Assembly: GCA_964609455.1 (NCBI GenBank)
Contig: CAZSRD010000001.1
Span: 70,920 to 134,919 of the forward strand
DNA length: 64,000 bases
Direction: 5' to 3'
Source of the DNA: an uncultured Methanosarcinales archaeon
GTDB taxonomy: Archaea; Nanobdellota; Nanobdellia; Woesearchaeales; JACPBV01
A program made the position numbers and the translations under genes. Position 1 is the stretch's first letter; each line of letters opens with the position of its first letter. Of this stretch, positions 1-64,000 are shown one piece after another. The notes below the pieces were generated by a model. It was given only the letters and a program-made list of their open reading frames with translations. It was not told the DNA's origin and made no database searches.

Positions 1-543
1 TTAGAGTTTCCAGATTACATTAGCATTGAAGATGAAATTATTGATATCTTAAAGAGCAGGAACAAAAGATTGTATCTTGCATTGCCTTTATTACTTATTG
101 AGAAGTTTGATTATAATAGGATAATTAAGAGACTGGATAAAAAGTTACATAAGGAATTTGATAAGATAATTGGGATTACAGCTAAAATCTTTAAGCTTGA
201 GGGGATTGATAATCAGCTGCCAAGGGGAAAATTTGATAAGGGGGATTTCGAGTATTATTACAGCTCTTTTAAACAATTCATTGCCAGTAAAGAGAAAAAA
301 GATGAAGAAGATCTTAAGGAAAGCATAAGAATACGCTCAAAACTAAATATCAATAAGGCTTCATCTACAATATTCGCTCCGGGAAAATTGAGGATTATGA
401 ACCAGATATTTAATCATGAAAAACTGACTAATACTGAATTAAAATATTACTATAGGTCCATAAGGCCTTTGATACATGCAATACTGAATGAAAATCTGCA
501 GAAATATGTTCGAATTATTGAATCGACCAAAAAGTATAGTTAG
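1..543 (+). CDS. Hypothetical protein, 5'-truncated by the window edge. Reading frame 1 is open from base 1. The track ORF starts at an internal TTG at position 70.
   Basis: Open frame from nt 1 to the stop at 541-543. Lys/Glu-rich with no recognisable motif. Confidence 0.35.
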   Translation, partial: LEFPDYISIEDEIIDILKSRNKRLYLALPLLLIEKFDYNRIIKRLDKKLHKEFDKIIGITAKIFKLEGIDNQLPRGKFDKGDFEYYYSSFKQFIASKEKKDEEDLKESIRIRSKLNINKASSTIFAPGKLRIMNQIFNHEKLTNTELKYYYRSIRPLIHAILNENLQKYVRIIESTKKYS

Positions 544-546
544 AAT

Positions 547-561
547 TTAGGAAACAACCTA
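547..561. repeat. 15-bp direct repeat TTAGGAAACAACCTA, copy 1. It overlaps the stop of the PhzF-like gene.
   Basis: Exact 15-mer is also at 1477-1491. The two copies bracket the PhzF-family gene. Confidence 0.5.
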
Positions 562-1407
562 TTGTAGAAAAGCAATCCCGCCAACTTTTACTTTAGCTAT
601 CTTATTATTTTTTATGTCTAGACTGACCAAGACTTCAGATGGTCTATCCATGGAATAGCCTTGTTCAAAAATAAGATTTTTAGCTTGTTTTTTTGTAATC
701 ATCTTATTTTCAAATAAATAACATGCTAATGCACCATTGGCGGTTCCAGTAGCAGATTCTTCAGGCACACCATATAATGGAGCAAAATTTCTACAATGAG
801 CAGCTGATTTAAATTTAGTCTCTAATGTAAACAAATGATACCCAACTACCCCATATTTTTTACTAATCTTAATAATCTTAGGGAAATTGGGTTTTATTTT
901 ATGTAATTCTTTAATAGAATTAATAGGAATAAAAATCTCCTTTAATCCAGTTGAAACAATTTGAATTGGGAGATTTGGTGGAAAAGCAGCCTCAGATACA
1001 TTTAATGATTTGGCAATCTCTTTTTTACTAATGATTTCAGAAAATTTTGGTCTATTTTGCTCCATAAAGGCAGTTTTATCTTTTTTAATTTCAACGTTTA
1101 AGATACCTGCTTTGGTTTCTTGCGTATAATTTCCTGGTTTTATTATTCCTTTCTTAGCTAACAAGTAAAATGTTGCTATAGTCGCATGACCGCATAGATC
1201 AATTTCTTTATTTGGAGTAAAAAATCTAACCTTAAAATCTGCTTTATCAGATTTTTGAACAAAGGCGGTTTCAGAAAAACCAACTTTTTTAGCAATTATC
1301 TGCATATCTTTTTTAGACAAAGAATCTGCATCTATCACAACCCCTGCGGGATTGCCTCCTTTTTTTGATTTCGCAAATGCATTTAACGTATAAACTTTAA
1401 CATTCAT
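559..1407 (-). CDS. PhzF-family (phenazine biosynthesis-like) isomerase/epimerase
   Basis: GGNPAGVV near the N-terminus, FFTPNKEIDLCGHATIA and a C-terminal GTANGALACYL. These are the typical PhzF/YHI9 family motifs. Length 282 aa. Confidence 0.8.
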   Translation of the reverse strand: MNVKVYTLNAFAKSKKGGNPAGVVIDADSLSKKDMQIIAKKVGFSETAFVQKSDKADFKVRFFTPNKEIDLCGHATIATFYLLAKKGIIKPGNYTQETKAGILNVEIKKDKTAFMEQNRPKFSEIISKKEIAKSLNVSEAAFPPNLPIQIVSTGLKEIFIPINSIKELHKIKPNFPKIIKISKKYGVVGYHLFTLETKFKSAAHCRNFAPLYGVPEESATGTANGALACYLFENKMITKKQAKNLIFEQGYSMDRPSEVLVSLDIKNNKIAKVKVGGIAFLQ

Positions 1408-1476
1408 ATTATTATTTAATGAAATGAATAGTATATAAATACTTTGTTGAGAAATTTAAAAGTTTTTTATTAAAAC

Positions 1477-1491
1477 TTAGGAAACAACCTA
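1477..1491. repeat. 15-bp direct repeat TTAGGAAACAACCTA, copy 2. It lies about 70 bp upstream of the PhzF-like start.
   Basis: Exact match to 547-561. Confidence 0.5.
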
Positions 1492-1628
1492 CCAGTTCTT
1501 TTCATATAATCTTTGTATTTTAATAAATGTTATGTTTAAGAAGAAGAATAAATAAAGGGGCAAAAGGTCAGCCTTCTCTTTGTAAAAATTTATAAAGAAC
1601 AAATACTTTAATCCTTATAGGTGATATC

Positions 1629-1964
1629 ATGAGAAAAATAATCTATTCAATAATCTTGTTGTGTGTTTTAGTTGGCTGCACAATACAGGAACCAGTAGAA
1701 GAAGTAACAGAACCAACAGTTGAAGAAATCCTTGAACCACAACTAACAATCGAACAGGCAAGAGAACTAGCTCAAGGCACAGAATGCACAGAAAAAGGAA
1801 CATTAATAGATAATTATATGTTTAATGAAAATTCAAAAACCTGGTGGATTGATTTAGAGATGAAGCCAGAGTTTGAAAACGAGCTTTGCAGTCCAGCATG
1901 TGTTGTTTTTGAAGAAACCAATGAAGTAGAGATCAACTGGAGATGCACAGGCGCTTTACCTTAA
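1629..1964 (+). CDS. Small secreted/lipoprotein-like protein, cysteine-rich
   Basis: N-terminal MRKIIYSIILLCVLVGC is a signal peptide with a lipobox-like LVGC. Six Cys in 111 aa. Confidence 0.45.
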   Translation: MRKIIYSIILLCVLVGCTIQEPVEEVTEPTVEEILEPQLTIEQARELAQGTECTEKGTLIDNYMFNENSKTWWIDLEMKPEFENELCSPACVVFEETNEVEINWRCTGALP

Positions 1965-2804
1965 ATCGAAATATTCAGTGAGTCTCCCTAGATGTATCAT
2001 TATATTAGTCTTAACATCGAAGTACCTTTCCCGGCCATAAAATCCTAACCCTAAACCTTCCTGAAATGCAACAGCATATGATGTTTTCTTAATATGCTTT
2101 TTGATGATTTTATGCACACTGCTATAAAATAACATCCTGACAAGCGCAGCAGCCCCAGATTCATCATCTGGCCTTACCCTTTCAGCGCTTGAATGCTGCA
2201 AAACAACCTCTCCATCCTTTATTCTGTAGTTAGTAGGAGCACATAATCCTTCTAAGTTTATGCCATCCCTGCATATCTTCCCTAATCTAAAACCCCATTT
2301 CCCAAATAATTCACATCTGCGTTTAAAATCAGCCTTTTTCAGCTCATTAAAAAAGCTTTTCCTTGCGCATTCCGAAGCAATATAAACCTCGCCATTTGCA
2401 ACAACAACCCCAAAAACCTGAGGTTTATGCCCCAAATAACTTGGCAGGAACTCATCCGGAATGCAGTAAAGAGCCCTGTCTGACCATTGCAACTCATCGC
2501 CAAAATGAACAGGAACTGGAACTTCACTCTCTGCAAGTTCTTGCCCATGTAATGCGAACAACAATCCGCCAACCCCGCAAAATAGCCCATCATATCTTCT
2601 GTCATCTGATCCTGCATGGTAAACAGGAACAACATATTCATCCCCGCCATAATCCAATGAAACAACATCCCTTTTAGTGTTCAAAGGCAGCCAGGCTTCA
2701 AATAGCTCCCTATTCCTCCCCATCGCTTCAACCTGTTCAGGTGTAAGCCCTTCAGCTACCCTGCTCGGCAGCAAATCTATTTCATCTTCTATCAAGCGCA
2801 ACAT
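1956..2804 (-). CDS. Hypothetical protein with atypical composition (GC-rich, Arg/Leu/Gly/Val-rich)
   Basis: 282-aa ORF. Its DNA is visibly more GC-rich than neighbouring genes. No confident motif. Antisense ORFs 2339-2668 and 2363-2677 are nested inside and regarded as spurious. Confidence 0.45.
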   Translation of the reverse strand: MLRLIEDEIDLLPSRVAEGLTPEQVEAMGRNRELFEAWLPLNTKRDVVSLDYGGDEYVVPVYHAGSDDRRYDGLFCGVGGLLFALHGQELAESEVPVPVHFGDELQWSDRALYCIPDEFLPSYLGHKPQVFGVVVANGEVYIASECARKSFFNELKKADFKRRCELFGKWGFRLGKICRDGINLEGLCAPTNYRIKDGEVVLQHSSAERVRPDDESGAAALVRMLFYSSVHKIIKKHIKKTSYAVAFQEGLGLGFYGRERYFDVKTNIMIHLGRLTEYFDLR

Positions 2805-2844
2805 AAACCGTCAAAGTTACAGGGCTTTTTTTAAATATATCTAT

Positions 2845-3336
2845 TTATGCAACCAGCTTCTTAACAAATCTAGAACTCAACCCAGCAAAAGCAGCCCATA
2901 ACAAATCGCTGAAGAACAGAGCAATAACTATTGCATTTACTGCTTTTACAGGCATTCCTGCTAGATAAACATCAGTAAGCCATAACCAGGGCATCTGAAT
3001 AAGATAAGCAGCTAAAGCAGCAATTATCAGATTCCATCTCAGCCTTATAAATAAGCCAAATAACCCTCCAAGAATAACATTCCCAACTAGGACATAAGGA
3101 TTATTCAAGGCAGCAGCAGTCCATATTGAGCCAAAAGCACCTGAGATTATTCCTCCAACAGGGCCATAAATCAAAGCTGCTAAAAATATCAAATACTGAA
3201 AGAAATGAACCCTAACACCAAAAACAGTTGTATGAAACAAGCCTAAAACATTTGGGAATATTGCTAAGAATGAGAATAAAGTTATGTTTTTCCATGTCCA
3301 TTTTATATCGAAGTTGAAGATGTTTTTGTATTGCAT
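2845..3336 (-). CDS. Small polytopic membrane protein, ECF-transporter S-component-like (putative vitamin/queuosine-precursor uptake)
   Basis: 163 aa with about 5 hydrophobic helices and Gly-rich helices (GPVGGIISGAFGS). No partner ATPase in the window. Confidence 0.4.
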   Translation of the reverse strand: MQYKNIFNFDIKWTWKNITLFSFLAIFPNVLGLFHTTVFGVRVHFFQYLIFLAALIYGPVGGIISGAFGSIWTAAALNNPYVLVGNVILGGLFGLFIRLRWNLIIAALAAYLIQMPWLWLTDVYLAGMPVKAVNAIVIALFFSDLLWAAFAGLSSRFVKKLVA

Positions 3337-3371
3337 AAAAAAAGATAAGAGCTTCTAATTTAAATAATTAA

Positions 3372-4607
3372 CTAATCCAGCACAGGCATTATGCAGCTTC
3401 TAGATGCAATATCTTTTCCAATCTTTCTCAGGGCAGCTTCAACCTTGCTTAGCTCTGTCCTTTCAGTAACCATCGCTAATGGAACAAACTCTCCTTCTGG
3501 CCTGTGTTTTTCATCCTGCACAACCTTTGCTATATTCACTCCAAAATCTGCAAGGGCAGTCGCTATCTTTGCAAAAACCCCTGCAACATGCAAAGCATCA
3601 AAAGCTACAAAAAACCTTGAATCAGTAAGCTCGGTTGATAATATCTGGCATTTCTTTCCATCAAACCAATTAATCTCCCCATATTCTTTGCCAATCCTTT
3701 TTGCAATGTTTCTTATATCGCTGACAACAGCTCCAGGTGTTGCTGGCGAGCCAGCGCCCTCTCCTGCAAAGAGAAGATGCGCATTACCCTCAAGATAAAC
3801 ACCATTCATTTCGTAACTTATCTTTGCCAAGTCATGAGTTTTAATAACTAAAGCAGGTCTTACCCACGCATTTAACCTGCTATCTATAATTCTTGCTGCA
3901 GCTATAAGTTTTATCTTATACCCTGGGTCAAACCTGGAAGCTAAATAAAGGTCATTCTTAGTTAATTTTGTAATTCCCTCTTTATATATCTCTTCAGAGC
4001 TTATCTTACATCCAAAATTAATGGAAGCCAATATTGCCAGTTTCTGCGCAGCATCCTTTCCTTCAACATCAAAGCTGGGATCCTTTTCTGCAAAGCCTTT
4101 CTGCTGCGCTTCTTTTAATGCATCTTTATAGCTTAATCCTTCACCCATTCTTGTTAAAATATAATTGGTTGTTCCATTCAAGATGCCCATAATTGTTTTT
4201 GTATTATTTCCAACTGCCCCAAACTTCAATGCATTGATTATTGGAATCCCGCCGCAGACAGCAGCTTCAAAGAACAAATACACCTTATTTTTAATTGCTA
4301 TTTCATTAAGCTCTGCCCCATATTTATCAATAACAGCTTTGTTTGCTGTAACAACATGCTTTCCATTCTCCAAAGCTTTTTTTATAAACTCGTAAGCAGG
4401 ATTATACCCTCCAATCAGCTCAACAACAATATCAACTTCTTTATTTTCCAGAACATCATTAACATCTGTAGAAAAAGGCAAGCCAAAAACATCTCTTTCT
4501 TTTCTGGAATCGACTAACTTAACTATCTTAATCTCTTTATCCCCCTTTAACTGCTCCACAACTCCGCTTCCAATAGTTCCTAAGCCAATTATTCCAACAT
4601 TTGCCAT
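3372..4607 (-). CDS. hom: Homoserine dehydrogenase with C-terminal ACT domain
   Basis: N-terminal NAD-binding MANVGIIGLGTIGSGVV. The catalytic core and C-terminal regulatory domain are typical of Hom. 411 aa. Confidence 0.85.
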   Translation of the reverse strand: MANVGIIGLGTIGSGVVEQLKGDKEIKIVKLVDSRKERDVFGLPFSTDVNDVLENKEVDIVVELIGGYNPAYEFIKKALENGKHVVTANKAVIDKYGAELNEIAIKNKVYLFFEAAVCGGIPIINALKFGAVGNNTKTIMGILNGTTNYILTRMGEGLSYKDALKEAQQKGFAEKDPSFDVEGKDAAQKLAILASINFGCKISSEEIYKEGITKLTKNDLYLASRFDPGYKIKLIAAARIIDSRLNAWVRPALVIKTHDLAKISYEMNGVYLEGNAHLLFAGEGAGSPATPGAVVSDIRNIAKRIGKEYGEINWFDGKKCQILSTELTDSRFFVAFDALHVAGVFAKIATALADFGVNIAKVVQDEKHRPEGEFVPLAMVTERTELSKVEAALRKIGKDIASRSCIMPVLD

Positions 4608-4706
4608 TTTATTAGACTAAAACAAAGAACTTTTTATAAATATTCTCTTTTTGTTATCATCATAACACAATATATTTAAATAAGCCATATATCTTTATTT
4701 TTTAGA

Positions 4707-5783
4707 ATGAGAAAATTAAGAGTGGGAATATTAGGCGCAACTGGAATGGTCGGACAAAGGTTTATAACTTTATTAGATGCTCATCCATGGTTTGATGTAG
4801 TGGCTGTAGCTGCTTCTCCAAGATCTGCTGGAAAAAAATACCAAGAAGCTGTTGAAGGAAGATGGTTTTCTAAGAACGCAATACCAGCAAATGTTAAAGA
4901 TTTAATTGTTAGTGATGTTGCAGATATTGATGCTATAAAATCCAAGGTTGACTTTGTCTTTTCAGCAATTGAATCTTCAAAGGATGAAATCAAAGCCTTT
5001 GAAAATAAATACGCAGAAAACAACATTCCAGTAGTTTCAAACAATTCAGCACACAGATGGACAAAAGATGTTCCGATGATAATCCCAGAGATCAATCCCC
5101 ATCACTTAGAAATGATTGATATACAAAAAAAGAATCATGGATGGAACAAAGGATTTGTAGTTGTAAAGCCAAATTGCTCATTGCAGAGCTATCTGCCAGC
5201 TATTGCTCCATTGCTTAAATTTAATCCTACAGAAATGATAATAACTACAATGCAGGCTATCTCTGGGGCAGGAAAAACCTTTGAGACATATCCTGAAATA
5301 CTGGATAATGTAATTCCCTTTATCGGTGGAGAAGAGGAAAAATCAGAGCAAGAGCCATTAAAGATATTGGGAAAAATAGAGAACAATGAATTTGTCAATT
5401 ATGATGGTATGAAGATATCTGCGCATTGCAATAGAGTTGCAGCTTCTGACGGCCATATGGCAACTATTTCTGTAAAATTTGAAAATAAGCCAACAAAAGA
5501 AGAAATCTTGAGTATATGGAAAAATTACAGGCCAGAGCCTCAACAGCTTGGATTACCTACTGCTCCTGACCCGGTACTAATATACTATGATGAAGAAAAC
5601 AGGCCGCAGACTAAATTAGACAGGGATGCTGGAAAAGGAATGGCAATTACACTAGGAAGGTTAAGGGAATGCAATGTATTTGACTATAGGTTTGCTGCTC
5701 TTTCGCATAATACCATAAGGGGAGCAGCAGGCGGCGCTATCTTAGTTGCTGAATTGTTGTATAAGAAAGGGTATTTGGGTTAA
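4707..5783 (+). CDS. asd: Aspartate-semialdehyde dehydrogenase
   Basis: VGILGATGMVGQRF Rossmann motif, active-site region SNNSAHRW/CSLQ, 358 aa. Divergent from hom. Confidence 0.9.
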   Translation: MRKLRVGILGATGMVGQRFITLLDAHPWFDVVAVAASPRSAGKKYQEAVEGRWFSKNAIPANVKDLIVSDVADIDAIKSKVDFVFSAIESSKDEIKAFENKYAENNIPVVSNNSAHRWTKDVPMIIPEINPHHLEMIDIQKKNHGWNKGFVVVKPNCSLQSYLPAIAPLLKFNPTEMIITTMQAISGAGKTFETYPEILDNVIPFIGGEEEKSEQEPLKILGKIENNEFVNYDGMKISAHCNRVAASDGHMATISVKFENKPTKEEILSIWKNYRPEPQQLGLPTAPDPVLIYYDEENRPQTKLDRDAGKGMAITLGRLRECNVFDYRFAALSHNTIRGAAGGAILVAELLYKKGYLG

Positions 5784-5784
5784 A

Positions 5785-6255
5785 CTATTCTTTACCTGTT
5801 TTCTGTTTAACCGCTTTTTTAAGCTCATCTTGATAAATTTTTAAATTGTTCTCCCAAATACTTCCTAAACTTAAGATAGCCCAAACCTCCTGAGACATTA
5901 TTTTCCTCCAATAATCCTTGAAACCAGAAGTATTATCTGCTTTTAAGCATAGTTGGTATCTTTGCTCAACTAGTTGTATAAGGTCTAATGTGGTATAAAC
6001 AAAAGAAAATTCAGTAGGGTCGTCAAGTTTTTTTAAATCTATTCTTCGGTATGGTCCAGCAATATTATCACTGAAATTTTTAAATGCTTCTTGAACTTCT
6101 GATTCAGGATAATCACCCCTCATACCTTCAATAATGCCTGTAAGTTTTGTTCTAAATCCTTCAATCTTGATGGAATGATACAATTCAATCCTTCCATGAA
6201 TATAGCTTATTCTTGATTCAAGGTCTGTCGGAAATCTATCTGTATTTACCCCCAT
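5785..6255 (-). CDS. Hypothetical protein
   Basis: 156-aa ORF, no recognisable motif. Confidence 0.35.
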   Translation of the reverse strand: MGVNTDRFPTDLESRISYIHGRIELYHSIKIEGFRTKLTGIIEGMRGDYPESEVQEAFKNFSDNIAGPYRRIDLKKLDDPTEFSFVYTTLDLIQLVEQRYQLCLKADNTSGFKDYWRKIMSQEVWAILSLGSIWENNLKIYQDELKKAVKQKTGKE

Positions 6256-6302
6256 GACTTAGAAGAATACAATTATCTTTAAAAATATATAGAATATTTG
6301 AT

Positions 6303-6680
6303 TTAATTCCCTAAATAAACAACATCTTTTTCTTTTTTAAAGTGAGGGTCTCCAGAAACCAATTGCAGTTTATGCGCTTTTGCGCTTTCATATATTAAAG
6401 AATCCCCTAATCCCCACTTCTTCTTGACATTTGTTTTAGCTGCATTCAGAGCTGTTTGTGGCTCTACAGGTATGACAAAACATCTGGACATCATAAAAAC
6501 CATAAAACCATCTGCTTCCTGCTCTGTATGAGTTAATAAAAAATGTTTATAGACTTCAGAGAGATTTATTACGCTAATGAATAGCTTTCCATCTCCATCA
6601 ATATATTCTTCAACCTTTTTTCCCAACTTGGTTCCGTTGAAATACTCTACCCAACACCAAGAATCAAGCAAAACGGTCAA
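6303..6680 (-). CDS. vapC: PIN-domain toxin (VapC-like)
   Basis: Acidic PIN residues (LLDS near the N-terminus, GDSLIYESA near the C-terminus). 125 aa. Overlaps the upstream small ORF by 17 nt. Confidence 0.7.
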   Translation of the reverse strand: MTVLLDSWCWVEYFNGTKLGKKVEEYIDGDGKLFISVINLSEVYKHFLLTHTEQEADGFMVFMMSRCFVIPVEPQTALNAAKTNVKKKWGLGDSLIYESAKAHKLQLVSGDPHFKKEKDVVYLGN

Positions 6681-6858
6681 TTTCTTCCCTCACAAATGGC
6701 CTTTTAGTTTTGGCTTTGCCGAAATAAGATTTTTTTAATCTTTTTGCCTTGCTTATAAGCTTTTGAATTGTTTCATCATAGGATTCTGTATTTAATTCAT
6801 TCTTCATCATTGTCAACAAAAAGTATGTATCATCCTTTAAAGCAACAGTTGTAGCCAT
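6664..6858 (-). CDS. vapB: Putative antitoxin (VapB-like) of the PIN toxin
   Basis: 64-aa ORF immediately upstream of vapC and overlapping it. Basic C-terminus. Confidence 0.5.
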   Translation of the reverse strand: MATTVALKDDTYFLLTMMKNELNTESYDETIQKLISKAKRLKKSYFGKAKTKRPFVREEIDRFA

Positions 6859-6979
6859 ATTATATCACCATAACTTATAGAACTATAACTTATATTTAAA
6901 TTTTTTGGTTTTGCGATTTTCACACAAAAATGGGGCTCATCGTAGGGAAAATTTTGGGAATAACATACAACTTTTTTTT

Positions 6980-7048
6980 GACCGTAAAGTTTTATAAACT
7001 TTATTTCTAAACCGTTACGGTCTCCATTTTATTCCGACCGTAAAGTTT
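6980..7048. promoter_or_regulatory. Three copies of GACCGTAA(AGTTT) (direct, inverted, direct) in the divergent vapBC / protease-rimK intergenic region. Candidate operator.
   Basis: GACCGTAAAGTTT at 6980-6992 and 7036-7048. TTACGGTC (the reverse complement) at 7015-7022. Confidence 0.4.
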
Positions 7049-7076
7049 AAAAACACCAATACAAGCTCTAAGGTAT

Positions 7077-7442
7077 ATGACATACAGGAAAATTGACAAC
7101 AAAATAGTTATCGGATTGATAGAGCCGGTTGTGATATACAGCAAGACAGAAGGCAAGAAAACAATAATGGCAAAGATAGACACAGGAGCATCAAAAAGCT
7201 CTATAGATGTGAACCTAGCCTCACAACTCAGATTAGGCCCAATAATAAGGTCAAAATTGGTTAAATCTGCATCTGGAAACAAGGTAAGGCCGGTTATAGA
7301 GACAGAGATTGAATTAGCAGATAAGAGATCAAAAGAGGAGTTTACATTAGCGGATAGGTGGCATATGAAATATAGGGTATTGATAGGGCAAAATATTCTG
7401 AAACATGGCTATTTTATTGACCCTTCAAAAATTCAAAAATGA
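7077..7442 (+). CDS. Retropepsin-like aspartic protease (the so-called putative ATP-dependent zinc protease family commonly paired with RimK)
   Basis: KIDTGASKSSI contains the D-T-G-A aspartyl protease signature. 121 aa. Stop overlaps the rimK start (ATGA). Confidence 0.6.
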   Translation: MTYRKIDNKIVIGLIEPVVIYSKTEGKKTIMAKIDTGASKSSIDVNLASQLRLGPIIRSKLVKSASGNKVRPVIETEIELADKRSKEEFTLADRWHMKYRVLIGQNILKHGYFIDPSKIQK

Positions 7443-8515
7443 AAGCAGCGCTAATATCCCTGGGTTCTACAAGTTCAGAATGGACTATTAAAGCTATGGA
7501 GAAATATTTTGATAATGTAGATGCTATAAATTTAAGAAATATTGAAGTAAATTTATCATCTGGCAAGTCAGATGTGCTTTATGATGGAAAACCATTAGAA
7601 AAATATGACTGCATATACGCCAAAGGAAGCTTTAGATATGCCCAGACATTAAGGGCTGTAACAGGAGCACTATACCCTGCAACATACATGCCGGTAAAAG
7701 CAGGAGCTTTTACAGTTGGGCATGATAAATTGATAACACACCTTTTCTTACAACAATATAAAATTCCAATGCCTACTACTTATTTAAGTTCATCACCAAC
7801 AGCTGCAAAAAAGATTTTGCAGAAGGTGAATTATCCGATTATATTCAAATTTCCTTCTGGGACAGGAGGAAAAGGAGTCATGTATGCAGAAAGTTTTGCA
7901 GCTGCATCTTCTTTGATGGATGCTTTAGAGGCCTTAAGGCAGCCCTTCCTTATACAAGAATATATAGAAACTGGGGGAGAGGATATAAGGGCTATAGTGG
8001 TTGGAGACAAGGTAGTTGCTGCTATGAAAAGAAAAGCAATTCTTGGAGAGAAAAGAGCTAACATACATGCTGGTGGTGAGGGAGAAGCTTACTTACCTGA
8101 TTCACATATGAAAAAAATAGCTGTTGAAGCAGCCCAGGCAGTAGGGGCAGATATATGCGCTGTTGACCTTTTAGAGAGTGTTAAGGGGCCTGTTGTTGTA
8201 GAAGTTAATTTAAGCCCTGGATTGCAGGGAATAACAAAAGCAACTGGCATAGATGTTGCTGATAAGATTGCCAAGTTTCTTTATGAAAAAACAAAAACAT
8301 TTACAGAAAAAGGCACTAAAAAAGGAACAGGGGATATTATGAAAGAGATTGGCGTTGATAAAAAGGCAAAGGAGCAGCAGATTGTTACAAATCTTGACTT
8401 TAGGGGCGAGAGAATCCTATTGCCTAAATTAGTCACAGAGTTATGTAATTTTGATGATAAGCACGAGTGTGTAATAAAGATAAAGAAAGGAAAAATGGAG
8501 ATTGAGAGAGTATAA
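7439..8515 (+). CDS. rimK: RimK-family ATP-grasp alpha-L-glutamate ligase with a ~60-aa C-terminal extension
   Basis: ATP-grasp core (FPSGTGGKGVMYAE, IQEYIETGGEDIRAIVVGD, AVDLLES). 358 aa versus ~300 for canonical RimK. Confidence 0.7.
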   Translation: MKAALISLGSTSSEWTIKAMEKYFDNVDAINLRNIEVNLSSGKSDVLYDGKPLEKYDCIYAKGSFRYAQTLRAVTGALYPATYMPVKAGAFTVGHDKLITHLFLQQYKIPMPTTYLSSSPTAAKKILQKVNYPIIFKFPSGTGGKGVMYAESFAAASSLMDALEALRQPFLIQEYIETGGEDIRAIVVGDKVVAAMKRKAILGEKRANIHAGGEGEAYLPDSHMKKIAVEAAQAVGADICAVDLLESVKGPVVVEVNLSPGLQGITKATGIDVADKIAKFLYEKTKTFTEKGTKKGTGDIMKEIGVDKKAKEQQIVTNLDFRGERILLPKLVTELCNFDDKHECVIKIKKGKMEIERV

Positions 8516-9226
8516 TTATTCTAGAAATTTAGCTGCGAGTTTTTTTCCTGCACTTCCCGGCAGGAATTTTATGAGATTAAAGAACGCTGTTTCTGGCAAT
8601 AAACCTATATTGTTATTTTTGAAATTTTCCACAAAAAATGAAGGGTCTTTTATATAGCCATCATAGATTTTTGCCAGTAAAGCTGCTCTCAATGTTATCC
8701 TATCATTTTCTATATTGAAAGGCGGATCTTTGAAGAGGTCCTCTTTGCTTATACCGTTCTTTGATAAAACTGAATATGGGTCGTTTGAAGTCAAAGCAAG
8801 GATGTATTGATTTTTCATCAATACTTTCTCACCTATTGGGATACGCTCATCAATATTTTCCAGGGCCTCAACATTAATGAAGATTATCTTGTAGTAATCA
8901 TCTAATAACGTGTTGTAAAACCTTTCTTTGATATATGTGGTGTAAAACAGTGTTTCTTCTGCGTTTAAATACCTTAGTTCTTCACCTGCGATTAGGGCAG
9001 TGATGAATTCATCCTTATTTTGCAATATTATTAATTTGTCATCATTTAAAAAATTCTCCTTTAGGCTTCTCATATCCTGGACTACAAAAGAGCCAAAAAT
9101 TACAGAGAAGATTATCAATGTTAAAATTGAGAATGCTATTGCCTTAATTGTCTTTTCCACTATGATTAGAATAAGCGCTATTATGAATATCATCAATGTC
9201 AGGCTTGAGAACAGCATAATATCCAT
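8516..9226 (-). CDS. Membrane-anchored hypothetical protein
   Basis: Two N-terminal hydrophobic helices followed by a soluble domain. 236 aa. Confidence 0.35.
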   Translation of the reverse strand: MDIMLFSSLTLMIFIIALILIIVEKTIKAIAFSILTLIIFSVIFGSFVVQDMRSLKENFLNDDKLIILQNKDEFITALIAGEELRYLNAEETLFYTTYIKERFYNTLLDDYYKIIFINVEALENIDERIPIGEKVLMKNQYILALTSNDPYSVLSKNGISKEDLFKDPPFNIENDRITLRAALLAKIYDGYIKDPSFFVENFKNNNIGLLPETAFFNLIKFLPGSAGKKLAAKFLE

Positions 9227-9270
9227 ATTGTGCTCTTTAACCTGATTATATATAAAGGTTTTTATTCAAA

Positions 9271-9405
9271 GTATGCACATAGCATCTTCAAAATTCTCGA
9301 CGGAGCTGTGGAAAGAGCTGCATCCCCGTAAGGGACAACCCCCTGCAACGCTCGTCGATGATATTTGTGTGATTGAATTTTGACCTTATGATGCTATGCA
9401 CATAC
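9271..9405. other. GC-rich structured intergenic element bounded by an imperfect 16-bp inverted repeat. Candidate small RNA or UTR structure.
   Basis: Arms are GTATGCACATAGCATC and GATGCTATGCACATAC. The core is GC-rich with a CCC-GTAA-GGG hairpin and a GACGGAGC/GCTCGTC outer stem. Confidence 0.25.
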
Positions 9406-9408
9406 TAT

Positions 9409-10731
<1,323 letters not shown>

Positions 10732-10790
10732 CTATTTTCTTTTAATACCAGGCAATAATTTTATAAATGATCCAATTTTAACACTTTAGA

Positions 10791-11648
10791 ATGAACTTAT
10801 TAACACTAAAAGACTGGAGTAAAGGGGATATATTACAAATAATAGAAGAATCCATTTTACTCAAAGAAGATCCTGAGAAATACTACGAGGTTTTAAGAGG
10901 AAAAACATTAGCTATGCTTTTTGAGAAGACATCAACAAGGACAAGAATAAGCTTTGAGGTGGGGATGACCCAGTTAGGCGGCCATGCTATGTTTATTGAC
11001 TGGAAGACTACCCAGTTAGGAAAAGCAGACCTAAAGGATGAAATAAAATGTATAGAAAGATATGTTGATCTTATCATGGCTCGTGTCTATAAACACGAAA
11101 CTATACAGAAGATAGCTGAAAACTCTTCTAAGCCTGTGATTAATGGCTTATGCGATAAGTATCATCCATGCCAGATACTTGCTGATCTTTTGACTATCAA
11201 AGAAAAGTTAGGTAAATTAGAAGGCTTGAAATTGGCTTATATCGGAGACGGGAATAATGTCTGCAACTCATTAATAATTGGATGTAAAAAAGTTGGAATG
11301 AAAATTAATGTTGCAGCACCTAAAGGTTACGAGCCATTAGAAGAGCCAGATTTGTTGACAACTGACCCTAAAGAAGCTGCAAAGGATGCTGATATTATAT
11401 ACACAGACACATGGGTTTCAATGGGCCAGGAAAAAGAAGCAGAGGAAAGAAAGAAGGTATTCAGGCCTTACCAGGTCAATAAAGAATTATTGGGAAAGGC
11501 ATTATTCATGCATTGCCTGCCAGCATACAGGGGTTATGAAGTAACAGATGAAGTTATTGATTCTAAGCAGAGTATTGTATTTGACCAGGCTGAAAACAGG
11601 CTGCATGCACAGAAAGCAGTTATCCTAAAATTGATGGGAAAGATATAA
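10791..11648 (+). CDS. argF: Ornithine carbamoyltransferase
   Basis: STRTR carbamoyl-phosphate motif, HPCQ, DTWVSMGQE (SMG) and HCLPA (HCLP). These are OTC-specific rather than ATCase. 285 aa. Confidence 0.7.
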   Translation: MNLLTLKDWSKGDILQIIEESILLKEDPEKYYEVLRGKTLAMLFEKTSTRTRISFEVGMTQLGGHAMFIDWKTTQLGKADLKDEIKCIERYVDLIMARVYKHETIQKIAENSSKPVINGLCDKYHPCQILADLLTIKEKLGKLEGLKLAYIGDGNNVCNSLIIGCKKVGMKINVAAPKGYEPLEEPDLLTTDPKEAAKDADIIYTDTWVSMGQEKEAEERKKVFRPYQVNKELLGKALFMHCLPAYRGYEVTDEVIDSKQSIVFDQAENRLHAQKAVILKLMGKI

Positions 11649-11652
11649 TTGT

Positions 11653-11679
11653 CCAATTCTAGACATTTTTGTTTATTTT
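11653..11679. promoter_or_regulatory. Second copy of the AATTCTAGACATTyTTGTyTATTTT motif, upstream of the amino-acid-kinase/GNAT gene
   Basis: 24/27 identity with 10712-10738. Confidence 0.35.
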
Positions 11680-11730
11680 GTCCTATATGGGGCGATAGGC
11701 TTTTAAAATAGGTGTCTATCTCAGAAGTAT

Positions 11731-13215
11731 ATGGCAAATGGAAAACTAACTCGTGGAAAAATAATTGAAATCGAGAATAAGTATGGAATAAAAGTATCTG
11801 AACAATGGCTAAACCAACTTTTATCTATGGGTGAGCATGAAAGGGGGGTAGTTAAAGCCAGTGGCAAGTTGATACAAGGAATACCCTTAGATGACATTGT
11901 AAAAAATTATCAGATACTTGATAATGAACTGGGGATAGTTCTGCCCTTAGTGATTGGTGGTGGCCCACAATATGATGAATTACCTGCTTACAAAGGCTCA
12001 TTTAAAGTTAACGGAATACGTGTTACCCCTTCTGGGCTATTAGAACAGATGCTACCTGTTGCACAAGAGAATCTTGATCATGTAGTTGCTGCTTTAACAT
12101 CAGCTGGAGTTAAAGCAGTAGCAATGCCTAACTGCATATTTAAAGTTGAACCTCATGGTGTTGAGACATATTTTGATGAAGAAAAAAAGGAGTTTGTAGA
12201 GCAAGACACTGGTTTTGTAGGTGATGTGGTAAGGATTGATACTGCACCTGTTATTGCTGCTTTACATGAGGGAAAAGTGCCTGTTTTAAGCCATATAGGC
12301 ATAGATGTTCATGCTGGCCTACCCTCTTTTAAACCACTTTACCACGAACCTAATCCCCAGTATTACAACATAAATGCAACTACAGCTGCGGCTGCTTTAG
12401 TTAAACAACTACAAGCTTATAAATTGATATTATTAGGTGATAAACCTATCTTAGACGCAAATGGCGAATTAATAAAAGAAATAAAATCCGAGGCGCAGCT
12501 CCATAAACTCTTAAAAGAAGGCACAATAAAAGATGGAATGGCTATTAATGCGCAAGAAGCTTATGATCTATTGAAGATTATGGGGCCAGGACGTAGTGTA
12601 CAGATAACTACGCCTGAAGACTTAATTAAAGAATTGCTTTCAGATGGAGCCGGAACAATGTTTCGTATGCCATTTATAGTCCAGAGCTACCATAAACCTG
12701 AACATGTAGGCAAAGACGGAAAAGAATTATTGACTGATAAGATTGACCAGGCATTTGCAGATCGTGGAATGGCTTTAGTACCTGGTTATTGGGATAGTCA
12801 TGAAATTAATGAAAAAGCACCAATAGACAGGATGTATATAGATGCTCCTGTAATAACTGGTGGAGCTGTTGTGCGTAAGTTATGGGATCATGCATATATG
12901 TGTAAACTCTTTAAGGAAAAAGGTTATCGTGGTAGTGGATTAGCTAAACAATTAATGGATGATATAATTTCCGACCAAGGATGTCTTTTTTGGCGTACTG
13001 GCGCAGAAGAGGGTAATGTGGGGAACATAGAACATTACAAAGCTTATGTGGATAATTTCAAAAATAGCAGCTTACAAAAACCAGGAAAGGTTAGCACGTA
13101 TGAAAAAGTTGGTGAGAGTTATTGGGTTTTTGCTGTTAATGTATATCAGTATTATTGGAATTTATTAAAACTTCAAGTTTCTTGTTTGCCACAAACATTA
13201 GTCAAACATAAATAA
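11731..13215 (+). CDS. Amino-acid-kinase family domain fused to a C-terminal GNAT acetyltransferase. This is an N-acetylglutamate synthase (ArgA / ArgAB)-like protein.
   Basis: VVKASGKL and LVIGGGPQ (the AAK / NAGK-like HGGGPQ motif). C-terminal GYRGSGLAKQLMD is a GNAT acetyl-CoA motif. 494 aa. Confidence 0.5.
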   Translation: MANGKLTRGKIIEIENKYGIKVSEQWLNQLLSMGEHERGVVKASGKLIQGIPLDDIVKNYQILDNELGIVLPLVIGGGPQYDELPAYKGSFKVNGIRVTPSGLLEQMLPVAQENLDHVVAALTSAGVKAVAMPNCIFKVEPHGVETYFDEEKKEFVEQDTGFVGDVVRIDTAPVIAALHEGKVPVLSHIGIDVHAGLPSFKPLYHEPNPQYYNINATTAAAALVKQLQAYKLILLGDKPILDANGELIKEIKSEAQLHKLLKEGTIKDGMAINAQEAYDLLKIMGPGRSVQITTPEDLIKELLSDGAGTMFRMPFIVQSYHKPEHVGKDGKELLTDKIDQAFADRGMALVPGYWDSHEINEKAPIDRMYIDAPVITGGAVVRKLWDHAYMCKLFKEKGYRGSGLAKQLMDDIISDQGCLFWRTGAEEGNVGNIEHYKAYVDNFKNSSLQKPGKVSTYEKVGESYWVFAVNVYQYYWNLLKLQVSCLPQTLVKHK

Positions 13216-13490
13216 CCCCATAAACTAAACTTCGCAGGAGCATGGCTAGGGTTGCGTATAACGCTTAAAAAAGGCAGTGTTTGGATAAGATACCATTTGA
13301 TGGGTATTGCAATAGCTTTTGCTATTAAAATGTTGTTTTTTTAGGGGTTTCTCGTAGGGCTGAAATGGCTAAATTTAGGCTTTATAGAGCTTCTAGAGGC
13401 AAAATTTTATCGAAACATTTATAAAGTATCTTATGTTATTTTGTACTAAGCATAAATCTGAATTTTGTATAAAAATTAGAGGGTATGTAG

Positions 13491-15377
<1,887 letters not shown>

Positions 15378-15471
15378 ATTTGCTTGCAAATTTATGCTAC
15401 GAAATTCAATTGAGTATGTCTAAACCAAAAAAACAAAGTTTTATAAATCAACCCCTTTTCTCAATATTAAA

Positions 15472-16296
15472 ATGGCAGAAGAAAAAGCAACGAAAATAAA
15501 GAAGAAGAAATGGGTTCAGATAATTGCCCCAGCATACTTCAACAGTGAATTGCTTGGAGTAATACCTGTAACTGAAACAAAATCCTTAGTTGGCAGATCA
15601 ATTACAGTAAATTTGATGGCTTTAACAAGGGATATTAAAAAGCAGAATACAAATCTTAGATTTTCTATTAAAAAAATACAAGGAGAAAATGCAACTACAG
15701 AGATTTATGGCTATTATCTTAGTGCTGCTTCTATCAGAAGATTGGTAAGAAGAGGCAAGCAGAAGATTGAGATTTCTTTTATATGCAAGACATCAGATAA
15801 TAAAAGGGTCAGAATAAAGCCATTGATGGTACCGATTAATAAGGTAAAAGGCTCTGTTGCTGCTAGTTTGAGTAAGGCTGCTTCTAAATTTGTAATTGAA
15901 TATTTATCCAAGATAAGCTTAGATAATCTGATTAAAGATTTGATAAGCGGTAAATTAAGAAAAGAAATGAAAGATGCTTTGAAAAAGATCTATCCTATCA
16001 AGATTGTAGAAATAGCTAAACTCCATATTGAAGAAGGAAAAAAGAAAGTTGGAGACATTAAGGTTGAAGAACCAGCAGAGAAGGAAGAAGTTGATGAGCA
16101 GGCAGAGGAAGAGGTTGAAGAACCAGCAGAGAAGGAAGAAGTTGATGAGCAGGCAGAGGAAGAGGTTGAAGAACCAGTAGAGAAGGAAAAAGTTGAAGGG
16201 AAACCAGCTAAAAAAAAGGATAAACCAAAGAAAAAAGAAGCTGAAGAGATTGAAGAAGAGACAGAAGAAGCTGTTGAAGAAAAACAGGAAGAATAA
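15472..16296 (+). CDS. rps3ae: 30S ribosomal protein S3Ae (S1e) with an extended acidic C-terminal tail
   Basis: N-terminus KKKWVQIIAPAYFNSELLGVIPV is typical of S3Ae. 274 aa versus ~200-220 usual. Confidence 0.8.
   Translation: MAEEKATKIKKKKWVQIIAPAYFNSELLGVIPVTETKSLVGRSITVNLMALTRDIKKQNTNLRFSIKKIQGENATTEIYGYYLSAASIRRLVRRGKQKIEISFICKTSDNKRVRIKPLMVPINKVKGSVAASLSKAASKFVIEYLSKISLDNLIKDLISGKLRKEMKDALKKIYPIKIVEIAKLHIEEGKKKVGDIKVEEPAEKEEVDEQAEEEVEEPAEKEEVDEQAEEEVEEPVEKEKVEGKPAKKKDKPKKKEAEEIEEETEEAVEEKQEE
16063..16200 (+). repeat. 51-bp in-frame tandem repeat (~2.7 copies) encoding VEEPAEKEEVDEQAEEE in the S3Ae tail
   Basis: Units at 16063-16113 and 16114-16164 are identical. A third, partial unit follows. 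Confidence 0.85.
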
Positions 16297-16307
16297 TTCT
16301 ATACTCA

Positions 16308-16328
16308 AAGACAAAAATCTTGTCTTTT
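16308..16328 (+). terminator. Hairpin plus T-run after S3Ae (AAGACAA-AAATC-TTGTCTTTT)
   Basis: 7-bp inverted repeat followed by TTTT. A second hairpin-like segment with a T7 run lies at 16339-16362. Confidence 0.35.
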
Positions 16329-16474
16329 CGTAATACGTAAAAAACACTTTGTGTTTTTTTGTACAAGAAATGCGAAGGATTTCTTTGTAAGCAAATGACG
16401 TGTATATTGTATAAAAATTTGTGTCATTTGCTATAATAAGATTTTTAAAGTGAAGTAGTTTTCTTATTGTTTAT

Positions 16475-16547
16475 AGCCCCGTAGTCTAGCGGTCAAGGAT
16501 AGGGCCCTCTGGAGGCTCTGACGGCAGTTCGAATCTGCCCGGGGCTA
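16475..16547 (+). tRNA. tRNA-Gln (anticodon CTG)
   Basis: Acceptor AGCCCCG/CGGGGCT, T-arm GGCAG-TTCGAAT-CTGCC, anticodon loop CTCTGGA. No encoded CCA. Followed by CTTTTT. Confidence 0.8.
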
Positions 16548-16553
16548 CTTTTT

Positions 16554-17240
16554 ATGATGAATATGAAAAATAAACTTATTGGAAACAAGGTTTCCAAGAA
16601 TCCCCCTGGGATTTTTTCAAATTTCCCCCTGGGAAAAAAAATAGCACAAGGTGCAGAAGCGAAACTCTTTTTAGTAGATAATAAAATAGTCAAAGACAGG
16701 TTTAGGAAGGATTATAGGATAAAAGAAATAGATGAAAGACTAAGAAAGTCCAGAACAAAAAGAGAAGCAAAGATATTTTCTAAGCTAAGTGCAATTGGTT
16801 TTCCTTCTCCTAAATTGATTGAGAGTGATGATAAAGAAAAGATAATTATGGAGTTTATTAAAGGCCCTAAAGTAAGGGATATTCTTGAAGAGAAGGATTA
16901 TGTTAAACTATGTTCTGAGATTGGCAGGAAGGTTGCTGTTTTGCATAATAATGGAATAATCCATGGTGATTTGACAACTTCTAATATGATTTTTAGTAAT
17001 GAAGTTTATTTTATTGATTTTGGATTAAGCTTTTTTTCAGATAAAGTAGAGGATAAAGCAGTTGATTTGCATCTTTTGAAACAGGCTCTTGAAAGCAAGC
17101 ATTACAAAGTTTGGGAGAAATGTTTTGATGCTGCAATTAAAGGTTATAAGAAAGAATGTAAGGATAGTTCTTTGGTTTTTAAAAGATTAGAGAATGTTGA
17201 AGGCAGGGGAAGGTATAAGGGGAAGAGGAAAAATATATAA
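16554..17240 (+). CDS. bud32: Bud32/PRPK-type atypical Ser/Thr kinase (KEOPS subunit)
   Basis: Gly-loop region KIAQGAEAKLFL, IIHGDLTTSNMIF catalytic loop and FIDFGLS. 228 aa is the typical Bud32 size. Confidence 0.75.
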   Translation: MMNMKNKLIGNKVSKNPPGIFSNFPLGKKIAQGAEAKLFLVDNKIVKDRFRKDYRIKEIDERLRKSRTKREAKIFSKLSAIGFPSPKLIESDDKEKIIMEFIKGPKVRDILEEKDYVKLCSEIGRKVAVLHNNGIIHGDLTTSNMIFSNEVYFIDFGLSFFSDKVEDKAVDLHLLKQALESKHYKVWEKCFDAAIKGYKKECKDSSLVFKRLENVEGRGRYKGKRKNI

Positions 17241-17263
17241 ACCCGTAATACTATGGTTCTCTT

Positions 17264-17932
17264 ATGTGGGTTGCTAAGTTAAGATTAAAGCATGAAGATT
17301 GTGCCATAGGCAGAAGATGCAAGAGATTTAATGTTGTTTCTATGGGTATTCCAGGTAATAGTTATAAAGAAGGAGATAAAGCCTATTACACTCATTTTGA
17401 GACTTTAGTTGGTGATCAGGATAAGGTAGCAAGGTTTATTGAGGATTTGAAAGAAGATCCTTTAATACATAATGTTGAAGTCCAGGGTAATTCTATTTTT
17501 TTTGTAAATGAAGCACTAATACAACAAAAGATACCAACTATAACTAATAATCCTAAGCTATTCTGGGTTAAGCCTGTAATGGTAGATGAGAAAGGGTATG
17601 AAGATTGGTATTTGGGTTCGTGGGATGAAAAGGCTCTGAGAGATTTTGTTGTTGGCCTACAAAAAGAACATCATGATGTTAAAATAGAGAAAATAGAAAA
17701 TAAAGGGCTAAGTGATATAGATTTTCCAAAGGTTTTGCCTGCTTTGACAAAAGGCCAGAAAAAAGCTTTAGAGATAGCAAAACAACATGGTTACTATGAT
17801 TTTCCGAGAAAGGCTGATTTAAAGGAGCTGGCCGCAGAAGCTGGAATATCTCTTTCTACATTTAGAGAGCATCTAAGAAAAGCAGAGAAGAAAGTAATGC
17901 CTGATTTGGTTAGGGCTGCAAAAACCGAATAA
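17264..17932 (+). CDS. Transcriptional regulator with C-terminal HTH_10 (bacterio-opsin activator-like) domain
   Basis: The C-terminal LTKGQKKALEIAKQHGYYDFPRKADLKELAAEAGISLSTFREHLRKAE matches the HTH_10 pattern. Confidence 0.5.
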   Translation: MWVAKLRLKHEDCAIGRRCKRFNVVSMGIPGNSYKEGDKAYYTHFETLVGDQDKVARFIEDLKEDPLIHNVEVQGNSIFFVNEALIQQKIPTITNNPKLFWVKPVMVDEKGYEDWYLGSWDEKALRDFVVGLQKEHHDVKIEKIENKGLSDIDFPKVLPALTKGQKKALEIAKQHGYYDFPRKADLKELAAEAGISLSTFREHLRKAEKKVMPDLVRAAKTE

Positions 17933-17961
17933 TTTATAAATAATAAGTTCTTTCTAAATAT

Positions 17962-18987
17962 ATGGTGGTAGATAAATCATATAAGATAGCCACGATTGGC
18001 TCTCATTCTGCGTTACAGATACTTAAAGGAGCGAAAGACGAAGGTTTTGAGACAATTTGTATTTGTCTAAAAGGTAGAGAAAAGCCTTACCAGCAGTTTA
18101 AGGTTGCTGATAAGATAATTTCTATAAAGGATTTCAGTGAGTTTGAGAAAGTACAAGATGAGCTGCTTAAAGATAATGCTATCATAATACCCCATGCTTC
18201 ATTCATTTCTTATATGGGGCTTGAGAGGGTAGAGAAATTAAAGGTTCCTTATTTCGGGAATAAGGAAATATTAAAATGGGAGTCAGACAGGAACTGGGAA
18301 AGGAAGTGGCTTACGAAAGCAGGGCTTAAGATGCCTAAGATTTTCAAGAAACCGGAAGATATTGACAGGCCTGTAATACTCAAGTTCCATGGCGCAGATG
18401 GAGGCAAAGGCTATTTTTTAGCCAAGAATTATAATGATTTCAAGAGAAAGATAAAATTACACCCTAACAGCAAGAAATATGTCATTCAGGAATATATTCT
18501 AGGAGTTCCTATGTATGCTCATTATTTCCATTCTCCTTTAACAGGGGAAACAGAGTTGATGGGTTTTGACAAAAGATATGAGAGTAATGTTGACAGCCTA
18601 GGAAGGATTTCTGCCAGGGACCAGATGGCATTGCCTAAAGAACAAGTTGATCCTAGCTATGTTATTGTTGGTAACATGCCTGTTGTAGTTAGAGAATCTT
18701 ACTTACCAGGTTATATAAGCAAAGGAGAGAAAACAGTAAAAGAAAGCAAAAAGTTAGTTAAAGGTGGGTTGTTCGGGCCTTTCTGCCTAGAAACAATAAT
18801 AACTCCTGACGGAGAGATTATCACCTTTGAGATTTCAGCAAGGATTGTTGCTGGCACAAACCCTTATGTTCATGGCTCACCATATACCTGGCTGAGGTAT
18901 AATGAGCCTATGTCAACTGGAAGGAGGATTGCTCGTGAAATAAAGTTGGCTATTGAGCAAAATAAATTAAACAAGGTGTTGAGTTAA
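17962..18987 (+). CDS. purP: PurP-type 5-formaminoimidazole-4-carboxamide ribonucleotide (FAICAR) synthetase, formate-dependent ATP-grasp
   Basis: IATIGSHSALQILKGAKDEGFETICICLKGREKPY is the characteristic archaeal PurP N-terminus. 341 aa. Confidence 0.7.
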   Translation: MVVDKSYKIATIGSHSALQILKGAKDEGFETICICLKGREKPYQQFKVADKIISIKDFSEFEKVQDELLKDNAIIIPHASFISYMGLERVEKLKVPYFGNKEILKWESDRNWERKWLTKAGLKMPKIFKKPEDIDRPVILKFHGADGGKGYFLAKNYNDFKRKIKLHPNSKKYVIQEYILGVPMYAHYFHSPLTGETELMGFDKRYESNVDSLGRISARDQMALPKEQVDPSYVIVGNMPVVVRESYLPGYISKGEKTVKESKKLVKGGLFGPFCLETIITPDGEIITFEISARIVAGTNPYVHGSPYTWLRYNEPMSTGRRIAREIKLAIEQNKLNKVLS

Positions 18988-18988
18988 A

Positions 18989-20299
18989 ATGGCTAAAAAG
19001 AGGGTTATTAAAAAAGTTCATAGATCAAAAACCAGGAAACATAAAGGCATGTTTGATAAGTTCTTTAAGGGCGTTAAGATTGAGGTAAACAAGGTAAGCA
19101 GCGAAGTAAAGGAGAAAGAAGAGGATGTTTTCGGAAAGCTTGGCGAGATAAAAGAAAAAGTTCTTAGAGTTGGCGGATCAACAAATATTTCTAAAATATT
19201 AGAAAGTTATGACAAAACTAACATTACAATAGGCGTTTTAGGTGGCCATAGCGCTTTGGATGTTTGCAGGGGGGCTAAGAAATTAGGTTTCAGAACAGTA
19301 GCTGTATGTAAAAAGGGGCGTGAACAGACTTATGCTAAGTATTACAAAACAAGAGAGGATGGAAGAGGCATTATTGACGAGATTATCTTAGTTGATAAGT
19401 TTGATGATATTGCCAAAAAAGATGTGCAGGATAAATTAAGAGAGCTAAATACTATTTTTATACATAACAGGTATTTCTGGGTTTATTGTGATTTCAAAAA
19501 GATTGAGAAACAGTTTAAGGTGCCTATTTTTGGTACCCGAACCATGCTTAAATTAGAAGAAAGGGATGTTCCTAAGAACCAGTATTATTTACTTGAAAGA
19601 GCAGGTATAAGAATGCCTAAGATTTATTCTGATGCTAAGAAGATTGACAGGTTAGTGATTGTAAAGGTTGCAGAGGCTGCAAGAGGCTATGAAAGGGCAT
19701 TCTTTTTTTGCAACAATTATGAAAGCTATAAGCAGAAATCTGATGATATGTTAAAGAAGAAGATAATAACTCCAGTTGCCTTAAAAAAAGCTGTTATTGA
19801 AGAGTATATTGTTGGTGCCCAAGTTAATTTTAATTATTTCTATAGTCCTTTGACTGAAGAGCTTGAATTGATGGGGACTGACACAAGGAGACAGACTAAT
19901 CTAGATGGGTTGTTAAGGTTACCTGCTGATGTTCAGCTGGAAGTATTGAAGTATATCCAACCTAAATTAGTAGAGACAGGGCATATTGCAGTCACAACAA
20001 AAGAAAGTATTTTAGAAAAAATATTTTTAATTGGCGAGAAGTTTGTTGAAACTTGTAAAAAAGAGCATCCGCCTGGGATAATTGGACCATTTGCATTGCA
20101 AGGAGCTGTTGCTGCTGAGGAAGGCAAAGAGGAATTGGTTATATTTGATGTTTCAATGAGAATTCCCGGAAGTCCTGGGACAATTTCAACGCCATATTCT
20201 GGTTACTTGCATCATGATTCTATATCTTATGGTGAAAGGATTGCTATGGAGATAAAAAAGGCAATTGAAGAAGATAAATTAGATTGGATTTGTACTTAA
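18989..20299 (+). CDS. Second PurP-family paralog with a ~75-aa basic N-terminal extension
   Basis: ITIGVLGGHSALDVCRGAKKLGFRTVAVCKKGREQTY parallels the upstream PurP. 436 aa. Confidence 0.6.
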   Translation: MAKKRVIKKVHRSKTRKHKGMFDKFFKGVKIEVNKVSSEVKEKEEDVFGKLGEIKEKVLRVGGSTNISKILESYDKTNITIGVLGGHSALDVCRGAKKLGFRTVAVCKKGREQTYAKYYKTREDGRGIIDEIILVDKFDDIAKKDVQDKLRELNTIFIHNRYFWVYCDFKKIEKQFKVPIFGTRTMLKLEERDVPKNQYYLLERAGIRMPKIYSDAKKIDRLVIVKVAEAARGYERAFFFCNNYESYKQKSDDMLKKKIITPVALKKAVIEEYIVGAQVNFNYFYSPLTEELELMGTDTRRQTNLDGLLRLPADVQLEVLKYIQPKLVETGHIAVTTKESILEKIFLIGEKFVETCKKEHPPGIIGPFALQGAVAAEEGKEELVIFDVSMRIPGSPGTISTPYSGYLHHDSISYGERIAMEIKKAIEEDKLDWICT

Positions 20300-20312
20300 T
20301 TTTTATTAGGGG

Positions 20313-21263
20313 GTGTTATCAATGGATGTACAAAAATTCATACAAGACAAGGTTAAAGAAATAAAAGAGAAAGTAGGAAGTGATACAGCAGTTAATGCTT
20401 TATCAGGTGGTGTAGACAGTTCTGTTGTTGCTATACTTGCGCATAAGGCTCTTGGTGATAAGGTTAAGAATATTTTTCTAAACGATGGTTTAATGCGCTT
20501 AAATGAGCCTGAGACAATTAAATCAAGCTTTGCTAAGATTGGAATTGATGTAGAAGTAAAAGATGTTGCAGATAAATTCTTCTCAGCTTTAAAAGGGCTA
20601 GAAGATGGTGAAGAGAAAAGAAAAGCTTTTAGAGATACTTTCTACAAGGTTTTAGGTGAAGCTGTTAAGGAATCAGGTGGAAAGGTTTTATTGCAAGGAA
20701 CTATAAAGCCAGATATTGAAGAAACTAAAGCTGGAGTTAAAACACAGCATAATATTTTATCTCAAATAGGGATTGATCCTGAAAAAGAGTATGGATATAG
20801 AATTGCTGAGCCTCTTATTGATTTAGTAAAATGGGAAGTAAGAGAAGTGGGAAAAGCTTTGGGATTGCCACAAACAAGGTTTAATACTATGCCTTTCTTA
20901 GGGCCTGGGCTTTCTGGCAGGGTAATTGGTGAAGTTACTCGTGAAAGAGTTGAGATTGTAAGAAAAGCCAACAATATTGTTGAAGAGGAGCTAATGCCAT
21001 TAAAGCCATTCCAGTGCTTGGCTGTTTTGCTTAAGGACAATGCTACAATGAAAGGCGATGAGAATGCTAAAGGTAGGAATTACGGAAATATAATTGCAGT
21101 TAGGTGCGTTGAAAGCACAGATGCCAGAACTGTTGAGGTAACGGAAGTTCCTTATGATATTCTAAAAAGAATTGTCAAGAGAATAACAACAGAAGTTCCT
21201 GGTGTGATAAAGGTTGTGTATGACGTTACGCCAAAGCCGCCAAGTACGATTGAGTATATTTAA
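20313..21263 (+). CDS. guaA: GMP synthase subunit B (ATP pyrophosphatase domain of the split archaeal GuaA)
   Basis: SGGVDSSVVA PP-loop and a C-terminal dimerisation region. 316 aa. The glutamine amidotransferase subunit is not in the window. Confidence 0.8.
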   Translation: MLSMDVQKFIQDKVKEIKEKVGSDTAVNALSGGVDSSVVAILAHKALGDKVKNIFLNDGLMRLNEPETIKSSFAKIGIDVEVKDVADKFFSALKGLEDGEEKRKAFRDTFYKVLGEAVKESGGKVLLQGTIKPDIEETKAGVKTQHNILSQIGIDPEKEYGYRIAEPLIDLVKWEVREVGKALGLPQTRFNTMPFLGPGLSGRVIGEVTRERVEIVRKANNIVEEELMPLKPFQCLAVLLKDNATMKGDENAKGRNYGNIIAVRCVESTDARTVEVTEVPYDILKRIVKRITTEVPGVIKVVYDVTPKPPSTIEYI

Positions 21264-22804
21264 CACCCACTGCAACTTTCGTAGCTTCTTTTCCCTTTCT
21301 TTCCTGATTTGAAGTCTTTTAATGCTTTACAATAAGTTGTTCTTCCGCATGGTGTTGGATATTTGCCTGTTAAGCAAGCAAGGCATAAATCGTTCTTTGG
21401 CAAGCCTATGCTCTTTATTAAGCCAGGAATTGTTTGATAGATTAAGGAATCTGCGCCCATATCTTTTGCTATCTTTGCGCATGTTTTTTCTGATATCTTT
21501 TCCGGGTCTATTGGCCTTTCATAATGAGGCAATAATAATTCACCAATAGTGGACATATCTATTCCATAGAAACATGGCGCTTTGATTGGCGGACATGTAA
21601 CTCTAACATGAACTTCTTCTGCTCCGCCGATCTCTTTTAGGAATTTAACGATCTGCTTTGATGTTGTTCCCCTTACAATGCTGTCATCAACCAGCAAAAC
21701 TTTCTTTCCTTTTAAGATTTCTTTTATAACGGTATACTTATTTCCTACCTTGTCTTCTCTTTTGCTTCCTTCAATAAAAGTTCTTCCTACAAACCTGTTT
21801 CTAATCAATCCTTCCATTGAAGGTATTCCTAGCTCGTAAGCGTAGGCATCGCCTGCTGCTTTTGCAGTATCTGGTACAGGCACAACAATGTGGTCAGATG
21901 TCATTGTTTCTGTCTCCAGCTTTGCTAATTCCTTGCCTAGGTTTGTTCTTGTGATATAAACAGATTTTCCGTCTAAAACAGAGCTTACGTTTGCAAAGTA
22001 TACCCATTCAAACATGCAGTATGCTTTCCTTGGTGATTTTGCAAACCTTTCTATCTTTATGTTTCCGTTTTCTGATGTTATCAGCTTTCCAGGCTCTAAG
22101 GGCTTAAAATCGTGCAGGCCAATATTTGTTAAGGCATTGCTTTCAGAAGCCACAAACAGGTTTCCGCCTTTAATTGAATAGCACATTGGCCTAAATCCTA
22201 AAGGATCCCTGCAAACAGTTAAATCACCATAACCATTTATGAAAGCTATGTTATAAGCTCCATCAAAATTTTTGCTTATGGATGAGAAAATATTTTTTAA
22301 AAGCGGTTTTTTGTATCCTTTAAGGTCCCTTGCCAGGTAATGCATTATTATTTCCGTATCATTATTAAGGACGAAATGATATTCTGTTTTTTCAACCAAG
22401 GGTTTTTTTAATTTTTCAAAATTGACCAAGTTTCCATTGAAGCAGAAGCTGAACCATTTCCACATCCTTCCGTGCTTTCTTTCAAATGGCTGCGCATATG
22501 TTTTATCGTTTGCTCCGCATGTTGCATAACGAACATGACCTATGCCCTTATTGCCTGCGTATTTTCTGAATAATTCCATGCTTCTTTGTACATTGCTTGT
22601 CCTGAAAACCTCATTTACTGTCCCTATATTCCTATAAGTATTGATTAACTGCGGCCTTTCTTTATTGTAGGTTGTTATGCCGGCTGATAATTGGCCTCTG
22701 TTTTGAAGGCTAAGAAGCATCCTATAAAGATAGAACAGAGCTTTATGGTCTTTTTTAAGAGAGACTGCAGCTACGCCGCATTCGTCTTTTATTTCACCAC
22801 TCAT
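21260..22804 (-). CDS. purF: Amidophosphoribosyltransferase (glutamine PRPP amidotransferase)
   Basis: Propeptide MSGEIKDE then the Cys nucleophile (CGVAAV). NRGQLSAG, a PRTase motif, and a Cys-rich C-terminus. The track ORF's extra 34 N-terminal codons were rejected. Confidence 0.85.
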   Translation of the reverse strand: MSGEIKDECGVAAVSLKKDHKALFYLYRMLLSLQNRGQLSAGITTYNKERPQLINTYRNIGTVNEVFRTSNVQRSMELFRKYAGNKGIGHVRYATCGANDKTYAQPFERKHGRMWKWFSFCFNGNLVNFEKLKKPLVEKTEYHFVLNNDTEIIMHYLARDLKGYKKPLLKNIFSSISKNFDGAYNIAFINGYGDLTVCRDPLGFRPMCYSIKGGNLFVASESNALTNIGLHDFKPLEPGKLITSENGNIKIERFAKSPRKAYCMFEWVYFANVSSVLDGKSVYITRTNLGKELAKLETETMTSDHIVVPVPDTAKAAGDAYAYELGIPSMEGLIRNRFVGRTFIEGSKREDKVGNKYTVIKEILKGKKVLLVDDSIVRGTTSKQIVKFLKEIGGAEEVHVRVTCPPIKAPCFYGIDMSTIGELLLPHYERPIDPEKISEKTCAKIAKDMGADSLIYQTIPGLIKSIGLPKNDLCLACLTGKYPTPCGRTTYCKALKDFKSGKKGKRSYESCSGC

Positions 22805-22957
22805 ATTATATATAATTAATATGAGGTTTATAAACTTTATGATTGAGCGTAGCGAAAGCATAAAGTATTGGGACAATAGGTTTTGTTTGGGATATTTATT
22901 TTCCACTTCAATAAAACTTAAATATAAGGTATCCTAATTTCTTGTAGGGGTGATTAA

Positions 22958-24379
22958 ATGAGCGGTATTTTTGGTGTTGTGAGCAATAATAACTGTATTT
23001 CTAGCTTGTACTATGGGGTGGATTACCACAGCCATTTAGGGACTGAATACGGAGGAATCGCTTTTATTAATAAGGATGGTAAACCAGTAAGAAAAATACA
23101 TGATATTTCCAATTCTCAGTTCAAGTCAAAATTTTACGAAGGCTCTGAAGAGATTAAAACCAATCTTGGCATTGGCGTTATATCTGATAAGGACCCACAG
23201 CCATTGAGTTTTGAAAGCAAGTTCGGGCCCTTTGCATTATGCTGCGCTGGATTAATAACAAATAGAGATGAATTAGTCAAGGAGTTAATAAAAAAAGGAA
23301 TTACATTTAGTGAGATAGCGCATGGGGATATAAATGCTATTGAGGTTGTTGCAAGCCTTATAAACCAGGGAGATTCAATTATTGAGGGCATTGAAGAGAT
23401 GTATAATAAGATTAGGGGTTCAATATCTTTGCTTTTATTAACTAAAGATGGCATATATGCTGCAAGAGATAGAAACGGAGTTACTCCTTTGGTAATTGGA
23501 GAAAAGGATGGAGAAGTTGCTATTGCAAGTGAAAGCTGCAGTTTTCCAAACCTGGGGTTTAAGATTAAGAAGTTTCTTGAGCCAGGAGAGATTGTTTTTA
23601 TAAGCCAAAAAGGGATTGAAACTAAAAAAGAAGGCAATCAGGATAGCAGGATATGCGCATTCTTATGGATATATACAGGATTTCCTGCTTCAACTTATGA
23701 GGGCATAAATGTGGAGAAGGTCAGGGAAGATTGCGGCAGGTTTTTAGCAAAAAGGGATGATGTGGAGGTAGATATTATAGCTGGTGTTCCTGATTCAGGA
23801 ATAGCGCATGCTATTGGGTATGCAATGGAATCCGGCAAGCCATATAGGAGGGTATTATTGAAATATACTCCTGGCTATGGCAGAAGTTATACTCCGCCTT
23901 CACAAGAAGTCAGAGATAGGGTTGCTCTTATGAAGCTAATTGCTAATGAGGCAATAATCAAAGGCAACAGGATAATACTATGTGATGATTCTATTGTTAG
24001 AGGAACTCAATTAAAGAATTTTACAATAACTAAGCTGAAGGATGCTGGTGCTAAAGAAGTTCATGCAAGGCCTGCTTGCCCTCCTTTGATGTTTCCTTGC
24101 ATCTATAATTTATCAACAAGGAGCATTAATGAGTTAGCTGCACGCAGAGCGATTAGAGCTTTAGAAGGAAAAGATATTGAAGATGTTTCTGAGTATTTGG
24201 ATCCTAATTCTTCAAAATATAAGCAGATGATTGATTGGATTGCTAAAGATTTAGGAGTAACTACATTAAGGTATATGTTAATAGATGATATGGTTGAGGC
24301 TATTGGTCTTCCTAAAGATAAGTTATGCACGTACTGCTGGACTGGGAAAGGTGTGCAGAAGAGTTTGAGTTCTTATTAG
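22958..24379 (+). CDS. PurF-like paralog (Ntn amidotransferase fold plus type I PRTase) with Ser replacing the N-terminal Cys nucleophile
   Basis: Starts MSGIFGVV instead of MCGI(V/F)G. The R-G-Q-D-S-A-G glutaminase motif is absent. The PRTase PRPP motif (RIILCDDSIVRGTQ) is conserved. Confidence 0.6.
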   Translation: MSGIFGVVSNNNCISSLYYGVDYHSHLGTEYGGIAFINKDGKPVRKIHDISNSQFKSKFYEGSEEIKTNLGIGVISDKDPQPLSFESKFGPFALCCAGLITNRDELVKELIKKGITFSEIAHGDINAIEVVASLINQGDSIIEGIEEMYNKIRGSISLLLLTKDGIYAARDRNGVTPLVIGEKDGEVAIASESCSFPNLGFKIKKFLEPGEIVFISQKGIETKKEGNQDSRICAFLWIYTGFPASTYEGINVEKVREDCGRFLAKRDDVEVDIIAGVPDSGIAHAIGYAMESGKPYRRVLLKYTPGYGRSYTPPSQEVRDRVALMKLIANEAIIKGNRIILCDDSIVRGTQLKNFTITKLKDAGAKEVHARPACPPLMFPCIYNLSTRSINELAARRAIRALEGKDIEDVSEYLDPNSSKYKQMIDWIAKDLGVTTLRYMLIDDMVEAIGLPKDKLCTYCWTGKGVQKSLSSY

Positions 24380-24435
24380 ATTTTTGTTACTATAATATCA
24401 CAACATTTTTAAAGCAAATAGCGTTTTTCTAGGTT

Positions 24436-25929
24436 ATGAATGTAGATGGATTAACCAGAATATTAGACTCTGAACATGCTGGATTTGTTGATTTATTAGG
24501 CAAAGAAATAGAAATGGAGAAAGTTGAAAGAGTTTATCGTGCTTTAGCAACAGCTCCTGCCCCAACTGGAAATATTATGGAGCTTAGCGTTCTTTTGAAA
24601 AGATTGATGAAAGAAGAGTTCGGATGGGGAGGATATAATATAGATTATAGGGTAGACACAAACAGAAAAGGACAAGTTGGATTGGTGTTTGGAAATTTAG
24701 ATAATAATGAAACATTCATTTCTATTGTCCCCCATGGAGACCAAATAATGTTTAATGTTGATGAAAGAGGTAGGGGGTTCCCTGAAGGTGTTGAAGGTAA
24801 GGTTTCTGAAGGTTTTAGGTGTGTGCAGGTATTCCCTAGCCATAAAAACAAAATGAAAAGTGGACAGGTGTGGGAAGCTAGTTGTTATGTTTATGACCCA
24901 ACAAAATATACAGTTGATACTTGGAACCATCCTGGAATAAAGCTTTTGACTAAAGGGGTTGTAAGGTGTGTAGCAGACCCTGATGTTTCATTGCAGCCTC
25001 TTGTAGAAGGGGAATATGAAAAGTTATTGTCCTCTTTTTCTTTATATATAAAACCCGAACAGATGCCAAGCAGGGAAGATTATTTAGGATGGAGGATGTT
25101 ACAAAGAAATGTAAGGAATATGATGGGTAATTCACAACCGGCAGTAAAACAAGGAGAGGTTTCTCAATTTATTTTTGAATATCCCAAAAAGGTTGGAGAA
25201 ATTCCATACGATGCTGTTGTTATTTATGATAATGAAAGCTATTATAATTCCGGACACTGGCCAATAATTGAATCTGCATGTGCGGATGACAGAGCTGGTA
25301 TTTGCGCTGCTCTTTTTGCTTCTGACCTTTTGTTTAGGTACTATAAAAAAGGGGGAATTAACGTTGAGGTAGTGGATGGGGACGAAATAAATGTAGTCGG
25401 TCCAAAAATGCTGGTTAATCTTCATGCAGATGAAGAAGGACCATCAGATAGGGGGGTAAATTGGGATGATGGTGGAAACTTCGGAACTTTTGATGCAGTA
25501 GCAAGAAACAAGGTACCTGCATCACACGCCATAATCATTGACGGACACAAAGAAGCAGGAGATACAAGGTTAGGAAACGGAGCTTTCTTTTCTTATAATC
25601 CTGGTGGAGGATACGGAAGTAGGACTCCTCAAGGATTAAAAGCTTTCCTAAAGCTTATTTCGCAAATTGCCCATATTAAAAAGATTAGGTTTAATATGAA
25701 TCCTGAGTATGTAAGCAGATCAAGTGATGTGGATCTCAAACAGTATCAAGATATAATTAATGTAGGATTTCCAATTGATCATCCACATGAGATGCCTGAA
25801 AGTATACACTTAGATGATGTTGTAGATGTTGCTAGGGCAGTAGCGCTCATAAGTGTTGCACATGCAATAAAACCAATAAGGGAACAGTATTTATGCATGA
25901 GGCATGATCGTTATAGGTACCACCCTTAA
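24436..25929 (+). CDS. Hypothetical protein with possible M42/M20-like metallopeptidase-fold signatures
   Basis: The ordered PHGDQ ... ACADDRAGICAAL ... LHADEEG resembles the M42 His/Asp/Glu-Glu metal-ligand order. 497 aa is much longer than M42 enzymes, so the assignment is weak. Confidence 0.3.
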   Translation: MNVDGLTRILDSEHAGFVDLLGKEIEMEKVERVYRALATAPAPTGNIMELSVLLKRLMKEEFGWGGYNIDYRVDTNRKGQVGLVFGNLDNNETFISIVPHGDQIMFNVDERGRGFPEGVEGKVSEGFRCVQVFPSHKNKMKSGQVWEASCYVYDPTKYTVDTWNHPGIKLLTKGVVRCVADPDVSLQPLVEGEYEKLLSSFSLYIKPEQMPSREDYLGWRMLQRNVRNMMGNSQPAVKQGEVSQFIFEYPKKVGEIPYDAVVIYDNESYYNSGHWPIIESACADDRAGICAALFASDLLFRYYKKGGINVEVVDGDEINVVGPKMLVNLHADEEGPSDRGVNWDDGGNFGTFDAVARNKVPASHAIIIDGHKEAGDTRLGNGAFFSYNPGGGYGSRTPQGLKAFLKLISQIAHIKKIRFNMNPEYVSRSSDVDLKQYQDIINVGFPIDHPHEMPESIHLDDVVDVARAVALISVAHAIKPIREQYLCMRHDRYRYHP

Positions 25930-26891
25930 GATAAATCAGCTTTCTTGAGTTTTCTGAAAAGATTATCCACTAATCCAATACCTTTTTTTGTCTTAAGATC
26001 CAATCCTATGCTGCATTCTCTTAGGAAATGGGCTTCTGCTCTCTGAGCAATCTCTTTTGATCTTATGTAGATCCCGCCAGTTATTATATTATGCTCATCC
26101 CTTGTGTAGATGAATACATGTTGGGGATCATTATCTACGACGGGCATCATAAAATCAAAGCCAAAAGGATACTCTAAGAAATACATCTCAATCATCTTTT
26201 GTGTCTTCAATATGTTTTTCAGGTTTTTTATAGTAAGCTCTACTTCATGGATCGCTGCTTTTTTGTCTTTTAATTTATTGAATGCGTGTTTGTAAGGCAC
26301 ATAAATATTGAATTGGGTTAAATATATTATCTTAAGCTTTTTCTGGACAAAACCGCGCTCAATCAACGTATCAACATAACCCTGTCTTGAAGAAGAGTTG
26401 CTTATTATGCCTGTAAAAGAGATGTTTGCAAAAGGAGAGACGATATAGATCTTATCCGAATTCTTAAGTATCTTATTTGCCTCATTGAAGAATTCTCTTG
26501 ATGTATTAAGGTATCTGACAAGAGGTGCTTCATCCTTTTCCCCTAAGTGCTTGAATACTTGCTCTATCTTTGATGATGCTTTCTTAAATTCATCAAGATT
26601 ATTTGAAAGATTACCTTCTGTTTTCTTTAGCCTTGATTTTATTCCTTCAATATCCAATACATAGTTTGCTTTGGAGACCTTTTGGATAAGATCCTCCTGC
26701 ACCAATCTTTTGATCTGTCTAAAAAGATTTGGCTTGTTTATTGTATGCTTGAAAAGAGAATTATACCTTTCATCGATATTTGCTGCCGAAGCTTTTATCC
26801 CTTCATTGTTTAGCATATTGATTATAGTCAGTATCTGGTATTGCTGCTCAGTTATATCCAGCCATTCCTTAAGCTGCTTTAGCTCTTCCAT
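25926..26891 (-). CDS. Winged-HTH transcriptional regulator, TrmB-like (N-terminal wHTH plus a C-terminal effector-like domain)
   Basis: The N-terminal ~70 aa have the wHTH pattern (ITEQQYQILTIINMLNNEGIKASAANIDE). 321 aa. Confidence 0.35.
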   Translation of the reverse strand: MEELKQLKEWLDITEQQYQILTIINMLNNEGIKASAANIDERYNSLFKHTINKPNLFRQIKRLVQEDLIQKVSKANYVLDIEGIKSRLKKTEGNLSNNLDEFKKASSKIEQVFKHLGEKDEAPLVRYLNTSREFFNEANKILKNSDKIYIVSPFANISFTGIISNSSSRQGYVDTLIERGFVQKKLKIIYLTQFNIYVPYKHAFNKLKDKKAAIHEVELTIKNLKNILKTQKMIEMYFLEYPFGFDFMMPVVDNDPQHVFIYTRDEHNIITGGIYIRSKEIAQRAEAHFLRECSIGLDLKTKKGIGLVDNLFRKLKKADLS

Positions 26892-26992
26892 AACCTTTGC
26901 AGTTTAAATATAGTATTTATATCTTTCGATTTTTAGGTGTAAGTATATCATTACATATACACTAATATACAATATTTATTTATATACTACGG

Positions 26993-27499
26993 ATGATTTA
27001 TATAAAATATAAAACGATTCCGAGGGAAACAACTATGATGCAGAAAAAAGATTTGTTAATTTTGTCAAATTTGCGAAAAGACGCAAGAATGTCTTTAACG
27101 AATATGAGCAAAGCAACACACATACCTATATCAACTATATTTGACAGGCTGAGGATGCATGAAGTGGGTTTGATAAAGAAACATACCAGCCTTATTGATT
27201 TTGAGAAATTGGGCTTTAACACAAGGGCTAATGTATGCATTAAGGTGGATAAGAGTAAAAGAGAAGAATTGAGAGAGCATTTATCAAAGCACCAGAATGT
27301 TAATTCTGTGTTTAAGATAAACAATGGCTATGACTTTCTTGCAGAGGTTGTTTTTCACAATATAAAAGATTTAGAGGAGTTTATGGAGAACCTTGAAGAG
27401 AGGTTTAATGTAACACAGACGCAGGTTTATTATCTGATAGAAGACATTAAAAGAGAGGAGTTTATGGCTGATCCTTTGTTAATGGATTTAATTAACTGA
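26993..27499 (+). CDS. Lrp/AsnC-family transcriptional regulator
   Basis: The HTH LLILSNLRKDARMSLTNMSKATHIPISTIFDRL and a C-terminal RAM domain. The true start is likely at MMQKK. Confidence 0.7.
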   Translation: MIYIKYKTIPRETTMMQKKDLLILSNLRKDARMSLTNMSKATHIPISTIFDRLRMHEVGLIKKHTSLIDFEKLGFNTRANVCIKVDKSKREELREHLSKHQNVNSVFKINNGYDFLAEVVFHNIKDLEEFMENLEERFNVTQTQVYYLIEDIKREEFMADPLLMDLIN

Positions 27500-27576
27500 A
27501 TATCTTTCTATTATATCAGAAAACTTTCAGGTTTTCTTAGGTAAGCCATTTAAATAAAATATGTTCTAATTGATTT

Positions 27577-28014
27577 ATGCTTACAGAAAAAGAGCTGTTG
27601 ATATTGTCTCATTTGAGGGAAAACTCGAGGAAGACGATAACAGATATAGCAAAAGAAACAGGAATACCAAAATCTACGGTTTTTGATAATATAAATAAAT
27701 TAAAAACAAAAGTGATTAAAAAGAATGTTTCATTGCTTGATTTTTCAAAGGTAGGGTATGGATTAAGGGTGAACTTCGCTATAAAAGCAAAAAATAAAAA
27801 AGAAGCCAGAGAATTCCTGGCAAACCATAAAAATGTTAACTCAGTTTATAAAACAACAAACAATTTTGACTTTTATATTGAAGCTATTTTTAAGAATATG
27901 AAGGAAATGCATGATTTCAAAGACGAACTGGATAATTTAGGCATTAAAAGAAGCGAAGAGCATTTTTTGATAGATGATATCAAAAGAGAGGGATTTATGC
28001 TTAGGAAGGAATAA
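27577..28014 (+). CDS. Lrp/AsnC-family transcriptional regulator (tandem paralog)
   Basis: ELLILSHLRENSRKTITDIAKETGIPKSTVFDNINKL plus a RAM domain. 145 aa. Confidence 0.75.
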   Translation: MLTEKELLILSHLRENSRKTITDIAKETGIPKSTVFDNINKLKTKVIKKNVSLLDFSKVGYGLRVNFAIKAKNKKEAREFLANHKNVNSVYKTTNNFDFYIEAIFKNMKEMHDFKDELDNLGIKRSEEHFLIDDIKREGFMLRKE

Positions 28015-28573
28015 CTCTCTGAAGACAAAACAAAGCTAGGTTAAGTGTTTCCATATTGCTTCTTACTGATGCTTCCCTTAATTCTGAGGGAACTAAATAA
28101 TCTTCAATTGAGATATATTCAAATCCAAACCTTCTCCTATCTCCTGGCTCTGGCAGCTCTAATGCTAAGACGGGGTAAGTGCATGGCTGGCCAAAATCAA
28201 AAGTGTCTGGCGGAAAAATTCTGTCTAAGAGGTATGGGATATCCGGATTAGGCAATATTTCTGGTTTTGATATAAGATAATCCCCATGCACTTCCAAAAG
28301 TATTTTATCGTGCTGTCGGTTCAAACCGCTTGCAAAGGATATCCTATGGTTATATTCTCGCAATGGTATTTCTCCTCCATTTTCGAGAAGGGAATTCAGC
28401 GTTAAATAAGGGGGGTATTGCGCAAAAGAAACATTCTCAGGAGAGAATATTGGCTTAAAATCAACAGAAGGTTCTCCTCTTAGGAAAGAATCAATTCGCC
28501 TGCAAGCTTCATATGCATTTCTTTCGTTTGGATGAACTCCCCAGATTACGGCAATTTTCTTTGCAGATTCCAT
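28001..28573 (-). CDS. Hypothetical protein with atypical composition (GC-rich, Pro/Arg/Leu-rich). The N-terminus weakly resembles the AstE/AspA HxxE metal motif.
   Basis: IAVIWGVHPNERNA resembles the GxHGNE start of the succinylglutamate desuccinylase/aspartoacylase family. At 190 aa it is shorter than that family. Confidence 0.3.
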   Translation of the reverse strand: MESAKKIAVIWGVHPNERNAYEACRRIDSFLRGEPSVDFKPIFSPENVSFAQYPPYLTLNSLLENGGEIPLREYNHRISFASGLNRQHDKILLEVHGDYLISKPEILPNPDIPYLLDRIFPPDTFDFGQPCTYPVLALELPEPGDRRRFGFEYISIEDYLVPSELREASVRSNMETLNLALFCLQRVIPS

Positions 28574-28855
28574 TCTGGTTAATGTTAAAAACAGCTTATT
28601 AACGATAACTGAGAAAAAAACGAAGAGTTTCTGCAGGAATCAGAATAAATTTGCTTTAGCTTAAAATATCCGAATATTTTTCACTTGTTTGTTCTGAAAA
28701 ACCTATCAAAAAAGATGGTTCATTAAAAGTTTTGATAGTGTTCCTGAAAATATTTTATCTTTTCTTATTTTTCCCGGAAACTAATGGCATATTGACGAAA
28801 AAGAGGCGGAAATTGATTGCAAAGAGATATTAAAAGAGATTTCCTCTTTTAGATT

Positions 28856-30436
28856 ATGGGAATAGGATCTGCATTTATGGATTGGAAAGGCAGGTATGAA
28901 CCAGATTTGAAAGAAATGCAAAAATATCTTGGCCATATCTTTGACGCTTACAGAAAAGCAGTCCATAGGCCAAACAGAGTAAATGATGATGAATCACTAG
29001 ACTCAAGCATGGATTCATTTGAAGTGGATATTAGAAACGGGAATATAAGCGGCCTTAGCACTTTGGATCACCTCTTAGGCATACTTGCTACTGAAACAAC
29101 CCATTTTAGTGAAGAAACATATTTCGCCCATATGCTGTCCCAATCTCCAAAATTGCTGATGCTAAGCCACATGATAGGAATAATCAATAGTGGCAATCAT
29201 GTAGCAGCTGAAGTTTCAAGGCTTAGCAACAATCTTGAAAGAAGGATAGGGAGAAAGATAGATGATATGGTCGGCTACACCACCAAATCAGCTTTGTCTT
29301 TAGTGGTATCTGGAGGCACTGAGGCAAATATGATGGCGTTGCTGGTTGCAAGGAATACAGCTTACCAGGAGTTTGATCTTCGCAAGAATGGTGGCATTGG
29401 AAATGAAAAAATTAATCAAAAACCTGCTGTAATATTGCCGGCATCAGCGCATTATTCATTGGATAAATCACAAAACTTGCTAGGCCTAGGAGAAGTAAAC
29501 CAGGTTTATGTAAGGGTTAATGACAGATGCCAAATGGATCTTGATGACCTGCAAAATAAATTAATGCAGGTCTATAAAGAAAATAGAAGAATAGTGGCTG
29601 TTGTTGGCATTGCAGGAAATACAGAAACAGGAGCGATAGATGATTTAAGAGGGATAAATAGGATAGTGAGGCAATTCGAAAGAGAGACAGGAAAAAAAGT
29701 TTGGCTGCATGCTGATGCTGCCTGGGGCGGGCCATATATTTTCATGCTAGATGAATTCAAAGAAAAATTTGGTAAAGCCCTAAAATGGTATGACTCTGTT
29801 TCTATAGACCCGCATAAAAATTTTTATACACCCTATAATGCAGGAGTAATCTCTTTTAAGAACGGCATAAATGCAAGAAGGCAATTGTCTACAGATGCCA
29901 AATATCTAAAAGGCCATATAAAGCACCCAGGGGGTGTTAAATTAATAGGCTCACAATCTACAAGCGGTATTTTTTCAACTTATATGGCGTTATTTGCTTA
30001 CCCTGAAGAGTTCTATAAAGAGGTTTTTAGAACTTGCCTAGCTAGAACCAGCTACTTTGTTGAGCAACTAAAAAAAGTTAAATTGAATTCTGGCAGGATA
30101 GAGGTTGTAGTTGAAAACCCCGAGATGAACCTGGTCAATTTCAGGTATATCCCTGCTGAATTAGACAAGCCATCTTCTTCAAAAGAAAGAGCATTGCAAA
30201 AAGGAGAAAACACCCCTTATTTAAGCAGGGTGAATAGATTAAACGAAGCAATTGGATCATACATAAACAGTGAAGGGAGATATACAATTTCTGATACTTC
30301 AGGCTTAGCTAAATCTGGTCTTTATTGCCACAGGGTTGTTTTGATGAACCCTTTAACAAAAAGAGAGAATATAGACGGGTTTGTTGAAGTTTATAAAAAA
30401 GCGATTGAACATGTTATGAGCCAAAGGAGACAATAA
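28856..30436 (+). CDS. PLP-dependent amino-acid decarboxylase (group II fold)
   Basis: S-x-D-P-H-K PLP-lysine motif (SIDPHKNF). SGGTEANMMAL and LHADAAWGG are typical of group II decarboxylases. 526 aa. Confidence 0.7.
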   Translation: MGIGSAFMDWKGRYEPDLKEMQKYLGHIFDAYRKAVHRPNRVNDDESLDSSMDSFEVDIRNGNISGLSTLDHLLGILATETTHFSEETYFAHMLSQSPKLLMLSHMIGIINSGNHVAAEVSRLSNNLERRIGRKIDDMVGYTTKSALSLVVSGGTEANMMALLVARNTAYQEFDLRKNGGIGNEKINQKPAVILPASAHYSLDKSQNLLGLGEVNQVYVRVNDRCQMDLDDLQNKLMQVYKENRRIVAVVGIAGNTETGAIDDLRGINRIVRQFERETGKKVWLHADAAWGGPYIFMLDEFKEKFGKALKWYDSVSIDPHKNFYTPYNAGVISFKNGINARRQLSTDAKYLKGHIKHPGGVKLIGSQSTSGIFSTYMALFAYPEEFYKEVFRTCLARTSYFVEQLKKVKLNSGRIEVVVENPEMNLVNFRYIPAELDKPSSSKERALQKGENTPYLSRVNRLNEAIGSYINSEGRYTISDTSGLAKSGLYCHRVVLMNPLTKRENIDGFVEVYKKAIEHVMSQRRQ

Positions 30437-30439
30437 AAT

Positions 30440-31963
30440 ATGGAAAAGAAAAAAGCAATACTTGATGAAACTGAGATGGGGTTGGTTAGATGTATCCATG
30501 CAAATTATAAGTATGGCTCATTTGAAGCAGAGTCTTTGCAGCAGGTTACTCAGATGGAGATTAGCTCTTTGTTATACAGGCTTCAAAGCCTTGCAAGCAA
30601 GGGGCTTGTGAGCATTGATGTTTCCCAAAAACAAAAATTGGTTCTGGATGATGTTCTTGCTGAAAAATATGTTCCTGCTGAGCTTGTTGCCTTGGATTTT
30701 ATTTTACAATCTGAATCAAAAGCCATTCTTTTTTCTGAGCTTGAAGCAGCGCTTCCAAAAACAGAGGTGTACTATTCATTAACTTCGCTTGAAAAGCTTG
30801 GAATTGTAAATGTTGAAAGAGGAGATGGTTATGAGGTTGCTTCAGTTGATCCCGGCAAGAAGGATGCTACTGAACAAATGCTGGCAGAATATCTTGTATT
30901 GCTTGACAGCTTAACTGGCAAAAAACAGGCTGAGGTAACAGTTGATGATTCGAACAGGATATTGTGCGAGATATTAAAGAAGAGAAAAATTGGGAAGATT
31001 AAGCAATTTAATGCCAGAACAATTAAGTTAAATCCGGATTTTGAAAGTTACGAGCTAGAGCTAGAGAAAAAGCCAGTTGCAGACTTAACAGCAGAAATGC
31101 TAAAAGACGGCAGTTGGGAAACAACTCCATTAAAGGAATTTAACCTGGGGCTACACCCAGACAGGATTTATGGCGGAAGACTGGCGCCACTAAGGGAATT
31201 AAGCGAGTATGTCAGAAAGATATTCTTGAACATGGGTTATGAGGAGATGGAAGGGGCTTTTGTTGATTTGTCATTCTGGAATTTTGATGCATTATTTACC
31301 AGGCAAAATCATCCGGCAAGAAGGATACAGGATACATTTTATTTGGGAAATATCCAGGTTAAAGGAGAGCTTGACCAAGAATTAGTTAAAAGGGTAAGAG
31401 AAAGCCACGAATTTGCTTATGATGAACAATGGGATATAAACGAGGCCAGAAGACCTATACTCAGAACACATACCACTGATTTAACTGCTCATTACCTAAC
31501 AACAAGAAAAAAATTGCCCCTTAAATTATTTGCTATAGGCAGGGTTTTTAGAAATGAAACTACTGACAATATGCATCTGCCAGAATTTCATCAGATAGAA
31601 GGGGTAGTTGTTGATGAAAAACTTTCTTTGAGAAATTTGATAGGGACGCTATCTGAATTCTACAGCCATCTTGGCCTTAAGGATATAAAGCTTAAGCCGA
31701 CTTACAATCCTTATACAGAGCCTTCTATGGAAATATATGCGTATTTTGCGCCATTAGGGAAGTATTTAGAGATAGCTAATTCTGGCTTGTTTAGGCCTGA
31801 AATGATGTCTGCTTTGGGGCATGAAGGAAAATCTGCAATTGCCTGGGGTTTAGCATTGGAAAGATTAGCTGCCCTACTGTATGGCACTGGATCAATAAGG
31901 GAATTGTTAGGAAGTGATATGGAGCTGAAATATTCAAGAGAGAGGAAAAAATTATGGCTATAG
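30440..31963 (+). CDS. pheS: Phenylalanine--tRNA ligase alpha subunit, archaeal type
   Basis: Class II motifs HPARRIQDTFY and GLALERL near the C-terminus. The long N-terminal wHTH-like region is typical of archaeal PheS. 507 aa. Confidence 0.85.
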   Translation: MEKKKAILDETEMGLVRCIHANYKYGSFEAESLQQVTQMEISSLLYRLQSLASKGLVSIDVSQKQKLVLDDVLAEKYVPAELVALDFILQSESKAILFSELEAALPKTEVYYSLTSLEKLGIVNVERGDGYEVASVDPGKKDATEQMLAEYLVLLDSLTGKKQAEVTVDDSNRILCEILKKRKIGKIKQFNARTIKLNPDFESYELELEKKPVADLTAEMLKDGSWETTPLKEFNLGLHPDRIYGGRLAPLRELSEYVRKIFLNMGYEEMEGAFVDLSFWNFDALFTRQNHPARRIQDTFYLGNIQVKGELDQELVKRVRESHEFAYDEQWDINEARRPILRTHTTDLTAHYLTTRKKLPLKLFAIGRVFRNETTDNMHLPEFHQIEGVVVDEKLSLRNLIGTLSEFYSHLGLKDIKLKPTYNPYTEPSMEIYAYFAPLGKYLEIANSGLFRPEMMSALGHEGKSAIAWGLALERLAALLYGTGSIRELLGSDMELKYSRERKKLWL

Positions 31964-33639
31964 CAACTTTTTTGCTGAAAGATCTTGAAAAACTGGTTGG
32001 AAAGGAGTTAACACAGGAAGAATTAAACAGGATTGGATTTAGTTTAGGAACATCTCTTGAGGCATTCGATGGTGAAAATGCATCTATCGAGGTGACTCCT
32101 CAAAGGCCTGACTTGCTCAGTGTAGAAGGATATGCAAGACAATTAAGAGGGCACTTAGATATAGAAGTTGGGGCCCCATATTATGAATCATTGCCATCTG
32201 AGCATGTGATTAATGTAGAAGCTGAAATGCTAATGATAAGGCCGCATATCAGGGCAGCTGTAATCAGGGGCTTGTCAGTTGATGATTTCTTGATTAAATC
32301 AATGATTGGCCTTCAGGAAAAAATACATGAAACATTTGGCAATGACAGGGAAAAGGTGTCTATAGGGATATACAACAGCGACAAGGTTGAGTTTCCTTTG
32401 TTTTACAAAGCAGTAGAGCCAAGCTCAGTAAGATTTGAGCCTTTGGAGCTTGCACAAGAATTAGACCTTGAAGAGATACTAGCACTGCACCCATGCGGAG
32501 TAAAATATGGGCATCTTATAAGAGACTTTGAGAAATACCCTATATTTATGGATAATCAGGGAAGGGTTTTATCTTTCCCGCCGATAATAAACTCAAATTA
32601 CAGCGGCAAGGTTGTAGAAGGTGATTCAAACTTATTGGTTGAGGTCACTGGGCTACATGAAAAAAGTGTTGAGGATGCATTGTGCATAATTGCTACAGCA
32701 TTAATAGACAGGGGAGGAAAATGTTACACTGTAAATTCAGTTTACCCAGGATCGCAAAGAAAATCAGTATCACTAGCAAATAAACCAGCTACTGTCTCTG
32801 CAGATTATATTAATGAAATGGCAGGCGTATCTATGCCTGCTGAAGAGATAATAGCCCATTTAATGCGTATGAGATTTGGAGCCAAGCAAAGAAATGGGCT
32901 AATCCATGTTGATGTTCCATGTTATAGGGTGGATATACTGCCTCAGAAAGATAAGGCGATACAACCTGACCTTGCAGAGGATGTATGCATTAGCTATGGG
33001 TATGAAAATCTTAAGCCGCAGCTTGAGAAAGGATACCAGCTTGGAAAAGAGACACTGCATGCAAGAAAAACAAGGCACTTTGGAGAATTATGCGTTTCTT
33101 TAGGCTATACTGAGGTCATGACTTCTGTAATTACAAACAGGCAAAGGCAATTTGATAATATGGGAAAAGATGATGACCCAACATTACCGATAGTACAACA
33201 ACCAAAAACTAAGTCAGTTAATATGATAAGAACAGATATACTTCCTGAATTGTTATATTTGTTGTCTAGAAATAAGTCAGAAAGCCTGCCTATAAAGGTG
33301 TATGAGATTGATGATGTAATCCAAAAGGATGATTCACCAACAGGGTTTTCAAACAATATGAGATTATGCTTAGCAGTAATGTCAAATAATGAATCATTCA
33401 ATATGGCTTATGGGGCTTTAGATGAGGTAATGGCAAGGTCTGGAATTGACTACGGCCTAAGGGAGTTTTCTGCGCCATATTTAATAAAAGGCAGAAGCGC
33501 TGAGGTTATAGTTGGCGGAAAAACAATAGGAATAATGGGGCAGATTCATCCTAGAGTTCTTTTAAAATTCGGGTTAGAAGCGCCAGTCTCAGCAATAGAA
33601 ATCAGCTTAGATTATGTCCTTGGCGGGATTAAACAATAA
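31954..33639 (+). CDS. pheT: Phenylalanine--tRNA ligase beta subunit, archaeal type
   Basis: B3/B4 and B5 domain pattern. 561 aa. Overlaps pheS by 10 nt. Confidence 0.8.
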   Translation: MAIATFLLKDLEKLVGKELTQEELNRIGFSLGTSLEAFDGENASIEVTPQRPDLLSVEGYARQLRGHLDIEVGAPYYESLPSEHVINVEAEMLMIRPHIRAAVIRGLSVDDFLIKSMIGLQEKIHETFGNDREKVSIGIYNSDKVEFPLFYKAVEPSSVRFEPLELAQELDLEEILALHPCGVKYGHLIRDFEKYPIFMDNQGRVLSFPPIINSNYSGKVVEGDSNLLVEVTGLHEKSVEDALCIIATALIDRGGKCYTVNSVYPGSQRKSVSLANKPATVSADYINEMAGVSMPAEEIIAHLMRMRFGAKQRNGLIHVDVPCYRVDILPQKDKAIQPDLAEDVCISYGYENLKPQLEKGYQLGKETLHARKTRHFGELCVSLGYTEVMTSVITNRQRQFDNMGKDDDPTLPIVQQPKTKSVNMIRTDILPELLYLLSRNKSESLPIKVYEIDDVIQKDDSPTGFSNNMRLCLAVMSNNESFNMAYGALDEVMARSGIDYGLREFSAPYLIKGRSAEVIVGGKTIGIMGQIHPRVLLKFGLEAPVSAIEISLDYVLGGIKQ

Positions 33640-33644
33640 TTCTC

Positions 33645-34442
33645 ATGGATAAAAAAACTGGAAGCCTGATTGACAGCTTGTACAGATGTCTGCAAGAGAG
33701 GTTTGAAATAAGGCACGAATCTGAATCTTTTGAAGTAGAGGTGTTATTTGAAGGTACGGACCTTGAAAGCAAGGTATGCTCAAGAAAGATGCAAAAGAAA
33801 TTAAGGGAAGTTGAAGCTTTTTTAACACAATTAAAAAATAATAACATGTTTTCTGATTCTTATTGTTATGTGGATTGGTGCTCTGGAAAAGGGATATTGG
33901 GTGCAGCAATAGCTTATTTGCTGCACGCAAAGACCTATCTTGTAGATAAGGATGCAAAAAATTTAAATGGGTTTGGAGAAATCAAAGAGAGGCTTGTATT
34001 AGAAGGTATTATTAAGTATATTAACACGGATGTTATTGAGAATCCATCACTTGGCATTAGGGGCCCATTTGTATATGTTGGTTTGCATTGTTGCGGGAAT
34101 GCACCTGATTATATAATTAACTATAGTATAAATGAAGAAAAACCCGAAGGAATTTTTATAGTGCCTTGTTGTTATGGCAAGATTGATCAAAATGCTTTTC
34201 CGATGGATGGTTCTTTTGGGCTGAGGGCTATACCTTTAGTTAAGTTTAGGGAGATATGCAAAATAGCAGATTATTTTGGGAAAGATGAAGCTAAATTGGC
34301 TTATGCAAGAAAAGCAATGTATATCATTGATGCCCTGCGTGTAAGAGTTCTTGAAGAAAGGGGTTATTCTGTTAAAATTGCAGAGTTTTTGCCAAGGGGG
34401 GTAACTCCTAAGAACCATATGATTATTGGGCAAAAGATATAA
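33645..34442 (+). CDS. SAM-dependent methyltransferase, Methyltransf_32/METTL25-like
   Basis: VDWCSGKGILG (motif I-like) and GLHCCGNAPD (the LHACGDL-like signature). 265 aa. Immediately downstream of pheST. Confidence 0.5.
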   Translation: MDKKTGSLIDSLYRCLQERFEIRHESESFEVEVLFEGTDLESKVCSRKMQKKLREVEAFLTQLKNNNMFSDSYCYVDWCSGKGILGAAIAYLLHAKTYLVDKDAKNLNGFGEIKERLVLEGIIKYINTDVIENPSLGIRGPFVYVGLHCCGNAPDYIINYSINEEKPEGIFIVPCCYGKIDQNAFPMDGSFGLRAIPLVKFREICKIADYFGKDEAKLAYARKAMYIIDALRVRVLEERGYSVKIAEFLPRGVTPKNHMIIGQKI

Positions 34443-34470
34443 ATAATAGCTATTTCTCTTTATTTCTGGA

Positions 34471-35787
34471 GTGATTATCATGATATCAGTACTTTTAGTG
34501 GGGAATGGCGCTCGCGAGCATGCAATTGCAGAAGCTCTTGTCAGAAGCCCGCAGAAACCAAAGCTTTTTTCTTATATGAAATCTAATAATCCAGGTATTG
34601 CTAAATTATCTGAGCAGGTACAGATTGGCAAGTATAATGATCTAGATGAGATTGAGAATTTTGCTAAAAGCTCTAATGTAGAGTTTGCTGTCATTGGCCC
34701 TGAAGATCCATTAAGCAATGGAGTAGTTGATGCTTTGGAAGCTATAGGAATTCCTTGTGTAGGGCCTAAAAAGGAATTGGCTAGATTGGAAACATCAAAA
34801 TCATTTACAAGGTTACTTATGAAAAAATACAAGATTCCTGGAATGCCTAAGTTCAGGGTTTTTGAAAGTTTAGACGGAGTGATGGAGTTTATTGAAAAGT
34901 TAGATGGTGTTGTTGTAAAGCCAGATGGGTTAACCGGAGGAAAAGGTGTTAAGGTTCAAGGAGATCATTTTGAAACAAAGGATGAAGCTTATGCATATTG
35001 TGAAGATGTTTTGAAAAATCATAAAGCAGTTGTTGTTGAAGAGAAATTAGTTGGAGAAGAGTTCTCTTTGCAAAGCTTTACTGATGGAAAAAGCTTATTT
35101 GACTGCCCTCCTGTTCAGGACCATAAAAGGGCTTTTGTTGATGATAAAGGGCCTAATACTGGAGGAATGGGAAGCTATTCTACAGGCAAGTTATTGCCTT
35201 TTATGACTGAGCAAGATTTAAGGGAAGCACATGTAATTACTGACAAGATGAGAGAAGCTTTATTTAAAGAGTGCGGTGAGCTGTATAAAGGAGTCATGTA
35301 TGGCGGTTTTATATGCACAAAGAAAGGCGTTAAATTGATAGAGTATAATGCTCGATTAGGTGATCCTGAAGCAATGAATGTTTTGCCAATAATGAAAAAT
35401 GATTTTGTTGATGTTTGTAAAGCTATTATTGAAGGTACACTGCATAAGATAAGGCCTAATTTTTCTGAAAATGCAACTGTATGTAAATATGCTGTTCCTG
35501 AAGGCTATCCAACAAATCCTGTTGAAGGACAGAAGATATCTTTAGGTGAGGTGCCTGATAATGTAAAGGTATATTATGCTTCTGTCGACAGAAAAGATGG
35601 TGAGTTATACATGTCAAAATCAAGGGCAGTGGCTTTTGTTGGAATTGCTCCAACATTAGAACAAGCTCAGGTAATCGCAGAAGATGGTGTTTGTTCTGCA
35701 CAAGGACCAATATTCCATAGAGAAGATATTGGAACAAAAGAATTGATTGATAAAAGAATTGAACATATGGAAGAGTTGAGGGGTTAA
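34471..35787 (+). CDS. purD: Phosphoribosylamine--glycine ligase
   Basis: N-terminus VLLVGNGAREHAIAEAL, ATP-grasp core and C-terminal domain. The start is possibly at the third Met (34480). Confidence 0.9.
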   Translation: MIIMISVLLVGNGAREHAIAEALVRSPQKPKLFSYMKSNNPGIAKLSEQVQIGKYNDLDEIENFAKSSNVEFAVIGPEDPLSNGVVDALEAIGIPCVGPKKELARLETSKSFTRLLMKKYKIPGMPKFRVFESLDGVMEFIEKLDGVVVKPDGLTGGKGVKVQGDHFETKDEAYAYCEDVLKNHKAVVVEEKLVGEEFSLQSFTDGKSLFDCPPVQDHKRAFVDDKGPNTGGMGSYSTGKLLPFMTEQDLREAHVITDKMREALFKECGELYKGVMYGGFICTKKGVKLIEYNARLGDPEAMNVLPIMKNDFVDVCKAIIEGTLHKIRPNFSENATVCKYAVPEGYPTNPVEGQKISLGEVPDNVKVYYASVDRKDGELYMSKSRAVAFVGIAPTLEQAQVIAEDGVCSAQGPIFHREDIGTKELIDKRIEHMEELRG

Positions 35788-35819
35788 TACAAAAGATTTT
35801 TATATATCCTAATTAAAAA

Positions 35820-36824
35820 TTGGTTATGATATTAATTGTTTCACTATTGGTTATAATTATATTTTCTTATTTTATGGTTTTCTTAGCAAAGAGACTGAAG
35901 GTTCCAATGGTTGTTGCCTTGATACTAAGCGGCTTGATTCTTGGCCAACCCCTGATAAAGAGCGCAGTACTTGAACCCAATACCGGATTGATATCTAATA
36001 TCGGGAATATTGCACTGCTTTGCTTGATGTTCTTTGCTGGGTTAAAAAGCTCGTCAAAAGTTATATACAGTGAAGGAAAGGAAAGCTTTGTTATCACTAT
36101 ATTCGGCGCATTGACTTCTTTTTTACTAGGTTTTGTTGTATTCTTTTTAATAGGATATTCTATATTTGTTTCCTTGATAGTTGGTATCTGTATGAGCATA
36201 ACTGCGGAAGCAACCACGGCTTCCTTCTTGATTGAACTAAAAAAACTGAAAACAAGAGTAGCTTCAATTATCATTGATGCTGGCATTTTTGATGACATCC
36301 TGGGGTTTTCATTATTCATCATCATCACATACTTATTCAAGGAAGCTTACATAAAAGAAGATATACTTTTAGCGTTAATAATTGTAGCTTTCTTTGTTGG
36401 CATTGTTTCACAAAGGGTGATAGACAAAAGTAAAAATAGCACTAAAACTTTTGAGAAGATGGTATTCCTAATAATTGTGCCTTTTTTCTTCATATCCATG
36501 GGCCTTGATTTTAATCTTGATTCACTAAAAGTTAGCCCATTTTTGGTTATAGTAACAATAGTTGTCGCTATAATAGGAAAATTGTTTGGTACGCTGCTTA
36601 CAAAACCATTCACAAAACTAAGTTTCAAGAAACTTCATCTAATAGGCTGGGCAATGAACAGCAGAGGAGCTGTAGGGCTTGCTCTTGCGCTTATAGCATT
36701 CAAAACAGCGCTATTACCATTAGAAGTTTATTCAAATATTGTTGTCATGACATTGGTTACTACGCTAATATTTCCTTTTGTGATAACAAGTATGATAAAA
36801 AAGAATCCTAAGATAATGGATTGA
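35820..36824 (+). CDS. Polytopic membrane protein, cation:proton antiporter-like
   Basis: About 10 predicted hydrophobic helices across 334 aa. No soluble domain. Confidence 0.4.
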   Translation: MVMILIVSLLVIIIFSYFMVFLAKRLKVPMVVALILSGLILGQPLIKSAVLEPNTGLISNIGNIALLCLMFFAGLKSSSKVIYSEGKESFVITIFGALTSFLLGFVVFFLIGYSIFVSLIVGICMSITAEATTASFLIELKKLKTRVASIIIDAGIFDDILGFSLFIIITYLFKEAYIKEDILLALIIVAFFVGIVSQRVIDKSKNSTKTFEKMVFLIIVPFFFISMGLDFNLDSLKVSPFLVIVTIVVAIIGKLFGTLLTKPFTKLSFKKLHLIGWAMNSRGAVGLALALIAFKTALLPLEVYSNIVVMTLVTTLIFPFVITSMIKKNPKIMD

Positions 36825-36874
36825 TATATTTTATTATAAAAAGAATAGAACATATGAAAGAGTTAAGAGGATAG

Positions 36875-38809
36875 TTATTTAGCCATCTCTTTTATTTTCT
36901 TTAAAATATCTTTAGAGTCTAATCCTTGGTAAGGAATCTGCTCTTCCTGGCCGCCAATTCCTGGTTTTGTTGCTCCGATGTGAGCGTATTTGGTGCATAA
37001 GCCCCTTTCCAAGAGCCATGTTCCATACCTTATCCCTAATCCAGTGTTGTAATTTTGAGATTCTACTAATAATATAAATTTAGATTTTCCAATCTTTTTA
37101 AGCATAGCTTCATCAGGAATATTCAATGTTGGCTTGTTGATTAATCCAACATCTATGCCTTCTTTTCTTGCTTTTTCGACAGCATCTAAGGCTCTGTAGA
37201 GCATTTCTCCGTAACTTATTACATAACCATCCTTGCCTTCTCTTATTATTTCATTTTTATTTGGCTTGAATTGGTAATTTTCATAGAGCTTTTTTCCTTT
37301 CTCATCAAGTATATAAGGAACACCTGGTCTTGTAGAGAAAACAAACCTTATGCCTTCATCATTAAACACTTTCTTTACAATTGCATCCATCTGTAATGCG
37401 TCTGCTGGAAAGTACATTTTTGTTGTGTCTTCTGATGCAGGACCGTTGTTTAGGAAGAAGATATTCCAACCGAAATGGCATGTATTGTCTGACATTCCGT
37501 CTTCGCCTGCATGTGAATAGTGAATAAGCATATTCCTTTTGCTTAGCCTTAACATTGTTAATTCACTAATTATCATCTCACTAAAAGCAGAGAATGTTGC
37601 ATAGATTCCTTGCTTGCCCCTCTCTGAGCCAAAACCACCAGCTGCCAATATTCCTGCTCTTTCCTGCGGCCCAATATTATGGTAAACGGATTTTGCTAAG
37701 TTTTTATCTTTCTTTTCCAAAGCTTCCCTGATTGATTGTAGCCCAGTTGAACCTTCTAAGTCAGGGTCAAAGATACGGACTGAATTCAGGATTTGTTTGC
37801 CTGATAGTTTAGATAGAATAGATGCAACTGTCTTGCCGAATTGTGAACGACATTTACCTTCTTCAACAGAACTTCCAAGATGTTCCTCTTTGTAGGTTAT
37901 TGGTTTTGTGTTTTTCAAAAGCTCAACTGCATCTTTATAGCCCTTAGCTTTAAGATATTCAATTGCTACATCAACACCTATTGCATCATGAGCTTTTGGT
38001 GAGCCTTCAATGCCCTTTATACCAACAGCCATTTTTCTTTTTGTAACGACAGCTGATGGTCCATCCTCAGAAAGTACTTGCCTTATTTGCTTGTAAAGCA
38101 GATCAATATCCTCTTTATCATTATAATTGCCAACTAATGCTTTTATTCCATGGCCTCCAAGTGTCTGCTCGATATTGAATCCTTTCATATATTCAGTAGG
38201 ATGGCCTGCGATTGTTACGTCGTTCATATCGAATAGAACTTTAACATTAAGGTTTCTGGAAACAGCTATTCTGGCAGCTTCTGCATCATTCCCCTCTAAG
38301 AAAGAGCCATCACTTCCAAGCATGACTATCTTTTTATCTGGATTTGCCATTGCTATTCCATTTACTTCTCCCCACATATGGCCTAATCTGCCTGAGTTAA
38401 ACTTTGCTGTTTTTAGCTCTGTTTCTGGGTGGCCTGGCAAGCCGCTTTTAAATTCTCTGTAATGCATTAATTTTTGCAATCCATCTTTGCCCCATTCTTT
38501 GTTTATAGCAGACATTGCATATTGTATTGCAACTCTATGGCCTGCTTCATCAAATATAACGGGATAAATTGTTTTATCTCCTCTGGCGAATGCTTCTGTT
38601 ATGAGGTATTCTGGAACAACATCATATGCTCCTCCTGTATGGCCACCAATGTCTTTTGCTTTTGCATAGGCTGTGAAGAAAACAACTGTGTCCCTTACTA
38701 ATTGGATGTTCTTTATTAATTGCTTTTTTTGCTCTGAACTTAATGTAGGTTTAGAAATATCAAAAGTCAAAGGTTTGTAATCTTTTAAGTCTATTGGAAA
38801 CTTTGGCAT
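36875..38809 (-). CDS. tkt: Transketolase-family TPP-dependent enzyme (fused N- and C-terminal halves)
   Basis: TPP-binding GDG...N motif (LGSDGSFLEGNDAEAARIA...DMND), then pyrimidine-binding and C-terminal domains. 644 aa. Confidence 0.6.
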   Translation of the reverse strand: MPKFPIDLKDYKPLTFDISKPTLSSEQKKQLIKNIQLVRDTVVFFTAYAKAKDIGGHTGGAYDVVPEYLITEAFARGDKTIYPVIFDEAGHRVAIQYAMSAINKEWGKDGLQKLMHYREFKSGLPGHPETELKTAKFNSGRLGHMWGEVNGIAMANPDKKIVMLGSDGSFLEGNDAEAARIAVSRNLNVKVLFDMNDVTIAGHPTEYMKGFNIEQTLGGHGIKALVGNYNDKEDIDLLYKQIRQVLSEDGPSAVVTKRKMAVGIKGIEGSPKAHDAIGVDVAIEYLKAKGYKDAVELLKNTKPITYKEEHLGSSVEEGKCRSQFGKTVASILSKLSGKQILNSVRIFDPDLEGSTGLQSIREALEKKDKNLAKSVYHNIGPQERAGILAAGGFGSERGKQGIYATFSAFSEMIISELTMLRLSKRNMLIHYSHAGEDGMSDNTCHFGWNIFFLNNGPASEDTTKMYFPADALQMDAIVKKVFNDEGIRFVFSTRPGVPYILDEKGKKLYENYQFKPNKNEIIREGKDGYVISYGEMLYRALDAVEKARKEGIDVGLINKPTLNIPDEAMLKKIGKSKFILLVESQNYNTGLGIRYGTWLLERGLCTKYAHIGATKPGIGGQEEQIPYQGLDSKDILKKIKEMAK

Positions 38810-38936
38810 TTACCATCCCTTTTTTACTTATAATATTAAAAGGTGGGATTTGGTTTAAATAGTTTTCTATTTGGTTTTAGCCCGAAGTTTCCTGTAATGA
38901 CAAATTTTATTAACCAGCTCTTCCTTTATACTGTTA

Positions 38937-39467
38937 ATGAAACAAACAAGCAGGAGGGTTATATTGAGAAAAAGGAATCGGTTAAGCAAGGAAGAGATTA
39001 TTTCTAAATCTTCTGTTATTAAAGAAAAATTGTTTAACTCTGAAGATTACAAAAATGCTAAGGTTGTAATGTTTTATGTTTCTTTTGGCTCTGAGGTTGA
39101 TACTTTTGACATGATGAAGAAAGCTTTGAAAGATAAGAAAGTTTGTGTGCCTGCTGTTAAAGGAGATAAGATTGTTGCTTCTTTGATTAAAGATTTTAAA
39201 GAGCTAGATAAAAAAGGAAAATATGGTATATTAGAACCATCAAAGATAAAAGAGATTGATAAAAAAGACATAGACTTAGTTATTGTCCCCGGGGTTGTTT
39301 TTGACAAAAGAAACCATAGGATAGGGTATGGCAAAGGTTATTATGATAAATTCTTAAAGGATTTTAAAGGAAAGAAAGTTGGTTTAGCATTTAAGATGCA
39401 GATTTTAGAGTTTATACCTAATCATGATTGGGATGTTAGGCTGGATAAGGTTATAAGTGAAATATAG
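38937..39467 (+). CDS. 5-formyltetrahydrofolate cyclo-ligase
   Basis: The VMFYVSFGSEVDT ... LVIVPGVVFDKRNHRIGYGKGYYDKFL pattern is typical of MTHFS. 176 aa. Confidence 0.8.
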   Translation: MKQTSRRVILRKRNRLSKEEIISKSSVIKEKLFNSEDYKNAKVVMFYVSFGSEVDTFDMMKKALKDKKVCVPAVKGDKIVASLIKDFKELDKKGKYGILEPSKIKEIDKKDIDLVIVPGVVFDKRNHRIGYGKGYYDKFLKDFKGKKVGLAFKMQILEFIPNHDWDVRLDKVISEI

Positions 39468-39565
39468 AAATATAAAAAAAGCTTTACCTTTTTTTAGCTT
39501 CTAAAATGCTAAGCATTTTAGAAACATATTTAAACAACTTCTTTTTAATCCTTATCGGGTGATTA

Positions 39566-40912
39566 TTGATGGACAGAATGCAAGACCTTGAGAAGTTTGA
39601 TCCTGATGTTTCTAAAGCTATAAAGAATGAGATAAAGAGGCAGGAAGAAGGGGCTGAGATGATCGCTTCTGAGAACTTTGTGAGCAAAGCTGTCTTGCAG
39701 GCAATGGGGAGTGTGCTTACAAACAAATATTCTGAAGGTTATCCTGACCATAGATATTATGGCGGCAATGAATTTATTGATGTTTGTGAAAAGCTGGCTA
39801 TCGAGAGGGCGAAGAAACTTTTTGATGCGCCGCATGCAAATGTCCAGCCTAATGCAGGCTCACCAGCAAACATGCAGGCTTATTTCACAATATTAAAACC
39901 AGGAGATACTATATTAGGATTGAACTTAGCTCATGGGGGGCATTTGACGCATGGAAGCCCTGTTAATTTTTCTGGAAAGATGTATAATATTGTGCCTTAT
40001 GGGGTTAATTCTGATACAGAAAGGATAGAGATGGACGAGGTAAGAGAATTAGCATTGAAACACAATCCTAAATTAATTTTATCTGGTTTTTCTGCTTATC
40101 CCAGGGATTTGGATTTTAAGAAATTCAGAGAAATCGCAGAAGAAGTTGAAGCTTATCATATGGCAGACATTGCCCATATTGCAGGCCTGTGTGCAGCTGG
40201 TGTTCATCAAAACCCAATGCCTTATTGCGATATCGTAACTACGACAACGCATAAGACTTTAAGGGGGCCAAGGGGCGCCATGATACTCTGCCAAATAGAA
40301 GATAGATTGAAAGAGAAGTACTGCCCTGATGAAAAGAAGAATTTAGCTCAGAGGATTGACTTTTCTGTCTTCCCCGGAACGCAAGGCGGTCCATTGGACC
40401 ATATCATAGCTGCAAAAGCTGTTGCATTTAAGGAAGATCTGCAGCCTGACTTTAAAGTATATTGCAAGCAGATTGTGAAGAATGCAAAGGTGCTGTCAGA
40501 GACCCTTATGGGTTTAGGTATAAAACTGGTGTCAGATGGAACTGACAATCATTTGATGCTGCTTGATGTTTGGGGAAGCAAGAAGATATCTGGGAAACAA
40601 GCTGAAACAGCTCTTGATAAAGCACATATTTATACCAATAAGAACATGATTCCAAATCCTTCTGGCGAGTTGCCAATTGATTCTTTGGGCAAAAAGGTTG
40701 GAACTCCATTTAACCCAAGAGGGATTAGGATAGGGACACCTGCTTTGACTACTCGTGGATTTAAAGAAGGTGAGATGGAGATAATTGGAAAATTGATTGT
40801 CAAGGTTCTTGATAATTGGGGCAATGAAGCTGCGCTTAATGATGTAAAAAAAGATGTTATGGGGCTTGTTAAGAAGTTTCCACTGTATCCTAATTTAGGG
40901 ATATTAAAATAA
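39566..40912 (+). CDS. glyA: Serine hydroxymethyltransferase
   Basis: [29 protein letters not shown] and the PLP-lysine region [13 protein letters not shown]. 448 aa. Confidence 0.9.
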
Positions 40913-40947
40913 TAAGATTTATATAAGTTAAACACAAGGTTATTTAT

Positions 40948-41790
40948 ATGACAGCAAAAATAATAGATGGCAAAAAGGTAGCTGCTGAGATAAGAGCTGA
41001 GCTTAAGAAAAAGGTTTCTAAGCTAAAGGAAAAGCCAGGCTTAGCTGTTGTTTTAGTTGGTGATGATCCTGCTTCTCAGGTATATGTAAGGGGAAAAGAT
41101 AAAGCATGCCAGGAAGCTGGTTTTTATTCTAGAATGATAAAGCTTGGTAAGGATACAAGCGAGGAAAAACTCTTAGATGAAGTTAATAAGCTTAATCAAG
41201 ACAGCAAGATACATGGATTTATTGTTCAGTTGCCTTTGCCAAAACATATCAATGAGCAGTTTATTATTGATGCTATTTTACCATATAAAGATGCAGATGG
41301 TTTTAGCCCTGTAAATATTGGTAATTTGATGATGGGCAAAAATACAATTTTGCCTGCTACTCCTAAAGGGATTATGAAGTTGATTGAAAGCACTGGTATT
41401 AATTTAGAAGGGAAGCATGCTGTTGTTGTTGGAAGAAGCAATATTGTCGGTAAGCCTGTTTCTTTATTATTACAACAAAAGAATTGTACTGTAACAATGT
41501 GCCATTCCAGAAGCAAGCCATTAGAGAAGTATACGAAGGATGCTGATATTTTGGTAGTGGCTATTGGAAAACCTCGTTTGATTAAGAGAGATATGGTCAA
41601 GAAAGGGGCTGTTGTCATTGATGTTGGCACTAACAAAGTATATGATAAATTAGTCGGAGATGTTGATTTTGATTCTGTAAAAGATGTTGCCGGATATATT
41701 ACGCCTGTTCCAGGCGGAGTGGGGCCAATGACAATCACTATGTTATTAGAGAATACTTTAGAGTGTATGGAACTGCAGAAAAGATTGTGA
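40948..41790 (+). CDS. folD: Bifunctional methylene-THF dehydrogenase / methenyl-THF cyclohydrolase
   Basis: The pattern [18 protein letters not shown] ... [17 protein letters not shown] ... [12 protein letters not shown]. 280 aa. Confidence 0.9.
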
Positions 41791-41791
41791 T

Positions 41792-42793
41792 TTATTTGCT
41801 ATAAGCTCTAAGTTGTACGTTTTTGAATTGTTCAAATAGCCGCATATTTATACTACTGATAGAAACTGAACTGCCATCAATCATTCTTGGAGTTGAGATT
41901 AATCCCATTTTACATAAGACATCTTTTATTCCACCTATTATGTGAGTGTATTTAGAATCAGATTTACCATATAACAATGCACATGCCCAGTCCATATTCC
42001 TTTGTGATGCTTCAATAGGATGTTCATAAACGCTCCTTACAAATTCTGGAGCAACATTAGCCATGCTTGGAACAATGCCTGCTGGTTTTATTTTTCCGCT
42101 AAATGAAGCGTGAATAAGCCTTTCTGAGCCCTGGAAAACCTTAAAGCCTTGGTTTTGAAGCGCAAGAAGCTGCATAAAATAATCTAAATCTTCTGAGCTA
42201 TCTTTGATGCCTGCAATGTTATCATACCTGCTTAATTCACTAACTACTCCTATTGGCAAGCTCTTTTCATCGTGATGTATTCTTTGGTTGTTGTACAAGA
42301 AAAGAGGCAAGCCTTTTTTAGCTGCATAATCTGCTACTTCTTTTGTGAATTGAACAACATTTTCTTCTGTGATTGAATTATAATAATATGGGCATAGTAA
42401 AACATGATTAGCCCTTGCTTCTGTAGCATCATTTATGTTTTGTTTTGTCAGCTGTAATGCTTCTTCATAAGAGCCTGCCCTCAAGTTGTCTGTAACGTTT
42501 GCTATTACAGGCACTCTCCCTTCAGTATGCCCAACAACCCTGATTAGATTATATTTCCTTTGTAAACGACTTAAAGAGTAGAACTCTGCTGTTGCGCCAT
42601 TAACAAGTATTCCATCAACGCCGCCCGTTATTACATGATTAACAATTGCCCAAGGGCTACTTTCGTCTACTTCTAAATCTGGAAGTATTGGGGTGATTAA
42701 AGGGACAATTATGCCCTCCAAGCTTGTTTGTTTCACAACTGTTGCAGTTACTATTGCACTTTTAAATATAACTATTTTTTGGCGTGTAAGCAA
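41792..42793 (-). CDS. DapA/NAL-family class I aldolase (4-hydroxy-tetrahydrodipicolinate synthase-like)
   Basis: GVDGILVNGATAEFYSLS (the GxDG...GTTGE-like motif) and a Schiff-base lysine region GIKDSS. 333 aa. Confidence 0.65.
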   Translation of the reverse strand: MLTRQKIVIFKSAIVTATVVKQTSLEGIIVPLITPILPDLEVDESSPWAIVNHVITGGVDGILVNGATAEFYSLSRLQRKYNLIRVVGHTEGRVPVIANVTDNLRAGSYEEALQLTKQNINDATEARANHVLLCPYYYNSITEENVVQFTKEVADYAAKKGLPLFLYNNQRIHHDEKSLPIGVVSELSRYDNIAGIKDSSEDLDYFMQLLALQNQGFKVFQGSERLIHASFSGKIKPAGIVPSMANVAPEFVRSVYEHPIEASQRNMDWACALLYGKSDSKYTHIIGGIKDVLCKMGLISTPRMIDGSSVSISSINMRLFEQFKNVQLRAYSK

Positions 42794-42848
42794 ATTTTGT
42801 AGTAATATTTATAAACTAAATGGATTTTCTGATAGTACGGTGGTTTGA

Positions 42849-43463
42849 ATCTTAAAAATTGCCGTATTAGGCAGCACAAGGGGAACTGATCTACAAGCTG
42901 TAATAGATGCTATAGAGTCTGATGAGTTACCTGATGTTGAGATTTCTTTTGTTTTAAGCAATAAGTCAGAAGCTGGCATACTTGAAAGAGCCAAAAAACA
43001 TGGTTTAAAGGCTATTTTCTTAGATCCTAAAAGTAAGGAAAGAGAGGAATATGACAGAGAAGTCGATAAACTGTTGGCAGAGCATGGTGTTGATTTAGTT
43101 CTTTTGATAGGATATATGAAACTTATGTCTTCATGGTTTGTACAGAAATGGCTGAATAAGGTTATGAATATACACCCTAGTCTGCTGCCTAAGTATGCTG
43201 GCGGCATGGACAAAGGTGTTCATGAAATGGTTTTAGAGAATGGAGACGAGGTTACAGGAGCAAGCTTAATCTTTATTGATGAAGGAGCAGATACAGGGCC
43301 TATAATACTGCAGAAAGAGGTTCCTGTTGAGGAAGGAGAAACTGTAGATAGCCTGAAAGAAAAGGTACAGGCAGCTGAACAGAAGATTATACTAAAAGGT
43401 ATTGAGTTGTATAGGGATGGAAATATAAAGGTTGATGGCCATAAAGTTAAGATATTAGAATAA
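42849..43463 (+). CDS. purN: Phosphoribosylglycinamide formyltransferase. The N-terminus is in frame, but no ATG/GTG/TTG is available.
   Basis: Frame 0 reads ILKIAVLGSTRGTDLQAVIDA...NIHPSLLP...GASLIFIDEGADTGPIIL (PurN motifs). An in-frame TGA sits at 42846-48 and the first canonical start is TTG at 43074. GGTGG lies 6 nt before ATC at 42849 and ATT is at 42858. Confidence 0.7.
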   Translation: MLKIAVLGSTRGTDLQAVIDAIESDELPDVEISFVLSNKSEAGILERAKKHGLKAIFLDPKSKEREEYDREVDKLLAEHGVDLVLLIGYMKLMSSWFVQKWLNKVMNIHPSLLPKYAGGMDKGVHEMVLENGDEVTGASLIFIDEGADTGPIILQKEVPVEEGETVDSLKEKVQAAEQKIILKGIELYRDGNIKVDGHKVKILE

Positions 43464-43489
43464 TTTATGAAAGAGGAGATGAATGAAAA

Positions 43490-45016
43490 ATGATAAAAAG
43501 GGCATTGATTTCAGTTTTTGACAAGACAGGAATTGTAGAGTTTGCTAAAGAACTTGATAAATTAGGAGTTGAGATATTATCAACTGGGGGGACAGCTAAG
43601 AAATTAAAGGAAGCTGGCGTTAAGGTTAAGGATGTTTCTGAATATACTAAATTTCCCGAGATGATGGACGGCAGAGTTAAAACATTACATCCATTGATAC
43701 ATGGAGGTTTACTTGCTCTTAGAGATAATAAAGAGCACATGAAGCAGGCTAAAGATAACAATATTGAAATGATTGATATGGTTGTTGTCAATCTATATCC
43801 TTTTGAAGATACTGTCAAGAAAAAGGTTAGTTTTGAGGAAACAATTGAAATGATTGATATTGGCGGGCCTTCTATGATAAGGAGTGCTGCTAAGAATTTC
43901 AGGGATGTTATTGTGTTGACAGATCCTAAAGATTATGAGCCAATCCTAACTAAATTGAAGAAAAAGGAAAAGATTTCAATTGAAGAAAGGAAAAAGCTAG
44001 CTCAGAAAGTTTTTGAAAGAACGGCTGTTTATGATAGCATGATTGCAAGGTATTTAGGCGAGGAAGAGCTGCCTGATACAATGGTTTTAGCTTTCAATAA
44101 AGTACAAAACTTAAGATATGGTGAAAACCCTCATCAGAAAGGAGCTTTCTACAGGGAGCCTATCTTACATGAAACCTCAATTGTAAATGCTAAACAGCTT
44201 TGGGGCAAGGAGCTTAGTTATAATAATATATTTGATGGAGATGGAGCTTTAGAGTTGGTCAAGGAATTCAAAGCGCCTGCTGTTGCTGTAATAAAACATG
44301 CTAATCCATGCGGTGTTGCTTCCAGAGATACAATTGAGAAGGCATTTGAAGATGCATATAATGTTGATCCAATGTCTGCTTTTGGCTGTGTAATAGCAAT
44401 GAATAGGACTTGCAGCTTGAAGGTTGCTGAGATGAGTAAAGGAAAATTTATTGAATTATTAATAGCACCAAGTTTTGATAAAGATGCTTTAGAATTCTTA
44501 AAAGAAAATAAAAAGGATTGCAGAATCCTAGAAGTTGGAAAGTTAACAAAAGCTTCTGAAGGCTATGACATGAAAAAAGTTGTTGGTGGTATTCTAATTC
44601 AGTCAAGAGAATGGCCTGATGTTGATAAATTAGAGCTGAAATGTGTAACTAAAAGAAAGCCTAGCGCTAAGGAATTAGAGGATTTAAAGTTTGCATGGAA
44701 AGTCAACAAACATACTAAATCTAATTCTGTTGTTTTTGCTAAAGATAAAACTGGCTATGGCATGGGTGTTGGGCAGATGTCAAGGGTAGATGCTTCTATC
44801 ATTGCAAAAAGAAAATCTGCTGGAAGGGCCCAAGGGGGAGCTATGAGTTCTGATGCATTCTTTCCATTTCCTGATGCGGTTGAAGCTGCTGCTGAGGCTG
44901 GGATTAAATCAATCATTCAACCAGGCGGCGCTAAAAAAGATTCAGAAGTTATTACAAAGTGTGACGAGTTAGGGATTGCAATGGTGTTTTCTGGTGTGAG
45001 GCTGTTTAAGCATTAA
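43490..45016 (+). CDS. purH: Bifunctional AICAR transformylase / IMP cyclohydrolase
   Basis: N-terminal MGS-like domain (ALISVFDKTGIVEFAKEL, LSTGGTAK) and a C-terminal AICARFT domain. 508 aa. Confidence 0.9.
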   Translation: MIKRALISVFDKTGIVEFAKELDKLGVEILSTGGTAKKLKEAGVKVKDVSEYTKFPEMMDGRVKTLHPLIHGGLLALRDNKEHMKQAKDNNIEMIDMVVVNLYPFEDTVKKKVSFEETIEMIDIGGPSMIRSAAKNFRDVIVLTDPKDYEPILTKLKKKEKISIEERKKLAQKVFERTAVYDSMIARYLGEEELPDTMVLAFNKVQNLRYGENPHQKGAFYREPILHETSIVNAKQLWGKELSYNNIFDGDGALELVKEFKAPAVAVIKHANPCGVASRDTIEKAFEDAYNVDPMSAFGCVIAMNRTCSLKVAEMSKGKFIELLIAPSFDKDALEFLKENKKDCRILEVGKLTKASEGYDMKKVVGGILIQSREWPDVDKLELKCVTKRKPSAKELEDLKFAWKVNKHTKSNSVVFAKDKTGYGMGVGQMSRVDASIIAKRKSAGRAQGGAMSSDAFFPFPDAVEAAAEAGIKSIIQPGGAKKDSEVITKCDELGIAMVFSGVRLFKH

Positions 45017-45048
45017 ATTTATTAATCAGCTTAGAATTAGCCATAAAT

Positions 45049-46227
45049 ATGGACTATAATCAAACGATAAAAGAGATATACAGCCTTCATGGCTCTGAAC
45101 ATAAAGGCCATTTTAACCTTAGCTTGGATAATATCAAAATTCTTCTTAAAAAAATAGGAAATCCTGAGAAATCTCTTAAAGTAATTCATGTTGCAGGTAC
45201 TAATGGAAAAGGTTCGGTATGTGCGATGATTAGTTCTGTATTGAAAGAAGCAGGCTATAAGGTGGGGATGTATACTTCCCCTCATCTGAAGGAGTTCAGG
45301 GAAAGATTTTTGATTAATGGAAAAAAAATATCTGAAAAAGATCTAATTAATTATTTTAAAAAGATAAAACCATTTATAACAGACCAAACATTCTTTGAGG
45401 TTATAACTGCGATGGCTTTTCTTTATTTCAAGGATAAAAAAGTAGATTATCTGGTTTTGGAGGTTGGCTTAGGCGGCAGGTTAGATGCTACTAATGTTGT
45501 TGATCCTTTAGTTTCGGTTATAACAAATATTGGATTAGAGCATCAGGATTATTTAGGAGATACTATTAAAAAGATTGCTTATGAAAAAGCTGGGATTATT
45601 AAAGAGGGAAAACCGGTTGTTACTGGTGCTAAAGGTTCTGCTTTGAATGTTATCAAGAAGATTGCGAAGGATAAGGGCTGCAAGGTTTTTACAGACGGCA
45701 AACCAATAAATGTTCCTCTAAAATTAAAAGGGGAATTTCAACTAGTAAATGCTTCAATTGCTATGGAAACCATTAGGGTATTAAATCATTATTATAATTT
45801 AAAAATTAAAAAAAATGAAATAAATAATGGTTTGTTAAAAACTGTATGGCATGGAAGGTTGGAGTTTATCTCTAATAATGTATTAGTTGATTGCGCGCAT
45901 AATCCAGATGCTGTTAAAGCTCTAAAGAAAGAATTGCTGAAGATAAAAAAGGGGTATAATAAGATAATACTAATATTGGGTATACTAAAGGACAAGGATT
46001 ACAAGGCAATGATAAAAGAATTAAAACCATTAAGCAGCAGGACTATACTTGTAAAGCCAAATATACCCCGAGCCATAGACCCAAGGATACTTGCTGAGCA
46101 GATTGAGTTCAATTACATAATAATAGAGAATGTAAAGGCAGCTCTGGGTTATGCTAAGAAGATTGCTAAGCAAGATGACTTAATATTGGTTACTGGCTCT
46201 ATCTATGTTGTTGGAGAGATAATATAA
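45049..46227 (+). CDS. folC: Folylpolyglutamate synthase / dihydrofolate synthase (Mur-ligase fold)
   Basis: HVAGTNGKGS P-loop, YTSPHL, and the DCAHNPDA region. 392 aa. Confidence 0.8.
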   Translation: MDYNQTIKEIYSLHGSEHKGHFNLSLDNIKILLKKIGNPEKSLKVIHVAGTNGKGSVCAMISSVLKEAGYKVGMYTSPHLKEFRERFLINGKKISEKDLINYFKKIKPFITDQTFFEVITAMAFLYFKDKKVDYLVLEVGLGGRLDATNVVDPLVSVITNIGLEHQDYLGDTIKKIAYEKAGIIKEGKPVVTGAKGSALNVIKKIAKDKGCKVFTDGKPINVPLKLKGEFQLVNASIAMETIRVLNHYYNLKIKKNEINNGLLKTVWHGRLEFISNNVLVDCAHNPDAVKALKKELLKIKKGYNKIILILGILKDKDYKAMIKELKPLSSRTILVKPNIPRAIDPRILAEQIEFNYIIIENVKAALGYAKKIAKQDDLILVTGSIYVVGEII

Positions 46228-46281
46228 AATCCAAAAAATATATAAAGCAATATACTTAATCTTTCTTATAGGGGTGATTAT

Positions 46282-47061
46282 ATGCCTAAGGCGTTAGTAA
46301 TATTTGGCTCTAAATCAGATGCGCCTGTTTACAAGGAGATAATGCATGGATTGAAAAAAGAAGGTGTTGAAGCAGAATTAAGGATAAGCTCTGCGCATAG
46401 GACACCTGAAGAGCTTGAGCAGATAATAAGTTCTGATTATGACCTTATAATTGCAGGTGCTGGGTTAAGCGCTGCTCTGCCTGGTGTGATTGCTTCTAAA
46501 ACTATAAAACCAGTAATTGGCGTTCCTTGCCACGGCAGCTATCAAGGCCTAGACGCTTTGCTTTCTATAATGCAGATGCCTTCTGGGATACCTGTCTTGA
46601 GTGTTGGTGTCAATGCTGTTGATGCAGCTGTTAAGAACGCTACTAAAATACTGGGACAACATTCTACTGTTAATTTAATAAGCGAGGCGCCTAGTGAGGC
46701 CTTGAAAAAAGCAAAAGCAATCTTTGAGGAGTTTGACATTAAATTTAGTGAATCTGAAGGGCCAGAAGAGGATGGCATAAATATCGAATTTATAAGTTTA
46801 GATGAGCCAATACCTGAAAAGGAGCAATTAGTCATTTACTGCCCAGTATTGCTAAAAGATGATGACAAAGCAGAAGCTGCTTTGAATGTTTTAAAGCATA
46901 GTACACATGGCTTATGGGTGGGGCTGAATAATGGCAAGAATGCTGCTCTGGCTGCAATTCAAATTCTTAATGTGGGCAATAAGTATACACTTAAGCTAGA
47001 GGAGTTTAGGGATAAATTAAAGAGCCAGGTTAAGGAAAGCGATAAAGAACTTCAACAGTAA
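46282..47061 (+). CDS. purE: PurE (AIR carboxylase / N5-CAIR mutase) with a degenerate PurE-like C-terminal repeat
   Basis: The first ~150 aa have ALVIFGSKSDAPV and SAHRTPEEL. The C-terminal ~100 aa repeat a weaker PurE-like pattern (VGLNNGKNAALAAIQIL). 259 aa. Confidence 0.75.
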   Translation: MPKALVIFGSKSDAPVYKEIMHGLKKEGVEAELRISSAHRTPEELEQIISSDYDLIIAGAGLSAALPGVIASKTIKPVIGVPCHGSYQGLDALLSIMQMPSGIPVLSVGVNAVDAAVKNATKILGQHSTVNLISEAPSEALKKAKAIFEEFDIKFSESEGPEEDGINIEFISLDEPIPEKEQLVIYCPVLLKDDDKAEAALNVLKHSTHGLWVGLNNGKNAALAAIQILNVGNKYTLKLEEFRDKLKSQVKESDKELQQ

Positions 47062-47075
47062 GGAGGCTGGTTAGT

Positions 47076-48044
47076 GTGGCATCTGACAAGGGTATTAAGC
47101 AACAAATAAATTTTACATTAAATGAGACTAATTTTAAAGGTTTAGGTGAAAGAAAAAAAGGCAAGGTCAGGGATGTTTATGTTTCTGATGATAAAATATT
47201 TTTAATAGCAACTGACAGGCAAAGCGCTTTTGACAGAATATTGGCCAGAATTCCATTTAAAGGGCAGGTTTTAACACAGACATCTGTTTTTTGGTTTGAA
47301 CAGACAAAAGATATTATTGCTAACCATGTTATTGATGTCCCTGATCCAAATGTTGTTGTTTGCAAAAAATTGAAGGTATTTCCTGTTGAGGTTGTTGTAA
47401 GAGGATATATAACTGGCGTAACATCAACAGCAGCATGGACAGCTTACGCTAAAGGTGAGAGGAATTTTTGCGGGAATGTTTTGCCTGAAGGCCTGAAGAA
47501 GAACCAAAAGTTTGATACACCCATTATAACTCCAACAACAAAATCTGATGAGCATGATGAGAAGATTTCAGGAGAAGAGATTGTTAAAAAAGGATTAATG
47601 AGCAAGGAGCAATGGAGGCTTGTTTCTGCTAAATCTCTTGAATTGTTTGATAGAGGAACTGAGATTGCTGCAAAGAACGGCTTAATCCTAGTAGACACAA
47701 AATACGAATTTGGCTACGATTCCGAAGGGAATATATTCTTGATAGATGAGATTCATACACCTGATAGTTCTCGTTTTTGGATTAAAGAAACTTATGAAGA
47801 AAGGATTGCAAAAGGCGAAGAGCCAGAGAACATTGACAAGGAATTCTTAAGGTTGTGGTTTACAGAGCATTGTGACCCATATAAGGATAAGGTTTTGCCA
47901 GAGGCTCCTGAAGAGTTGGTAATTGAGTTGAGCAAAAGGTATATCCAGCTTTATGAGATGATAACAGGGAATAAGTTCAAGACTAAGGTTGGAGATGTTT
48001 CTAAAAGGATTGAGGAGAATTTGAAAAATGCAGGCTACATTTAA
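47076..48044 (+). CDS. purC: SAICAR synthetase
   Basis: The motifs KGKVRDVYVSDDKIFLIATDRQSAFD and LVDTKYEFG. GTG start. Confidence 0.9.
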   Translation: MASDKGIKQQINFTLNETNFKGLGERKKGKVRDVYVSDDKIFLIATDRQSAFDRILARIPFKGQVLTQTSVFWFEQTKDIIANHVIDVPDPNVVVCKKLKVFPVEVVVRGYITGVTSTAAWTAYAKGERNFCGNVLPEGLKKNQKFDTPIITPTTKSDEHDEKISGEEIVKKGLMSKEQWRLVSAKSLELFDRGTEIAAKNGLILVDTKYEFGYDSEGNIFLIDEIHTPDSSRFWIKETYEERIAKGEEPENIDKEFLRLWFTEHCDPYKDKVLPEAPEELVIELSKRYIQLYEMITGNKFKTKVGDVSKRIEENLKNAGYI

Positions 48045-48792
48045 ACAAACAGCTATCAAAGCGGCAAAAGAAGCTGGAAAGATACAATTAAGGTATTTTG
48101 CCAAGGGAATTAAAAAGAGCAGGAAAAAGGATGATAGTTTCGTTACTAAGGCGGATATTGAGAGCAGTGATAAAATAAGGCATATAATTCTTAAAAGGTT
48201 TCCAGAGCACAATATTTTATGCGAGGAGTATGGAAAAAGCAATAGGAAATCAGGCTATAAGTGGATTATTGACCCTTTAGATGGGACGCATAATTTTATT
48301 ATGGATAACCCTCTTTTTGGCGCTTCTATTGCACTAGAGCATGAAGGAGAAATTGTATTAGGTGTGATTTACCTGCCTGTTCTAAAAAGATTATATTATG
48401 CGGAAAAAGGAAAAGGGGCTTTTTGTAATGGAAAACGAATTAAGGTTAACAATGAAACTGATTTAAAGAAATGCTTGTTTATGTTTGATGCTAAGTTAAG
48501 AAGCAAAACTGATATGAAAATACGGATACTCAAAAAATTAGCAAAGTTAACATGGCGCTTTAGGGTTTATGGCGCTGCTGTTTACCATAGTTTGTTAGTT
48601 GCAGAGGGCAAAGCTGGGCTTAACATTGATTTTGACTCAAACTCGTGGGATCATTCTGCTGCTTTATTGATGGTTGAAGAAGCAGGCGGCAAAGTAACTG
48701 ATATTAACGGGAAAAAATGGAATCCTTATATGGAAGATTATATTGCTTCTAATGGGAAGATCCATAGTAAGGTTTTAAACGTTCTTAAATAG
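48028..48792 (+). CDS. Inositol-monophosphatase / FBPase-family phosphatase
   Basis: WIIDPLDGTHNF metal-binding motif and a C-terminal WDHSAA. 254 aa. Overlaps purC by 17 nt. Confidence 0.75.
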   Translation: MQATFKQTAIKAAKEAGKIQLRYFAKGIKKSRKKDDSFVTKADIESSDKIRHIILKRFPEHNILCEEYGKSNRKSGYKWIIDPLDGTHNFIMDNPLFGASIALEHEGEIVLGVIYLPVLKRLYYAEKGKGAFCNGKRIKVNNETDLKKCLFMFDAKLRSKTDMKIRILKKLAKLTWRFRVYGAAVYHSLLVAEGKAGLNIDFDSNSWDHSAALLMVEEAGGKVTDINGKKWNPYMEDYIASNGKIHSKVLNVLK

Positions 48793-48934
48793 TAAACAAT
48801 ATATATAATGTATTACAGTAAAGTTTATAAATAATGAACACTTCACTTATTCTATTCGTATCACATTCATAAAAACCACCAATAGAGGTTTTAATAAAAA
48901 AACCTACTCCCAAAAGAGATACGGGTTCTTTATT

Positions 48935-50644
48935 ATGTTGCCTTTGTTGGTGGTTTTTTATGAAATTAAAGAGGTAGATTATAAGATGGAACTATCAAAA
49001 CTGTTTACAAAGAAGAATATTGAAATTCTTAGGTTATTAGAAGAAGAATCTATGCACATAAGAGAGATTGCTGAAAAATTAAATATTTCTCCTGCTAAAG
49101 TGCATGGCACTATACAGCTTTTTAAGAAAAATAATATTATAAACATTATTGATGATAAGAACAGAAAGATCATAAAGCTAAATAAAAACAACAAGGTGCT
49201 TAAGAATATTGAGAATTTGATCAACCTAAAAGAAGGGGTATCAGGAGAAGAAGAGGACATAGCTTTGTTTGATAATATTTCCCCTTTAGACTTTAGGTAT
49301 TACGGGAGAAGTGATAAGGTTAAAGAGAAGTTAAGGCCTTACCTTTCTGAAGAGGGTGCTGTTCGTTACTTAGCCAGGGTTGAAGCTGCTTTGACAAGGA
49401 CATTAGCTAAGAAAGGGGTTTGCAGTAAAGCTATTGCTGACGAAGTTTCAAGAGCTTGCCACCAGATTACTGCTCAAGAGGTTTATTTGGAGGAAGACAA
49501 AATAAAGCATAATATCAGAGCTCTGGCTAATTCCATCCGTAAGAGGGTTTCTGATAAGGCTAAGCCTTATGTCCATTTTACAACAACATCCCATGATATA
49601 ATATGCACGGCAGATGCATCTCGCTTTAAGGATTTTTCAAACGAAGTTTTGATTCCTGCTTTAATCAATTTTGAAAGAACATTAATTTATTTGGCCTTAC
49701 GTGAAAAAAATACATTACAGATTGGAAGAACACACGGGCAGCATGCAGAGCCTATTACATTTGGCTTTGCAATCGCACAATATGTTTCAAGAGTTGGGGC
49801 CAGGATAAGGGCGGTTCATAAGGCTGCTAATAACTTACGCGGTAAAATTGCAGGGGCTGTTGGAGCATATAATGCTTCTTCGCTATTTTTTGCAGATCCA
49901 GAAGAGTTTGAAAGAGCGGTTTTAGCTGAATTAAAGCTTAAGCCTTCTCCGATCTCTACCCAGGTTGTAGAAGCAGAGTATATGGCTGATTATTTTCATT
50001 CAATAATCTCTTGTTTTGGTGTCCTGGCGAATTTGGCAGATGACATGAGGCATTTGCAAAGAAGCGAGATAGCTGAAGTTGCAGAAGCATTTGGAGAAAA
50101 ACAGGTTGGAAGCTCTACAATGCCGCATAAGAGGAATCCAATCAACTTTGAAAATGTTAAATCCATGTGGAAAGAGTTCATGCCAAGGATGAGCACCATA
50201 TATATGGACCAGATATGCGAACATCAACGAGATTTGACAAATTCAGCTTCATCAAGATTTGTTACGGAGATTTTGGCTGGTTTGTATGTTTCAGTTACAA
50301 GGCTGAACAAAACAATGAGCAAACTGGTAGTTGATAAACCAAATTTGAAAAAGAATTTTGATATGAATAAAGAGATGATAACAGCAGAGCCTGCATATAT
50401 TTTATTAGCAGCACATAATCATCCTGATGCGCATGAATATGTAAGGAAGCTTACATTGGAAAGCCAGCAAACAGGAAAGCCATTTAGGGAGCTTTTGCTA
50501 AGAGATCCTGGATTGAAGCCTTATTTAGATAAGTTCAGTAAAAGGCAGATTGAAATTTTAAAGAATCCTGAAAGGTATACGGGGATTGCTGCTAAAAAAG
50601 TAGAGAATATATGCGGCTTTTGGAAGAAAGAGCTGAAGATTTAA
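48935..50644 (+). CDS. purB: Adenylosuccinate lyase with an N-terminal ~100-aa winged-HTH domain fused in frame
   Basis: The wHTH is IEILRLLEEESMHIREIAEKLNISPAKVHGTIQLFKK. The PurB part runs from LDFRYYG through the fumarate-lyase signature GSSTMPHKRNP. 569 aa. A possible alternative start is MELSKL at 48986. Confidence 0.8.
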   Translation: MLPLLVVFYEIKEVDYKMELSKLFTKKNIEILRLLEEESMHIREIAEKLNISPAKVHGTIQLFKKNNIINIIDDKNRKIIKLNKNNKVLKNIENLINLKEGVSGEEEDIALFDNISPLDFRYYGRSDKVKEKLRPYLSEEGAVRYLARVEAALTRTLAKKGVCSKAIADEVSRACHQITAQEVYLEEDKIKHNIRALANSIRKRVSDKAKPYVHFTTTSHDIICTADASRFKDFSNEVLIPALINFERTLIYLALREKNTLQIGRTHGQHAEPITFGFAIAQYVSRVGARIRAVHKAANNLRGKIAGAVGAYNASSLFFADPEEFERAVLAELKLKPSPISTQVVEAEYMADYFHSIISCFGVLANLADDMRHLQRSEIAEVAEAFGEKQVGSSTMPHKRNPINFENVKSMWKEFMPRMSTIYMDQICEHQRDLTNSASSRFVTEILAGLYVSVTRLNKTMSKLVVDKPNLKKNFDMNKEMITAEPAYILLAAHNHPDAHEYVRKLTLESQQTGKPFRELLLRDPGLKPYLDKFSKRQIEILKNPERYTGIAAKKVENICGFWKKELKI

Positions 50645-50711
50645 ATTAAACCTTTTGGTTTAATAATCTCTAAACCAAAACTTTATATATTCCAATAAAA
50701 TTCATGTTTTT

Positions 50712-51830
50712 ATGGATATAGATTACAAGAAAACAAAGGTTTTCTCTAATCCGGTAAAGCCCTCACAAGGTTCGGACTTTACGGATTACCAAAAAAGAGA
50801 AGCCAAAGCAGTTAGCGCTATAAAGAAAGCTATACCTTCTTCTTTAAAGAAAAATATGGTTTATGGTGAAGGGATGTTTGCTGAGCTGTATTCTAATGAT
50901 AAGGTATTTCCTAATCATTTAATGGCTTGTGCTATTGATGGCGTTGGAACTAAATTATTGTTAGCTGAGGAGATGGAAAAGTATGATACTATTGGCATTG
51001 ATTTAGTTGCTATGTCTGCGAATGATTTGGCTACTCTTGGGAAGGTTTCTCCGTTTTTGTTTATTGATTATTTTGCTGTTCAAAATGAATTTGAGGAGAT
51101 GGGTTTAACTGGAGACTTGATGAAAGGGATTGTTAAGGGATTAGAGATGTGCGATGTTGGAGACATCTTAAGAAGCTCTATACATGTTAATATTGGAAAA
51201 GGTGAAACTGCCTCTGTTGATGAGATGGTAAAAGGCTTAAAGCCAGGAATGGGATTTGATATCGCTGGCGGTTTAATTGGTTTTATGAAAAAAGAAGATC
51301 TTAATACTTCTGTAAAAGTTGGAGATAAGATAATTGCTTTGAAAAGCTCTGGAGCACATTCAAATGGCTATACTGACTTAAGGTTGAAGTTTTTAAAAAA
51401 TAGAAAAATAGAGGATAAGTTTGATGGCTCTACAATTGGAGAGATTTTATTAGAGCCAACGAGGATATATTCTAAAACAGTTGCTGCTATTGCTGATAAG
51501 GTTAAATTAGTAGGAATTAACAATACTGGATATGGGCTAAAGAACCTGAATAGGGTAAAAGGGGTGCAGTTTGAGATTAATGCTCCTATTAAGCCGCAGC
51601 CGATATTTGAGCTTGTGCAGAAAGAAACTAAGTTTTCAGATGAAGATATGTACAGGAAGTTTAATATGGGCCAGGGTTTCTTTTTGATAGTTGATTCAAA
51701 AGATGCTGACAATGCTGTTTCTATTGCCTCTAAGTTTAAGGATGAAGCTAAAGTAATTGGAGAAGTTAAGAAAGGAAGTGGAACTGTTCTTTTAAAAGAT
51801 AATAAAAAGATATTGTTTGAAGGGTATTAA
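50712..51830 (+). CDS. purM: Phosphoribosylformylglycinamidine cyclo-ligase (AIR synthetase)
   Basis: AIDGVGTKLLLAEEM and the PurM N/C domain pattern. 372 aa. Confidence 0.85.
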   Translation: MDIDYKKTKVFSNPVKPSQGSDFTDYQKREAKAVSAIKKAIPSSLKKNMVYGEGMFAELYSNDKVFPNHLMACAIDGVGTKLLLAEEMEKYDTIGIDLVAMSANDLATLGKVSPFLFIDYFAVQNEFEEMGLTGDLMKGIVKGLEMCDVGDILRSSIHVNIGKGETASVDEMVKGLKPGMGFDIAGGLIGFMKKEDLNTSVKVGDKIIALKSSGAHSNGYTDLRLKFLKNRKIEDKFDGSTIGEILLEPTRIYSKTVAAIADKVKLVGINNTGYGLKNLNRVKGVQFEINAPIKPQPIFELVQKETKFSDEDMYRKFNMGQGFFLIVDSKDADNAVSIASKFKDEAKVIGEVKKGSGTVLLKDNKKILFEGY

Positions 51831-52840
51831 CCCCCACCAATTACTGTTCTAGCTATATACTTAACAGAAGATGCCATTGCCTTCATGTTTTCCACTATTT
51901 TTGCTGTAGCTGCGCATGCTGGCCTAAAATTACAAACCCCCTTCCCATCTCCGTTTGTAAATTTTAAATCTTTATGGTAATGTTTTTCAAAGAAGCTGTC
52001 ACATGCAACTATTATTTCCTTGTTTCTCTTTTCTACTTCAAGCGCTATTTTTTCGTCATTGGTGTGATAAGATCTCATAACATCAAAGTAGCTTTGTTTG
52101 ATACTGTTAAAAAGAGTTTTCATCTCTTCACTCCACTTTCCACTTACTTTTGTATCACCAATATACCTGCATATTCTTTTAGTATTGTCAGCTATTCTTT
52201 CTATCATTGTTGTAACTGTATGGTCTGAGTGCAGCCTTAATGAGTTGGTTTGCAGTGAATTTGCTATTCTGACGTCTTTCAAGGCCCCCCTAATAATCCT
52301 TGAGGTAAGAAAATGCAGCCTGTTAACATCTTCATCTCTGTGGATTATACTTTCGGCATCTTCTTTTCCGCAAAAACAATTAAAAGTATCCTCGAGCATT
52401 GCTCTTGCAATATTGTCCATCCTTCTTATTAATGTTTTAATTGGAATCTCTTTTATGTCGATTAGATCTTTTGCAACAATCCTTGTTGAACTTTGGTTTA
52501 TTATCTCTAACCCAGATAAATTTTGAAGCATTGATTTTATTTCTGGAGCTTTGTTTTTAAGGTCTTTAGAAATAACCTCTATCATGTTATAATTATTAAG
52601 GTATGCTGATACGATTTCTGTTCTTAATATGTCTGGGCTTTTGTTTTCTGCCTCAATAACTATTGATTTTGGCTCTTCTTTCAGTGTTTCTGTGCTATTT
52701 GTTTTTAAGAATAAGCCGTCTTTTGCTTCTTCTATAGAAATCAAATCTCCTTTTTGTAATTTGTTCTTCTCTACCCATGGTTTTGGCAAGGACAAAACAT
52801 AAGAGTTTTTACCAAATCTGATTAATTTCCTCATATTCAT
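51827..52840 (-). CDS. AbrB/SpoVT-type swapped-hairpin domain fused to PhoU-like repeats (archaeal phosphate-uptake-regulator-like)
   Basis: N-terminus MRKLIRFGKNSYVLSLPKPWVEKNKLQKGDLI is an AbrB-like fold. The start is taken at MNMRKL. The track ORF's 24 extra codons were rejected. Confidence 0.65.
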   Translation of the reverse strand: MNMRKLIRFGKNSYVLSLPKPWVEKNKLQKGDLISIEEAKDGLFLKTNSTETLKEEPKSIVIEAENKSPDILRTEIVSAYLNNYNMIEVISKDLKNKAPEIKSMLQNLSGLEIINQSSTRIVAKDLIDIKEIPIKTLIRRMDNIARAMLEDTFNCFCGKEDAESIIHRDEDVNRLHFLTSRIIRGALKDVRIANSLQTNSLRLHSDHTVTTMIERIADNTKRICRYIGDTKVSGKWSEEMKTLFNSIKQSYFDVMRSYHTNDEKIALEVEKRNKEIIVACDSFFEKHYHKDLKFTNGDGKGVCNFRPACAATAKIVENMKAMASSVKYIARTVIGGG

Positions 52841-53026
52841 TTTTACCCCCCCCAAGTTTATTTTATAAAATATACAAATTATATATAAAAGTATATACCA
52901 TAAATTTTGCATATATACTATATATAATATATGGTAAGGTTATATATAAATGTTTCGCCAATATTAAGGTTAGCTGATAAGAAAGGCGGATTAGTTTTTA
53001 TCTGATTGAATGTGGAGGTGAAAAAA

Positions 53027-53155
53027 ATGGAAGAAAAAACAACCCATGACTACATAAGGGAACATCTATTGAAGGATATTGTTTTTGTGCCTTTTGATAT
53101 AGAGGATAAAATTCGTTTTGACTTGTTTACCAAAATAGAAGAGGTATTAGGGTGA
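53027..53155 (+). CDS. Small protein (42 aa), no Cys. First of a tandem run of tiny ORFs.
   Basis: GGAGGTG sits 7 nt upstream of the ATG. Below the ORF-track cutoff. Translated by hand. Confidence 0.35.
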   Translation: MEEKTTHDYIREHLLKDIVFVPFDIEDKIRFDLFTKIEEVLG

Positions 53156-53161
53156 TATAAA

Positions 53162-53308
53162 ATGGCAGAAATAATGCAAAACAGAATGGTTTTTGCAAAC
53201 GAACCAAATTGGGTATACTGCTACAATTGCAAAACAGAAATGAGCTTTAATGGACATGGTTATGAGTGCCCGGTGTGTGGCTCTATGTATTTAGACAGAG
53301 GTGATTAA
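53162..53308 (+). CDS. Small zinc-ribbon protein (48 aa, CxxC...CxxC)
   Basis: Hand translation MAEIMQNRMVFANEPNWVYCYNCKTEMSFNGHGYECPVCGSMYLDRGD. Confidence 0.45.
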   Translation: MAEIMQNRMVFANEPNWVYCYNCKTEMSFNGHGYECPVCGSMYLDRGD

Positions 53309-53437
53309 ATGAAAAGAAGAATATGTGTAAGTTGCGGCTCTAAAATTATGAAGAGCGCATTTCATGATCCCTATTTATGCAGGGAATGTGAGAAAGAGGT
53401 GAAAGAAGAGCAAAGGTTTGCTTTTCTAGATGGTTAA
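53309..53437 (+). CDS. Small zinc-ribbon protein (42 aa, CxxC...CxxC)
   Basis: Hand translation MKRRICVSCGSKIMKSAFHDPYLCRECEKEVKEEQRFAFLDG. AGAGGTG precedes the ATG, which abuts the previous stop. Confidence 0.45.
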   Translation: MKRRICVSCGSKIMKSAFHDPYLCRECEKEVKEEQRFAFLDG

Positions 53438-53641
53438 ATGCAGCGGGAAAATCGGAAAAAGCCATAAATTCAGCGGAAAGCCATAAACACTTCGTGTTTA
53501 ATGTCACTGAATTTAATGTTACTGATTTTCCCTGGTCTCTTTTTGCTTACAAAAAGAGGAGGTGGTAAAATTGGATGAAGGAGAAGATCATTGGTTTTTT
53601 GTAGAATGTGATGATGATAAAATGATGGAATTTTCAGAAAA

Positions 53642-53791
53642 ATGAAGTCCAAGCTATGTAGATATTGTGGTATGGAGTTTACCGATATTGATTTTCCTGC
53701 TCAATTTGATAGAATGATTACTTGTGGTACTTCTGAATGCATGAAATTAAGGAGATGGGAAAGGTTGGGGATAAAAGAAGAAGGTTTTTAG
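53642..53791 (+). CDS. Small zinc-ribbon protein (49 aa, CxxC...CxxxxC). Its N-terminus is paralogous to the 53309 ORF.
   Basis: Hand translation MKSKLCRYCGMEFTDIDFPAQFDRMITCGTSECMKLRRWERLGIKEEGF. A 24-aa acidic TTG-start ORF with an AGGAGGTGG RBS precedes it at 53571-53645. Confidence 0.4.
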   Translation: MKSKLCRYCGMEFTDIDFPAQFDRMITCGTSECMKLRRWERLGIKEEGF

Positions 53792-54723
53792 TCTGTGTCT
53801 CTTGTTGTATAGAATAAAGCCCATACTGGGAAATGGTCAGATACTTTTTCTGCTGCTTTTTGGGTTAGCCCGTATCTGCTTTTGAAATCTAAAACCTGCC
53901 ATTTGCCTGCATAATCCTCGCTGGTGAATGCTTTTCTAAAAACTATTCTGTCGTAAGTATAGTTTGTTGCTTTTACAGTTGTATCAGCCCAGTCTGGTAT
54001 AACCCATTGGTACCTTGTATCCCTAAATCCTGTTGTTATTTTCTCTGAGAAATATTTGCCATCTGCATTAAAGTCCCCTAATACTATAACATCTTTATCA
54101 TCTTTTACCATGTCATCTGCATATTTTTCCACTTCTTCTAATGCCATTACCTCCCTAGTTGCATATTCTGGTTTTGTGTGTATGTTAACTAAGGTAAAAT
54201 CAAACTTTCCTGAACTAAACGCAGCTATAAATGGTGTTCTTGTGAATTTCTTTGATGAATCGTTGTATATTGCTGAGATTCTTCTGAAGTTTACTGTTCT
54301 TGTGTTGTATATAAAAGCATAACTTTCAGCAGCAGCACCTTCTCCAACACGGGGGCTTATAACATAATCATACTTGTCTCCTGCTGCTGCGTTTATCCTT
54401 TCCATAAAGTAAGGGACTGTTTTCCCCCCTATATCTTTTATCTCTTGTATTGCAACAACATCAAAGTTCCTGACAATTTTTTCAAGAACCTGCATTACCT
54501 CTTCTTTTTCCCTCTTTGCTTTTCCGAATACCTGGATATTGAAGGAAGCTATTTTGATGGTTGGTTCAGAAAGCTGTTGCTCTAAAGAAGCGGGTTGTGT
54601 TGTTTGGGTTTGTTCTATTCTTGAAGGGGATTTCGGTTCGTATCTATATTTAGGAATTTCTCTATCTCCCCTACAATAAAAGATAGCTGCTATCATTCCT
54701 AAAGTAATGAGTAACTTTCTCAT
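53788..54723 (-). CDS. Secreted/lipoprotein endonuclease-exonuclease-phosphatase (DNase I-like) family nuclease
   Basis: N-terminal signal with a lipobox-like FYC. The EEP motifs are IASFNIQ, VVAIQE, GDFNAD and SDHFPVW. 311 aa. Confidence 0.75.
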   Translation of the reverse strand: MRKLLITLGMIAAIFYCRGDREIPKYRYEPKSPSRIEQTQTTQPASLEQQLSEPTIKIASFNIQVFGKAKREKEEVMQVLEKIVRNFDVVAIQEIKDIGGKTVPYFMERINAAAGDKYDYVISPRVGEGAAAESYAFIYNTRTVNFRRISAIYNDSSKKFTRTPFIAAFSSGKFDFTLVNIHTKPEYATREVMALEEVEKYADDMVKDDKDVIVLGDFNADGKYFSEKITTGFRDTRYQWVIPDWADTTVKATNYTYDRIVFRKAFTSEDYAGKWQVLDFKSRYGLTQKAAEKVSDHFPVWALFYTTRDTD

Positions 54724-54770
54724 AACCTAGAAGAATGCAATTTGGTTTTTAAGGGTTTCTTTAAGGGGGA

Positions 54771-54801
54771 AATGCCCCCAACGGGATTTGAACCCATGTC
54801 C
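54771..54801 (-). repeat. Exact 31-nt copy of the tRNA-Glu 3' end (variable loop, T-arm, acceptor 3' strand, discriminator and 2 nt). An att-like remnant.
   Basis: Identical to the sequence beginning at 56679 in the intact tRNA-Glu locus. A further shared flank CTAGAAGAATGC sits at 54728-54739 (matching 56672-56683). Confidence 0.75.
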
Positions 54802-54837
54802 AGTTGGTTTGTGGTCGGTGGTTAGTGGTTTTTGGTT

Positions 54838-54866
54838 GTCGACAAAATCGTTAGATTTTGCTCGAC
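54838..54866 (-). terminator. Hairpin downstream of the 239-aa gene (GTCGACAAAATC-GTTA-GATTTTGCTCGAC)
   Basis: 12-bp stem with one bulge. It lies just past the stop of the minus-strand gene ending at 54935. Confidence 0.3.
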
Positions 54867-54934
54867 TAGGAAAATTTTGAAGAAATTTTCCGTTTCCGCT
54901 TTTGACGGCAGTGAATCCATGTTTTGAACCGATG

Positions 54935-55654
54935 TTAACCACCTCGTTGAGTTTTTATTTTTTCTTCCTGTTCTTCAGGAAAACATTCTTGATTAAAACA
55001 TTTATCACACATACAAGCATGCCAATCTTTGTTATGAGCTGAAATCTTTTTATTGCATTTTTTACAAGTAAAATTCAGGTCTTCATCATGCTTTTTATGG
55101 AATGTTTTTATTTTTTCTTTTATATCCTTAGGGCCTAATGTTTCTGCAAAAGATCCTTCTGACCAAAGGCTTTCCCCACTCATTTTAGGTTTTTCTTCCT
55201 TTTTCATCATCTTTGCGATTTCTTCAGGAGACATTTTTTCGATAGTTTTCTGAGCATGTTTCATTTCTTCTTCAAACATATTATTTGAAGTCTCTGTTCC
55301 AGCTAAAAAACTTAGGAAACATGCCTCTTTTTTGGTCGCTTCTTTCAAATCCTTCTTTAGTTTTGGCCAGAGTTCCTTATCAAAAAATTCTCTCATATCA
55401 TCAATTTCCTCTTGATTAAAGTCGTCCTCATCTGTCACATCTACAGGCTCAGGCGCCTCTTTCCCATATATTTCCTTATACATCTCAGCAGGAGTTTTTC
55501 CAGTATCAGATTGTTTCCTTACATTATTATACCAGTGGAAGAACTCTTCAAGCATTTTTTTGTTTTCTTCTTCGTCTTTAGGTTTTGGTTTATCTTTAAA
55601 AAACTCATCAAAAGCTTGCCTATATTCCTTAACTGCTGGGCTTTTATCTTCCAT
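54935..55654 (-). CDS. Hypothetical Lys/Glu-rich protein with a C-terminal Cys/His zinc-finger-like cluster
   Basis: C-terminus CKKCNKKISAHNKDWHACMCDKC. 239 aa. Lies inside the tRNA-Glu repeat-bounded segment. Confidence 0.4.
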   Translation of the reverse strand: MEDKSPAVKEYRQAFDEFFKDKPKPKDEEENKKMLEEFFHWYNNVRKQSDTGKTPAEMYKEIYGKEAPEPVDVTDEDDFNQEEIDDMREFFDKELWPKLKKDLKEATKKEACFLSFLAGTETSNNMFEEEMKHAQKTIEKMSPEEIAKMMKKEEKPKMSGESLWSEGSFAETLGPKDIKEKIKTFHKKHDEDLNFTCKKCNKKISAHNKDWHACMCDKCFNQECFPEEQEEKIKTQRGG

Positions 55655-55707
55655 AGTTTAAACCTCACAATTTTTCTCAATAAGTCAACTTAATATTAAA
55701 TATTGGT

Positions 55708-56550
55708 TCATTTCAATCTTTTCCTATAGGTATTAGCAATCATCTTTTCATCTTTTTTAACTCTTCTTTCAAGTTTCTTGATATCTTCTTCAGGAGGCAG
55801 TTCTTCTGGTTTTATTCCTCTCTTGGATAATAAGCCCCTTACTTCCGCATTATTCCTTACATGTTCGCCAGTTATTCTATCTTCACCTTCAAGATTATCT
55901 TTCTTTACATTAAAATTAGTGATTTCTGTAGCTAGATTCTTTGCTGTGATAGTGATTGTTGGAAGAAAATCTGCTAAAGGCCTGTTCTTATGGATTTTAA
56001 GCTTACTTTTCATCATGGCAGTAGTATAACCTCCAAATAATGCTTTATCCCCTTTGCTTCTTATTCTTGCAAATCCTGCTTCATCAACTCCCTTTTCATA
56101 GATTAGCTTAGAAAGCTCTGTCTCAGATGCCACTAATTTCTGCCTTGCACTTAATCTTTCAATTAGTGCAATCCTTTCTTCAATCAATTCTTGTTTTCTT
56201 GTTTGTACTGCAAAATAACTTTGAGCAAAAGCTATCTGCTCTTTTCTAGGATCTCCGTTTTGAGCAATTAAATAACATGCATATCTTGTAAGCATGATAT
56301 CCTCAATTTCCCTCTCTGCTTCAGAACCAATCTTGACCTTTTTCCTGATGTCAGGAAAATGGTCGCTTACCTCCTGTCCCGAGTTCCTGCAGGATTCTTT
56401 TGCTTTGGCAATTACATTTAGAAAATTCTCCCATTTATTATACCCTAATAACTGCTGCAAATCTCTTGCAAACCAAAACTCTATGCCATCAGCTTCATTA
56501 GCATAATCCTCAAAGGATTTTCTAAGTTTTATTATAATCTCTTTTTTCAT
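55708..56550 (-). CDS. DinD / RhuM-family (DNA-damage-inducible protein D-like) protein, a common mobile-element cargo
   Basis: N-terminus IIKLRKSFEDYANEADGIEFWFARDLQQLLGYNKWENFLNVIAKAKESCRNSG matches the conserved DinD/RhuM N-terminal block. 280 aa. Confidence 0.6.
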   Translation of the reverse strand: MKKEIIIKLRKSFEDYANEADGIEFWFARDLQQLLGYNKWENFLNVIAKAKESCRNSGQEVSDHFPDIRKKVKIGSEAEREIEDIMLTRYACYLIAQNGDPRKEQIAFAQSYFAVQTRKQELIEERIALIERLSARQKLVASETELSKLIYEKGVDEAGFARIRSKGDKALFGGYTTAMMKSKLKIHKNRPLADFLPTITITAKNLATEITNFNVKKDNLEGEDRITGEHVRNNAEVRGLLSKRGIKPEELPPEEDIKKLERRVKKDEKMIANTYRKRLK

Positions 56551-56680
56551 CTTCCATGTAAGTAATGAATACTTGTATTTATAATTTTTGAAAATCCACT
56601 CCTTACGTCGTTCTATTGGTTTCTGGTAAGTGGTTAGTAGAACTACGCACTACCCACTACTAACTAAAAAACTAGAAGAA

Positions 56681-56755
56681 TGCCCCCAACGGGATTTGAA
56701 CCCATGTCCCAGCCTCGAAAAGGCTGAATGATTGACCGGACTACACCATGGGGGC
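56681..56755 (-). tRNA. tRNA-Glu (anticodon TTC)
   Basis: Reverse complement reads GCCCCCA-...-CAGCC-TTTTCGA-GGCTG-GGAC-ATGGG-TTCAAAT-CCCGT-TGGGGGC-A. Confidence 0.85.
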
Positions 56756-56806
56756 GTAAGTATTGAGTTTTCTAATTTTTTTATAAATCTTTGTTTTTGT
56801 AAAGAG

Positions 56807-56912
56807 TGGGCTCGCAGGGATTTGAACCCCAGACCGCCGGCTCACTTAGAGCCGTTTGCCTAGAACGTGGCCATATAAGACCGGCGCTCTAACCAGGCTG
56901 AGCTACGAGCCC
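56807..56912 (-). tRNA. Intron-containing tRNA with apparent anticodon TAT (tRNA-Ile2-like). 31-nt intron at the canonical 37/38 position (plus coordinates 56843-56873).
   Basis: Acceptor GGGCTCG/CGAGCCC and an Ile/Met-type D-arm AGCTCAGCCTGGTTAGAGC. Anticodon stem CCGGT/GCCGG with loop CTTATA|intron|A. Intron-end TAAG pairs with loop CTTA (a BHB-like arrangement). 106 nt precursor. Confidence 0.6.
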
Positions 56913-56964
56913 ATTAAGGTAAGAGAATAAGTATTTTGTTTATAAATATTTTTGTTTTGATAAA

Positions 56965-57036
56965 TGCGACGGCCGGGATTTGAACCCGGGTGAGAGCCTT
57001 GGCAAGGCCCTATCATAACCGCTAGATCACCATCGC
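56965..57036 (-). tRNA. tRNA-Gly (anticodon GCC)
   Basis: Anticodon arm GGGCC-TTGCCAA-GGCTC, T-arm CCGGG-TTCAAAT-CCCGG, acceptor GCGATGG/CCGTCGC. Confidence 0.85.
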
Positions 57037-57039
57037 AGA

Positions 57040-57112
57040 TGGGCCCAGCCAGAGTCGAACTGGCGACTTACACCTTGTAAGGGTGTTGTCATAACCACTA
57101 GACCATGAGCCC
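57040..57112 (-). tRNA. tRNA-Val (anticodon TAC)
   Basis: Anticodon arm ACACC-CTTACAA-GGTGT, T-arm GCCAG-TTCGACT-CTGGC. Only 3 nt separate it from tRNA-Gly. A TTTATATG TATA-like box sits ~-24 to -31 relative to the 5' end. Confidence 0.85.
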
Positions 57113-57131
57113 GATACTCTAGTGAATTTTA

Positions 57132-57956
57132 TTGTCATATAAAAAGCTTTTTATATTTACACATTTAATTGGTAAAATAATGGAAGAATTAGTGACAAAT
57201 GCGGAACAAGAGCCACATGAAAAGATATTTGAAATGCTATTTGATAAGGATGAGGTTACTTGGCAGGCCCTCATCCATGAATTGGTTAAATCTGAGCAGA
57301 TTGATCCTTGGGATGTCAATATTTCATTATTAACAAAGAAATATATTGAGACGATACAAAAACTAAAAGAGCTTGACTTTAGGGTTTCTGGAAAAATGTT
57401 ATTAGCTGCTGCAATCCTGTTAAAGATAAAATCGAATAAATTAGTTGGAGAGGATATAGAGTACCTTGACAGATTGATTTCACAAGAGGATGATGAAGAA
57501 TTAAGCTTTGAGGAAGAGCTTGAGCCTAGGCCAAAAGAAGACATACCTACTAGTTTGATACCAAGAACACCTCAGCCAAGAAAAAGAAAGGTTTCTATTT
57601 ATGATTTGATGGGGGCTTTGGAAAGGGCTTTAGAGATAAAAAGAAGGAGGGTACTTAAAAGCATACCCCCTATGGATGTTCACATCCCAGAGAAGAAGAA
57701 GGACATTTCAGCTATAATAAAAGACATTTATGGAAAGATTAAGCTGTTTTTCTGGGAGCATAGAAAAGATAGATTAACTTTTTCTAATCTTCTTCCTGAA
57801 GGCGCATCAAAAGAAGATAAGGTATATACCTTTGTTCCTCTGCTTCACCTTACAAACCAGAGAAAGATAGATGTATTCCAGCAGCAGCACTTTGGAGAGA
57901 TTGACATTGTATTGAGGCAGACAACAGAAGAAGTTGATAAAGAACTCGGGATATAA
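57132..57956 (+). CDS. scpA: Segregation and condensation protein A (kleisin)
   Basis: IHELVKSEQIDPWDVNISLLTKKYIETI matches the ScpA N-terminal block. The likely true start is MEELVTN at 57180. Confidence 0.7.
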   Translation: MSYKKLFIFTHLIGKIMEELVTNAEQEPHEKIFEMLFDKDEVTWQALIHELVKSEQIDPWDVNISLLTKKYIETIQKLKELDFRVSGKMLLAAAILLKIKSNKLVGEDIEYLDRLISQEDDEELSFEEELEPRPKEDIPTSLIPRTPQPRKRKVSIYDLMGALERALEIKRRRVLKSIPPMDVHIPEKKKDISAIIKDIYGKIKLFFWEHRKDRLTFSNLLPEGASKEDKVYTFVPLLHLTNQRKIDVFQQQHFGEIDIVLRQTTEEVDKELGI

Positions 57957-57970
57957 TTGTTTATACATTT

Positions 57971-58870
57971 CTAAGATTTACTAGAGCCATTTTCAACTAT
58001 TACCTGTTGAGGCTCTAATCCGCTCTTTATCGAATCAATCACCTTGCTCTTCTGCGAGCTTAGATCAGATATGGTTTTTTCAGGAAGGACCTTAGAGCCC
58101 CTTAGCTTCTCAAATAAAGATTCATTTATCTCTATGCATTTGTTTACTAGATTAAGAGTCAGTTCCCTTCTCCAATCTGGCCTAGATTGGTTTAATAAGG
58201 TTATAATCTCGTTCAGCCTTTCGAAAGAAACCAATATGCTGTTTAAAAGCAATTCTGCGTTAAGCGGGTCTAAAACCTTTTTGAAATGCTTGTTGCCTGA
58301 AATTAGCGTAAGCGACAAAACCTCATTAAGGACATCCTCAAACGATGAGACAGAAACATAGATATCATTTATCTCCCTTTTTCTTAGTGTATTCTCCTCT
58401 ACTTTGTTTATGAGCCTGTTTATATTCTGCCTAAACACAAGCAAGGAAGACCTTAAGCGATTTATCCTCTCATTAAATGATATGTCATATATCTCGCTAA
58501 GGATTATATCCTGTTTTATGGACACAAGCTTTGAGGTAACAACAGCCAAAAGCAATAATCCAAATATTACTTCTATTATAGCTATAATCTTGAATATGCC
58601 TACAGGGGTAATATCCCCGAAGCCTGTTGTTGTTGCTGTTATAAAGCTGAAATATATCCTGTCAACAAAGCTTTTAACGCGCTCGCCGTTTGAGGGATAT
58701 AATAAAAAAGATGAGCTGCTTTCCAACATAAGGTAAAAGACTCCAAAAAGCACAACTATCAATAGCCATATAATCAGGATGCTAGAAAAACTAAACCTAT
58801 CCGGGAAAGTGTTCAGCTTTCTTCCTTTTAATTTAGCAAATAATTCGTTTATGGAGATAAAGTTTTTCAT
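57971..58870 (-). CDS. Two-TM potassium-channel pore protein with a cytoplasmic C-terminal domain
   Basis: Pore helix plus selectivity filter FITATTTGFGDITP between two hydrophobic helices. 299 aa. Confidence 0.65.
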   Translation of the reverse strand: MKNFISINELFAKLKGRKLNTFPDRFSFSSILIIWLLIVVLFGVFYLMLESSSSFLLYPSNGERVKSFVDRIYFSFITATTTGFGDITPVGIFKIIAIIEVIFGLLLLAVVTSKLVSIKQDIILSEIYDISFNERINRLRSSLLVFRQNINRLINKVEENTLRKREINDIYVSVSSFEDVLNEVLSLTLISGNKHFKKVLDPLNAELLLNSILVSFERLNEIITLLNQSRPDWRRELTLNLVNKCIEINESLFEKLRGSKVLPEKTISDLSSQKSKVIDSIKSGLEPQQVIVENGSSKS

Positions 58871-58883
58871 CTTAGCATCAATG

Positions 58884-59096
58884 TTATGTGATTTCCTGAT
58901 TATTCTTTTTTCTTACAAGCCTTGCCACATAACCAGTAATCTTGTTTCTAAGATTTTTAGAAGCAGTCAAAACCCTGGTGATTGCAATTTCCTGGTTTTT
59001 TTCAAAATTATCTGTAAATTCGTTTGGGTAAATATCCAAAAGATTATGAGTTATCCTCTTTATCTGCGCTGTTTTAATCCTTCCCATTTTTATCAC
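58884..59096 (-). CDS. rps17e: 30S ribosomal protein S17e
   Basis: GRIKTAQIKRITHNLLDIYPNEFTDNFEKNQ...ITGYVARLV is the S17e pattern. ~67 aa. Confidence 0.7.
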   Translation of the reverse strand: MIKMGRIKTAQIKRITHNLLDIYPNEFTDNFEKNQEIAITRVLTASKNLRNKITGYVARLVRKKNNQEIT

Positions 59097-59118
59097 TCTT
59101 GACTATATTAAAGATTGA

Positions 59119-59334
59119 TCACCACCCTATCTTCTCGTAAGGTTTTCCATGTATTGGGCTTTTCCTATTTGTTGGGTGGCAGATAATAGGGATTATTTTG
59201 CAAACATAATCCTCGTAGTTATTTATGTACGCTCTTCCATTCTCAACACTATCAAACACAAGAATTTTTCCATTTTTCCTAAGAGCCTTCCAATTTAAGG
59301 TTCCTTTTTTTCGAATTTTTATATAATTAAACAT
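59119..59334 (-). CDS. Hypothetical small protein
   Basis: 71-aa ORF, basic, no motif. Confidence 0.3.
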   Translation of the reverse strand: MFNYIKIRKKGTLNWKALRKNGKILVFDSVENGRAYINNYEDYVCKIIPIICHPTNRKSPIHGKPYEKIGW

Positions 59335-59470
59335 TTTTTAACCTCCACTAAACGAGAAAATTTCATAAATCATGATAAATAGTGAAATTTTCCCTAGTTA
59401 ATAAAGTTGAAAACTTCGTTTTTATACTTTATAAACAATAAAAAAAATAAAAAAAATTTAATATTGCAAA

Positions 59471-59542
59471 TCACCAAGTATCGTCTTCTGGTTCTTGTTC
59501 ATCTTCATCATCAGAAGATGATGGATAATCCAATTCTTCCAT
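59471..59542 (-). CDS. Tiny acidic peptide (23 aa, MEELDYPSSSDDEDEQEPEDDTW) with a strong GGAGGT RBS
   Basis: Hand-translated. GGAGGT sits 7 nt upstream of the ATG on the minus strand. Confidence 0.3.
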   Translation of the reverse strand: MEELDYPSSSDDEDEQEPEDDTW

Positions 59543-60053
59543 TTTTTTACCTCCTCAGTTTATTGCTACTCTTCGTTTTTCAACTGAACCAACAATCCGC
59601 TAAGCTCCTTCTTATAAGCCTCTAACTTACTCTGCTTCATCCCTTTTAGCCTAGCGTCCTGTATATTATGGATATCCCATTCTAACAAAGAGATTGATTT
59701 CCTAAGCTCGTATATCCTATCGCTGGTTGAGATTGTTTTTTGCATTTAGATGCACCTTAAAACCGTGACTTTTAGCTGTTTTTAATCAGTTATTCTGCCC
59801 TAAGAAAAAGTAGTATTATTTGTTCGGGTTTATGTTTTTCTCCTTTTTATTATCTGTTGGTTCTCTAAGCTTCCTTACTATGAATTTGCCTAATGCTTAG
59901 AATATTACCTTAAGCCTGTATAAGGCCGGATATATTTAAGCTTTTCTAAAAGGCAGTTTCAAAAGCAGAAAAAGCCCCTTTCTTTTTTCAGCTTTGAGAT
60001 TACATTTTAATTTCAAAAGCTTTTTAAACACCCAATAATTCTACAAGTATTAG

Positions 60054-61037
60054 GTGGTTTTAATGACAAAGAAGATCAGTTTATTGGCTGGAACATCTAA
60101 TTTAGAGCTAGCTAAGGAAATATCTTCACACCTAAAGGTAGAACTAACGCCTATAGAGGTTAAGAACTTTAATGATGGGGAGGTATATGTGCATATTGAA
60201 AAGAGTGTAAGGGGCTCTACTTTGTTTATAATCCAATCTACTTCTCCTCCAGTAAATGACAAGCTGATGGAACTTTTGCTGATTATTGATGCCTGCAAAA
60301 GGGCTTCTGCAAAAGAGATTAATGTTATTGTGCCTTATTATGGCTATTCAAGGCAGGATAGAAAAGCTCTGCCAAGAGAGCCAATATCTGCTAAATTAGT
60401 GGCTAATTTGATTGAAGCAGCAGGAGCAGATAGGTTAGTTACTTTTGATTTGCATGTGGACCAGATCCAGGGATTTTTTGATATACCTGTTGATAATTTG
60501 GAAGCAGTATCCTTGATTGCTAATTATCTCATAGATAAAAAATTAAAGGATGTTGTTGTAGTTTCTCCAGATGTTGGCGGGGCAAGGAGAGCAAGAAGAT
60601 TAGCTAAGATATTAGATGTAAATATTGCAATAATAGACAAGAGAAGGCCAGCACATGGTGTTGCAGAGATAATGAATATTATAGGAGATGTAAAAGATAA
60701 GGATTGTATTTTATTTGATGATATAATTGATACAGCAGGCACTATATCAAATGGCGCTAAGGCTTTAAAAGAAAGCGGGGCAAGGAATATTTATGTGGCA
60801 GCAACACATGCTTTATTCTCAGGACCTGCTGTTGAAAGACTACAAGATGATGCAATTAAAGAGATTATAGCCACAAACACAATCGAAATACCTAAAGAGA
60901 AGATATTTAAAAAGTTAAAAGTTATATCTTTGGCGCATTTATTAGCTGATTCGATAACAAAGATCTATGAAGGCACGCCAATGGGCATTCTTTTTGACGA
61001 TTTGTATAACAAAATAAAGAAAAAAAGGCCACTATAA
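60054..61037 (+). CDS. prs: Ribose-phosphate pyrophosphokinase (PRPP synthetase)
   Basis: PYYGYSRQDRK, the PRPP-binding VVVSPDVGG and DDIIDTAGT. 327 aa. Confidence 0.9.
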   Translation: MVLMTKKISLLAGTSNLELAKEISSHLKVELTPIEVKNFNDGEVYVHIEKSVRGSTLFIIQSTSPPVNDKLMELLLIIDACKRASAKEINVIVPYYGYSRQDRKALPREPISAKLVANLIEAAGADRLVTFDLHVDQIQGFFDIPVDNLEAVSLIANYLIDKKLKDVVVVSPDVGGARRARRLAKILDVNIAIIDKRRPAHGVAEIMNIIGDVKDKDCILFDDIIDTAGTISNGAKALKESGARNIYVAATHALFSGPAVERLQDDAIKEIIATNTIEIPKEKIFKKLKVISLAHLLADSITKIYEGTPMGILFDDLYNKIKKKRPL

Positions 61038-61504
61038 TGAAAAAAGAAGAACATAAGGCAGAAAATAGCTCTACTTCAAAAGGTTCTGAAGAAAGAGAAT
61101 TACAAGAAAAGTATATTGAAATGAAAATACTAGAGGAACAGATGCAGCATATGCAGAAACAAGCTCAAGTTGTTGAGCAACAATTGATGGAAATGATGTC
61201 AACAGTACAGAGTTTAGAGGAGTTTAAGAAAACAAAAATAGGAGATAAGGTTTTAGTTCCGATAAGCTCAGGAATTTTTGCAAAAGCAGAATTAAAAGAT
61301 AATACACAGTTCCTGGTTAATGTTGGGGCAGATATTGTTGTAAGCAAGGATATTGAATCTACTAAAGCGCTTATACAAAAACAGGTTGAGGAATTGAGTG
61401 AATTACAGAATAAGGTAATGATGAACATACAGAAAATGTCTTTGAAAGCAGCTAGTATAGAAGAAGAATTGAGATATTTGGCTTCTAAAGTGCAAAATGT
61501 TTAA
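61037..61504 (+). CDS. pfdA: Prefoldin alpha subunit
   Basis: Coiled-coil / beta-hairpin (KVLVPISSGIFAKAEL) / coiled-coil architecture. 155 aa. Confidence 0.75.
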   Translation: MKKEEHKAENSSTSKGSEERELQEKYIEMKILEEQMQHMQKQAQVVEQQLMEMMSTVQSLEEFKKTKIGDKVLVPISSGIFAKAELKDNTQFLVNVGADIVVSKDIESTKALIQKQVEELSELQNKVMMNIQKMSLKAASIEEELRYLASKVQNV

Positions 61505-62795
61505 ATTCTTAAAAGAAAAATTAAAACTGGGTATTAAGAATATTTCTAATAAGATTGAGGAAGAAGGAGTTACAGAGGAAACTGTAGTAGAGAAGCCTGT
61601 AGAGGCTCCTGCTGAGAAGAAAGGTTTTTTTTCAAGGCTACGAGAGAGATTTACTAAAGAGAAGATAGAAGAATTTCCAGAAGAAGAAGCTGTTGAAGAG
61701 AAGGTTGATGTCAAGGATGAGGTTGAGCAATACCAGAAGAAAGAAGAGCTGAAAGAGCAGGAGAAGGAATTAGAGGAGAAAGAAGAAAAAATAAAAGAGA
61801 AGGTAGAGAAAAAGGAAATTCCAAAAATACAAGAATTAATGGAGAAACAGGAAGAGGAAAAGAAAGTTGAGGAGATAAAGAAAGTAATTGAAGAGCCTAA
61901 GATTGAGGAGCCTGAAAAAAGGGGTTTTTTCAGAAAGATAAAGGAAAGGATTACAACCAAGAAGATAAATGAAGAACAATTTGATAAGATATTTTGGGAG
62001 CTGGAGCTGGCTTTATTAGAGAATAATGTTGCTGTAGAGGTTATTGAGAAAATAAAAGATGACTTAAAGCAGGAGCTTGTTGATAACCCATTACCAAGAG
62101 GAAAAATAGAAGAGGTTATCTTAAACACATTAAAGTCGTCAATTGAACAGATACTTAATGTTAAGTCATTTAATTTATTGGATGAAGCTAGAGAAAAGAA
62201 ACCTTATGTCATATGCTTTATAGGAATAAATGGCTCAGGAAAAACAACAACAATAGCTAAGATGGGCAGAATGCTTTTAGACAATGGATTTTCAGTTATT
62301 TTAGCTGCTTCAGATACATTCAGGGCAGCTGCAATAGACCAATTACAGCATCATGCTGATAAATTAGGGGTTAAGCTGATAAAGCATAACTATGGCTCAG
62401 ATCCAGCTGCTGTTGCTTTTGATGCTATAAAACATGCAAAATCAAAGAATATTGATGTTGTTTTGATTGATACTGCTGGAAGGATGCATAGTAATGTTAA
62501 TTTAACAGATGAAATGAAGAAAATTGTTAGGGTAGCTAATCCTGATTTGAAAATATTTGTTGGTGAGTCAATAACAGGAAATGATTGTGTTGAGCAGGCT
62601 AAAAAGTTTGATGAGGCAATTGAGCTGGATGCAATAATATTGTCAAAAGCAGATGTTGATGAAAAAGGGGGGGCTGCTATTTCTGTTTCTTATGTTACAC
62701 AAAAACCCATTATTTACATAGGTACTGGACAGGAATATAAAGATTTAGAAGCTTTTGATGCATCTATTATTATGAATAGTTTAGGGCTTGCTTAA
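61497..62795 (+). CDS. ftsY: Signal recognition particle receptor FtsY (acidic A-domain plus NG domain)
   Basis: GINGSGKTTT P-loop, DTAGR, and the SKADVD/GGAAIS motifs. The N-terminal Glu/Lys-rich domain has two GFF(S/R)+ amphipathic repeats. 432 aa. Confidence 0.85.
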   Translation: MFKFLKEKLKLGIKNISNKIEEEGVTEETVVEKPVEAPAEKKGFFSRLRERFTKEKIEEFPEEEAVEEKVDVKDEVEQYQKKEELKEQEKELEEKEEKIKEKVEKKEIPKIQELMEKQEEEKKVEEIKKVIEEPKIEEPEKRGFFRKIKERITTKKINEEQFDKIFWELELALLENNVAVEVIEKIKDDLKQELVDNPLPRGKIEEVILNTLKSSIEQILNVKSFNLLDEAREKKPYVICFIGINGSGKTTTIAKMGRMLLDNGFSVILAASDTFRAAAIDQLQHHADKLGVKLIKHNYGSDPAAVAFDAIKHAKSKNIDVVLIDTAGRMHSNVNLTDEMKKIVRVANPDLKIFVGESITGNDCVEQAKKFDEAIELDAIILSKADVDEKGGAAISVSYVTQKPIIYIGTGQEYKDLEAFDASIIMNSLGLA

Positions 62796-63463
62796 TAGAA
62801 TTCGATTTCTTCTTCTAAATAGATTCCTTTATGAAGCTTAACTGGCCTCCAATTGTCTATAACTAATTCTGCATCTAACCATTCTGCAAGCTCTTCCGGG
62901 TTGCCTATTGTTGCTGATAAAGCAATTAACTGCATATTTTTCAAAAGTTTTCTTAAGATTGTGATAAGTATCTCTAATGTTGGGCCTCTGCTTACATCGT
63001 TCATCATGTGGACTTCATCAACTATAACAGTAGCTACTGAACTTAACCATGGTGTATGGTGCCTTATTAAAGAATCTAGTTTTTCTGCTGTGCAAATAAT
63101 CAGGCCGTAATCTGCCAAATATGGGTCTGCAGAGTCCAGGTCTCCAATCGAGAGCGCTATTCTTACAATATGCCCGTATCTTTTCTTGAAATCCTTGAAT
63201 TTTTCATTGGCTAAAGCTTTTAATGGAACTATGTAGATTGCCTTTCCTTTTCCCTCTAAGATGTTTTTTATTGCTGCTAACTCAGCAATTAATGTTTTTC
63301 CAGAAGCAGTTGGTGTGCATACCAATAAGTTTTTGTTATTTAAGAGGCCATGCTTAACTGCCTTTTCCTGCGCAGGCCTCAATTCTTTGATTTCTTTGTC
63401 AAGTATATTGAATAATTCATTTGGAAGCTCTTTTTGGATTGATTCTAGGTTCATTATAAACAA
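62792..63463 (-). CDS. Hel308/Ski2-like helicase N-terminal RecA1 domain only (truncated gene or fragment)
   Basis: Q-motif LRPAQEKAV, motif I TPTASGKT, motif II DEVH and motif III SAT are present, then DNWRPV. The ORF stops at 223 aa. The downstream sequence is the convergent ftsY. Confidence 0.6.
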   Translation of the reverse strand: MFIMNLESIQKELPNELFNILDKEIKELRPAQEKAVKHGLLNNKNLLVCTPTASGKTLIAELAAIKNILEGKGKAIYIVPLKALANEKFKDFKKRYGHIVRIALSIGDLDSADPYLADYGLIICTAEKLDSLIRHHTPWLSSVATVIVDEVHMMNDVSRGPTLEILITILRKLLKNMQLIALSATIGNPEELAEWLDAELVIDNWRPVKLHKGIYLEEEIEFY

Positions 63464-63591
63464 AGATTAATTGAGTTAATATAAAGATTTCTAAAAAATC
63501 AGTAATTTTTTAGGACCTAAAAATTCATTTTGAATTTTTAGATTTCTACTAAAACACAAGATTTAAATATATTTTAGTTAAATATTGTATT

Positions 63592-64000
63592 ATGTTAGAA
63601 TTGAGAAAAGATTACATCTTAGATAGGTGGGTTATTGCTGCTTCTGTCAGGGGTAAAAGACCTAAGGAGTTCAAACAAGAGGGTAAAGCAACTGAACCAA
63701 AGTTATGTGTTTTCTGCCCTGGAAATGAGCATTTAACTCCGCCTGAGATTGGGAGAGTTGAGAAAGATGGCAAGTGGGTTTTAAGGTGGTTTCCTAATAA
63801 ATTCCCTTTTGTTGAGCAGAAAGGAAGTGCTAGAGTGAAGACAAAGAATAAATTTTTTACTTCTGCTGCTGCATATGGAAAACATGAGGTTATTGCAGAC
63901 ACAAATGATCCTAATAAGCAGCTATGGGATATGCCTCAAAGCCATATTAAACTTCTTTTAGATGTTATTAAACAGAGGATTACCAGTTTAGAAAGATTGA
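63592..64000 (+). CDS. galT: Galactose-1-phosphate uridylyltransferase (class I HIT), 3'-truncated by the window edge
   Basis: Hand translation MLELRKDYILDRWVIAASVRGKRPKE...CVFCPGNEH... is the GalT N-terminal zinc-site pattern. The frame is open to nt 64000. Confidence 0.7.
   Translation, partial: MLELRKDYILDRWVIAASVRGKRPKEFKQEGKATEPKLCVFCPGNEHLTPPEIGRVEKDGKWVLRWFPNKFPFVEQKGSARVKTKNKFFTSAAAYGKHEVIADTNDPNKQLWDMPQSHIKLLLDVIKQRITSLERL

What the first reader, a model, noticed from the sequence alone, without database searches (positions are those of the whole stretch)
1956..2804. Compositionally foreign gene (GC-rich, Arg/Gly/Leu-rich) in an AT-rich, Lys/Ile/Asn-rich genome. Likely horizontal acquisition.
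The DNA of this 282-aa ORF is conspicuously more GC-rich than the flanking genes, and its amino-acid usage departs from the local norm. It carries no recognisable motif.

A second gene with the same signature occurs at 28001-28573. Both are candidates for recently transferred cargo of unknown function.
Basis: seen in the sequence. Interest (0 to 1): 0.5.

Follow-up and report, generated by a model that had tools for sequence, protein, structure and literature searches.

The report
Rare orphan gene, natively coded, not foreign
The flagged gene is a real accessory gene of a DPANN (Woesearchaeota-like) archaeon from an extremely rare protein family, but its extra GC comes from the amino acids of its acidic N-terminal half, not from foreign DNA, so it is an ordinary orphan gene and not fresh horizontal cargo.

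Summary
ORF 1956-2804 (-), 282 aa, is real and is the most GC-rich ORF of the window: 42.2% against 35.8 +/- 2.5%, z = 2.5. It has the fewest Lys+Ile+Asn and the most Arg+Gly+Leu.

The excess is modest and is not a DNA signature. About three quarters of it follows from the amino-acid sequence, and it sits in codons 1-135. Synonymous codon choice (z = -0.4, rank 22 of 58), the GC3 residual and the dinucleotide signature (rank 36 of 58) are all native. No mobility genes, tRNA or flanking repeats adjoin it. Native SHMT and PurE reach 40% GC.

The gene is accessory. Only two remote homologues turned up among about 1.8 billion representatives, each in an unrelated context, and none in phage, plasmid or viral collections. 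The nearest relative genome keeps the adjacent hom + membrane-protein pair but has VapBC in place of this gene. Arg-over-Lys usage is shared by all three family members.

A low-confidence model resembles small protein-kinase-like folds (Bud32, WaaP, RIO). By my motif alignment the catalytic Asp residues are replaced, which suggests a pseudokinase-like protein. This is tentative.

Recent transfer from a GC-rich donor is not supported. An old acquisition cannot be excluded.

The parts
1956..2804 (-). ORF A: a 282-aa protein-coding gene of an orphan family with three known sequence clusters
   Evidence: ORF listing. An 849-nt open frame at 42% GC is very unlikely by chance. Two remote homologues with shared motifs. 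Population variants are 3 synonymous, plus A189V and V97I. The same junctions on both sides appear in independent assemblies L001, L065 and L083.
2400..2804 (-). Codons 1-135: the acidic (pI 4.4), Lys/Ile/Asn-poor N-terminal half that carries almost all of the GC excess
   Evidence: GC 46.2%, GC1 0.63, GC3 0.39, K+I+N 5%. Codons 136-282 are 38.8% GC and 18% K+I+N. Codon-choice z is -0.02.
2616..2663 (-). Beta-hairpin VSLDYGGDEYVVPVYH (G54, P60 and Y62 invariant). Possibly the counterpart of a kinase Gly-rich loop, but with no beta3 Lys.
   Evidence: Alignment A1. Predicted strands 44-52 and 55-63. The kinase assignment is my inference.
2418..2432 (-). Conserved motif GHKPQ (G125, H126, P128 and Q129 invariant), placed before the beta4-beta5 hairpin and the putative hinge
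   Evidence: I compared it by eye with GFPSP of the window's own Bud32. This is inference.
2229..2255 (-). Conserved motif LEGLCAPTN (L184, G186, C188 and N192 invariant), placed where a kinase catalytic loop HGDLxxxN would lie. The catalytic Asp position holds Leu or Phe.
   Evidence: The spacing argument is my inference. It has no statistical sequence support.
2196..2198 (-). Invariant Gln203, 11 residues after N192. This is the spacing between the catalytic-loop Asn and the metal-binding Asp of IDFG in the window's Bud32.
   Evidence: Inference.
2034..2069 (-). Conserved C-terminal glycine-rich motif AFQEGLGLGFYG (A246, F247, G250, G252, G254 and G257 invariant). Role unknown.
2826..2843 (-). 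A/T-rich TATA-box-like element (ATAGATATATTTAAAAAA on the minus strand), centred about 29 nt upstream of the ATG, inside the 40-nt spacer after the upstream membrane-protein gene
   Evidence: Read from the sequence. That it acts as an archaeal promoter for a leaderless or short-leader transcript is inference.
2845..4607 (-). Conserved upstream pair: homoserine dehydrogenase (3372-4607) and a 163-aa membrane protein (2845-3336). It serves as the synteny anchor.
   Evidence: Pfam. The pair is 75% and 69% identical in sister contig L079, where VapB/PIN/PRTase follow in place of ORF A.
28001..28573 (-). A 190-aa orphan with the most Arg-biased R/(R+K) in the window, lying between an Lrp/AsnC regulator and a PLP-dependent decarboxylase.
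   Evidence: No family or PDB match. Unrelated to ORF A.

Best explanation
ORF A is a genuine chromosomal gene of an AT-rich DPANN archaeon, Woesearchaeota/Nanoarchaeota-like. It belongs to a very rare orphan protein family and occupies a rearrangement-prone slot just downstream of a conserved hom + membrane-protein pair.

Its raised GC is a by-product of protein composition. The N-terminal half is acidic, rich in Gly/Val/Ala/Asp/Glu/Arg and almost free of Lys, Ile and Asn. This half is written in the host's own synonymous codon dialect. Any horizontal arrival was therefore old enough to be fully ameliorated at silent sites, or the gene is lineage-specific. It is not recent cargo from a GC-rich donor.

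I infer the following about function. The protein is cytoplasmic and probably adopts a small protein-kinase-like bilobal fold of the Bud32/RIO/WaaP type. In that fold the beta3 Lys, the catalytic-loop Asp and the metal-binding Asp are replaced (Leu187, Gln203) and the loop Asn192 is kept. It would then act as a non-phosphorylating binding or scaffold protein, a pseudokinase, and not as an enzyme.

Shown: the gene is real, the composition is decomposed, the codon usage is native, the family is rare, and the gene is absent at the syntenic site.
Inferred: the fold, the loss of catalysis, the promoter, and the age of acquisition.
For: Real gene:
- The homologues share invariant motifs.
- The SNP pattern is 3 synonymous to 2 conservative non-synonymous.
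- Both junctions are reproduced in independent assemblies.

Composition:
- GC 42.2%, with 40.6% expected from the amino acids alone.
- Codon-choice z = -0.38. In the GC-rich half it is -0.02.
- Dinucleotide signature rank 36 of 58.
- Native SHMT and PurE genes reach 40.4% and 40.1% GC.
- R/(R+K) is 0.58, 0.55 and 0.50 in the three family members, whose hosts are 36, 45 and 33% GC. Arg-richness is therefore a family trait.

Accessory status:
- The only hits are P0005 (33% identity, E = 2.5e-20) and P0006 (26% identity, E = 4.6e-5).
- The three loci share no neighbouring genes.
- Sister contig L079 has hom (75% identity) and the membrane protein (69% identity), followed by VapB/PIN/PRTase.

Host identity:
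- An intron-bearing tRNA.
- PurP, S3Ae, prefoldin and Bud32.
- The nearest named hom relatives are Woesearchaeota, Pacearchaeota and Nanoarchaeota.

Fold:
- The order of secondary-structure elements in the AF2 model.
- All 50 top Foldseek PDB hits are protein-kinase domains, E = 0.02-0.09.
- Motifs are collinear with the window's Bud32, with identical Asn-to-(Asp/Gln) spacing of 11.
Against: - The GC, K+I+N and R+G+L values are the extremes of the window. R/(R+K) is well outside the norm.
- The least conserved part of the protein is the most GC-rich. Long residence under AT mutation pressure would not predict this.
- A small nominal GC3 excess remains (z = 1.9 to 2.0).
- Synteny with the only sister contig is limited to two genes, so absence there is weak evidence either way.
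- The fold inference rests on a low-confidence model (pLDDT 43, pTM 0.43) with TM-scores of about 0.22.
- Profile-profile and shuffle-controlled sequence comparisons with Bud32 show nothing (hhalign probability 0.5%, z below 0.6).
- No Pfam kinase model matches any family member, even at E = 10.
Confidence: 0.6

Rival explanations
1. Recent horizontal acquisition from a GC-richer donor. The gene still carries the donor's base composition and amino-acid bias.
For: - Highest GC, lowest K+I+N and second-highest R/(R+K) in the window.
- Absent at the syntenic site of the sister contig.
- No orthologues elsewhere.
- Nominal GC3 excess, z about 2, in the N-terminal half.
Against: - Synonymous codon choice and dinucleotide signature are native. 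GC3, which should carry the strongest donor signal, is unremarkable.
- Arg is encoded 18 times out of 21 by AGA/AGG, as in the host.
- There are no mobility genes, tRNA target or flanking repeats.
- No homologue exists in well-sampled GC-rich lineages. The only relatives are 37% and 33% GC genes.
- Nothing turned up in phage, plasmid or IMG/VR collections.
- The gene is fixed, with only point variants, in several samples.
Confidence: 0.08
2. Old horizontal transfer within a pool of AT-rich, DPANN-like genomes. The family moves as a single-gene cassette and each copy is then ameliorated to its host.
For: - Three members in three unrelated gene neighbourhoods.
- In L066 the homologue lies in a 1.8-kb AT-rich end segment (34-40% GC, GC3 0.29) of a 45-47% GC contig. 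There it deviates in the opposite direction from ORF A.
- The slot after hom + membrane protein holds different cargo in the sister genome: VapBC/PRTase at 26-30% GC.
Against: - No mobile-element machinery sits next to any copy.
- With three members no phylogeny can be built.
- The AT-rich end of L066 could be an assembly chimera.
- Vertical descent with rapid divergence and loss would give the same pattern.
Confidence: 0.25
3. ORF A is an active atypical kinase or nucleotide-transferring enzyme that uses non-canonical catalytic residues, for example the conserved C-terminal GxGxGxxG motif.
For: - Kinase-like structural hits.
- Conserved Asn192, His126 and a Gly-rich motif at 246-257.
Against: - By my alignment, the positions of the beta3 Lys, the catalytic Asp and the metal-binding Asp hold non-catalytic residues in all three members.
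- No kinase profile matches.
Confidence: 0.1
4. Not a functional gene: a chance or decaying ORF in a locally GC-richer stretch.
For: - Orphan status.
- Long alternative-frame ORFs lie over the same stretch, at 2339-2668 (-) and 2363-2677 (+).
Against: - An 849-nt open frame is very unlikely by chance.
- Full-length homologues of 33% and 26% identity have 36 invariant columns.
- Variants are synonymous-biased.
- Codon usage is native.
Confidence: 0.02

Closest known systems
Bud32/PRPK, RIO and Kdo/WaaP small kinases of the protein-kinase-like superfamily (Pfam PF01163 RIO1, PF06293 Kdo)
   Same: - Similar size, about 230-290 aa.
- The same predicted order of elements: N-terminal beta-hairpin, beta4-beta5, hinge, two helices, loop, beta-hairpin, helical C-lobe.
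- The G-x-[LC]-x3-N loop, and an invariant residue 11 positions after the Asn, mirror HGDLxxxN...D in the window's own Bud32.
   Different: - No significant sequence or profile similarity.
- No beta3 Lys.
- The catalytic Asp position holds Leu or Phe, and the metal-binding Asp position holds Gln.
- There is an extra conserved C-terminal AFxxGxGxGxxG motif.
- The structural evidence comes from a model with pLDDT 43.
Genomic-island or recently transferred genes recognised by atypical composition (Lawrence-Ochman type criteria; from my own knowledge)
   Same: - Locally highest GC and unusual amino-acid usage.
- Lineage-restricted, and absent at the syntenic site of a relative.
   Different: - GC3, synonymous codon choice and dinucleotide signature are native.
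- It is a single gene with no integrase, tRNA or repeats.
- No donor lineage can be identified.
Lineage-specific orphan (ORFan) genes of DPANN archaea (from my own knowledge)
   Same: - No Pfam, NCBIfam or PDB match.
- A tiny family, found only in metagenome assemblies.
   Different: It is not a strict singleton. Two remote homologues with conserved motifs allow a family definition and a tentative fold.

Membership tests
Recently acquired foreign gene or genomic island | Total GC deviates from the host genes | tested here: met
   42.2% against 35.8 +/- 2.5%, z = 2.5, the highest of 58 ORFs. Modest: native SHMT and PurE genes reach 40%.
Recently acquired foreign gene or genomic island | Atypical synonymous codon usage or GC3 | tested here: not met
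   Leave-one-out codon-choice z = -0.38, rank 22 of 58. GC3 is 0.367 against 0.317 expected from the amino acids; z = 1.88, with a between-gene sd of 1.73.
Recently acquired foreign gene or genomic island | Atypical oligonucleotide (dinucleotide) signature | tested here: not met
   Dinucleotide relative-abundance distance ranks 36 of 58.
Recently acquired foreign gene or genomic island | Mobility hallmarks: integrase or transposase, tRNA target, flanking direct repeats | tested here: not met
   The nearest tRNA is at 16475. No repeat pair brackets the ORF. The neighbours are a lipoprotein, PhzF, a membrane protein and hom.
Recently acquired foreign gene or genomic island | Absent from close relatives at the syntenic position | tested here: met
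   L079 (hom 75% identity) has VapB/PIN/PRTase after the conserved pair. This is weak evidence: only one relative, and only two genes of synteny.
Recently acquired foreign gene or genomic island | Close homologues in a plausible donor lineage or mobile element | tested here: not met
   Only 33% and 26% identity homologues, in 37% and 33% GC genes. None in phages, plasmids or IMG/VR.
Protein-kinase-like superfamily (Bud32/RIO/Kdo type) | Bilobal kinase fold | tested here: inconclusive
Protein-kinase-like superfamily (Bud32/RIO/Kdo type) | Significant match to a kinase sequence profile | tested here: not met
   No Pfam hit at E <= 10 for any member. hhalign against the window's Bud32 gives probability 0.5%. 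Shuffle z below 0.6. The PDB profile search is empty.
Protein-kinase-like superfamily (Bud32/RIO/Kdo type) | ATP-anchoring Lys in beta3 | tested here: not met
   No conserved Lys in the N-terminal hairpin region of alignment A1.
Protein-kinase-like superfamily (Bud32/RIO/Kdo type) | Catalytic loop H-x-D-x4-N and metal-binding Asp (DFG or IDxxQ) | tested here: not met
   By my motif alignment the loop reads E-G-L-C-x3-N. Asn192 is kept and the Asp position holds Leu or Phe. The position 11 residues after Asn is an invariant Gln203, not Asp.
AstE/AspA-like zinc deacylases (considered for ORF B only) | H-x-x-E ... H zinc-binding triad, plus a profile match | tested here: not met
   ORF B contains WGVHPNE and LEVHGD, which recalled the triad to me. 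No Pfam, NCBIfam or PDB match supports this.

The most novel reading that the evidence does not exclude
ORF A founds a previously unrecognised and extremely rare family of Bud32/RIO-like pseudokinases. The family keeps the fold and the loop Asn, has lost the Lys and both Asp residues, and has gained a C-terminal GxGxGxxG motif. It hops as a single-gene cassette between AT-rich DPANN-like genomes and lands in variable slots that otherwise hold toxin-antitoxin cargo.
Probability: 0.25. Interest if true: 0.4.

Novelty: new variant of a known kind. Interest (0 to 1): 0.22.

Why it matters
The value is mostly methodological. A GC peak in an AT-rich genome can be almost wholly an amino-acid effect. 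Here it comes from an acidic, GNN-codon-rich and Lys/Ile/Asn-poor domain. It should therefore not be read as foreign DNA unless silent sites agree.

Biologically, the gene adds one more lineage-restricted orphan to a DPANN archaeon. If the kinase-like fold holds, it would be a small new pseudokinase-like family. That family has only three known members, so its general impact is limited.

Tried and rejected
Searches that found nothing:
- Family searches with Pfam, NCBIfam, PHROGs and PADLOC gave nothing for ORF A or ORF B.
- The PDB sequence search gave only noise (Csm4, E = 0.2), and the profile search was empty.
- The profile search with alignment A1 against 5.8 billion clusters added no member.
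- Phage, plasmid and IMG/VR searches gave no relatives.
- A literature search for the sample and contig identifiers gave no paper.
- The afdb50 fold library was not available.

Structure and kinase tests:
- The single-sequence AF2 model was useless, pLDDT 34.
- hhalign and a shuffle-controlled Smith-Waterman comparison against the window's Bud32 gave no signal. The kinase link therefore stays structural and motif-based only.

Synteny and context:
- Scans of GTDB representative genomes and JGI metagenome contigs with hom found only relatives of 47% identity or less, so they gave no synteny information. The sister contig came later, from the protein search plus a contig look-up.
- I tested for a conserved two-gene module, ORF A plus the small convergent neighbour. 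It is rejected: the neighbours of the three homologues are unrelated.
- A chimeric assembly is rejected. Both junctions recur in independent assemblies.
- ORF A and ORF B as paralogues is rejected.
- I found no att-like repeats around ORF A.

Full report
**Observation**

The window is 35.8% GC. ORF 1956-2804 on the minus strand is a 282-aa ATG-initiated frame. I compared it with the 58 non-overlapping ORFs of at least 100 aa.
- Its GC is the highest: 42.2%, against a mean of 35.8% and sd 2.5, z = 2.5.
- Its Lys+Ile+Asn is the lowest, 12.1%.
- Its Arg+Gly+Leu is the highest, 27.7%.
- Its immediate neighbours are 36.3% and 36.4% GC.
- At the scale of the ORF it is the GC maximum of the 64 kb. 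The serine hydroxymethyltransferase gene (0.418) and the tRNA cluster (0.417) are close behind.
- R/(R+K) is 0.58, against 0.28 +/- 0.11 elsewhere.

As a maximum out of 58 genes, z = 2.5 is unremarkable. In an overall 20-residue chi-square the ORF is not among the ten most deviant proteins.

**Where the GC comes from**

GC1 is 0.527, GC2 is 0.371 and GC3 is 0.367. GC3 is only z = 1.5, with five ORFs higher. I took the protein sequence as given and applied the codon preferences of the other 57 genes. The expected GC is then already 40.6%, against 42.3% observed (this calculation leaves out the start and stop codons), so roughly three quarters of the excess is dictated by the amino acids.

The silent-site measures are native:
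- The GC3 residual is z = 1.88, in a distribution whose between-gene sd is 1.73.
- A leave-one-out likelihood of synonymous codon choice gives z = -0.38, rank 22 of 58.
- Arg is encoded by AGA or AGG in 18 of 21 cases, as in the host.
- The dinucleotide signature ranks 36 of 58.

The excess sits almost entirely in codons 1-135. This part is 46.2% GC with GC1 0.63, K+I+N 5% and pI 4.4. Its codon choice is exactly native (z = -0.02). Codons 136-282 are 38.8% GC.

Conserved housekeeping genes such as SHMT and PurE reach 40.4% and 40.1% GC in the same window. This is an amino-acid effect, not a foreign DNA signature.

**Is it a real gene, and whose?**

The host is an archaeon:
- It has an intron-containing tRNA.
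- It encodes two PurP genes, ribosomal protein S3Ae, prefoldin and Bud32.
- The nearest named relatives of its homoserine dehydrogenase are Woesearchaeota, Pacearchaeota and Nanoarchaeota MAGs, at 45-51% identity.

The ORF lies 40 nt downstream of a 163-aa membrane-protein gene and hom, on the same strand. An A/T-rich TATA-like element is centred about 29 nt before its ATG. Its role as a promoter is inferred.

Independent assemblies from other samples reproduce both junctions (L001, L065, L083), so the region is not a chimera. Their five differences within the ORF are three synonymous changes plus A189V and V97I.

**Phyletic distribution**

- A search of 5.8 billion clusters finds only the gene itself.
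- An exhaustive phmmer search of 1.84 billion representatives finds two remote homologues. P0005 is 266 aa, 33% identical, E = 2.5e-20. P0006 is 296 aa, 26% identical, E = 4.6e-5.
- A profile built from the three adds nothing.
- No relatives occur in phage, plasmid or IMG/VR collections.
- The three loci share no neighbouring genes.

P0006 sits in TARA Oceans contigs and has the composition of its host, 33% GC. P0005 lies in a 1.8-kb terminal segment of 34-40% GC on a contig that is otherwise 45-47% GC. It therefore deviates in the opposite direction from ORF A.

All three proteins have R/(R+K) of 0.50-0.58 whatever the host GC, so Arg-richness is a trait of the family.

The closest relative genome available is NCBI GCA_053531955.1, contig JAIYPX010000022.1 (locus L079), whose hom is 75% identical. 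It keeps hom and the membrane protein (69% identical). VapB, a PIN toxin and a phosphoribosyltransferase, all at 26-30% GC, follow in place of ORF A. None of the other window ORFs I tested has a close counterpart on that 20-kb stretch; the only other hit is a 26%-identity asd match.

The gene is thus accessory and sits in a variable slot. With only two genes of synteny, this absence is weak evidence of insertion.

**Function**

No sequence method assigns a family.

The family alignment has 36 invariant columns. They fall into these motifs:
- G-D/N-x-x-x-x-P-x-Y
- GHxPQ
- LxGxCxxxN
- an invariant Gln 11 residues after that Asn
- AFxxGxGxGxxG

AF2 on the three-sequence alignment gives a low-confidence model, pLDDT 43 and pTM 0.43. 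Its order of elements matches a small protein-kinase-like fold.
- In Foldseek against the PDB, all 50 best hits are protein-kinase domains, at E = 0.02-0.09 and TM about 0.22.

I aligned the motifs by eye to the window's own Bud32 (16554-17240, HGDLTTSN...IDFG).
- GHKPQ falls on GFPSP.
- EGLCAPTN falls on HGDLTTSN.
- Gln203 falls on the metal-binding Asp, with the same 11-residue spacing.
- There is no beta3 Lys.

On this reading the family is a pseudokinase-like protein.

This is inference. hhalign (probability 0.5%) and shuffle-controlled alignment scores (z below 0.6) give no sequence support. I put the kinase-like fold at about even odds.

**The second gene**

ORF 28001-28573 (-) is also an orphan: a singleton cluster seen on ten contigs from several samples.
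- It has the most extreme R/(R+K) in the window, 0.74, z = 4.2.
- Its GC is only 39.6% and its GC3 is average.
- Its codon choice is somewhat atypical, z = -2.7.
- It lies between an Lrp/AsnC regulator and a PLP-dependent decarboxylase followed by PheRS, and it is unrelated to ORF A.

**Verdict**

The 'compositionally foreign, recently transferred' reading is not supported at silent sites, and no donor or mobile element is evident. Accessory status and an old horizontal history remain plausible.

The gene is an ordinary DPANN orphan with a tentative pseudokinase-like fold. Three other ORFs in the window deviate far more in synonymous usage than either flagged gene: 8516-9226, 25926-26891 and 57971-58870.

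Noticed in passing
window 8516-9226 (-), 25926-26891 (-), 57971-58870 (-): These three ORFs are much stronger outliers in synonymous codon choice (z = -4.5, -4.4, -4.0) and in GC3 given the amino acids (z up to +4.7) than either flagged gene. 57971-58870 is an ion-channel (Ion_trans_2) protein. 25926-26891 has only a weak MarR-like hit, and 8516-9226 has no family. They are better candidates for foreign origin, or for membrane-protein or strand effects.
   Followed up: partly
window 56807-56912 (-): Rfam finds a 106-nt tRNA match that ARAGORN missed, presumably an intron-containing archaeal tRNA. It lies inside a cluster with tRNA-Glu, tRNA-Gly and tRNA-Val at 56681-57112.
   Followed up: no
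window 540-561 and 1470-1491: A 22-nt direct repeat, 91% identical (TTAGAATTTAGGAAACAACCTA and TTAAAACTTAGGAAACAACCTA), brackets the PhzF-family gene 559-1407. It could be chance, a shared regulatory site or an insertion footprint.
   Followed up: no
L079 10513-11524 (NCBI GCA_053531955.1, JAIYPX010000022.1): In the sister genome the slot after hom + membrane protein holds VapB, a PIN toxin and a phosphoribosyltransferase at 26-30% GC in a 34% GC contig. This looks like a variable cargo site. The window's own VapBC-like pair (6303-6858) is not orthologous to it.
   Followed up: partly
L066 1-1800 (JGI 3300001380, contig JGI1356J14229_10000127, terminal segment): The homologue P0005 and a 116-aa neighbour form an AT-rich end segment (34-40% GC, GC3 0.19-0.29) on a contig that is otherwise 45-50% GC. 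This is either an island or an assembly chimera.
   Followed up: partly
window 17962-18987 and 18989-20299 (+): Two tandem PurP (DUF1246/DUF1297, archaeal FAICAR synthetase-type) paralogues sit within a purine-biosynthesis-rich stretch. That stretch also holds purF-like genes, GARS, PurE and adenylosuccinate synthetase, which is a notable biosynthetic capacity for a DPANN-like genome.
   Followed up: no
window 3372-4607 (-): The homoserine dehydrogenase is about as similar to Clostridia and other bacterial enzymes (42-44% identity) as to most other DPANN ones (45-51%). This hints at an inter-domain history for this housekeeping gene.
   Followed up: no
window 28001-28573 (-): ORF B contains WGVHPNE and LEVHGD, which recall the H-x-x-E...H zinc site of AstE/AspA-type deacylases. 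No profile or PDB match supports this.
   Followed up: partly
window 1956-1964: ORF A and the convergent 111-aa lipoprotein-like gene (1629-1964, signal peptide with an LVGC lipobox) overlap by 9 nt at their 3' ends. No terminator-like structure lies between them.
   Followed up: no
L079 15852-17060 (-): A 402-aa protein with a Bac_DnaA_C (PF08299) hit is called on the sister archaeal MAG contig, which is unexpected for an archaeon.
   Followed up: no

What the first reader, a model, noticed from the sequence alone, without database searches (positions are those of the whole stretch)
21260..24379. Divergent pair of PurF genes. The second paralog has Ser in place of the catalytic N-terminal Cys and lacks the glutaminase motif.
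The canonical PurF (propeptide then Cys, NRGQLSAG, PRTase) is divergently paired with a 473-aa paralog. The paralog begins MSGIFGVV, has lost the R-G-Q-D-S-A-G block, and keeps an intact PRPP-binding PRTase domain. Two outcomes are possible: an ammonia-dependent PRA synthase with a glutaminase-dead Ntn domain, or an enzyme with a different acceptor chemistry.

The downstream neighbours are a 497-aa unknown (24436-25929) and a TrmB-like regulator.
Basis: partly seen in the sequence, partly recalled or inferred. Interest (0 to 1): 0.55.

Follow-up and report, generated by a model that had tools for sequence, protein, structure and literature searches.

The report
Cysteine-less PurF twin beside PurF
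Next to the normal first enzyme of purine synthesis (PurF), this archaeon encodes a second, highly conserved PurF-like protein that has lost all its glutamine-splitting parts but keeps the sugar-phosphate half; it belongs to a widespread, biochemically untested family that probably makes the same product directly from ammonia.

Summary
A canonical PurF (21260-22804, minus strand) has an 8-residue propeptide, then Cys. It lies head-to-head with a 473-aa PurF-like gene (22958-24379, plus strand) that starts MSGIFGVV. An in-frame TAA sits directly before that ATG, so no upstream Cys is possible.

The paralog has lost every glutamine-site element: Cys1 to Ser, Arg26 to Leu, an 8-residue deletion of the Arg73/Tyr74 loop, Asn101 to Ala, Asp127 to His. 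It keeps the PRPP loop, the flexible catalytic loop and all four Fe-S cysteines.

It is not a one-off duplicate. It belongs to a large clade with the motif G-x-D-Y-H-S-H-L-G-T, found in anaerobic archaea and bacteria. Residue 2 there is Ser, Gly, Thr or Ala.

In gut Firmicutes and in Omnitrophota the clade member occupies the purF slot of the pur operon, with no canonical purF in the 13-17 kb of DNA examined. In the window's closest relatives it is followed directly by purD.

Best reading (about 0.65): a glutamine-independent, ammonia-using phosphoribosylamine synthase. Cys-less PurF paralogs were described in 2011 (PurF', Mlab_0150) and never assayed, so this is a new member of a known kind.

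The proposed link to the 497-aa downstream gene is refuted (1 of 80 loci).

The parts
21260..22804 (-). Canonical glutamine-dependent PurF of the B. subtilis Fe-S type. It has an 8-residue propeptide (MSGEIKDE) followed by Cys9.
   Evidence: TIGR01134 scores 345 bits over the full-length model. Cys, R-G-Q, GHVRYAT, N-G and four Fe-S Cys are all present. The start at 22804 is supported by relatives that align from residue 1.
22805..22957 (.). 153-bp divergent intergenic region. By eye it contains A/T-rich TATA-like boxes for each gene (TTTATAAA at about 22827-22834; TTAAATATAA at about 22918-22927) and a GGTGA before the paralog's ATG.
   Evidence: Sequence read. No Rfam family is found here. 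Sigma-70-type hits are no more frequent than in shuffled sequence. The promoter assignment is by eye only.
22958..24379 (+). Cys-less PurF-like protein (473 aa) of the 'DYHSHLGT' clade. Proposed to be a glutamine-independent PRA synthase.
22961..22963 (+). Ser2 codon, at the position of the catalytic Cys1. An in-frame TAA at 22955-22957 precedes the ATG.
   Evidence: Among the 80 genome loci at 63% identity or more, residue 2 is Ser in 75, Thr in 2 and Asn in 1; the start was not located in 2. More distant clade members have Gly, Ala or Thr.
23021..23044 (+). Clade motif D22-Y23-H24-S25-H26-L27-G28-T29, which replaces the canonical x-x-L-Q-H-R-G-Q.
   Evidence: D22 is conserved at 90%, Y23 at 100% and H26 at 92% across 39 clade representatives (50%-identity cluster representatives plus the window protein). 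The motif is invariant in alignment A1.
23171..23188 (+). G72-I-G-V-I-S77. This is the site of the 8-residue deletion that removes the glutamine loop (E. coli Arg73-Ser80).
   Evidence: Alignment with E. coli PurF. The same gap occurs in all clade members.
23861..23914 (+). Flexible catalytic loop of the PRTase domain: K302-Y-T-P-G-Y-G-R309-S-Y-T-P-P-S-Q316-E-V-R319.
   Evidence: It aligns with E. coli K326...R332...Q339. K302, R309, Q316 and R319 are conserved at 90-100% in the clade. pLDDT is low here, as expected for a mobile loop.
23978..24010 (+). PRPP-binding loop L341-C-D-D-S-I-V-R-G-T-Q351. The final Gln replaces the canonical Thr and is clade-specific.
23654..24337 (+). Span containing the four [4Fe-4S] ligand cysteines: C233 (23654-23656), C381 (24098-24100), C457 (24326-24328) and C460 (24335-24337).
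   Evidence: They align with B. subtilis C236, C382, C437 and C440. They are conserved at 90-100% in the clade.
34471..35787 (+). purD (GAR synthetase). It is the immediate downstream neighbour of the paralog in the closest relatives and lies 10 kb away here.
   Evidence: 82% identical to the L001 PurD. Pfam GARS_N/A/C domains are found on the L001 ortholog. Synteny is shown.
17962..21263 (+). purP1, purP2 and the guaA C-terminal subunit, which make up the rest of the local purine cluster.
   Evidence: Pfam DUF1246/DUF1297 (the PurP family) and GMP_synt_C. TIGR00884.

Best explanation
The paralog is a member of a widespread clade of PurF-type enzymes that has given up glutamine hydrolysis. It most likely still performs the PurF reaction on the PRTase side: PRPP plus NH3 gives 5-phosphoribosylamine (PRA) plus PPi. 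It would take free ammonia rather than ammonia released from glutamine.

**Shown here**
- All residues that define the glutamine site are gone.
- The PRPP loop, the flexible catalytic loop and the Fe-S site are invariant.
- The gene sits in the purF position of pur operons, or directly upstream of purD, the enzyme that consumes PRA.

**Inferred**
- Ammonia is the nitrogen donor.
- Deleting the glutamine loop, which in E. coli PurF carries Arg73 and the gating Tyr74, leaves the former glutamine pocket and the interdomain channel open to solvent.
- The remodelled, strongly conserved pocket helps capture or deprotonate NH4+. This pocket comprises the free N-terminal amine of a small residue exposed by Met excision, plus D22, Y23, H24 and H26.

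In this archaeon the paralog would work alongside the glutamine-dependent PurF. It would save the ATP cost of glutamine synthesis when ammonia is plentiful, as in anoxic sediments and guts.
For: **Lost and retained residues**
- Ser2 aligns with Cys1. R26 becomes L, the Gln loop carries an 8-residue deletion, N101 becomes A and D127 becomes H.
- The PRPP loop, K302, R309, Q316, R319 and four Fe-S Cys are 90-100% conserved across 39 clade representatives (50%-identity cluster representatives plus the window protein).

**Operon position**
- Gut Firmicutes contigs L090 and L091 read purE-purC-[X]-purM-purN-purO-purH-purD-purL, with no canonical purF in the operon.
- Omnitrophota L040 and L050 read purB-purL-purQ-[X]-purM-purD-purE.
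- Muribaculaceae contigs read purL-[X].
- In the closest relatives L001, L002 and L036 the order is [X]-purD.
- In L010 and L013 purT immediately precedes [X]; in L016 and L017 one ORF separates them.
- A pur gene is an immediate neighbour in 10 of 80 genome loci, against about 1 expected (p about 1e-7).

**Nucleophile and conservation**
- Gly-2 variants occupy the purF operon slot just as Ser-2 variants do, so no side-chain nucleophile is needed.
- E. coli PurF with Cys1 changed to Ser or Ala loses glutamine-dependent activity but keeps ammonia-dependent activity (Mei and Zalkin 1989, as cited in PMC3261824).
- X is much better conserved than canonical PurF between the same genome pairs: 75-80% against 32-37%. 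This indicates a core function.

**Habitat and fold**
- The organism labels and sample sources point to anoxic, ammonia-rich habitats (sediment Thermoplasmatota, Omnitrophota, Syntrophorhabdus, Syntrophus, gut Oscillospiraceae and Muribaculaceae). That these hosts are anaerobes is general knowledge, not something tested here.
- The best structural matches of the AlphaFold model are PurF crystal structures (E 1e-39).
Against: - No biochemical data exist for any clade member; four literature searches found none.
- In several genomes X and a canonical purF share one operon or are adjacent (this window; L075; Dysosmobacter). That is not what simple alternative isozymes under different nitrogen regimes would predict, and it hints at non-redundant roles.
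- The N-terminal domain is under purifying selection as strong as the catalytic domain, with clade-specific invariant residues. A plain ammonia-entry role does not obviously require this.
- I could not test whether genomes with X truly lack a canonical PurF elsewhere. Only +/-7-10 kb was visible.
- 66 of 80 loci show no pur neighbours.
- The protein scores 227 bits against a 350-bit cut-off for TIGR01134.
- The model's global TM-score to PurF is only 0.46, so the interdomain geometry, and hence a channel, is unverified.
Confidence: 0.65

Rival explanations
1. Different chemistry on the PRTase side. X uses PRPP, or binds another ribose-5-phosphate intermediate, with a nucleophile or partner other than free ammonia. 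Examples would be a nitrogen donor bound in the rebuilt N-domain pocket, or ammonia delivered by a separate glutaminase such as PurQ. Alternatively it makes a product other than PRA that still feeds purine or thiamine synthesis.
For: - Clade-specific invariant residues (D22, Y23, F55, N126, G144, Q351) mark a remodelled, not decayed, N-domain and a changed PRPP-loop residue.
- X and canonical purF coexist in one operon in Dysosmobacter and L075, which suggests non-redundancy.
- purQ lies directly upstream of X in L040 and L050.
- The TIGR01134 score is below the cut-off.
Against: - X sits alone in the purF slot of otherwise complete pur operons.
- X is adjacent to purD in the closest relatives.
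- The flexible loop that encloses the small nucleophile in PurF is conserved nearly residue for residue. This argues against a bulky acceptor.
- No conserved non-pur partner gene was found; the best neighbour cluster occurs in 9 of 80 loci.
Confidence: 0.13
2. Regulatory or structural pseudo-enzyme. X forms hetero-oligomers with canonical PurF, which is a dimer or tetramer, or with PurD. It would tune feedback inhibition or hand over the unstable PRA without itself making PRA.
For: - Head-to-head pairing with purF occurs in this window and in L002, L006 and L036, with purF nearby in six further loci.
- X and purF share an operon in Dysosmobacter.
- The glutaminase site is lost.
- Conservation is very high, as expected for a protein with several interaction surfaces.
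Against: - The catalytic PRPP-site residues and the Fe-S ligands are invariant.
- In L040, L050, L090 and L091 no canonical purF is present in the operon or within 7-8 kb.
- Most loci have no purF nearby.
Confidence: 0.1
3. Ser-type Ntn amidohydrolase. After Met removal, Ser2 acts as the N-terminal nucleophile, as in penicillin acylase. The enzyme would still draw ammonia from an amide donor other than glutamine, bound by the new pocket.
For: - Ser (75) or Thr (2) is at position 2 in 77 of 80 loci of the subclade at 63% identity or more.
- The protein almost always starts exactly M-x-G with no propeptide.
- The N-terminal 30 residues are the most conserved block.
Against: - Gly, Ala, Asn or Asp occupy position 2 in many clade members, including those in the purF slot of gut Firmicutes operons.
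- The oxyanion-hole Asn is not conserved; it is A, D, V or S.
- E. coli Cys1-to-Ser PurF has no glutaminase activity (cited in PMC3261824).
Confidence: 0.07

Closest known systems
Glutamine PRPP amidotransferase PurF, B. subtilis Fe-S type (PDB 1GPH, 1AO0; TIGR01134; EC 2.4.2.14)
   Same: - Two-domain architecture: an Ntn-fold domain plus a type I PRTase domain.
- Four [4Fe-4S] cysteines, the PRPP loop and the flexible loop.
- Membership of pur operons.
- HMMER E 1e-60 over residues 3-395; Foldseek E 1e-39.
   Different: - Cys1, Arg26, the Arg73/Tyr74/Thr76 loop, Asn101 and Asp127 are all replaced or deleted.
- There is no propeptide.
- Clade-specific D22-Y23 and Q351 are present.
- The score is 227 bits, below the 350-bit family cut-off.
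PurF' of Crenarchaeota (Brown et al. 2011, Biol Direct 6:63, PMC3261824)
   Same: - A PurF-like paralog lacking the N-terminal Cys.
- Located near purF and other pur genes.
- Forms a cluster distinct from true PurF.
- Proposed, but never tested, to be an ammonia-dependent PRPP aminotransferase.
   Different: - PurF' is described with Ala or Val at the Cys position and only in Crenarchaeota.
- The clade here has Ser, Gly or Thr, a DYHSHLGT motif, and spans Thermoplasmatota and many bacterial phyla.
- Whether the two are one clade could not be tested, because no PurF' sequence was available to me.
Mlab_0150 of Methanocorpusculum labreanum (same paper)
   Same: A second PurF-like gene in a euryarchaeon, with Ser in place of the catalytic Cys.
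   Different: - The paper describes it as a recent duplicate most similar to the organism's own PurF.
- The window paralog is only 30% identical to its neighbouring PurF and belongs to an old, separate clade.
- A representative with Ser1 and otherwise canonical residues (P0262) does exist and clusters with canonical PurFs, not with this clade.
E. coli PurF Cys1-to-Ser/Ala mutants (Mei and Zalkin 1989, as cited in PMC3261824)
   Same: They lose glutamine-dependent activity and keep ammonia-dependent PRA synthesis. They are the laboratory analogue of what this clade seems to have done in nature.
   Different: - They are point mutants with an otherwise intact glutamine site and channel.
- The natural clade has remodelled the whole pocket and deleted the glutamine loop.
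Ammonia-dependent counterparts of amidotransferases (AsnA versus AsnB; single-domain NH3-dependent NadE; PMC3376133 for NadE)
   Same: The same logic applies: a glutamine-independent version of a nitrogen-transfer step, found where ammonia is abundant.
   Different: - Those enzymes lack the glutaminase domain altogether or are unrelated folds.
- Here the glutaminase-fold domain is kept and strongly conserved.

Membership tests
Canonical glutamine-dependent PurF (TIGR01134, EC 2.4.2.14) | N-terminal Cys nucleophile, exposed by Met or propeptide removal | tested here: not met
   Ser2 aligns with Cys1. An in-frame stop precedes the ATG.
Canonical glutamine-dependent PurF (TIGR01134, EC 2.4.2.14) | Glutamine-binding and oxyanion residues: Arg26, Arg73, Tyr74, Thr76, Asn101-Gly102, Asp127 (E. 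coli numbering) | tested here: not met
   R26 becomes L. R73 to S80 are deleted. N101 becomes A, with G102 kept. D127 becomes H.
Canonical glutamine-dependent PurF (TIGR01134, EC 2.4.2.14) | Type I PRTase PRPP loop and flexible catalytic loop | tested here: met
   The DDSIVRGT motif and K302, R309, Q316 and R319 are conserved.
Canonical glutamine-dependent PurF (TIGR01134, EC 2.4.2.14) | Four Cys ligands of the [4Fe-4S] cluster (B. subtilis-type subfamily) | tested here: met
   C233, C381, C457 and C460 align with B. subtilis C236, C382, C437 and C440.
Canonical glutamine-dependent PurF (TIGR01134, EC 2.4.2.14) | Score at or above the curated equivalog cut-off of 350 bits | tested here: not met
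   227.5 bits. The neighbouring canonical PurF scores 344.9 bits.
Canonical glutamine-dependent PurF (TIGR01134, EC 2.4.2.14) | Catalyses PRA formation | not testable with these tools
   Only context supports it: the purF slot in operons and adjacency to purD.
Cys-less PurF paralogs (PurF' sensu Brown et al. 2011) | PurF homolog lacking the N-terminal Cys | tested here: met
Cys-less PurF paralogs (PurF' sensu Brown et al. 2011) | Clusters with purF and other purine genes | tested here: met
   In the window it is divergent from purF and close to purP, guaA and purA. The same holds in relatives.
Cys-less PurF paralogs (PurF' sensu Brown et al. 2011) | Same phylogenetic cluster as the crenarchaeal PurF' sequences | not tested
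   No crenarchaeal PurF' sequence could be obtained. Look-ups of cluster names were uninformative.
Ser/Thr N-terminal-nucleophile hydrolases | N-terminal Ser or Thr nucleophile conserved across the family, with an intact oxyanion hole | tested here: not met
   Ser or Thr is present in the window's subclade. Gly, Ala or Asp occur in other clade members in the same operon slot, and the oxyanion Asn is variable.

The most novel reading that the evidence does not exclude
The clade is not simply a PurF with a dead domain. Instead it would be the principal PRA synthase of many strict anaerobes. Its former glutaminase pocket would have been rebuilt into a new functional site: the free alpha-amine of a small N-terminal residue together with the invariant Asp22, Tyr23, His24 and His26. 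That site would either capture and deprotonate NH4+ for a still-functional interdomain channel, or bind a so far unknown nitrogen donor or partner protein. If so, the first committed step of purine synthesis in much of the anaerobic world, including abundant gut Firmicutes and Bacteroidota, would run on a chemistry different from the textbook glutamine route.
Probability: 0.25. Interest if true: 0.7.

Novelty: new member of a known kind. Interest (0 to 1): 0.45.

Why it matters
PurF is the committed and regulated step of purine synthesis, and textbooks present it as glutamine-dependent.

The evidence here indicates that a large, well conserved family lacks any glutaminase machinery yet takes the purF place in pur operons. 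Databases annotate it routinely as 'amidophosphoribosyltransferase'. It occurs in sediment archaea, Omnitrophota, taxa labelled Syntrophus and Syntrophorhabdus, and abundant human-gut bacteria.

If it is ammonia-dependent, three things follow:
- Nitrogen and energy budgets of these anaerobes would need revision, with one ATP saved per purine at this step.
- Metabolic models that couple purine synthesis to glutamine would be wrong for these organisms.
- PurF-targeted inhibitors that attack the catalytic Cys would not touch these enzymes.

The question was raised in 2011 and is directly testable with a simple coupled assay. For this window specifically, the result is an ordinary member of that family.

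Tried and rejected
- **Upstream start with Cys:** rejected. An in-frame TAA lies directly before the ATG, and further stops lie upstream.
- **Co-occurrence with the 497-aa gene (24436-25929):** rejected. A homolog lies nearby in only 1 of 80 loci (L006, 38% identity). The gene itself has no Pfam, NCBIfam or PDB match.
- **A conserved non-pur partner gene:** none found. The best neighbour cluster occurs in 9 of 80 loci.
- **Riboswitch or other RNA element in the divergent region:** Rfam finds only tRNAs in the window. Promoter and terminator consensus hits are at chance level.
- **Literature on a biochemical characterisation:** five searches found only Brown et al. 2011. The Fibro-purF riboswitch paper was read and is not relevant.
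- **Naming more distant Cys-less clades through cluster look-ups:** mostly unnamed. This showed only that the 'FYQQHLGEE' clade is from Patescibacteria. One member (P0174, which itself reads FYATHLGSK) was looked up and is not in a pur context.
- **Structure prediction:** mean pLDDT 77.5, pTM 0.75. It confirms PurF as the nearest fold, but the global TM-score is 0.46 and I had no access to coordinates. Pocket and channel geometry could therefore not be analysed.
- **Whole-genome check for absence of canonical purF in genomes carrying X:** not possible.

Full report
**1. What is in the sequence**

The window is a low-GC (about 36%) archaeal segment. It carries a small purine cluster:
- purA at 9409-10725
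- an HTH_10 regulator
- two tandem purP genes and the GMP synthase C-terminal subunit at 17962-21263
- the gene pair of the finding.

*The canonical PurF.* The minus-strand ORF is a PurF. Relatives align from the ATG at 22804 rather than the mechanical GTG at 22906. The protein therefore starts MSGEIKDE-Cys9-GVAAV. It has LQNRGQLSAG, GHVRYAT, FNGN and four Fe-S cysteines. It scores 345 bits over the full TIGR01134 model.

*The paralog.* The plus-strand ORF 22958-24379 encodes 473 aa beginning MSGIFGVV. The codon before its ATG is TAA, and more in-frame stops lie upstream. A start further upstream with a Cys is excluded. The two proteins share 30% identity.

**2. What has been lost and what kept**

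HMMER aligns residues 3-395 with mature B. subtilis PurF (1GPH, E 1e-60), putting Ser2 on Cys1. An alignment that includes E. coli PurF and a 95-sequence alignment show the following.

| Element (E. coli numbering) | State in the paralog |
|---|---|
| Arg26 | Leu |
| Arg73-Ser80 (glutamine loop, with Arg73, Tyr74, Thr76) | removed by an 8-residue deletion |
| Asn101 | Ala (Gly102 kept) |
| Asp127 | His |
| PRPP loop | kept (LCDDSIVRGTQ) |
| Flexible loop | kept (K302, R309, Q316, R319) |
| Four Fe-S cysteines | kept |

The AlphaFold2 model has pLDDT 77.5 and pTM 0.75. Its low-confidence regions include the flexible loop (303-314). It finds PurF structures as best matches (E 1e-39). The global TM-score is only 0.46, so the interdomain orientation remains uncertain.

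**3. It is a member of a large, old clade, not a local duplicate**

*Close homologs.* The best 120 homologs are 76-85% identical. All begin MSG[ILV]FG and carry YYGTDYHSHLGTEYGG.

*Genome distribution.* A scan of species-representative genomes found 324 relatives. The 80 best were examined. Those labelled Thermoplasmatota or other archaea are mostly 72-82% identical. Those from Omnitrophota, Syntrophorhabdus, Syntrophus, Elusimicrobiota and Planctomycetota are 63-68% identical.

*Diversity.* A search of 50%-identity cluster representatives shows a much more diverse clade with the motif G-x-D-Y-H-S-H-L-G-T. The residue after Met is Ser, Gly, Thr or Ala. Gly-2 variants are abundant in human-gut Oscillospiraceae and Muribaculaceae, and one cluster has 3295 members.

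*Separation from other PurF-like groups.* Average-linkage clustering on pairwise identity places this clade apart from three other groups:
- canonical PurFs
- a Cys-containing short-loop group
- a Patescibacteria group with the motif FYQQHLGEE.

*Conservation within the clade.* The N-terminal 30 residues are the best conserved 30-residue block apart from the short C-terminal segment that carries two of the Fe-S cysteines (0.62 against a protein-wide mean of about 0.5). D22, Y23, F55, N126, G144 and Q351 are clade-specific near-invariants. The N-domain is remodelled and selected, not decaying.

*Comparison with canonical PurF.* Between the same pairs of genomes the paralog is 75-80% identical, while the canonical purF nearby is only 32-37% identical.

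**4. Genomic context**

No non-pur neighbour is conserved. The best neighbour cluster occurs in 9 of 80 loci. The 497-aa downstream gene has a nearby homolog in only one locus.

Purine genes are strongly enriched. A pur gene is the immediate neighbour in 10 of 80 loci, against about one expected (p about 1e-7).

The arrangements are informative:

| Source | Gene order |
|---|---|
| Omnitrophota L040, L050 | purB-purL-purQ-[X]-purM-purD-purE |
| Gut Firmicutes L090, L091 | purE-purC-[X]-purM-purN-purO-purH-purD-purL |
| Dysosmobacter | purE-[X]-purC-purF-purM... |
| Planctomycetota L075 | purF-purM-[X] |
| Muribaculaceae | purL-[X] |

In the gut Firmicutes contigs X sits exactly in the classical purF slot, with no canonical purF in the operon.

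In the window's closest relatives (L001, L002, L036) purD follows X directly. In the window a block of about 10 kb (24436-34442) separates them. That block holds the 497-aa gene, a putative HTH protein, two small ORFs that by eye look Lrp/AsnC-like (not run through Pfam), a PLP decarboxylase and a PheRS subunit.

**5. Mechanism**

*Shown.*
- The glutamine site is abolished.
- The PRPP site is intact.
- X occupies the purF slot or sits upstream of purD, the consumer of the short-lived PRA.
- Ser-2 and Gly-2 variants occupy the purF slot alike, so no nucleophilic side chain is required.

*From established knowledge.* E. coli PurF with Cys1 changed to Ser or Ala keeps ammonia-dependent PRA synthesis (Mei and Zalkin 1989, cited in PMC3261824). 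From my own knowledge of the E. coli structures, the glutamine loop with Tyr74 closes the pocket and gates the ammonia channel.

*Inferred.* X makes PRA from PRPP and free ammonia. Loss of the loop would open the pocket and channel to solvent.

Nearly all members start M-(S/G/T/A)-G with no propeptide. This would expose a free alpha-amine after Met excision. Together with D22, Y23, H24 and H26 it may capture or deprotonate NH4+.

The hosts appear to be organisms of ammonia-rich, anoxic habitats, judging from their labels and sample sources. Bypassing glutamine there would save ATP. I put this reading at about 0.65.

*Rivals.*
- A different donor or product, or a trans-acting glutaminase (0.13).
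- A regulatory or channeling partner of PurF or PurD (0.10).
- A Ser-Ntn hydrolase using another amide (0.07).

Their main support is the coexistence of X and purF in single operons and the strong, specific conservation of the N-domain. Their main problem is the solitary occupation of the purF slot and the invariant catalytic residues.

**6. Relation to what is known**

Brown et al. 2011 (PMC3261824) described two related cases:
- Crenarchaeal PurF' lacks the Cys, has Ala or Val at that position, and clusters with purF and pur genes.
- Mlab_0150 has Ser in place of Cys.

They proposed an ammonia-dependent enzyme 'that will require experimental testing'. I found no later characterisation. No solved structure outside canonical PurFs appears among the matches.

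The window protein fails the defining tests for canonical glutamine-dependent PurF but fits the Cys-less PurF paralog category. Whether its clade equals the crenarchaeal PurF' could not be tested.

Databases already name these proteins 'amidophosphoribosyltransferase'.

**7. Verdict**

This is a new member of a known, uncharacterised kind. Interest is moderate (0.45). It is not surprising to a purine specialist as a phenomenon. The family is, however, far more widespread and more central than the literature suggests, and the open question is easily testable.

Noticed in passing
window 24436-34442: A block of about 10 kb separates the paralog from purD (34471-35787). It holds the 497-aa orphan, a putative HTH protein, two small ORFs that by eye look Lrp/AsnC-like (not run through Pfam), a 190-aa orphan, a PLP decarboxylase and a PheRS subunit. 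In the closest relatives (L001, L002, L036) purD follows the paralog directly, so this looks like an insertion or rearrangement in this lineage.
   Followed up: partly
window 24436-25929: The 497-aa ORF has no Pfam, NCBIfam or PDB sequence match. By eye it carries 'DDRAG' and 'HADEEG' strings reminiscent of M42/M20 metallopeptidase motifs, but this was not verified. A 38%-identical homolog lies 1.5 kb downstream of the paralog in L006 only.
   Followed up: partly
window 17962-20299: Two tandem purP paralogs (341 and 436 aa, 36% identical). The second has a Lys/Glu-rich N-terminal extension of about 80 residues. The same tandem occurs in L001 and L002. Brown et al. 2011 also noted that duplicate purP genes in archaea are unexplained.
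   Followed up: no
window 20313-21263 and 21260-22804: The GMP synthase C-terminal (ATP-pyrophosphatase) subunit gene ends 4 bp inside the 3' end of the convergent purF gene. No glutaminase subunit (guaA-N) is adjacent.
   Followed up: no
proteins P0161, P0185, P0198, P0202, P0208, P0244, P0252, P0268: A further PurF-like group keeps Cys1 and H-R-G-Q but shares the short (deleted) glutamine loop, and the oxyanion Asn is often replaced. It looks intermediate between canonical PurF and the Cys-less clade. Its function is unknown.
   Followed up: no
L088 4091-5398 (Patescibacteria, protein P0174) and proteins P0193, P0205, P0206, P0216, P0230, P0246, P0247: A separate Cys-less PurF-like clade has Ala, Val or Ser at position 2 and the motif FYQQHLGEE. 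Two of its members carry Patescibacteria labels (relatives of P0216 and P0221). P0174, a nearby Patescibacteria protein with Gly at position 2 and FYATHLGSK, was the one locus inspected; it has no purine genes nearby (HSP70, Dus, CorA). These organisms usually lack de novo purine synthesis, so this clade may do something else.
   Followed up: partly
L010 1-1785 and L017 1-2103: The canonical Cys-PurF genes next to purQ-purL in these archaeal loci appear as long ORFs (595-701 aa in my own ORF calls, which run to the locus edge). They are only 36-37% identical to the window's PurF, so the lineage carries non-orthologous canonical PurFs while the Cys-less paralog stays 78-79% identical.
   Followed up: partly
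model m375198e01c63 (window 22958-24379): The AlphaFold2 model (pTM 0.75) matches PurF crystal structures with E 1e-39 but a global TM-score of only 0.46 and rmsd of about 12 A. This implies a predicted interdomain orientation different from the crystal structures. It is unclear whether this is real or an artefact of modelling the monomer.
   Followed up: no
window 56681-57112: A cluster of four tRNA genes on the minus strand. One match spans 106 nt (56807-56912), which suggests an intron-containing tRNA.
   Followed up: no
L089 7001-8386 (protein P0125): A Gly-2 clade member sits immediately downstream of archaeal DNA polymerase D (both subunits) and Cdc6/Orc1 on an archaeal contig, with no pur genes nearby. 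Context is therefore not uniformly purine-related.
   Followed up: no

What the first reader, a model, noticed from the sequence alone, without database searches (positions are those of the whole stretch)
48935..50644. In-frame fusion of a winged-HTH DNA-binding domain to adenylosuccinate lyase (PurB)
The ORF is continuous for 569 aa. The first ~100 aa have a clear wHTH pattern (IEILRLLEEESMHIREIAEKLNISPAKVHGTIQLF) and the remainder is full-length PurB with the fumarate-lyase signature.

An enzyme-regulator fusion sitting inside the purine operon suggests autoregulation of purine genes by a moonlighting enzyme (analogous to PutA or BirA). This is not a standard PurB architecture.
Basis: partly seen in the sequence, partly recalled or inferred. 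Interest (0 to 1): 0.6.

Follow-up and report, generated by a model that had tools for sequence, protein, structure and literature searches.

The report
DNA-binding domain fused to PurB enzyme
In a group of tiny uncultured archaea (Woesearchaeota), the purine-synthesis enzyme adenylosuccinate lyase always carries a built-in DNA-binding domain, and its own promoter always carries two matching binding-site-like boxes, so the enzyme most likely switches off its own gene; this would be a new example of a known kind of enzyme-regulator hybrid.

Summary
ORF 48935..50644 is continuous; the true start is probably ATG 48986, giving 552 aa. [quoted passage not shown] It is not a frameshift or assembly artefact. 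The identical protein sits on six contigs from separate assemblies. All 120 best database clusters and all 38 PurB-type species-level genomes (Woesearchaeota/Nanoarchaeia) carry the fusion.

New here: the gene's promoter is very conserved. A 17-bp pseudo-palindrome, GTTC-N9-RAAC, lies 41-43 bp upstream of the TATA box. A second copy, in reverse orientation, overlaps the TATA box itself. This design is essentially exclusive to genes encoding this wHTH family. It also follows the wHTH when it is stand-alone or fused to other proteins.

Best reading: an ArsR/SmtB-like autorepressor module fused to PurB that represses its own promoter.

No such boxes occur upstream of any other purine or folate gene in the window. 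Pathway-wide regulation and metabolite sensing of the PutA/BirA type therefore remain unsupported or untested. It is a new member of the "trigger enzyme" kind, of moderate interest.

The parts
48781..48797 (+). Distal operator-like box, GTTCTTAAATAGTAAAC (GTTC-N9-AAAC). With 3-nt flanks it spans 48778-48800. It overlaps the last codons and stop of the upstream IMPase-family gene.
   Evidence: It scores 27.0 on the distal-box matrix and is the only strong site in 64 kb. The leave-window-out score is 25.7. The same box lies at -41 to -43 from the TATA box in 26 of 37 loci, including loci with a different upstream gene.
48824..48833 (+). TATA box TTTATAAATA, preceded by a purine-rich BRE-like AAAG (48820-48823).
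   Evidence: It is an exact match in nearly all wHTH-gene promoters. Other TATA-like boxes in the window vary in sequence. That it is an archaeal BRE/TATA element is inferred from the established archaeal promoter consensus.
48823..48839 (-). Proximal operator-like box, GTTTATAAATAATGAAC. Its reverse complement is GTTC-N9-AAAC. It embeds the TATA box and ends in the conserved TGAAC.
   Evidence: The matrix built from distal boxes alone scores this element at a median of +10.0 across 39 wHTH promoters. At 230 other TATA-like sites the median is -19.9 and the maximum 5.1. For TATA boxes 12-40 nt upstream of ORF starts, wHTH genes have the TNAAC box 26 times and lack it 3 times; all other genes have it once and lack it 46 times.
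48866..48964 (+). Leader hairpin of about 100 nt between the conserved promoter and the start codon. It is a lineage-specific insertion and contains the spurious upstream ATG at 48935.
   Evidence: The fold has dG -44.6 kcal/mol and z = -5.85. It has no Rfam family and is unique in the window. It occurs on only one other metagenome contig. Most relatives have only 17-34 nt between TATA and ATG. Other long leaders carry unrelated hairpins.
48971..48975 (+). Shine-Dalgarno-like GAGGT, 10 nt upstream of ATG 48986.
   Evidence: Read directly from the sequence. Similar GAGGTG elements precede the ATG in several relatives with short leaders.
48986..50644 (+). wHTH-PurB gene: 552 aa plus stop. The mechanical ORF starts at 48935.
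48986..49225 (+). wHTH domain, residues 1-80. Elements: H1 9-20, H2 25-31, recognition helix 36-48 (nt 49091-49129), beta-wing 52-65, C-terminal helix from residue 70.
   Evidence: AlphaFold2 models are confident for this part (pLDDT 85-94 in the core). Best Foldseek matches in the PDB are ArsR/SmtB-family dimers, TM 0.72-0.78. Residues T8, N11, H24, R26, S35, V39, K58 and N59 are invariant, and ISPAKVHxTIQLFKK is near-invariant.
49226..49270 (+). Acidic, poorly conserved, disordered linker, about residues 81-95.
   Evidence: pLDDT is below 50 for residues 81-92. This is the least conserved segment of the protein.
49271..50641 (+). Adenylosuccinate lyase (PurB) part, residues 96-552, with catalytic motifs intact.
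   Evidence: Lyase_1, ASL_C and ADSL_C are found, and TIGR00928 is covered end to end. It aligns to T. maritima PurB 1C3U, with KHN, TTSHD, GRTHGQHAEP and GSSTMPHKRNP conserved. These motifs are invariant in 48 homologues.

Best explanation
This is a genuine fusion, present throughout a clade of Woesearchaeota/Nanoarchaeia. It joins an ArsR/SmtB-like wHTH autorepressor module to a catalytically competent adenylosuccinate lyase.

The wHTH recognises a 17-bp pseudo-palindrome, GTTC-N9-RAAC. One copy overlaps the TATA box of the gene's own promoter. A second lies about 42 bp (four helical turns) upstream. Occupying the TATA-overlapping site would block TBP/TFB or RNA polymerase, giving negative feedback on purB transcription. 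Because every enzyme molecule carries the DNA-binding domain, the feedback reads the concentration of the enzyme itself.

Promoter, operator and wHTH behave as a portable cassette. In related organisms the cassette sits in front of, or is fused to, unrelated genes.

**Shown:** the fusion, its conservation, the wHTH fold, intact catalytic motifs, the two-box promoter, and its exclusive association with this wHTH family.

**Inferred:** that this wHTH is what binds the boxes; that the effect is repression; and that the PurB homotetramer (known for the enzyme family) presents two wHTH pairs able to bridge both boxes.
For: 1. **The fusion is real and conserved:**
2. **The wHTH is under purifying selection:** mean pairwise identity is 63%, against 73% for PurB and 58% for the linker. 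The recognition helix and wing tip are near-invariant.
3. **The fold matches DNA-binding repressors:** the best PDB matches are ArsR/SmtB dimers (HlyU, CadC, SmtB, CzrA, NolR), TM 0.72-0.78, including the C-terminal dimerisation helix.
4. **The promoter carries two related boxes:** the distal box is at -41 to -43 in 26 of 37 loci. The distal-only matrix recovers the TATA-overlapping box at a median of +10.0, against -19.9 at 230 control TATA sites.
5. **The boxes are specific:** 26 with / 3 without for wHTH genes, against 1 with / 46 without for other genes. In the window, the purB upstream region scores 25.7 and the background 95th percentile is 4.3.
6. **The boxes travel with the wHTH, not with PurB:** the same promoter precedes stand-alone wHTH genes upstream of Nnr (L040, L041), a wHTH-NnrD fusion (L045), wHTH upstream of a Na+/H+ exchanger (L046), a wHTH-MNT/HEPN pair (L051) and wHTH-PEP-utiliser (L052).
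7. **The boxes persist when the upstream gene differs**.
8. **There is precedent:** ArsR/SmtB dimers bind one or two imperfect inverted repeats at promoters, often cooperatively (PMC8790569). Archaeal RbkR is a wHTH-enzyme fusion with predicted autoregulation (PMC5397151).
Against: - There is no experimental DNA-binding data. The link between this wHTH and the boxes is co-occurrence only.
- Variation in the half-site (GAAC/AAAC/TAAC) does not track with any recognition-helix change, so there is no covariation support.
- The upstream half of the proximal box (GTTT) coincides with the generic BRE/TATA junction. Its resemblance to a half-site may be partly incidental.
- In loci where the IMPase gene lies upstream, part of the distal box is coding sequence.
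- The half-site arrangement (GTTC-N9-GAAC) differs from the classical ArsR/SmtB 12-2-12 sites.
- In the window itself, a 152-nt structured leader separates promoter and ATG. Additional or alternative control there is possible.
Confidence: 0.7

Rival explanations
1. It is a metabolite-sensing trigger enzyme in the strict PutA/BirA/RbkR sense. Binding of substrate or product (SAICAR, adenylosuccinate, AICAR, AMP, fumarate) in the PurB active site changes the geometry or oligomeric state of the wHTH pairs. purB transcription, and perhaps distant purine genes, would then respond to purine-pathway flux. This refines the best explanation and does not exclude it.
For: - The enzyme domain is intact and the wHTH is tethered to it in every genome of the clade.
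- The gene lies in a purine/folate cluster.
- The box spacing of about 42 bp is tightly kept in PurB-type loci. It varies in most non-PurB contexts. That pattern fits a constraint imposed by the PurB oligomer.
- RbkR, BirA, NadR and PutA are precedents (PMC5397151).
Against: - Stand-alone 82-91-aa family members have no sensor domain yet use the same promoter design. DNA binding therefore does not need an enzyme domain.
- No boxes occur upstream of any other purine or folate gene in the window.
- The linker is disordered and poorly conserved. That is not what an allosteric coupling element would be expected to look like.
Confidence: 0.25
2. The wHTH does not act as a transcription factor here. 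It might serve oligomerisation, bind RNA or protein, or tether the enzyme to the nucleoid. The conserved promoter boxes would then be bound by a different regulator or be core-promoter features.
For: - wHTH folds can serve non-DNA roles (established knowledge).
- No direct binding data exist.
- No covariation was seen between the recognition helix and the half-site.
Against: - The boxes are absent from 46 of 47 other promoter-positioned TATA boxes.
- They follow the wHTH into at least six unrelated gene contexts.
- The most conserved residues are in the recognition helix, the wing tip (K58, N59) and a basic N-terminal arm (FTKKN).
- The closest folds are all DNA-binding repressors.
Confidence: 0.1
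3. It is an artefact. Two adjacent genes, a small regulator and purB, were joined by a sequencing or assembly frameshift or a lost stop codon in this one genome.
For: Stand-alone wHTH genes do exist next to enzyme genes in relatives (L040, L041). One annotation pipeline also called some PurBs without the wHTH.
Against: - The identical protein is found on six contigs from separate assemblies.
- All 120 top clusters are fusions, as are all 38 PurB-type species genomes, including a single-cell genome (L042).
- The short calls are start-trimming artefacts.
- The only two interruptions are a scaffold gap and a poly-A slip.
Confidence: 0.01

Closest known systems
RbkR, the archaeal riboflavin kinase/regulator (Rodionova et al. 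2017, PMC5397151)
   Same: It is archaeal. An N-terminal wHTH is fused to an active enzyme of the pathway. Palindromic operators of 16-20 bp were predicted by comparative genomics. Autoregulation was predicted in many genomes.
   Different: The enzyme, pathway and wHTH family all differ. RbkR controls a multi-gene pathway regulon and senses a pathway metabolite through the kinase domain. Here only the gene's own promoter carries sites in the window, and ligand sensing is untested. RbkR is widespread (Crenarchaeota, Euryarchaeota, Thaumarchaeota), whereas this fusion was seen only in Woesearchaeota/Nanoarchaeia.
Bacterial trigger enzymes with fused DNA-binding domains: BirA, NadR, PutA (Commichau & Stulke concept, as cited in PMC5397151)
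   Same: One polypeptide combines a DNA-binding domain and a working metabolic enzyme. The protein represses genes related to its own pathway.
   Different: Those proteins couple DNA binding to a catalytic intermediate or redox state. BirA uses biotinyl-AMP-driven dimerisation and PutA uses flavin reduction (established knowledge). Nothing here demonstrates such coupling. The module also exists without any enzyme domain.
ArsR/SmtB-family repressors (HlyU, CadC, SmtB, CzrA, NolR)
   Same: They share the fold, including the C-terminal dimerisation helix. They are dimeric, bind imperfect inverted repeats at or over promoters with one or two sites, and are often autoregulated. GAAC/GTTC occurs in their operator cores, for example AATACCTGAACA-GA-TGTTCAAGTATT (PMC8790569).
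   Different: Sequence identity is only 13-22%. Pfam HTH_5 is just below its cut-off (21.6 against 22). The window's domain has no Cys and no alpha3N or alpha5 metal-site motifs (read from the sequence). The half-sites are arranged outward, GTTC-N9-GAAC, not in the 12-2-12 pattern. The domain is fused to an enzyme.
Bacillus subtilis PurR, the purine operon repressor (from my own knowledge; not tested here)
   Same: It is a purine-pathway regulator built from an N-terminal wHTH and a domain homologous to a purine-pathway enzyme (a phosphoribosyltransferase fold).
   Different: The PurR enzyme-like domain is catalytically inactive and senses PRPP, and PurR controls a large pur regulon. Here the enzyme motifs are intact and only self-regulation is indicated. 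There is no sequence relationship.
Antitoxins of toxin-antitoxin modules carrying a DNA-binding domain (for example wHTH-MNT with HEPN)
   Same: Members of this same wHTH family are fused to MNT-type nucleotidyltransferases next to HEPN genes, with the same promoter boxes. In TA modules the DNA-binding domain autorepresses the operon (established knowledge). That matches the role proposed here.
   Different: PurB is a housekeeping biosynthetic enzyme and not an antitoxin. No toxin partner lies at this locus.

Membership tests
Adenylosuccinate lyase (PurB), fumarase/aspartase superfamily | Lyase_1 core plus ASL C-terminal domain(s) | tested here: met
   PF00206 scores 137 bits, PF08328 scores 57.6 bits, and PF10397 scores 31.2 bits, just under its 32.7 cut-off.
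Adenylosuccinate lyase (PurB), fumarase/aspartase superfamily | Signature loop GSSxMPxKxNP with the catalytic Ser, and the catalytic His motifs | tested here: met
   GSSTMPHKRNP, GRTHGQHAEP, TTSHD and KHN align with the corresponding motifs of T. maritima PurB 1C3U. They are invariant in 48 homologues.
Adenylosuccinate lyase (PurB), fumarase/aspartase superfamily | Score above the curated equivalog cut-off (TIGR00928) | tested here: not met
   The score is 290.1 bits against a cut-off of 326.2, although the model is covered 3-435 of 436 and is by far the best hit. This is a divergent archaeal sequence. The purine gene context supports the assignment.
Adenylosuccinate lyase (PurB), fumarase/aspartase superfamily | Catalyses SAICAR to AICAR and adenylosuccinate to AMP; forms a homotetramer | not testable with these tools
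   This needs an enzyme assay and SEC-MALS or a structure.
PF25212 (HVO_A0114) wHTH family | Score above Pfam's gathering threshold | tested here: met
   31.9 bits against 27.6, residues 19-81. Many homologues carry the same precomputed hit.
ArsR/SmtB family of metalloregulatory repressors | alpha1-alpha2-alpha3-alphaR-beta-beta-alpha5 winged-helix fold | tested here: met
   The top 12 Foldseek PDB matches, all at E <= 1e-3, are mostly ArsR/SmtB-family proteins, TM 0.65-0.78.
ArsR/SmtB family of metalloregulatory repressors | Sequence-family membership (Pfam HTH_5 / NCBIfam HTH_metalloreg cut-offs) | tested here: not met
   HTH_5 scores 21.6 against 22. NF033788 scores 15-19 bits against 55.
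ArsR/SmtB family of metalloregulatory repressors | Metal- or thiol-sensing ligand residues (alpha3N Cys motif or alpha5 His/Asp/Glu site) | tested here: not met
   The window's residues 1-88 contain no Cys and only H24 and H40, with no recognisable metal-site motif. This was read directly from the sequence.
Trigger enzymes with a fused DNA-binding domain (BirA/NadR/PutA/RbkR type) | DNA-binding domain and catalytically competent enzyme in one polypeptide | tested here: met
   Competence is inferred from intact motifs only.
Trigger enzymes with a fused DNA-binding domain (BirA/NadR/PutA/RbkR type) | Specific operator(s) at its own or pathway promoters | tested here: inconclusive
   Conserved family-specific boxes lie at its own promoter. 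None lie at other purine or folate genes in the window. Binding itself was not demonstrated.
Trigger enzymes with a fused DNA-binding domain (BirA/NadR/PutA/RbkR type) | DNA binding modulated by the enzyme's substrate, product or catalytic state | not testable with these tools
   This needs EMSA or footprinting with and without ligands. The existence of sensor-less stand-alone homologues argues it is not intrinsic to the module.

The most novel reading that the evidence does not exclude
The PurB homotetramer displays four wHTH domains as two dimers. These clamp the two operator boxes, which are spaced four helical turns apart, wrapping or looping the TATA region. Substrate-driven conformational change in PurB would alter that clamp.

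If so, this would be the first purine-pathway trigger enzyme and the first mechanistically defined transcription factor in DPANN archaea. It would sit within a wider system in which a portable promoter-operator-wHTH cassette has repeatedly been placed in front of, or fused to, unrelated genes to give them plug-in autoregulation.
Probability: 0.2. Interest if true: 0.7.

Novelty: new member of a known kind. Interest (0 to 1): 0.5.

Why it matters
- **Regulation in an almost unstudied group.** Very little is known about transcription regulation in DPANN archaea, and archaeal purine regulation is poorly understood. I found no report of this fusion or of the PF25212 family in four targeted searches. 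This gives a concrete protein and a concrete 60-bp DNA target that can be tested in vitro without culturing the organism.
- **A possible new trigger enzyme.** If confirmed, it adds a purine-pathway enzyme to the short list of trigger enzymes. It would illustrate a simple design in which an enzyme measures its own abundance at its own promoter.
- **A reusable regulatory unit.** The portable cassette suggests how small genomes might spread one regulatory module across unrelated genes.
- **An annotation problem.** Pipelines variously call these proteins "lyase family protein", "adenylosuccinate lyase" or "ArsR family transcriptional regulator". They sometimes trim off the wHTH altogether.

Tried and rejected
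1. **Frameshift or assembly artefact.** Rejected.
2. **Unfused PurB in close relatives (P0036, P0054).** Rejected. They are start-trimmed gene calls.
3. **Conserved internal start that would yield free PurB.** Rejected. There is no conserved Met, and no ATG/GTG/TTG position is kept at the junction.
4. **The TATA + TGAAC element as this lineage's generic promoter.** Rejected by two controls.
5. **The distal box as merely the coding end of the IMPase gene.** Rejected. It persists where the upstream genes differ.
6. **A riboswitch or known RNA in the 152-nt leader.** There is no Rfam family; only weak miRNA-precursor-like hits that reflect a long hairpin. Long leaders in other loci hold unrelated hairpins.
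7. **The leader hairpin as an abundant mobile element.** It is unique in the window and occurs on one other metagenome contig.
8. **A purine regulon.** No sites lie upstream of other purine or folate genes. The one intergenic weak hit (28688) precedes a PLP decarboxylase and has no TATA box.
9. **Covariation between recognition helix and half-site.** Uninformative.
10. **Literature on this fusion, PF25212/HVO_A0114, or DPANN enzyme-TF fusions.** Nothing found.
11. **Bacterial sigma-70 promoter and intrinsic-terminator scan.** At or below shuffle expectation, and not relevant to an archaeon.
Full report

Yes. One search lists a continuous ORF at 48935..50644 (+), 569 aa. Pfam places a winged helix-turn-helix at residues 19-81: PF25212 HVO_A0114 scores 31.9 bits (cut-off 27.6) and HTH_24 scores 22.8 (cut-off 21.9). 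A complete adenylosuccinate lyase follows: Lyase_1 at 127-411, then ASL_C and ADSL_C. NCBIfam's purB model TIGR00928 is matched from position 3 to 435 of 436.

The probable true start is ATG 48986 (MELSKLF...), giving 552 aa. Nearly all homologues begin there. GAGGT lies 10 nt upstream. The upstream ATG at 48935 sits inside a very stable leader hairpin.

**2. Is it an artefact?**

No.
- The identical protein is encoded on six contigs from separate assemblies.
- All 120 best clusters in a database of 5.8 billion proteins, at 66-100% identity, are the fusion.
- Three looked shorter. One is cut at the C-terminus but still carries the wHTH. The other two are gene calls that start at an internal Met, and their DNA encodes intact 551- and 555-aa fusions.
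- A scan of one genome per species returned 40 loci, all labelled Woesearchaeota, Nanoarchaeota or Nanoarchaeia. Some carry what looks like a placeholder "Methanosarcinales" label. One is a single-cell genome.
- Of the 38 that encode PurB, 31 are complete in-frame fusions of 547-555 aa and five run off the contig end. One is split by a 10-N scaffold gap and one by a single-base slip in a poly-A run.

**3. Is the N-terminal domain functional?**

It is under purifying selection. Mean pairwise identity is 63% for the wHTH, 73% for PurB and 58% for the linker. Invariant or near-invariant positions cluster in three places:
- a basic N-terminal arm (FTKKN);
- the recognition helix (ISPAKVHxTIQLFKK);
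- the wing tip (K58, N59).

AlphaFold2 models give a confident canonical wHTH with an extra C-terminal helix, then a disordered acidic linker at about residues 81-92, then PurB. The closest solved folds are all dimeric DNA-binding repressors of the ArsR/SmtB family (HlyU, CadC, SmtB, CzrA, NolR), with TM-scores of 0.72-0.78 at 13-22% identity.

The domain does not pass that family's sequence cut-offs, and the window's copy has no metal-site residues. It therefore resembles that family in fold and probable mode of action but is not a member.

**4. Is the enzyme part intact?**

Yes. It aligns with T. maritima PurB (1C3U) with KHN, TTSHD, GRTHGQHAEP and the signature loop GSSTMPHKRNP conserved. 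These motifs are invariant in 48 homologues. No solved PurB covers residues 1-90.

The gene lies in a purine and one-carbon island:
- SHMT, FolD, PurH, FolC-like, PurE, PurC, an IMPase-family gene, wHTH-PurB and PurM-like, in that order;
- PurD and PurF further upstream.

The order PurE-PurC-IMPase-[wHTH-PurB]-PurM-PhoU recurs in relatives, but about a third of the loci have other upstream genes.

**5. The key new finding is the promoter.**

Upstream of the start codon, almost every locus has RAAAG-TTTATAAATA-(A/C)TGAACRTT. This is an archaeal-type BRE/TATA box followed directly by TGAAC.

A second element, GTTC-N9-RAAC, starts 41-43 bp upstream of the TATA box in 26 of 37 loci. The TATA-overlapping element reads GTTT-N9-GAAC, which is the reverse complement of the distal box. 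The two centres are about 42 bp, or four helical turns, apart.

The tests:

| Test | wHTH-gene promoters | Controls |
|---|---|---|
| Matrix built from distal boxes only, scored at the proximal element | median +10.0 (39 promoters) | median -19.9, maximum 5.1 (230 other TATA-like sites) |
| TNAAC box after TATA, TATA-like hits (<=1 mismatch) in wHTH-gene upstream regions vs elsewhere | 31 with / 11 without | 4 with / 223 without |
| TNAAC box after TATA, only TATA boxes 12-40 nt upstream of ORF starts | 26 with / 3 without | 1 with / 46 without |
| Leave-window-out matrix, best score in the window | purB upstream 25.7 | other purine/folate genes -10.4 to +1.1; background 95th percentile 4.3 |

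purM, 67 nt downstream of purB, has its own TATA box without the TGAAC box.

**6. The boxes travel with the wHTH, not with PurB.**

A profile search of the wHTH against 1.84 billion representative proteins found a small family of 251 hits. It includes:
- stand-alone proteins of 80-110 aa;
- fusions to minimal nucleotidyltransferases (MNT);
- a fusion to NAD(P)HX dehydratase;
- a fusion to a PEP-utiliser domain.

I inspected every such gene for which DNA could be fetched (one stand-alone gene, P0136, had no DNA available). All of them carry the same TATA + TGAAC/TAAAC promoter with one or more upstream GTTC-N9-RAAC boxes:
- stand-alone wHTH upstream of a YjeF/Nnr gene (L040, L041);
- wHTH-NnrD fusion (L045);
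- wHTH upstream of a Na+/H+ exchanger (L046);
- wHTH upstream of a 948-aa gene (L049);
- wHTH-MNT next to HEPN (L051);
- wHTH-PEP-utiliser (L052).

This is the strongest available evidence that the wHTH recognises these boxes. It also shows that promoter, operator and wHTH form a portable autoregulatory cassette. In the MNT/HEPN context this matches the well-known autorepression of toxin-antitoxin operons by the antitoxin's DNA-binding domain.

**7. Mechanism**

*Shown:* the fusion, the fold, intact catalytic motifs, and a two-box promoter specific to this family.

*Inferred:*
- The wHTH binds the boxes as dimers.
- Occupying the box that embeds the TATA box blocks TBP/TFB or RNA polymerase, which is the usual mode of archaeal repressors. 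This gives negative autoregulation.
- PurB enzymes are homotetramers (established for the family), so the fusion would present four wHTH domains. These could form two dimers matching two boxes on the same face of the DNA.
- In about half the loci the TATA-to-ATG distance is only 17-23 nt, which implies leaderless mRNAs. The proximal GAAC would then lie between the TATA box and the transcription start.

Whether the catalytic state of PurB modulates binding is unknown. The existence of sensor-less stand-alone relatives and a disordered, variable linker argue that the basic function is plain autorepression. The tightly kept 42-bp spacing in PurB-type loci leaves room for an oligomer-dependent refinement.

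**8. Comparison with known systems**

The closest precedent is archaeal RbkR, a wHTH fused to riboflavin kinase, with palindromic operators and frequent predicted autoregulation (PMC5397151). The same paper lists BirA, NadR and PutA as the other trigger enzymes and includes none from purine metabolism.

ArsR/SmtB repressors provide the structural and operator analogy: dimers that bind one or two imperfect inverted repeats, often with TGAACA/TGTTCA cores (PMC8790569). The half-site arrangement here is different.

Four targeted literature searches found no report of a PurB-wHTH fusion, of PF25212, or of enzyme-fused regulators in DPANN archaea.

**9. Verdict**

Regulation of the purine genes as a set is not supported in this window, and metabolite sensing is untested.

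This is a new member of a known kind (trigger enzymes or enzyme-fused autorepressors). It has an added twist, the portable cassette, that deserves a bench test. Interest: 0.5.

Noticed in passing
window 48866-48964: A hairpin of about 100 nt (dG -44.6 kcal/mol, z -5.85) lies between the conserved promoter and the purB start codon, making a 152-nt leader. Most relatives have 17-34 nt there. It has no Rfam family, is unique in the window, and occurs on only one other metagenome contig. Other long-leader loci (L026, L027, L028, L031, L006) carry unrelated hairpins at the same position. This spot seems to accept hairpin insertions repeatedly, and their function is unknown.
   Followed up: partly
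L001 4418-6073; L002 5758-7425; protein P0016: Public annotation of this protein is inconsistent. Two records start PurB at an internal Met and leave the wHTH-coding 270-nt stretch unannotated. Others name the whole protein 'ArsR family transcriptional regulator' or 'lyase family protein'.
   Followed up: yes
L040 5977-7825; L041 5998-7658; L045 3001-4107: The same wHTH is paired with NAD(P)HX repair (YjeF/Nnr). It is a separate upstream gene in L040 and L041, overlapping the Nnr start in L041, and is fused to the dehydratase half in L045. This is a second, independent enzyme partnership for the module.
   Followed up: partly
proteins P0156 (733 aa), P0162 (818 aa), P0176, P0179, P0180 and others: Some proteins are made of 5-11 tandem copies of a wHTH related to this family. 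Their function and organisms are unknown.
   Followed up: no
window 48028-48792: An inositol-monophosphatase-family gene is a conserved member of the purE-purC-IMPase-purB cluster in many relatives, and its start overlaps the end of purC. Its role in a purine context is unclear; a nucleotide or sugar-phosphate phosphatase is possible.
   Followed up: no
window 46282-47061: PurE is 259 aa. The AIR carboxylase domain covers only residues 5-128, leaving a C-terminal extension of about 130 aa that has only a second, weaker stretch of the same family.
   Followed up: no
window 21260-51830: For a DPANN-type archaeon the window holds an unusually rich set of de novo purine and folate one-carbon genes: PurF, PurD, PurH, PurE, PurC, PurB, PurM-like, SHMT, FolD and FolC-like. 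Many DPANN genomes are described as lacking nucleotide biosynthesis (my own knowledge).
   Followed up: no
window 26993-27499 and 27577-28014: Two adjacent Lrp/AsnC-type regulators (HTH_24 plus an AsnC ligand-binding domain) sit between PurF and a PLP-dependent decarboxylase gene.
   Followed up: no
loci L008, L012, L014, L021, L024, L025, L027-L029, L031, L033, L041, L044 (record titles): Many MAG records carrying this Woesearchaeota-type gene are titled 'uncultured Methanosarcinales archaeon'. This looks like a placeholder or a mislabelled taxonomy.
   Followed up: no
window 51827-52912 (-): An AbrB/MazE-like domain is fused to PhoU. This gene is conserved downstream of purM in several relatives and is convergent with the purine cluster. 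It is another small DNA-binding-domain fusion in the same neighbourhood.
   Followed up: no
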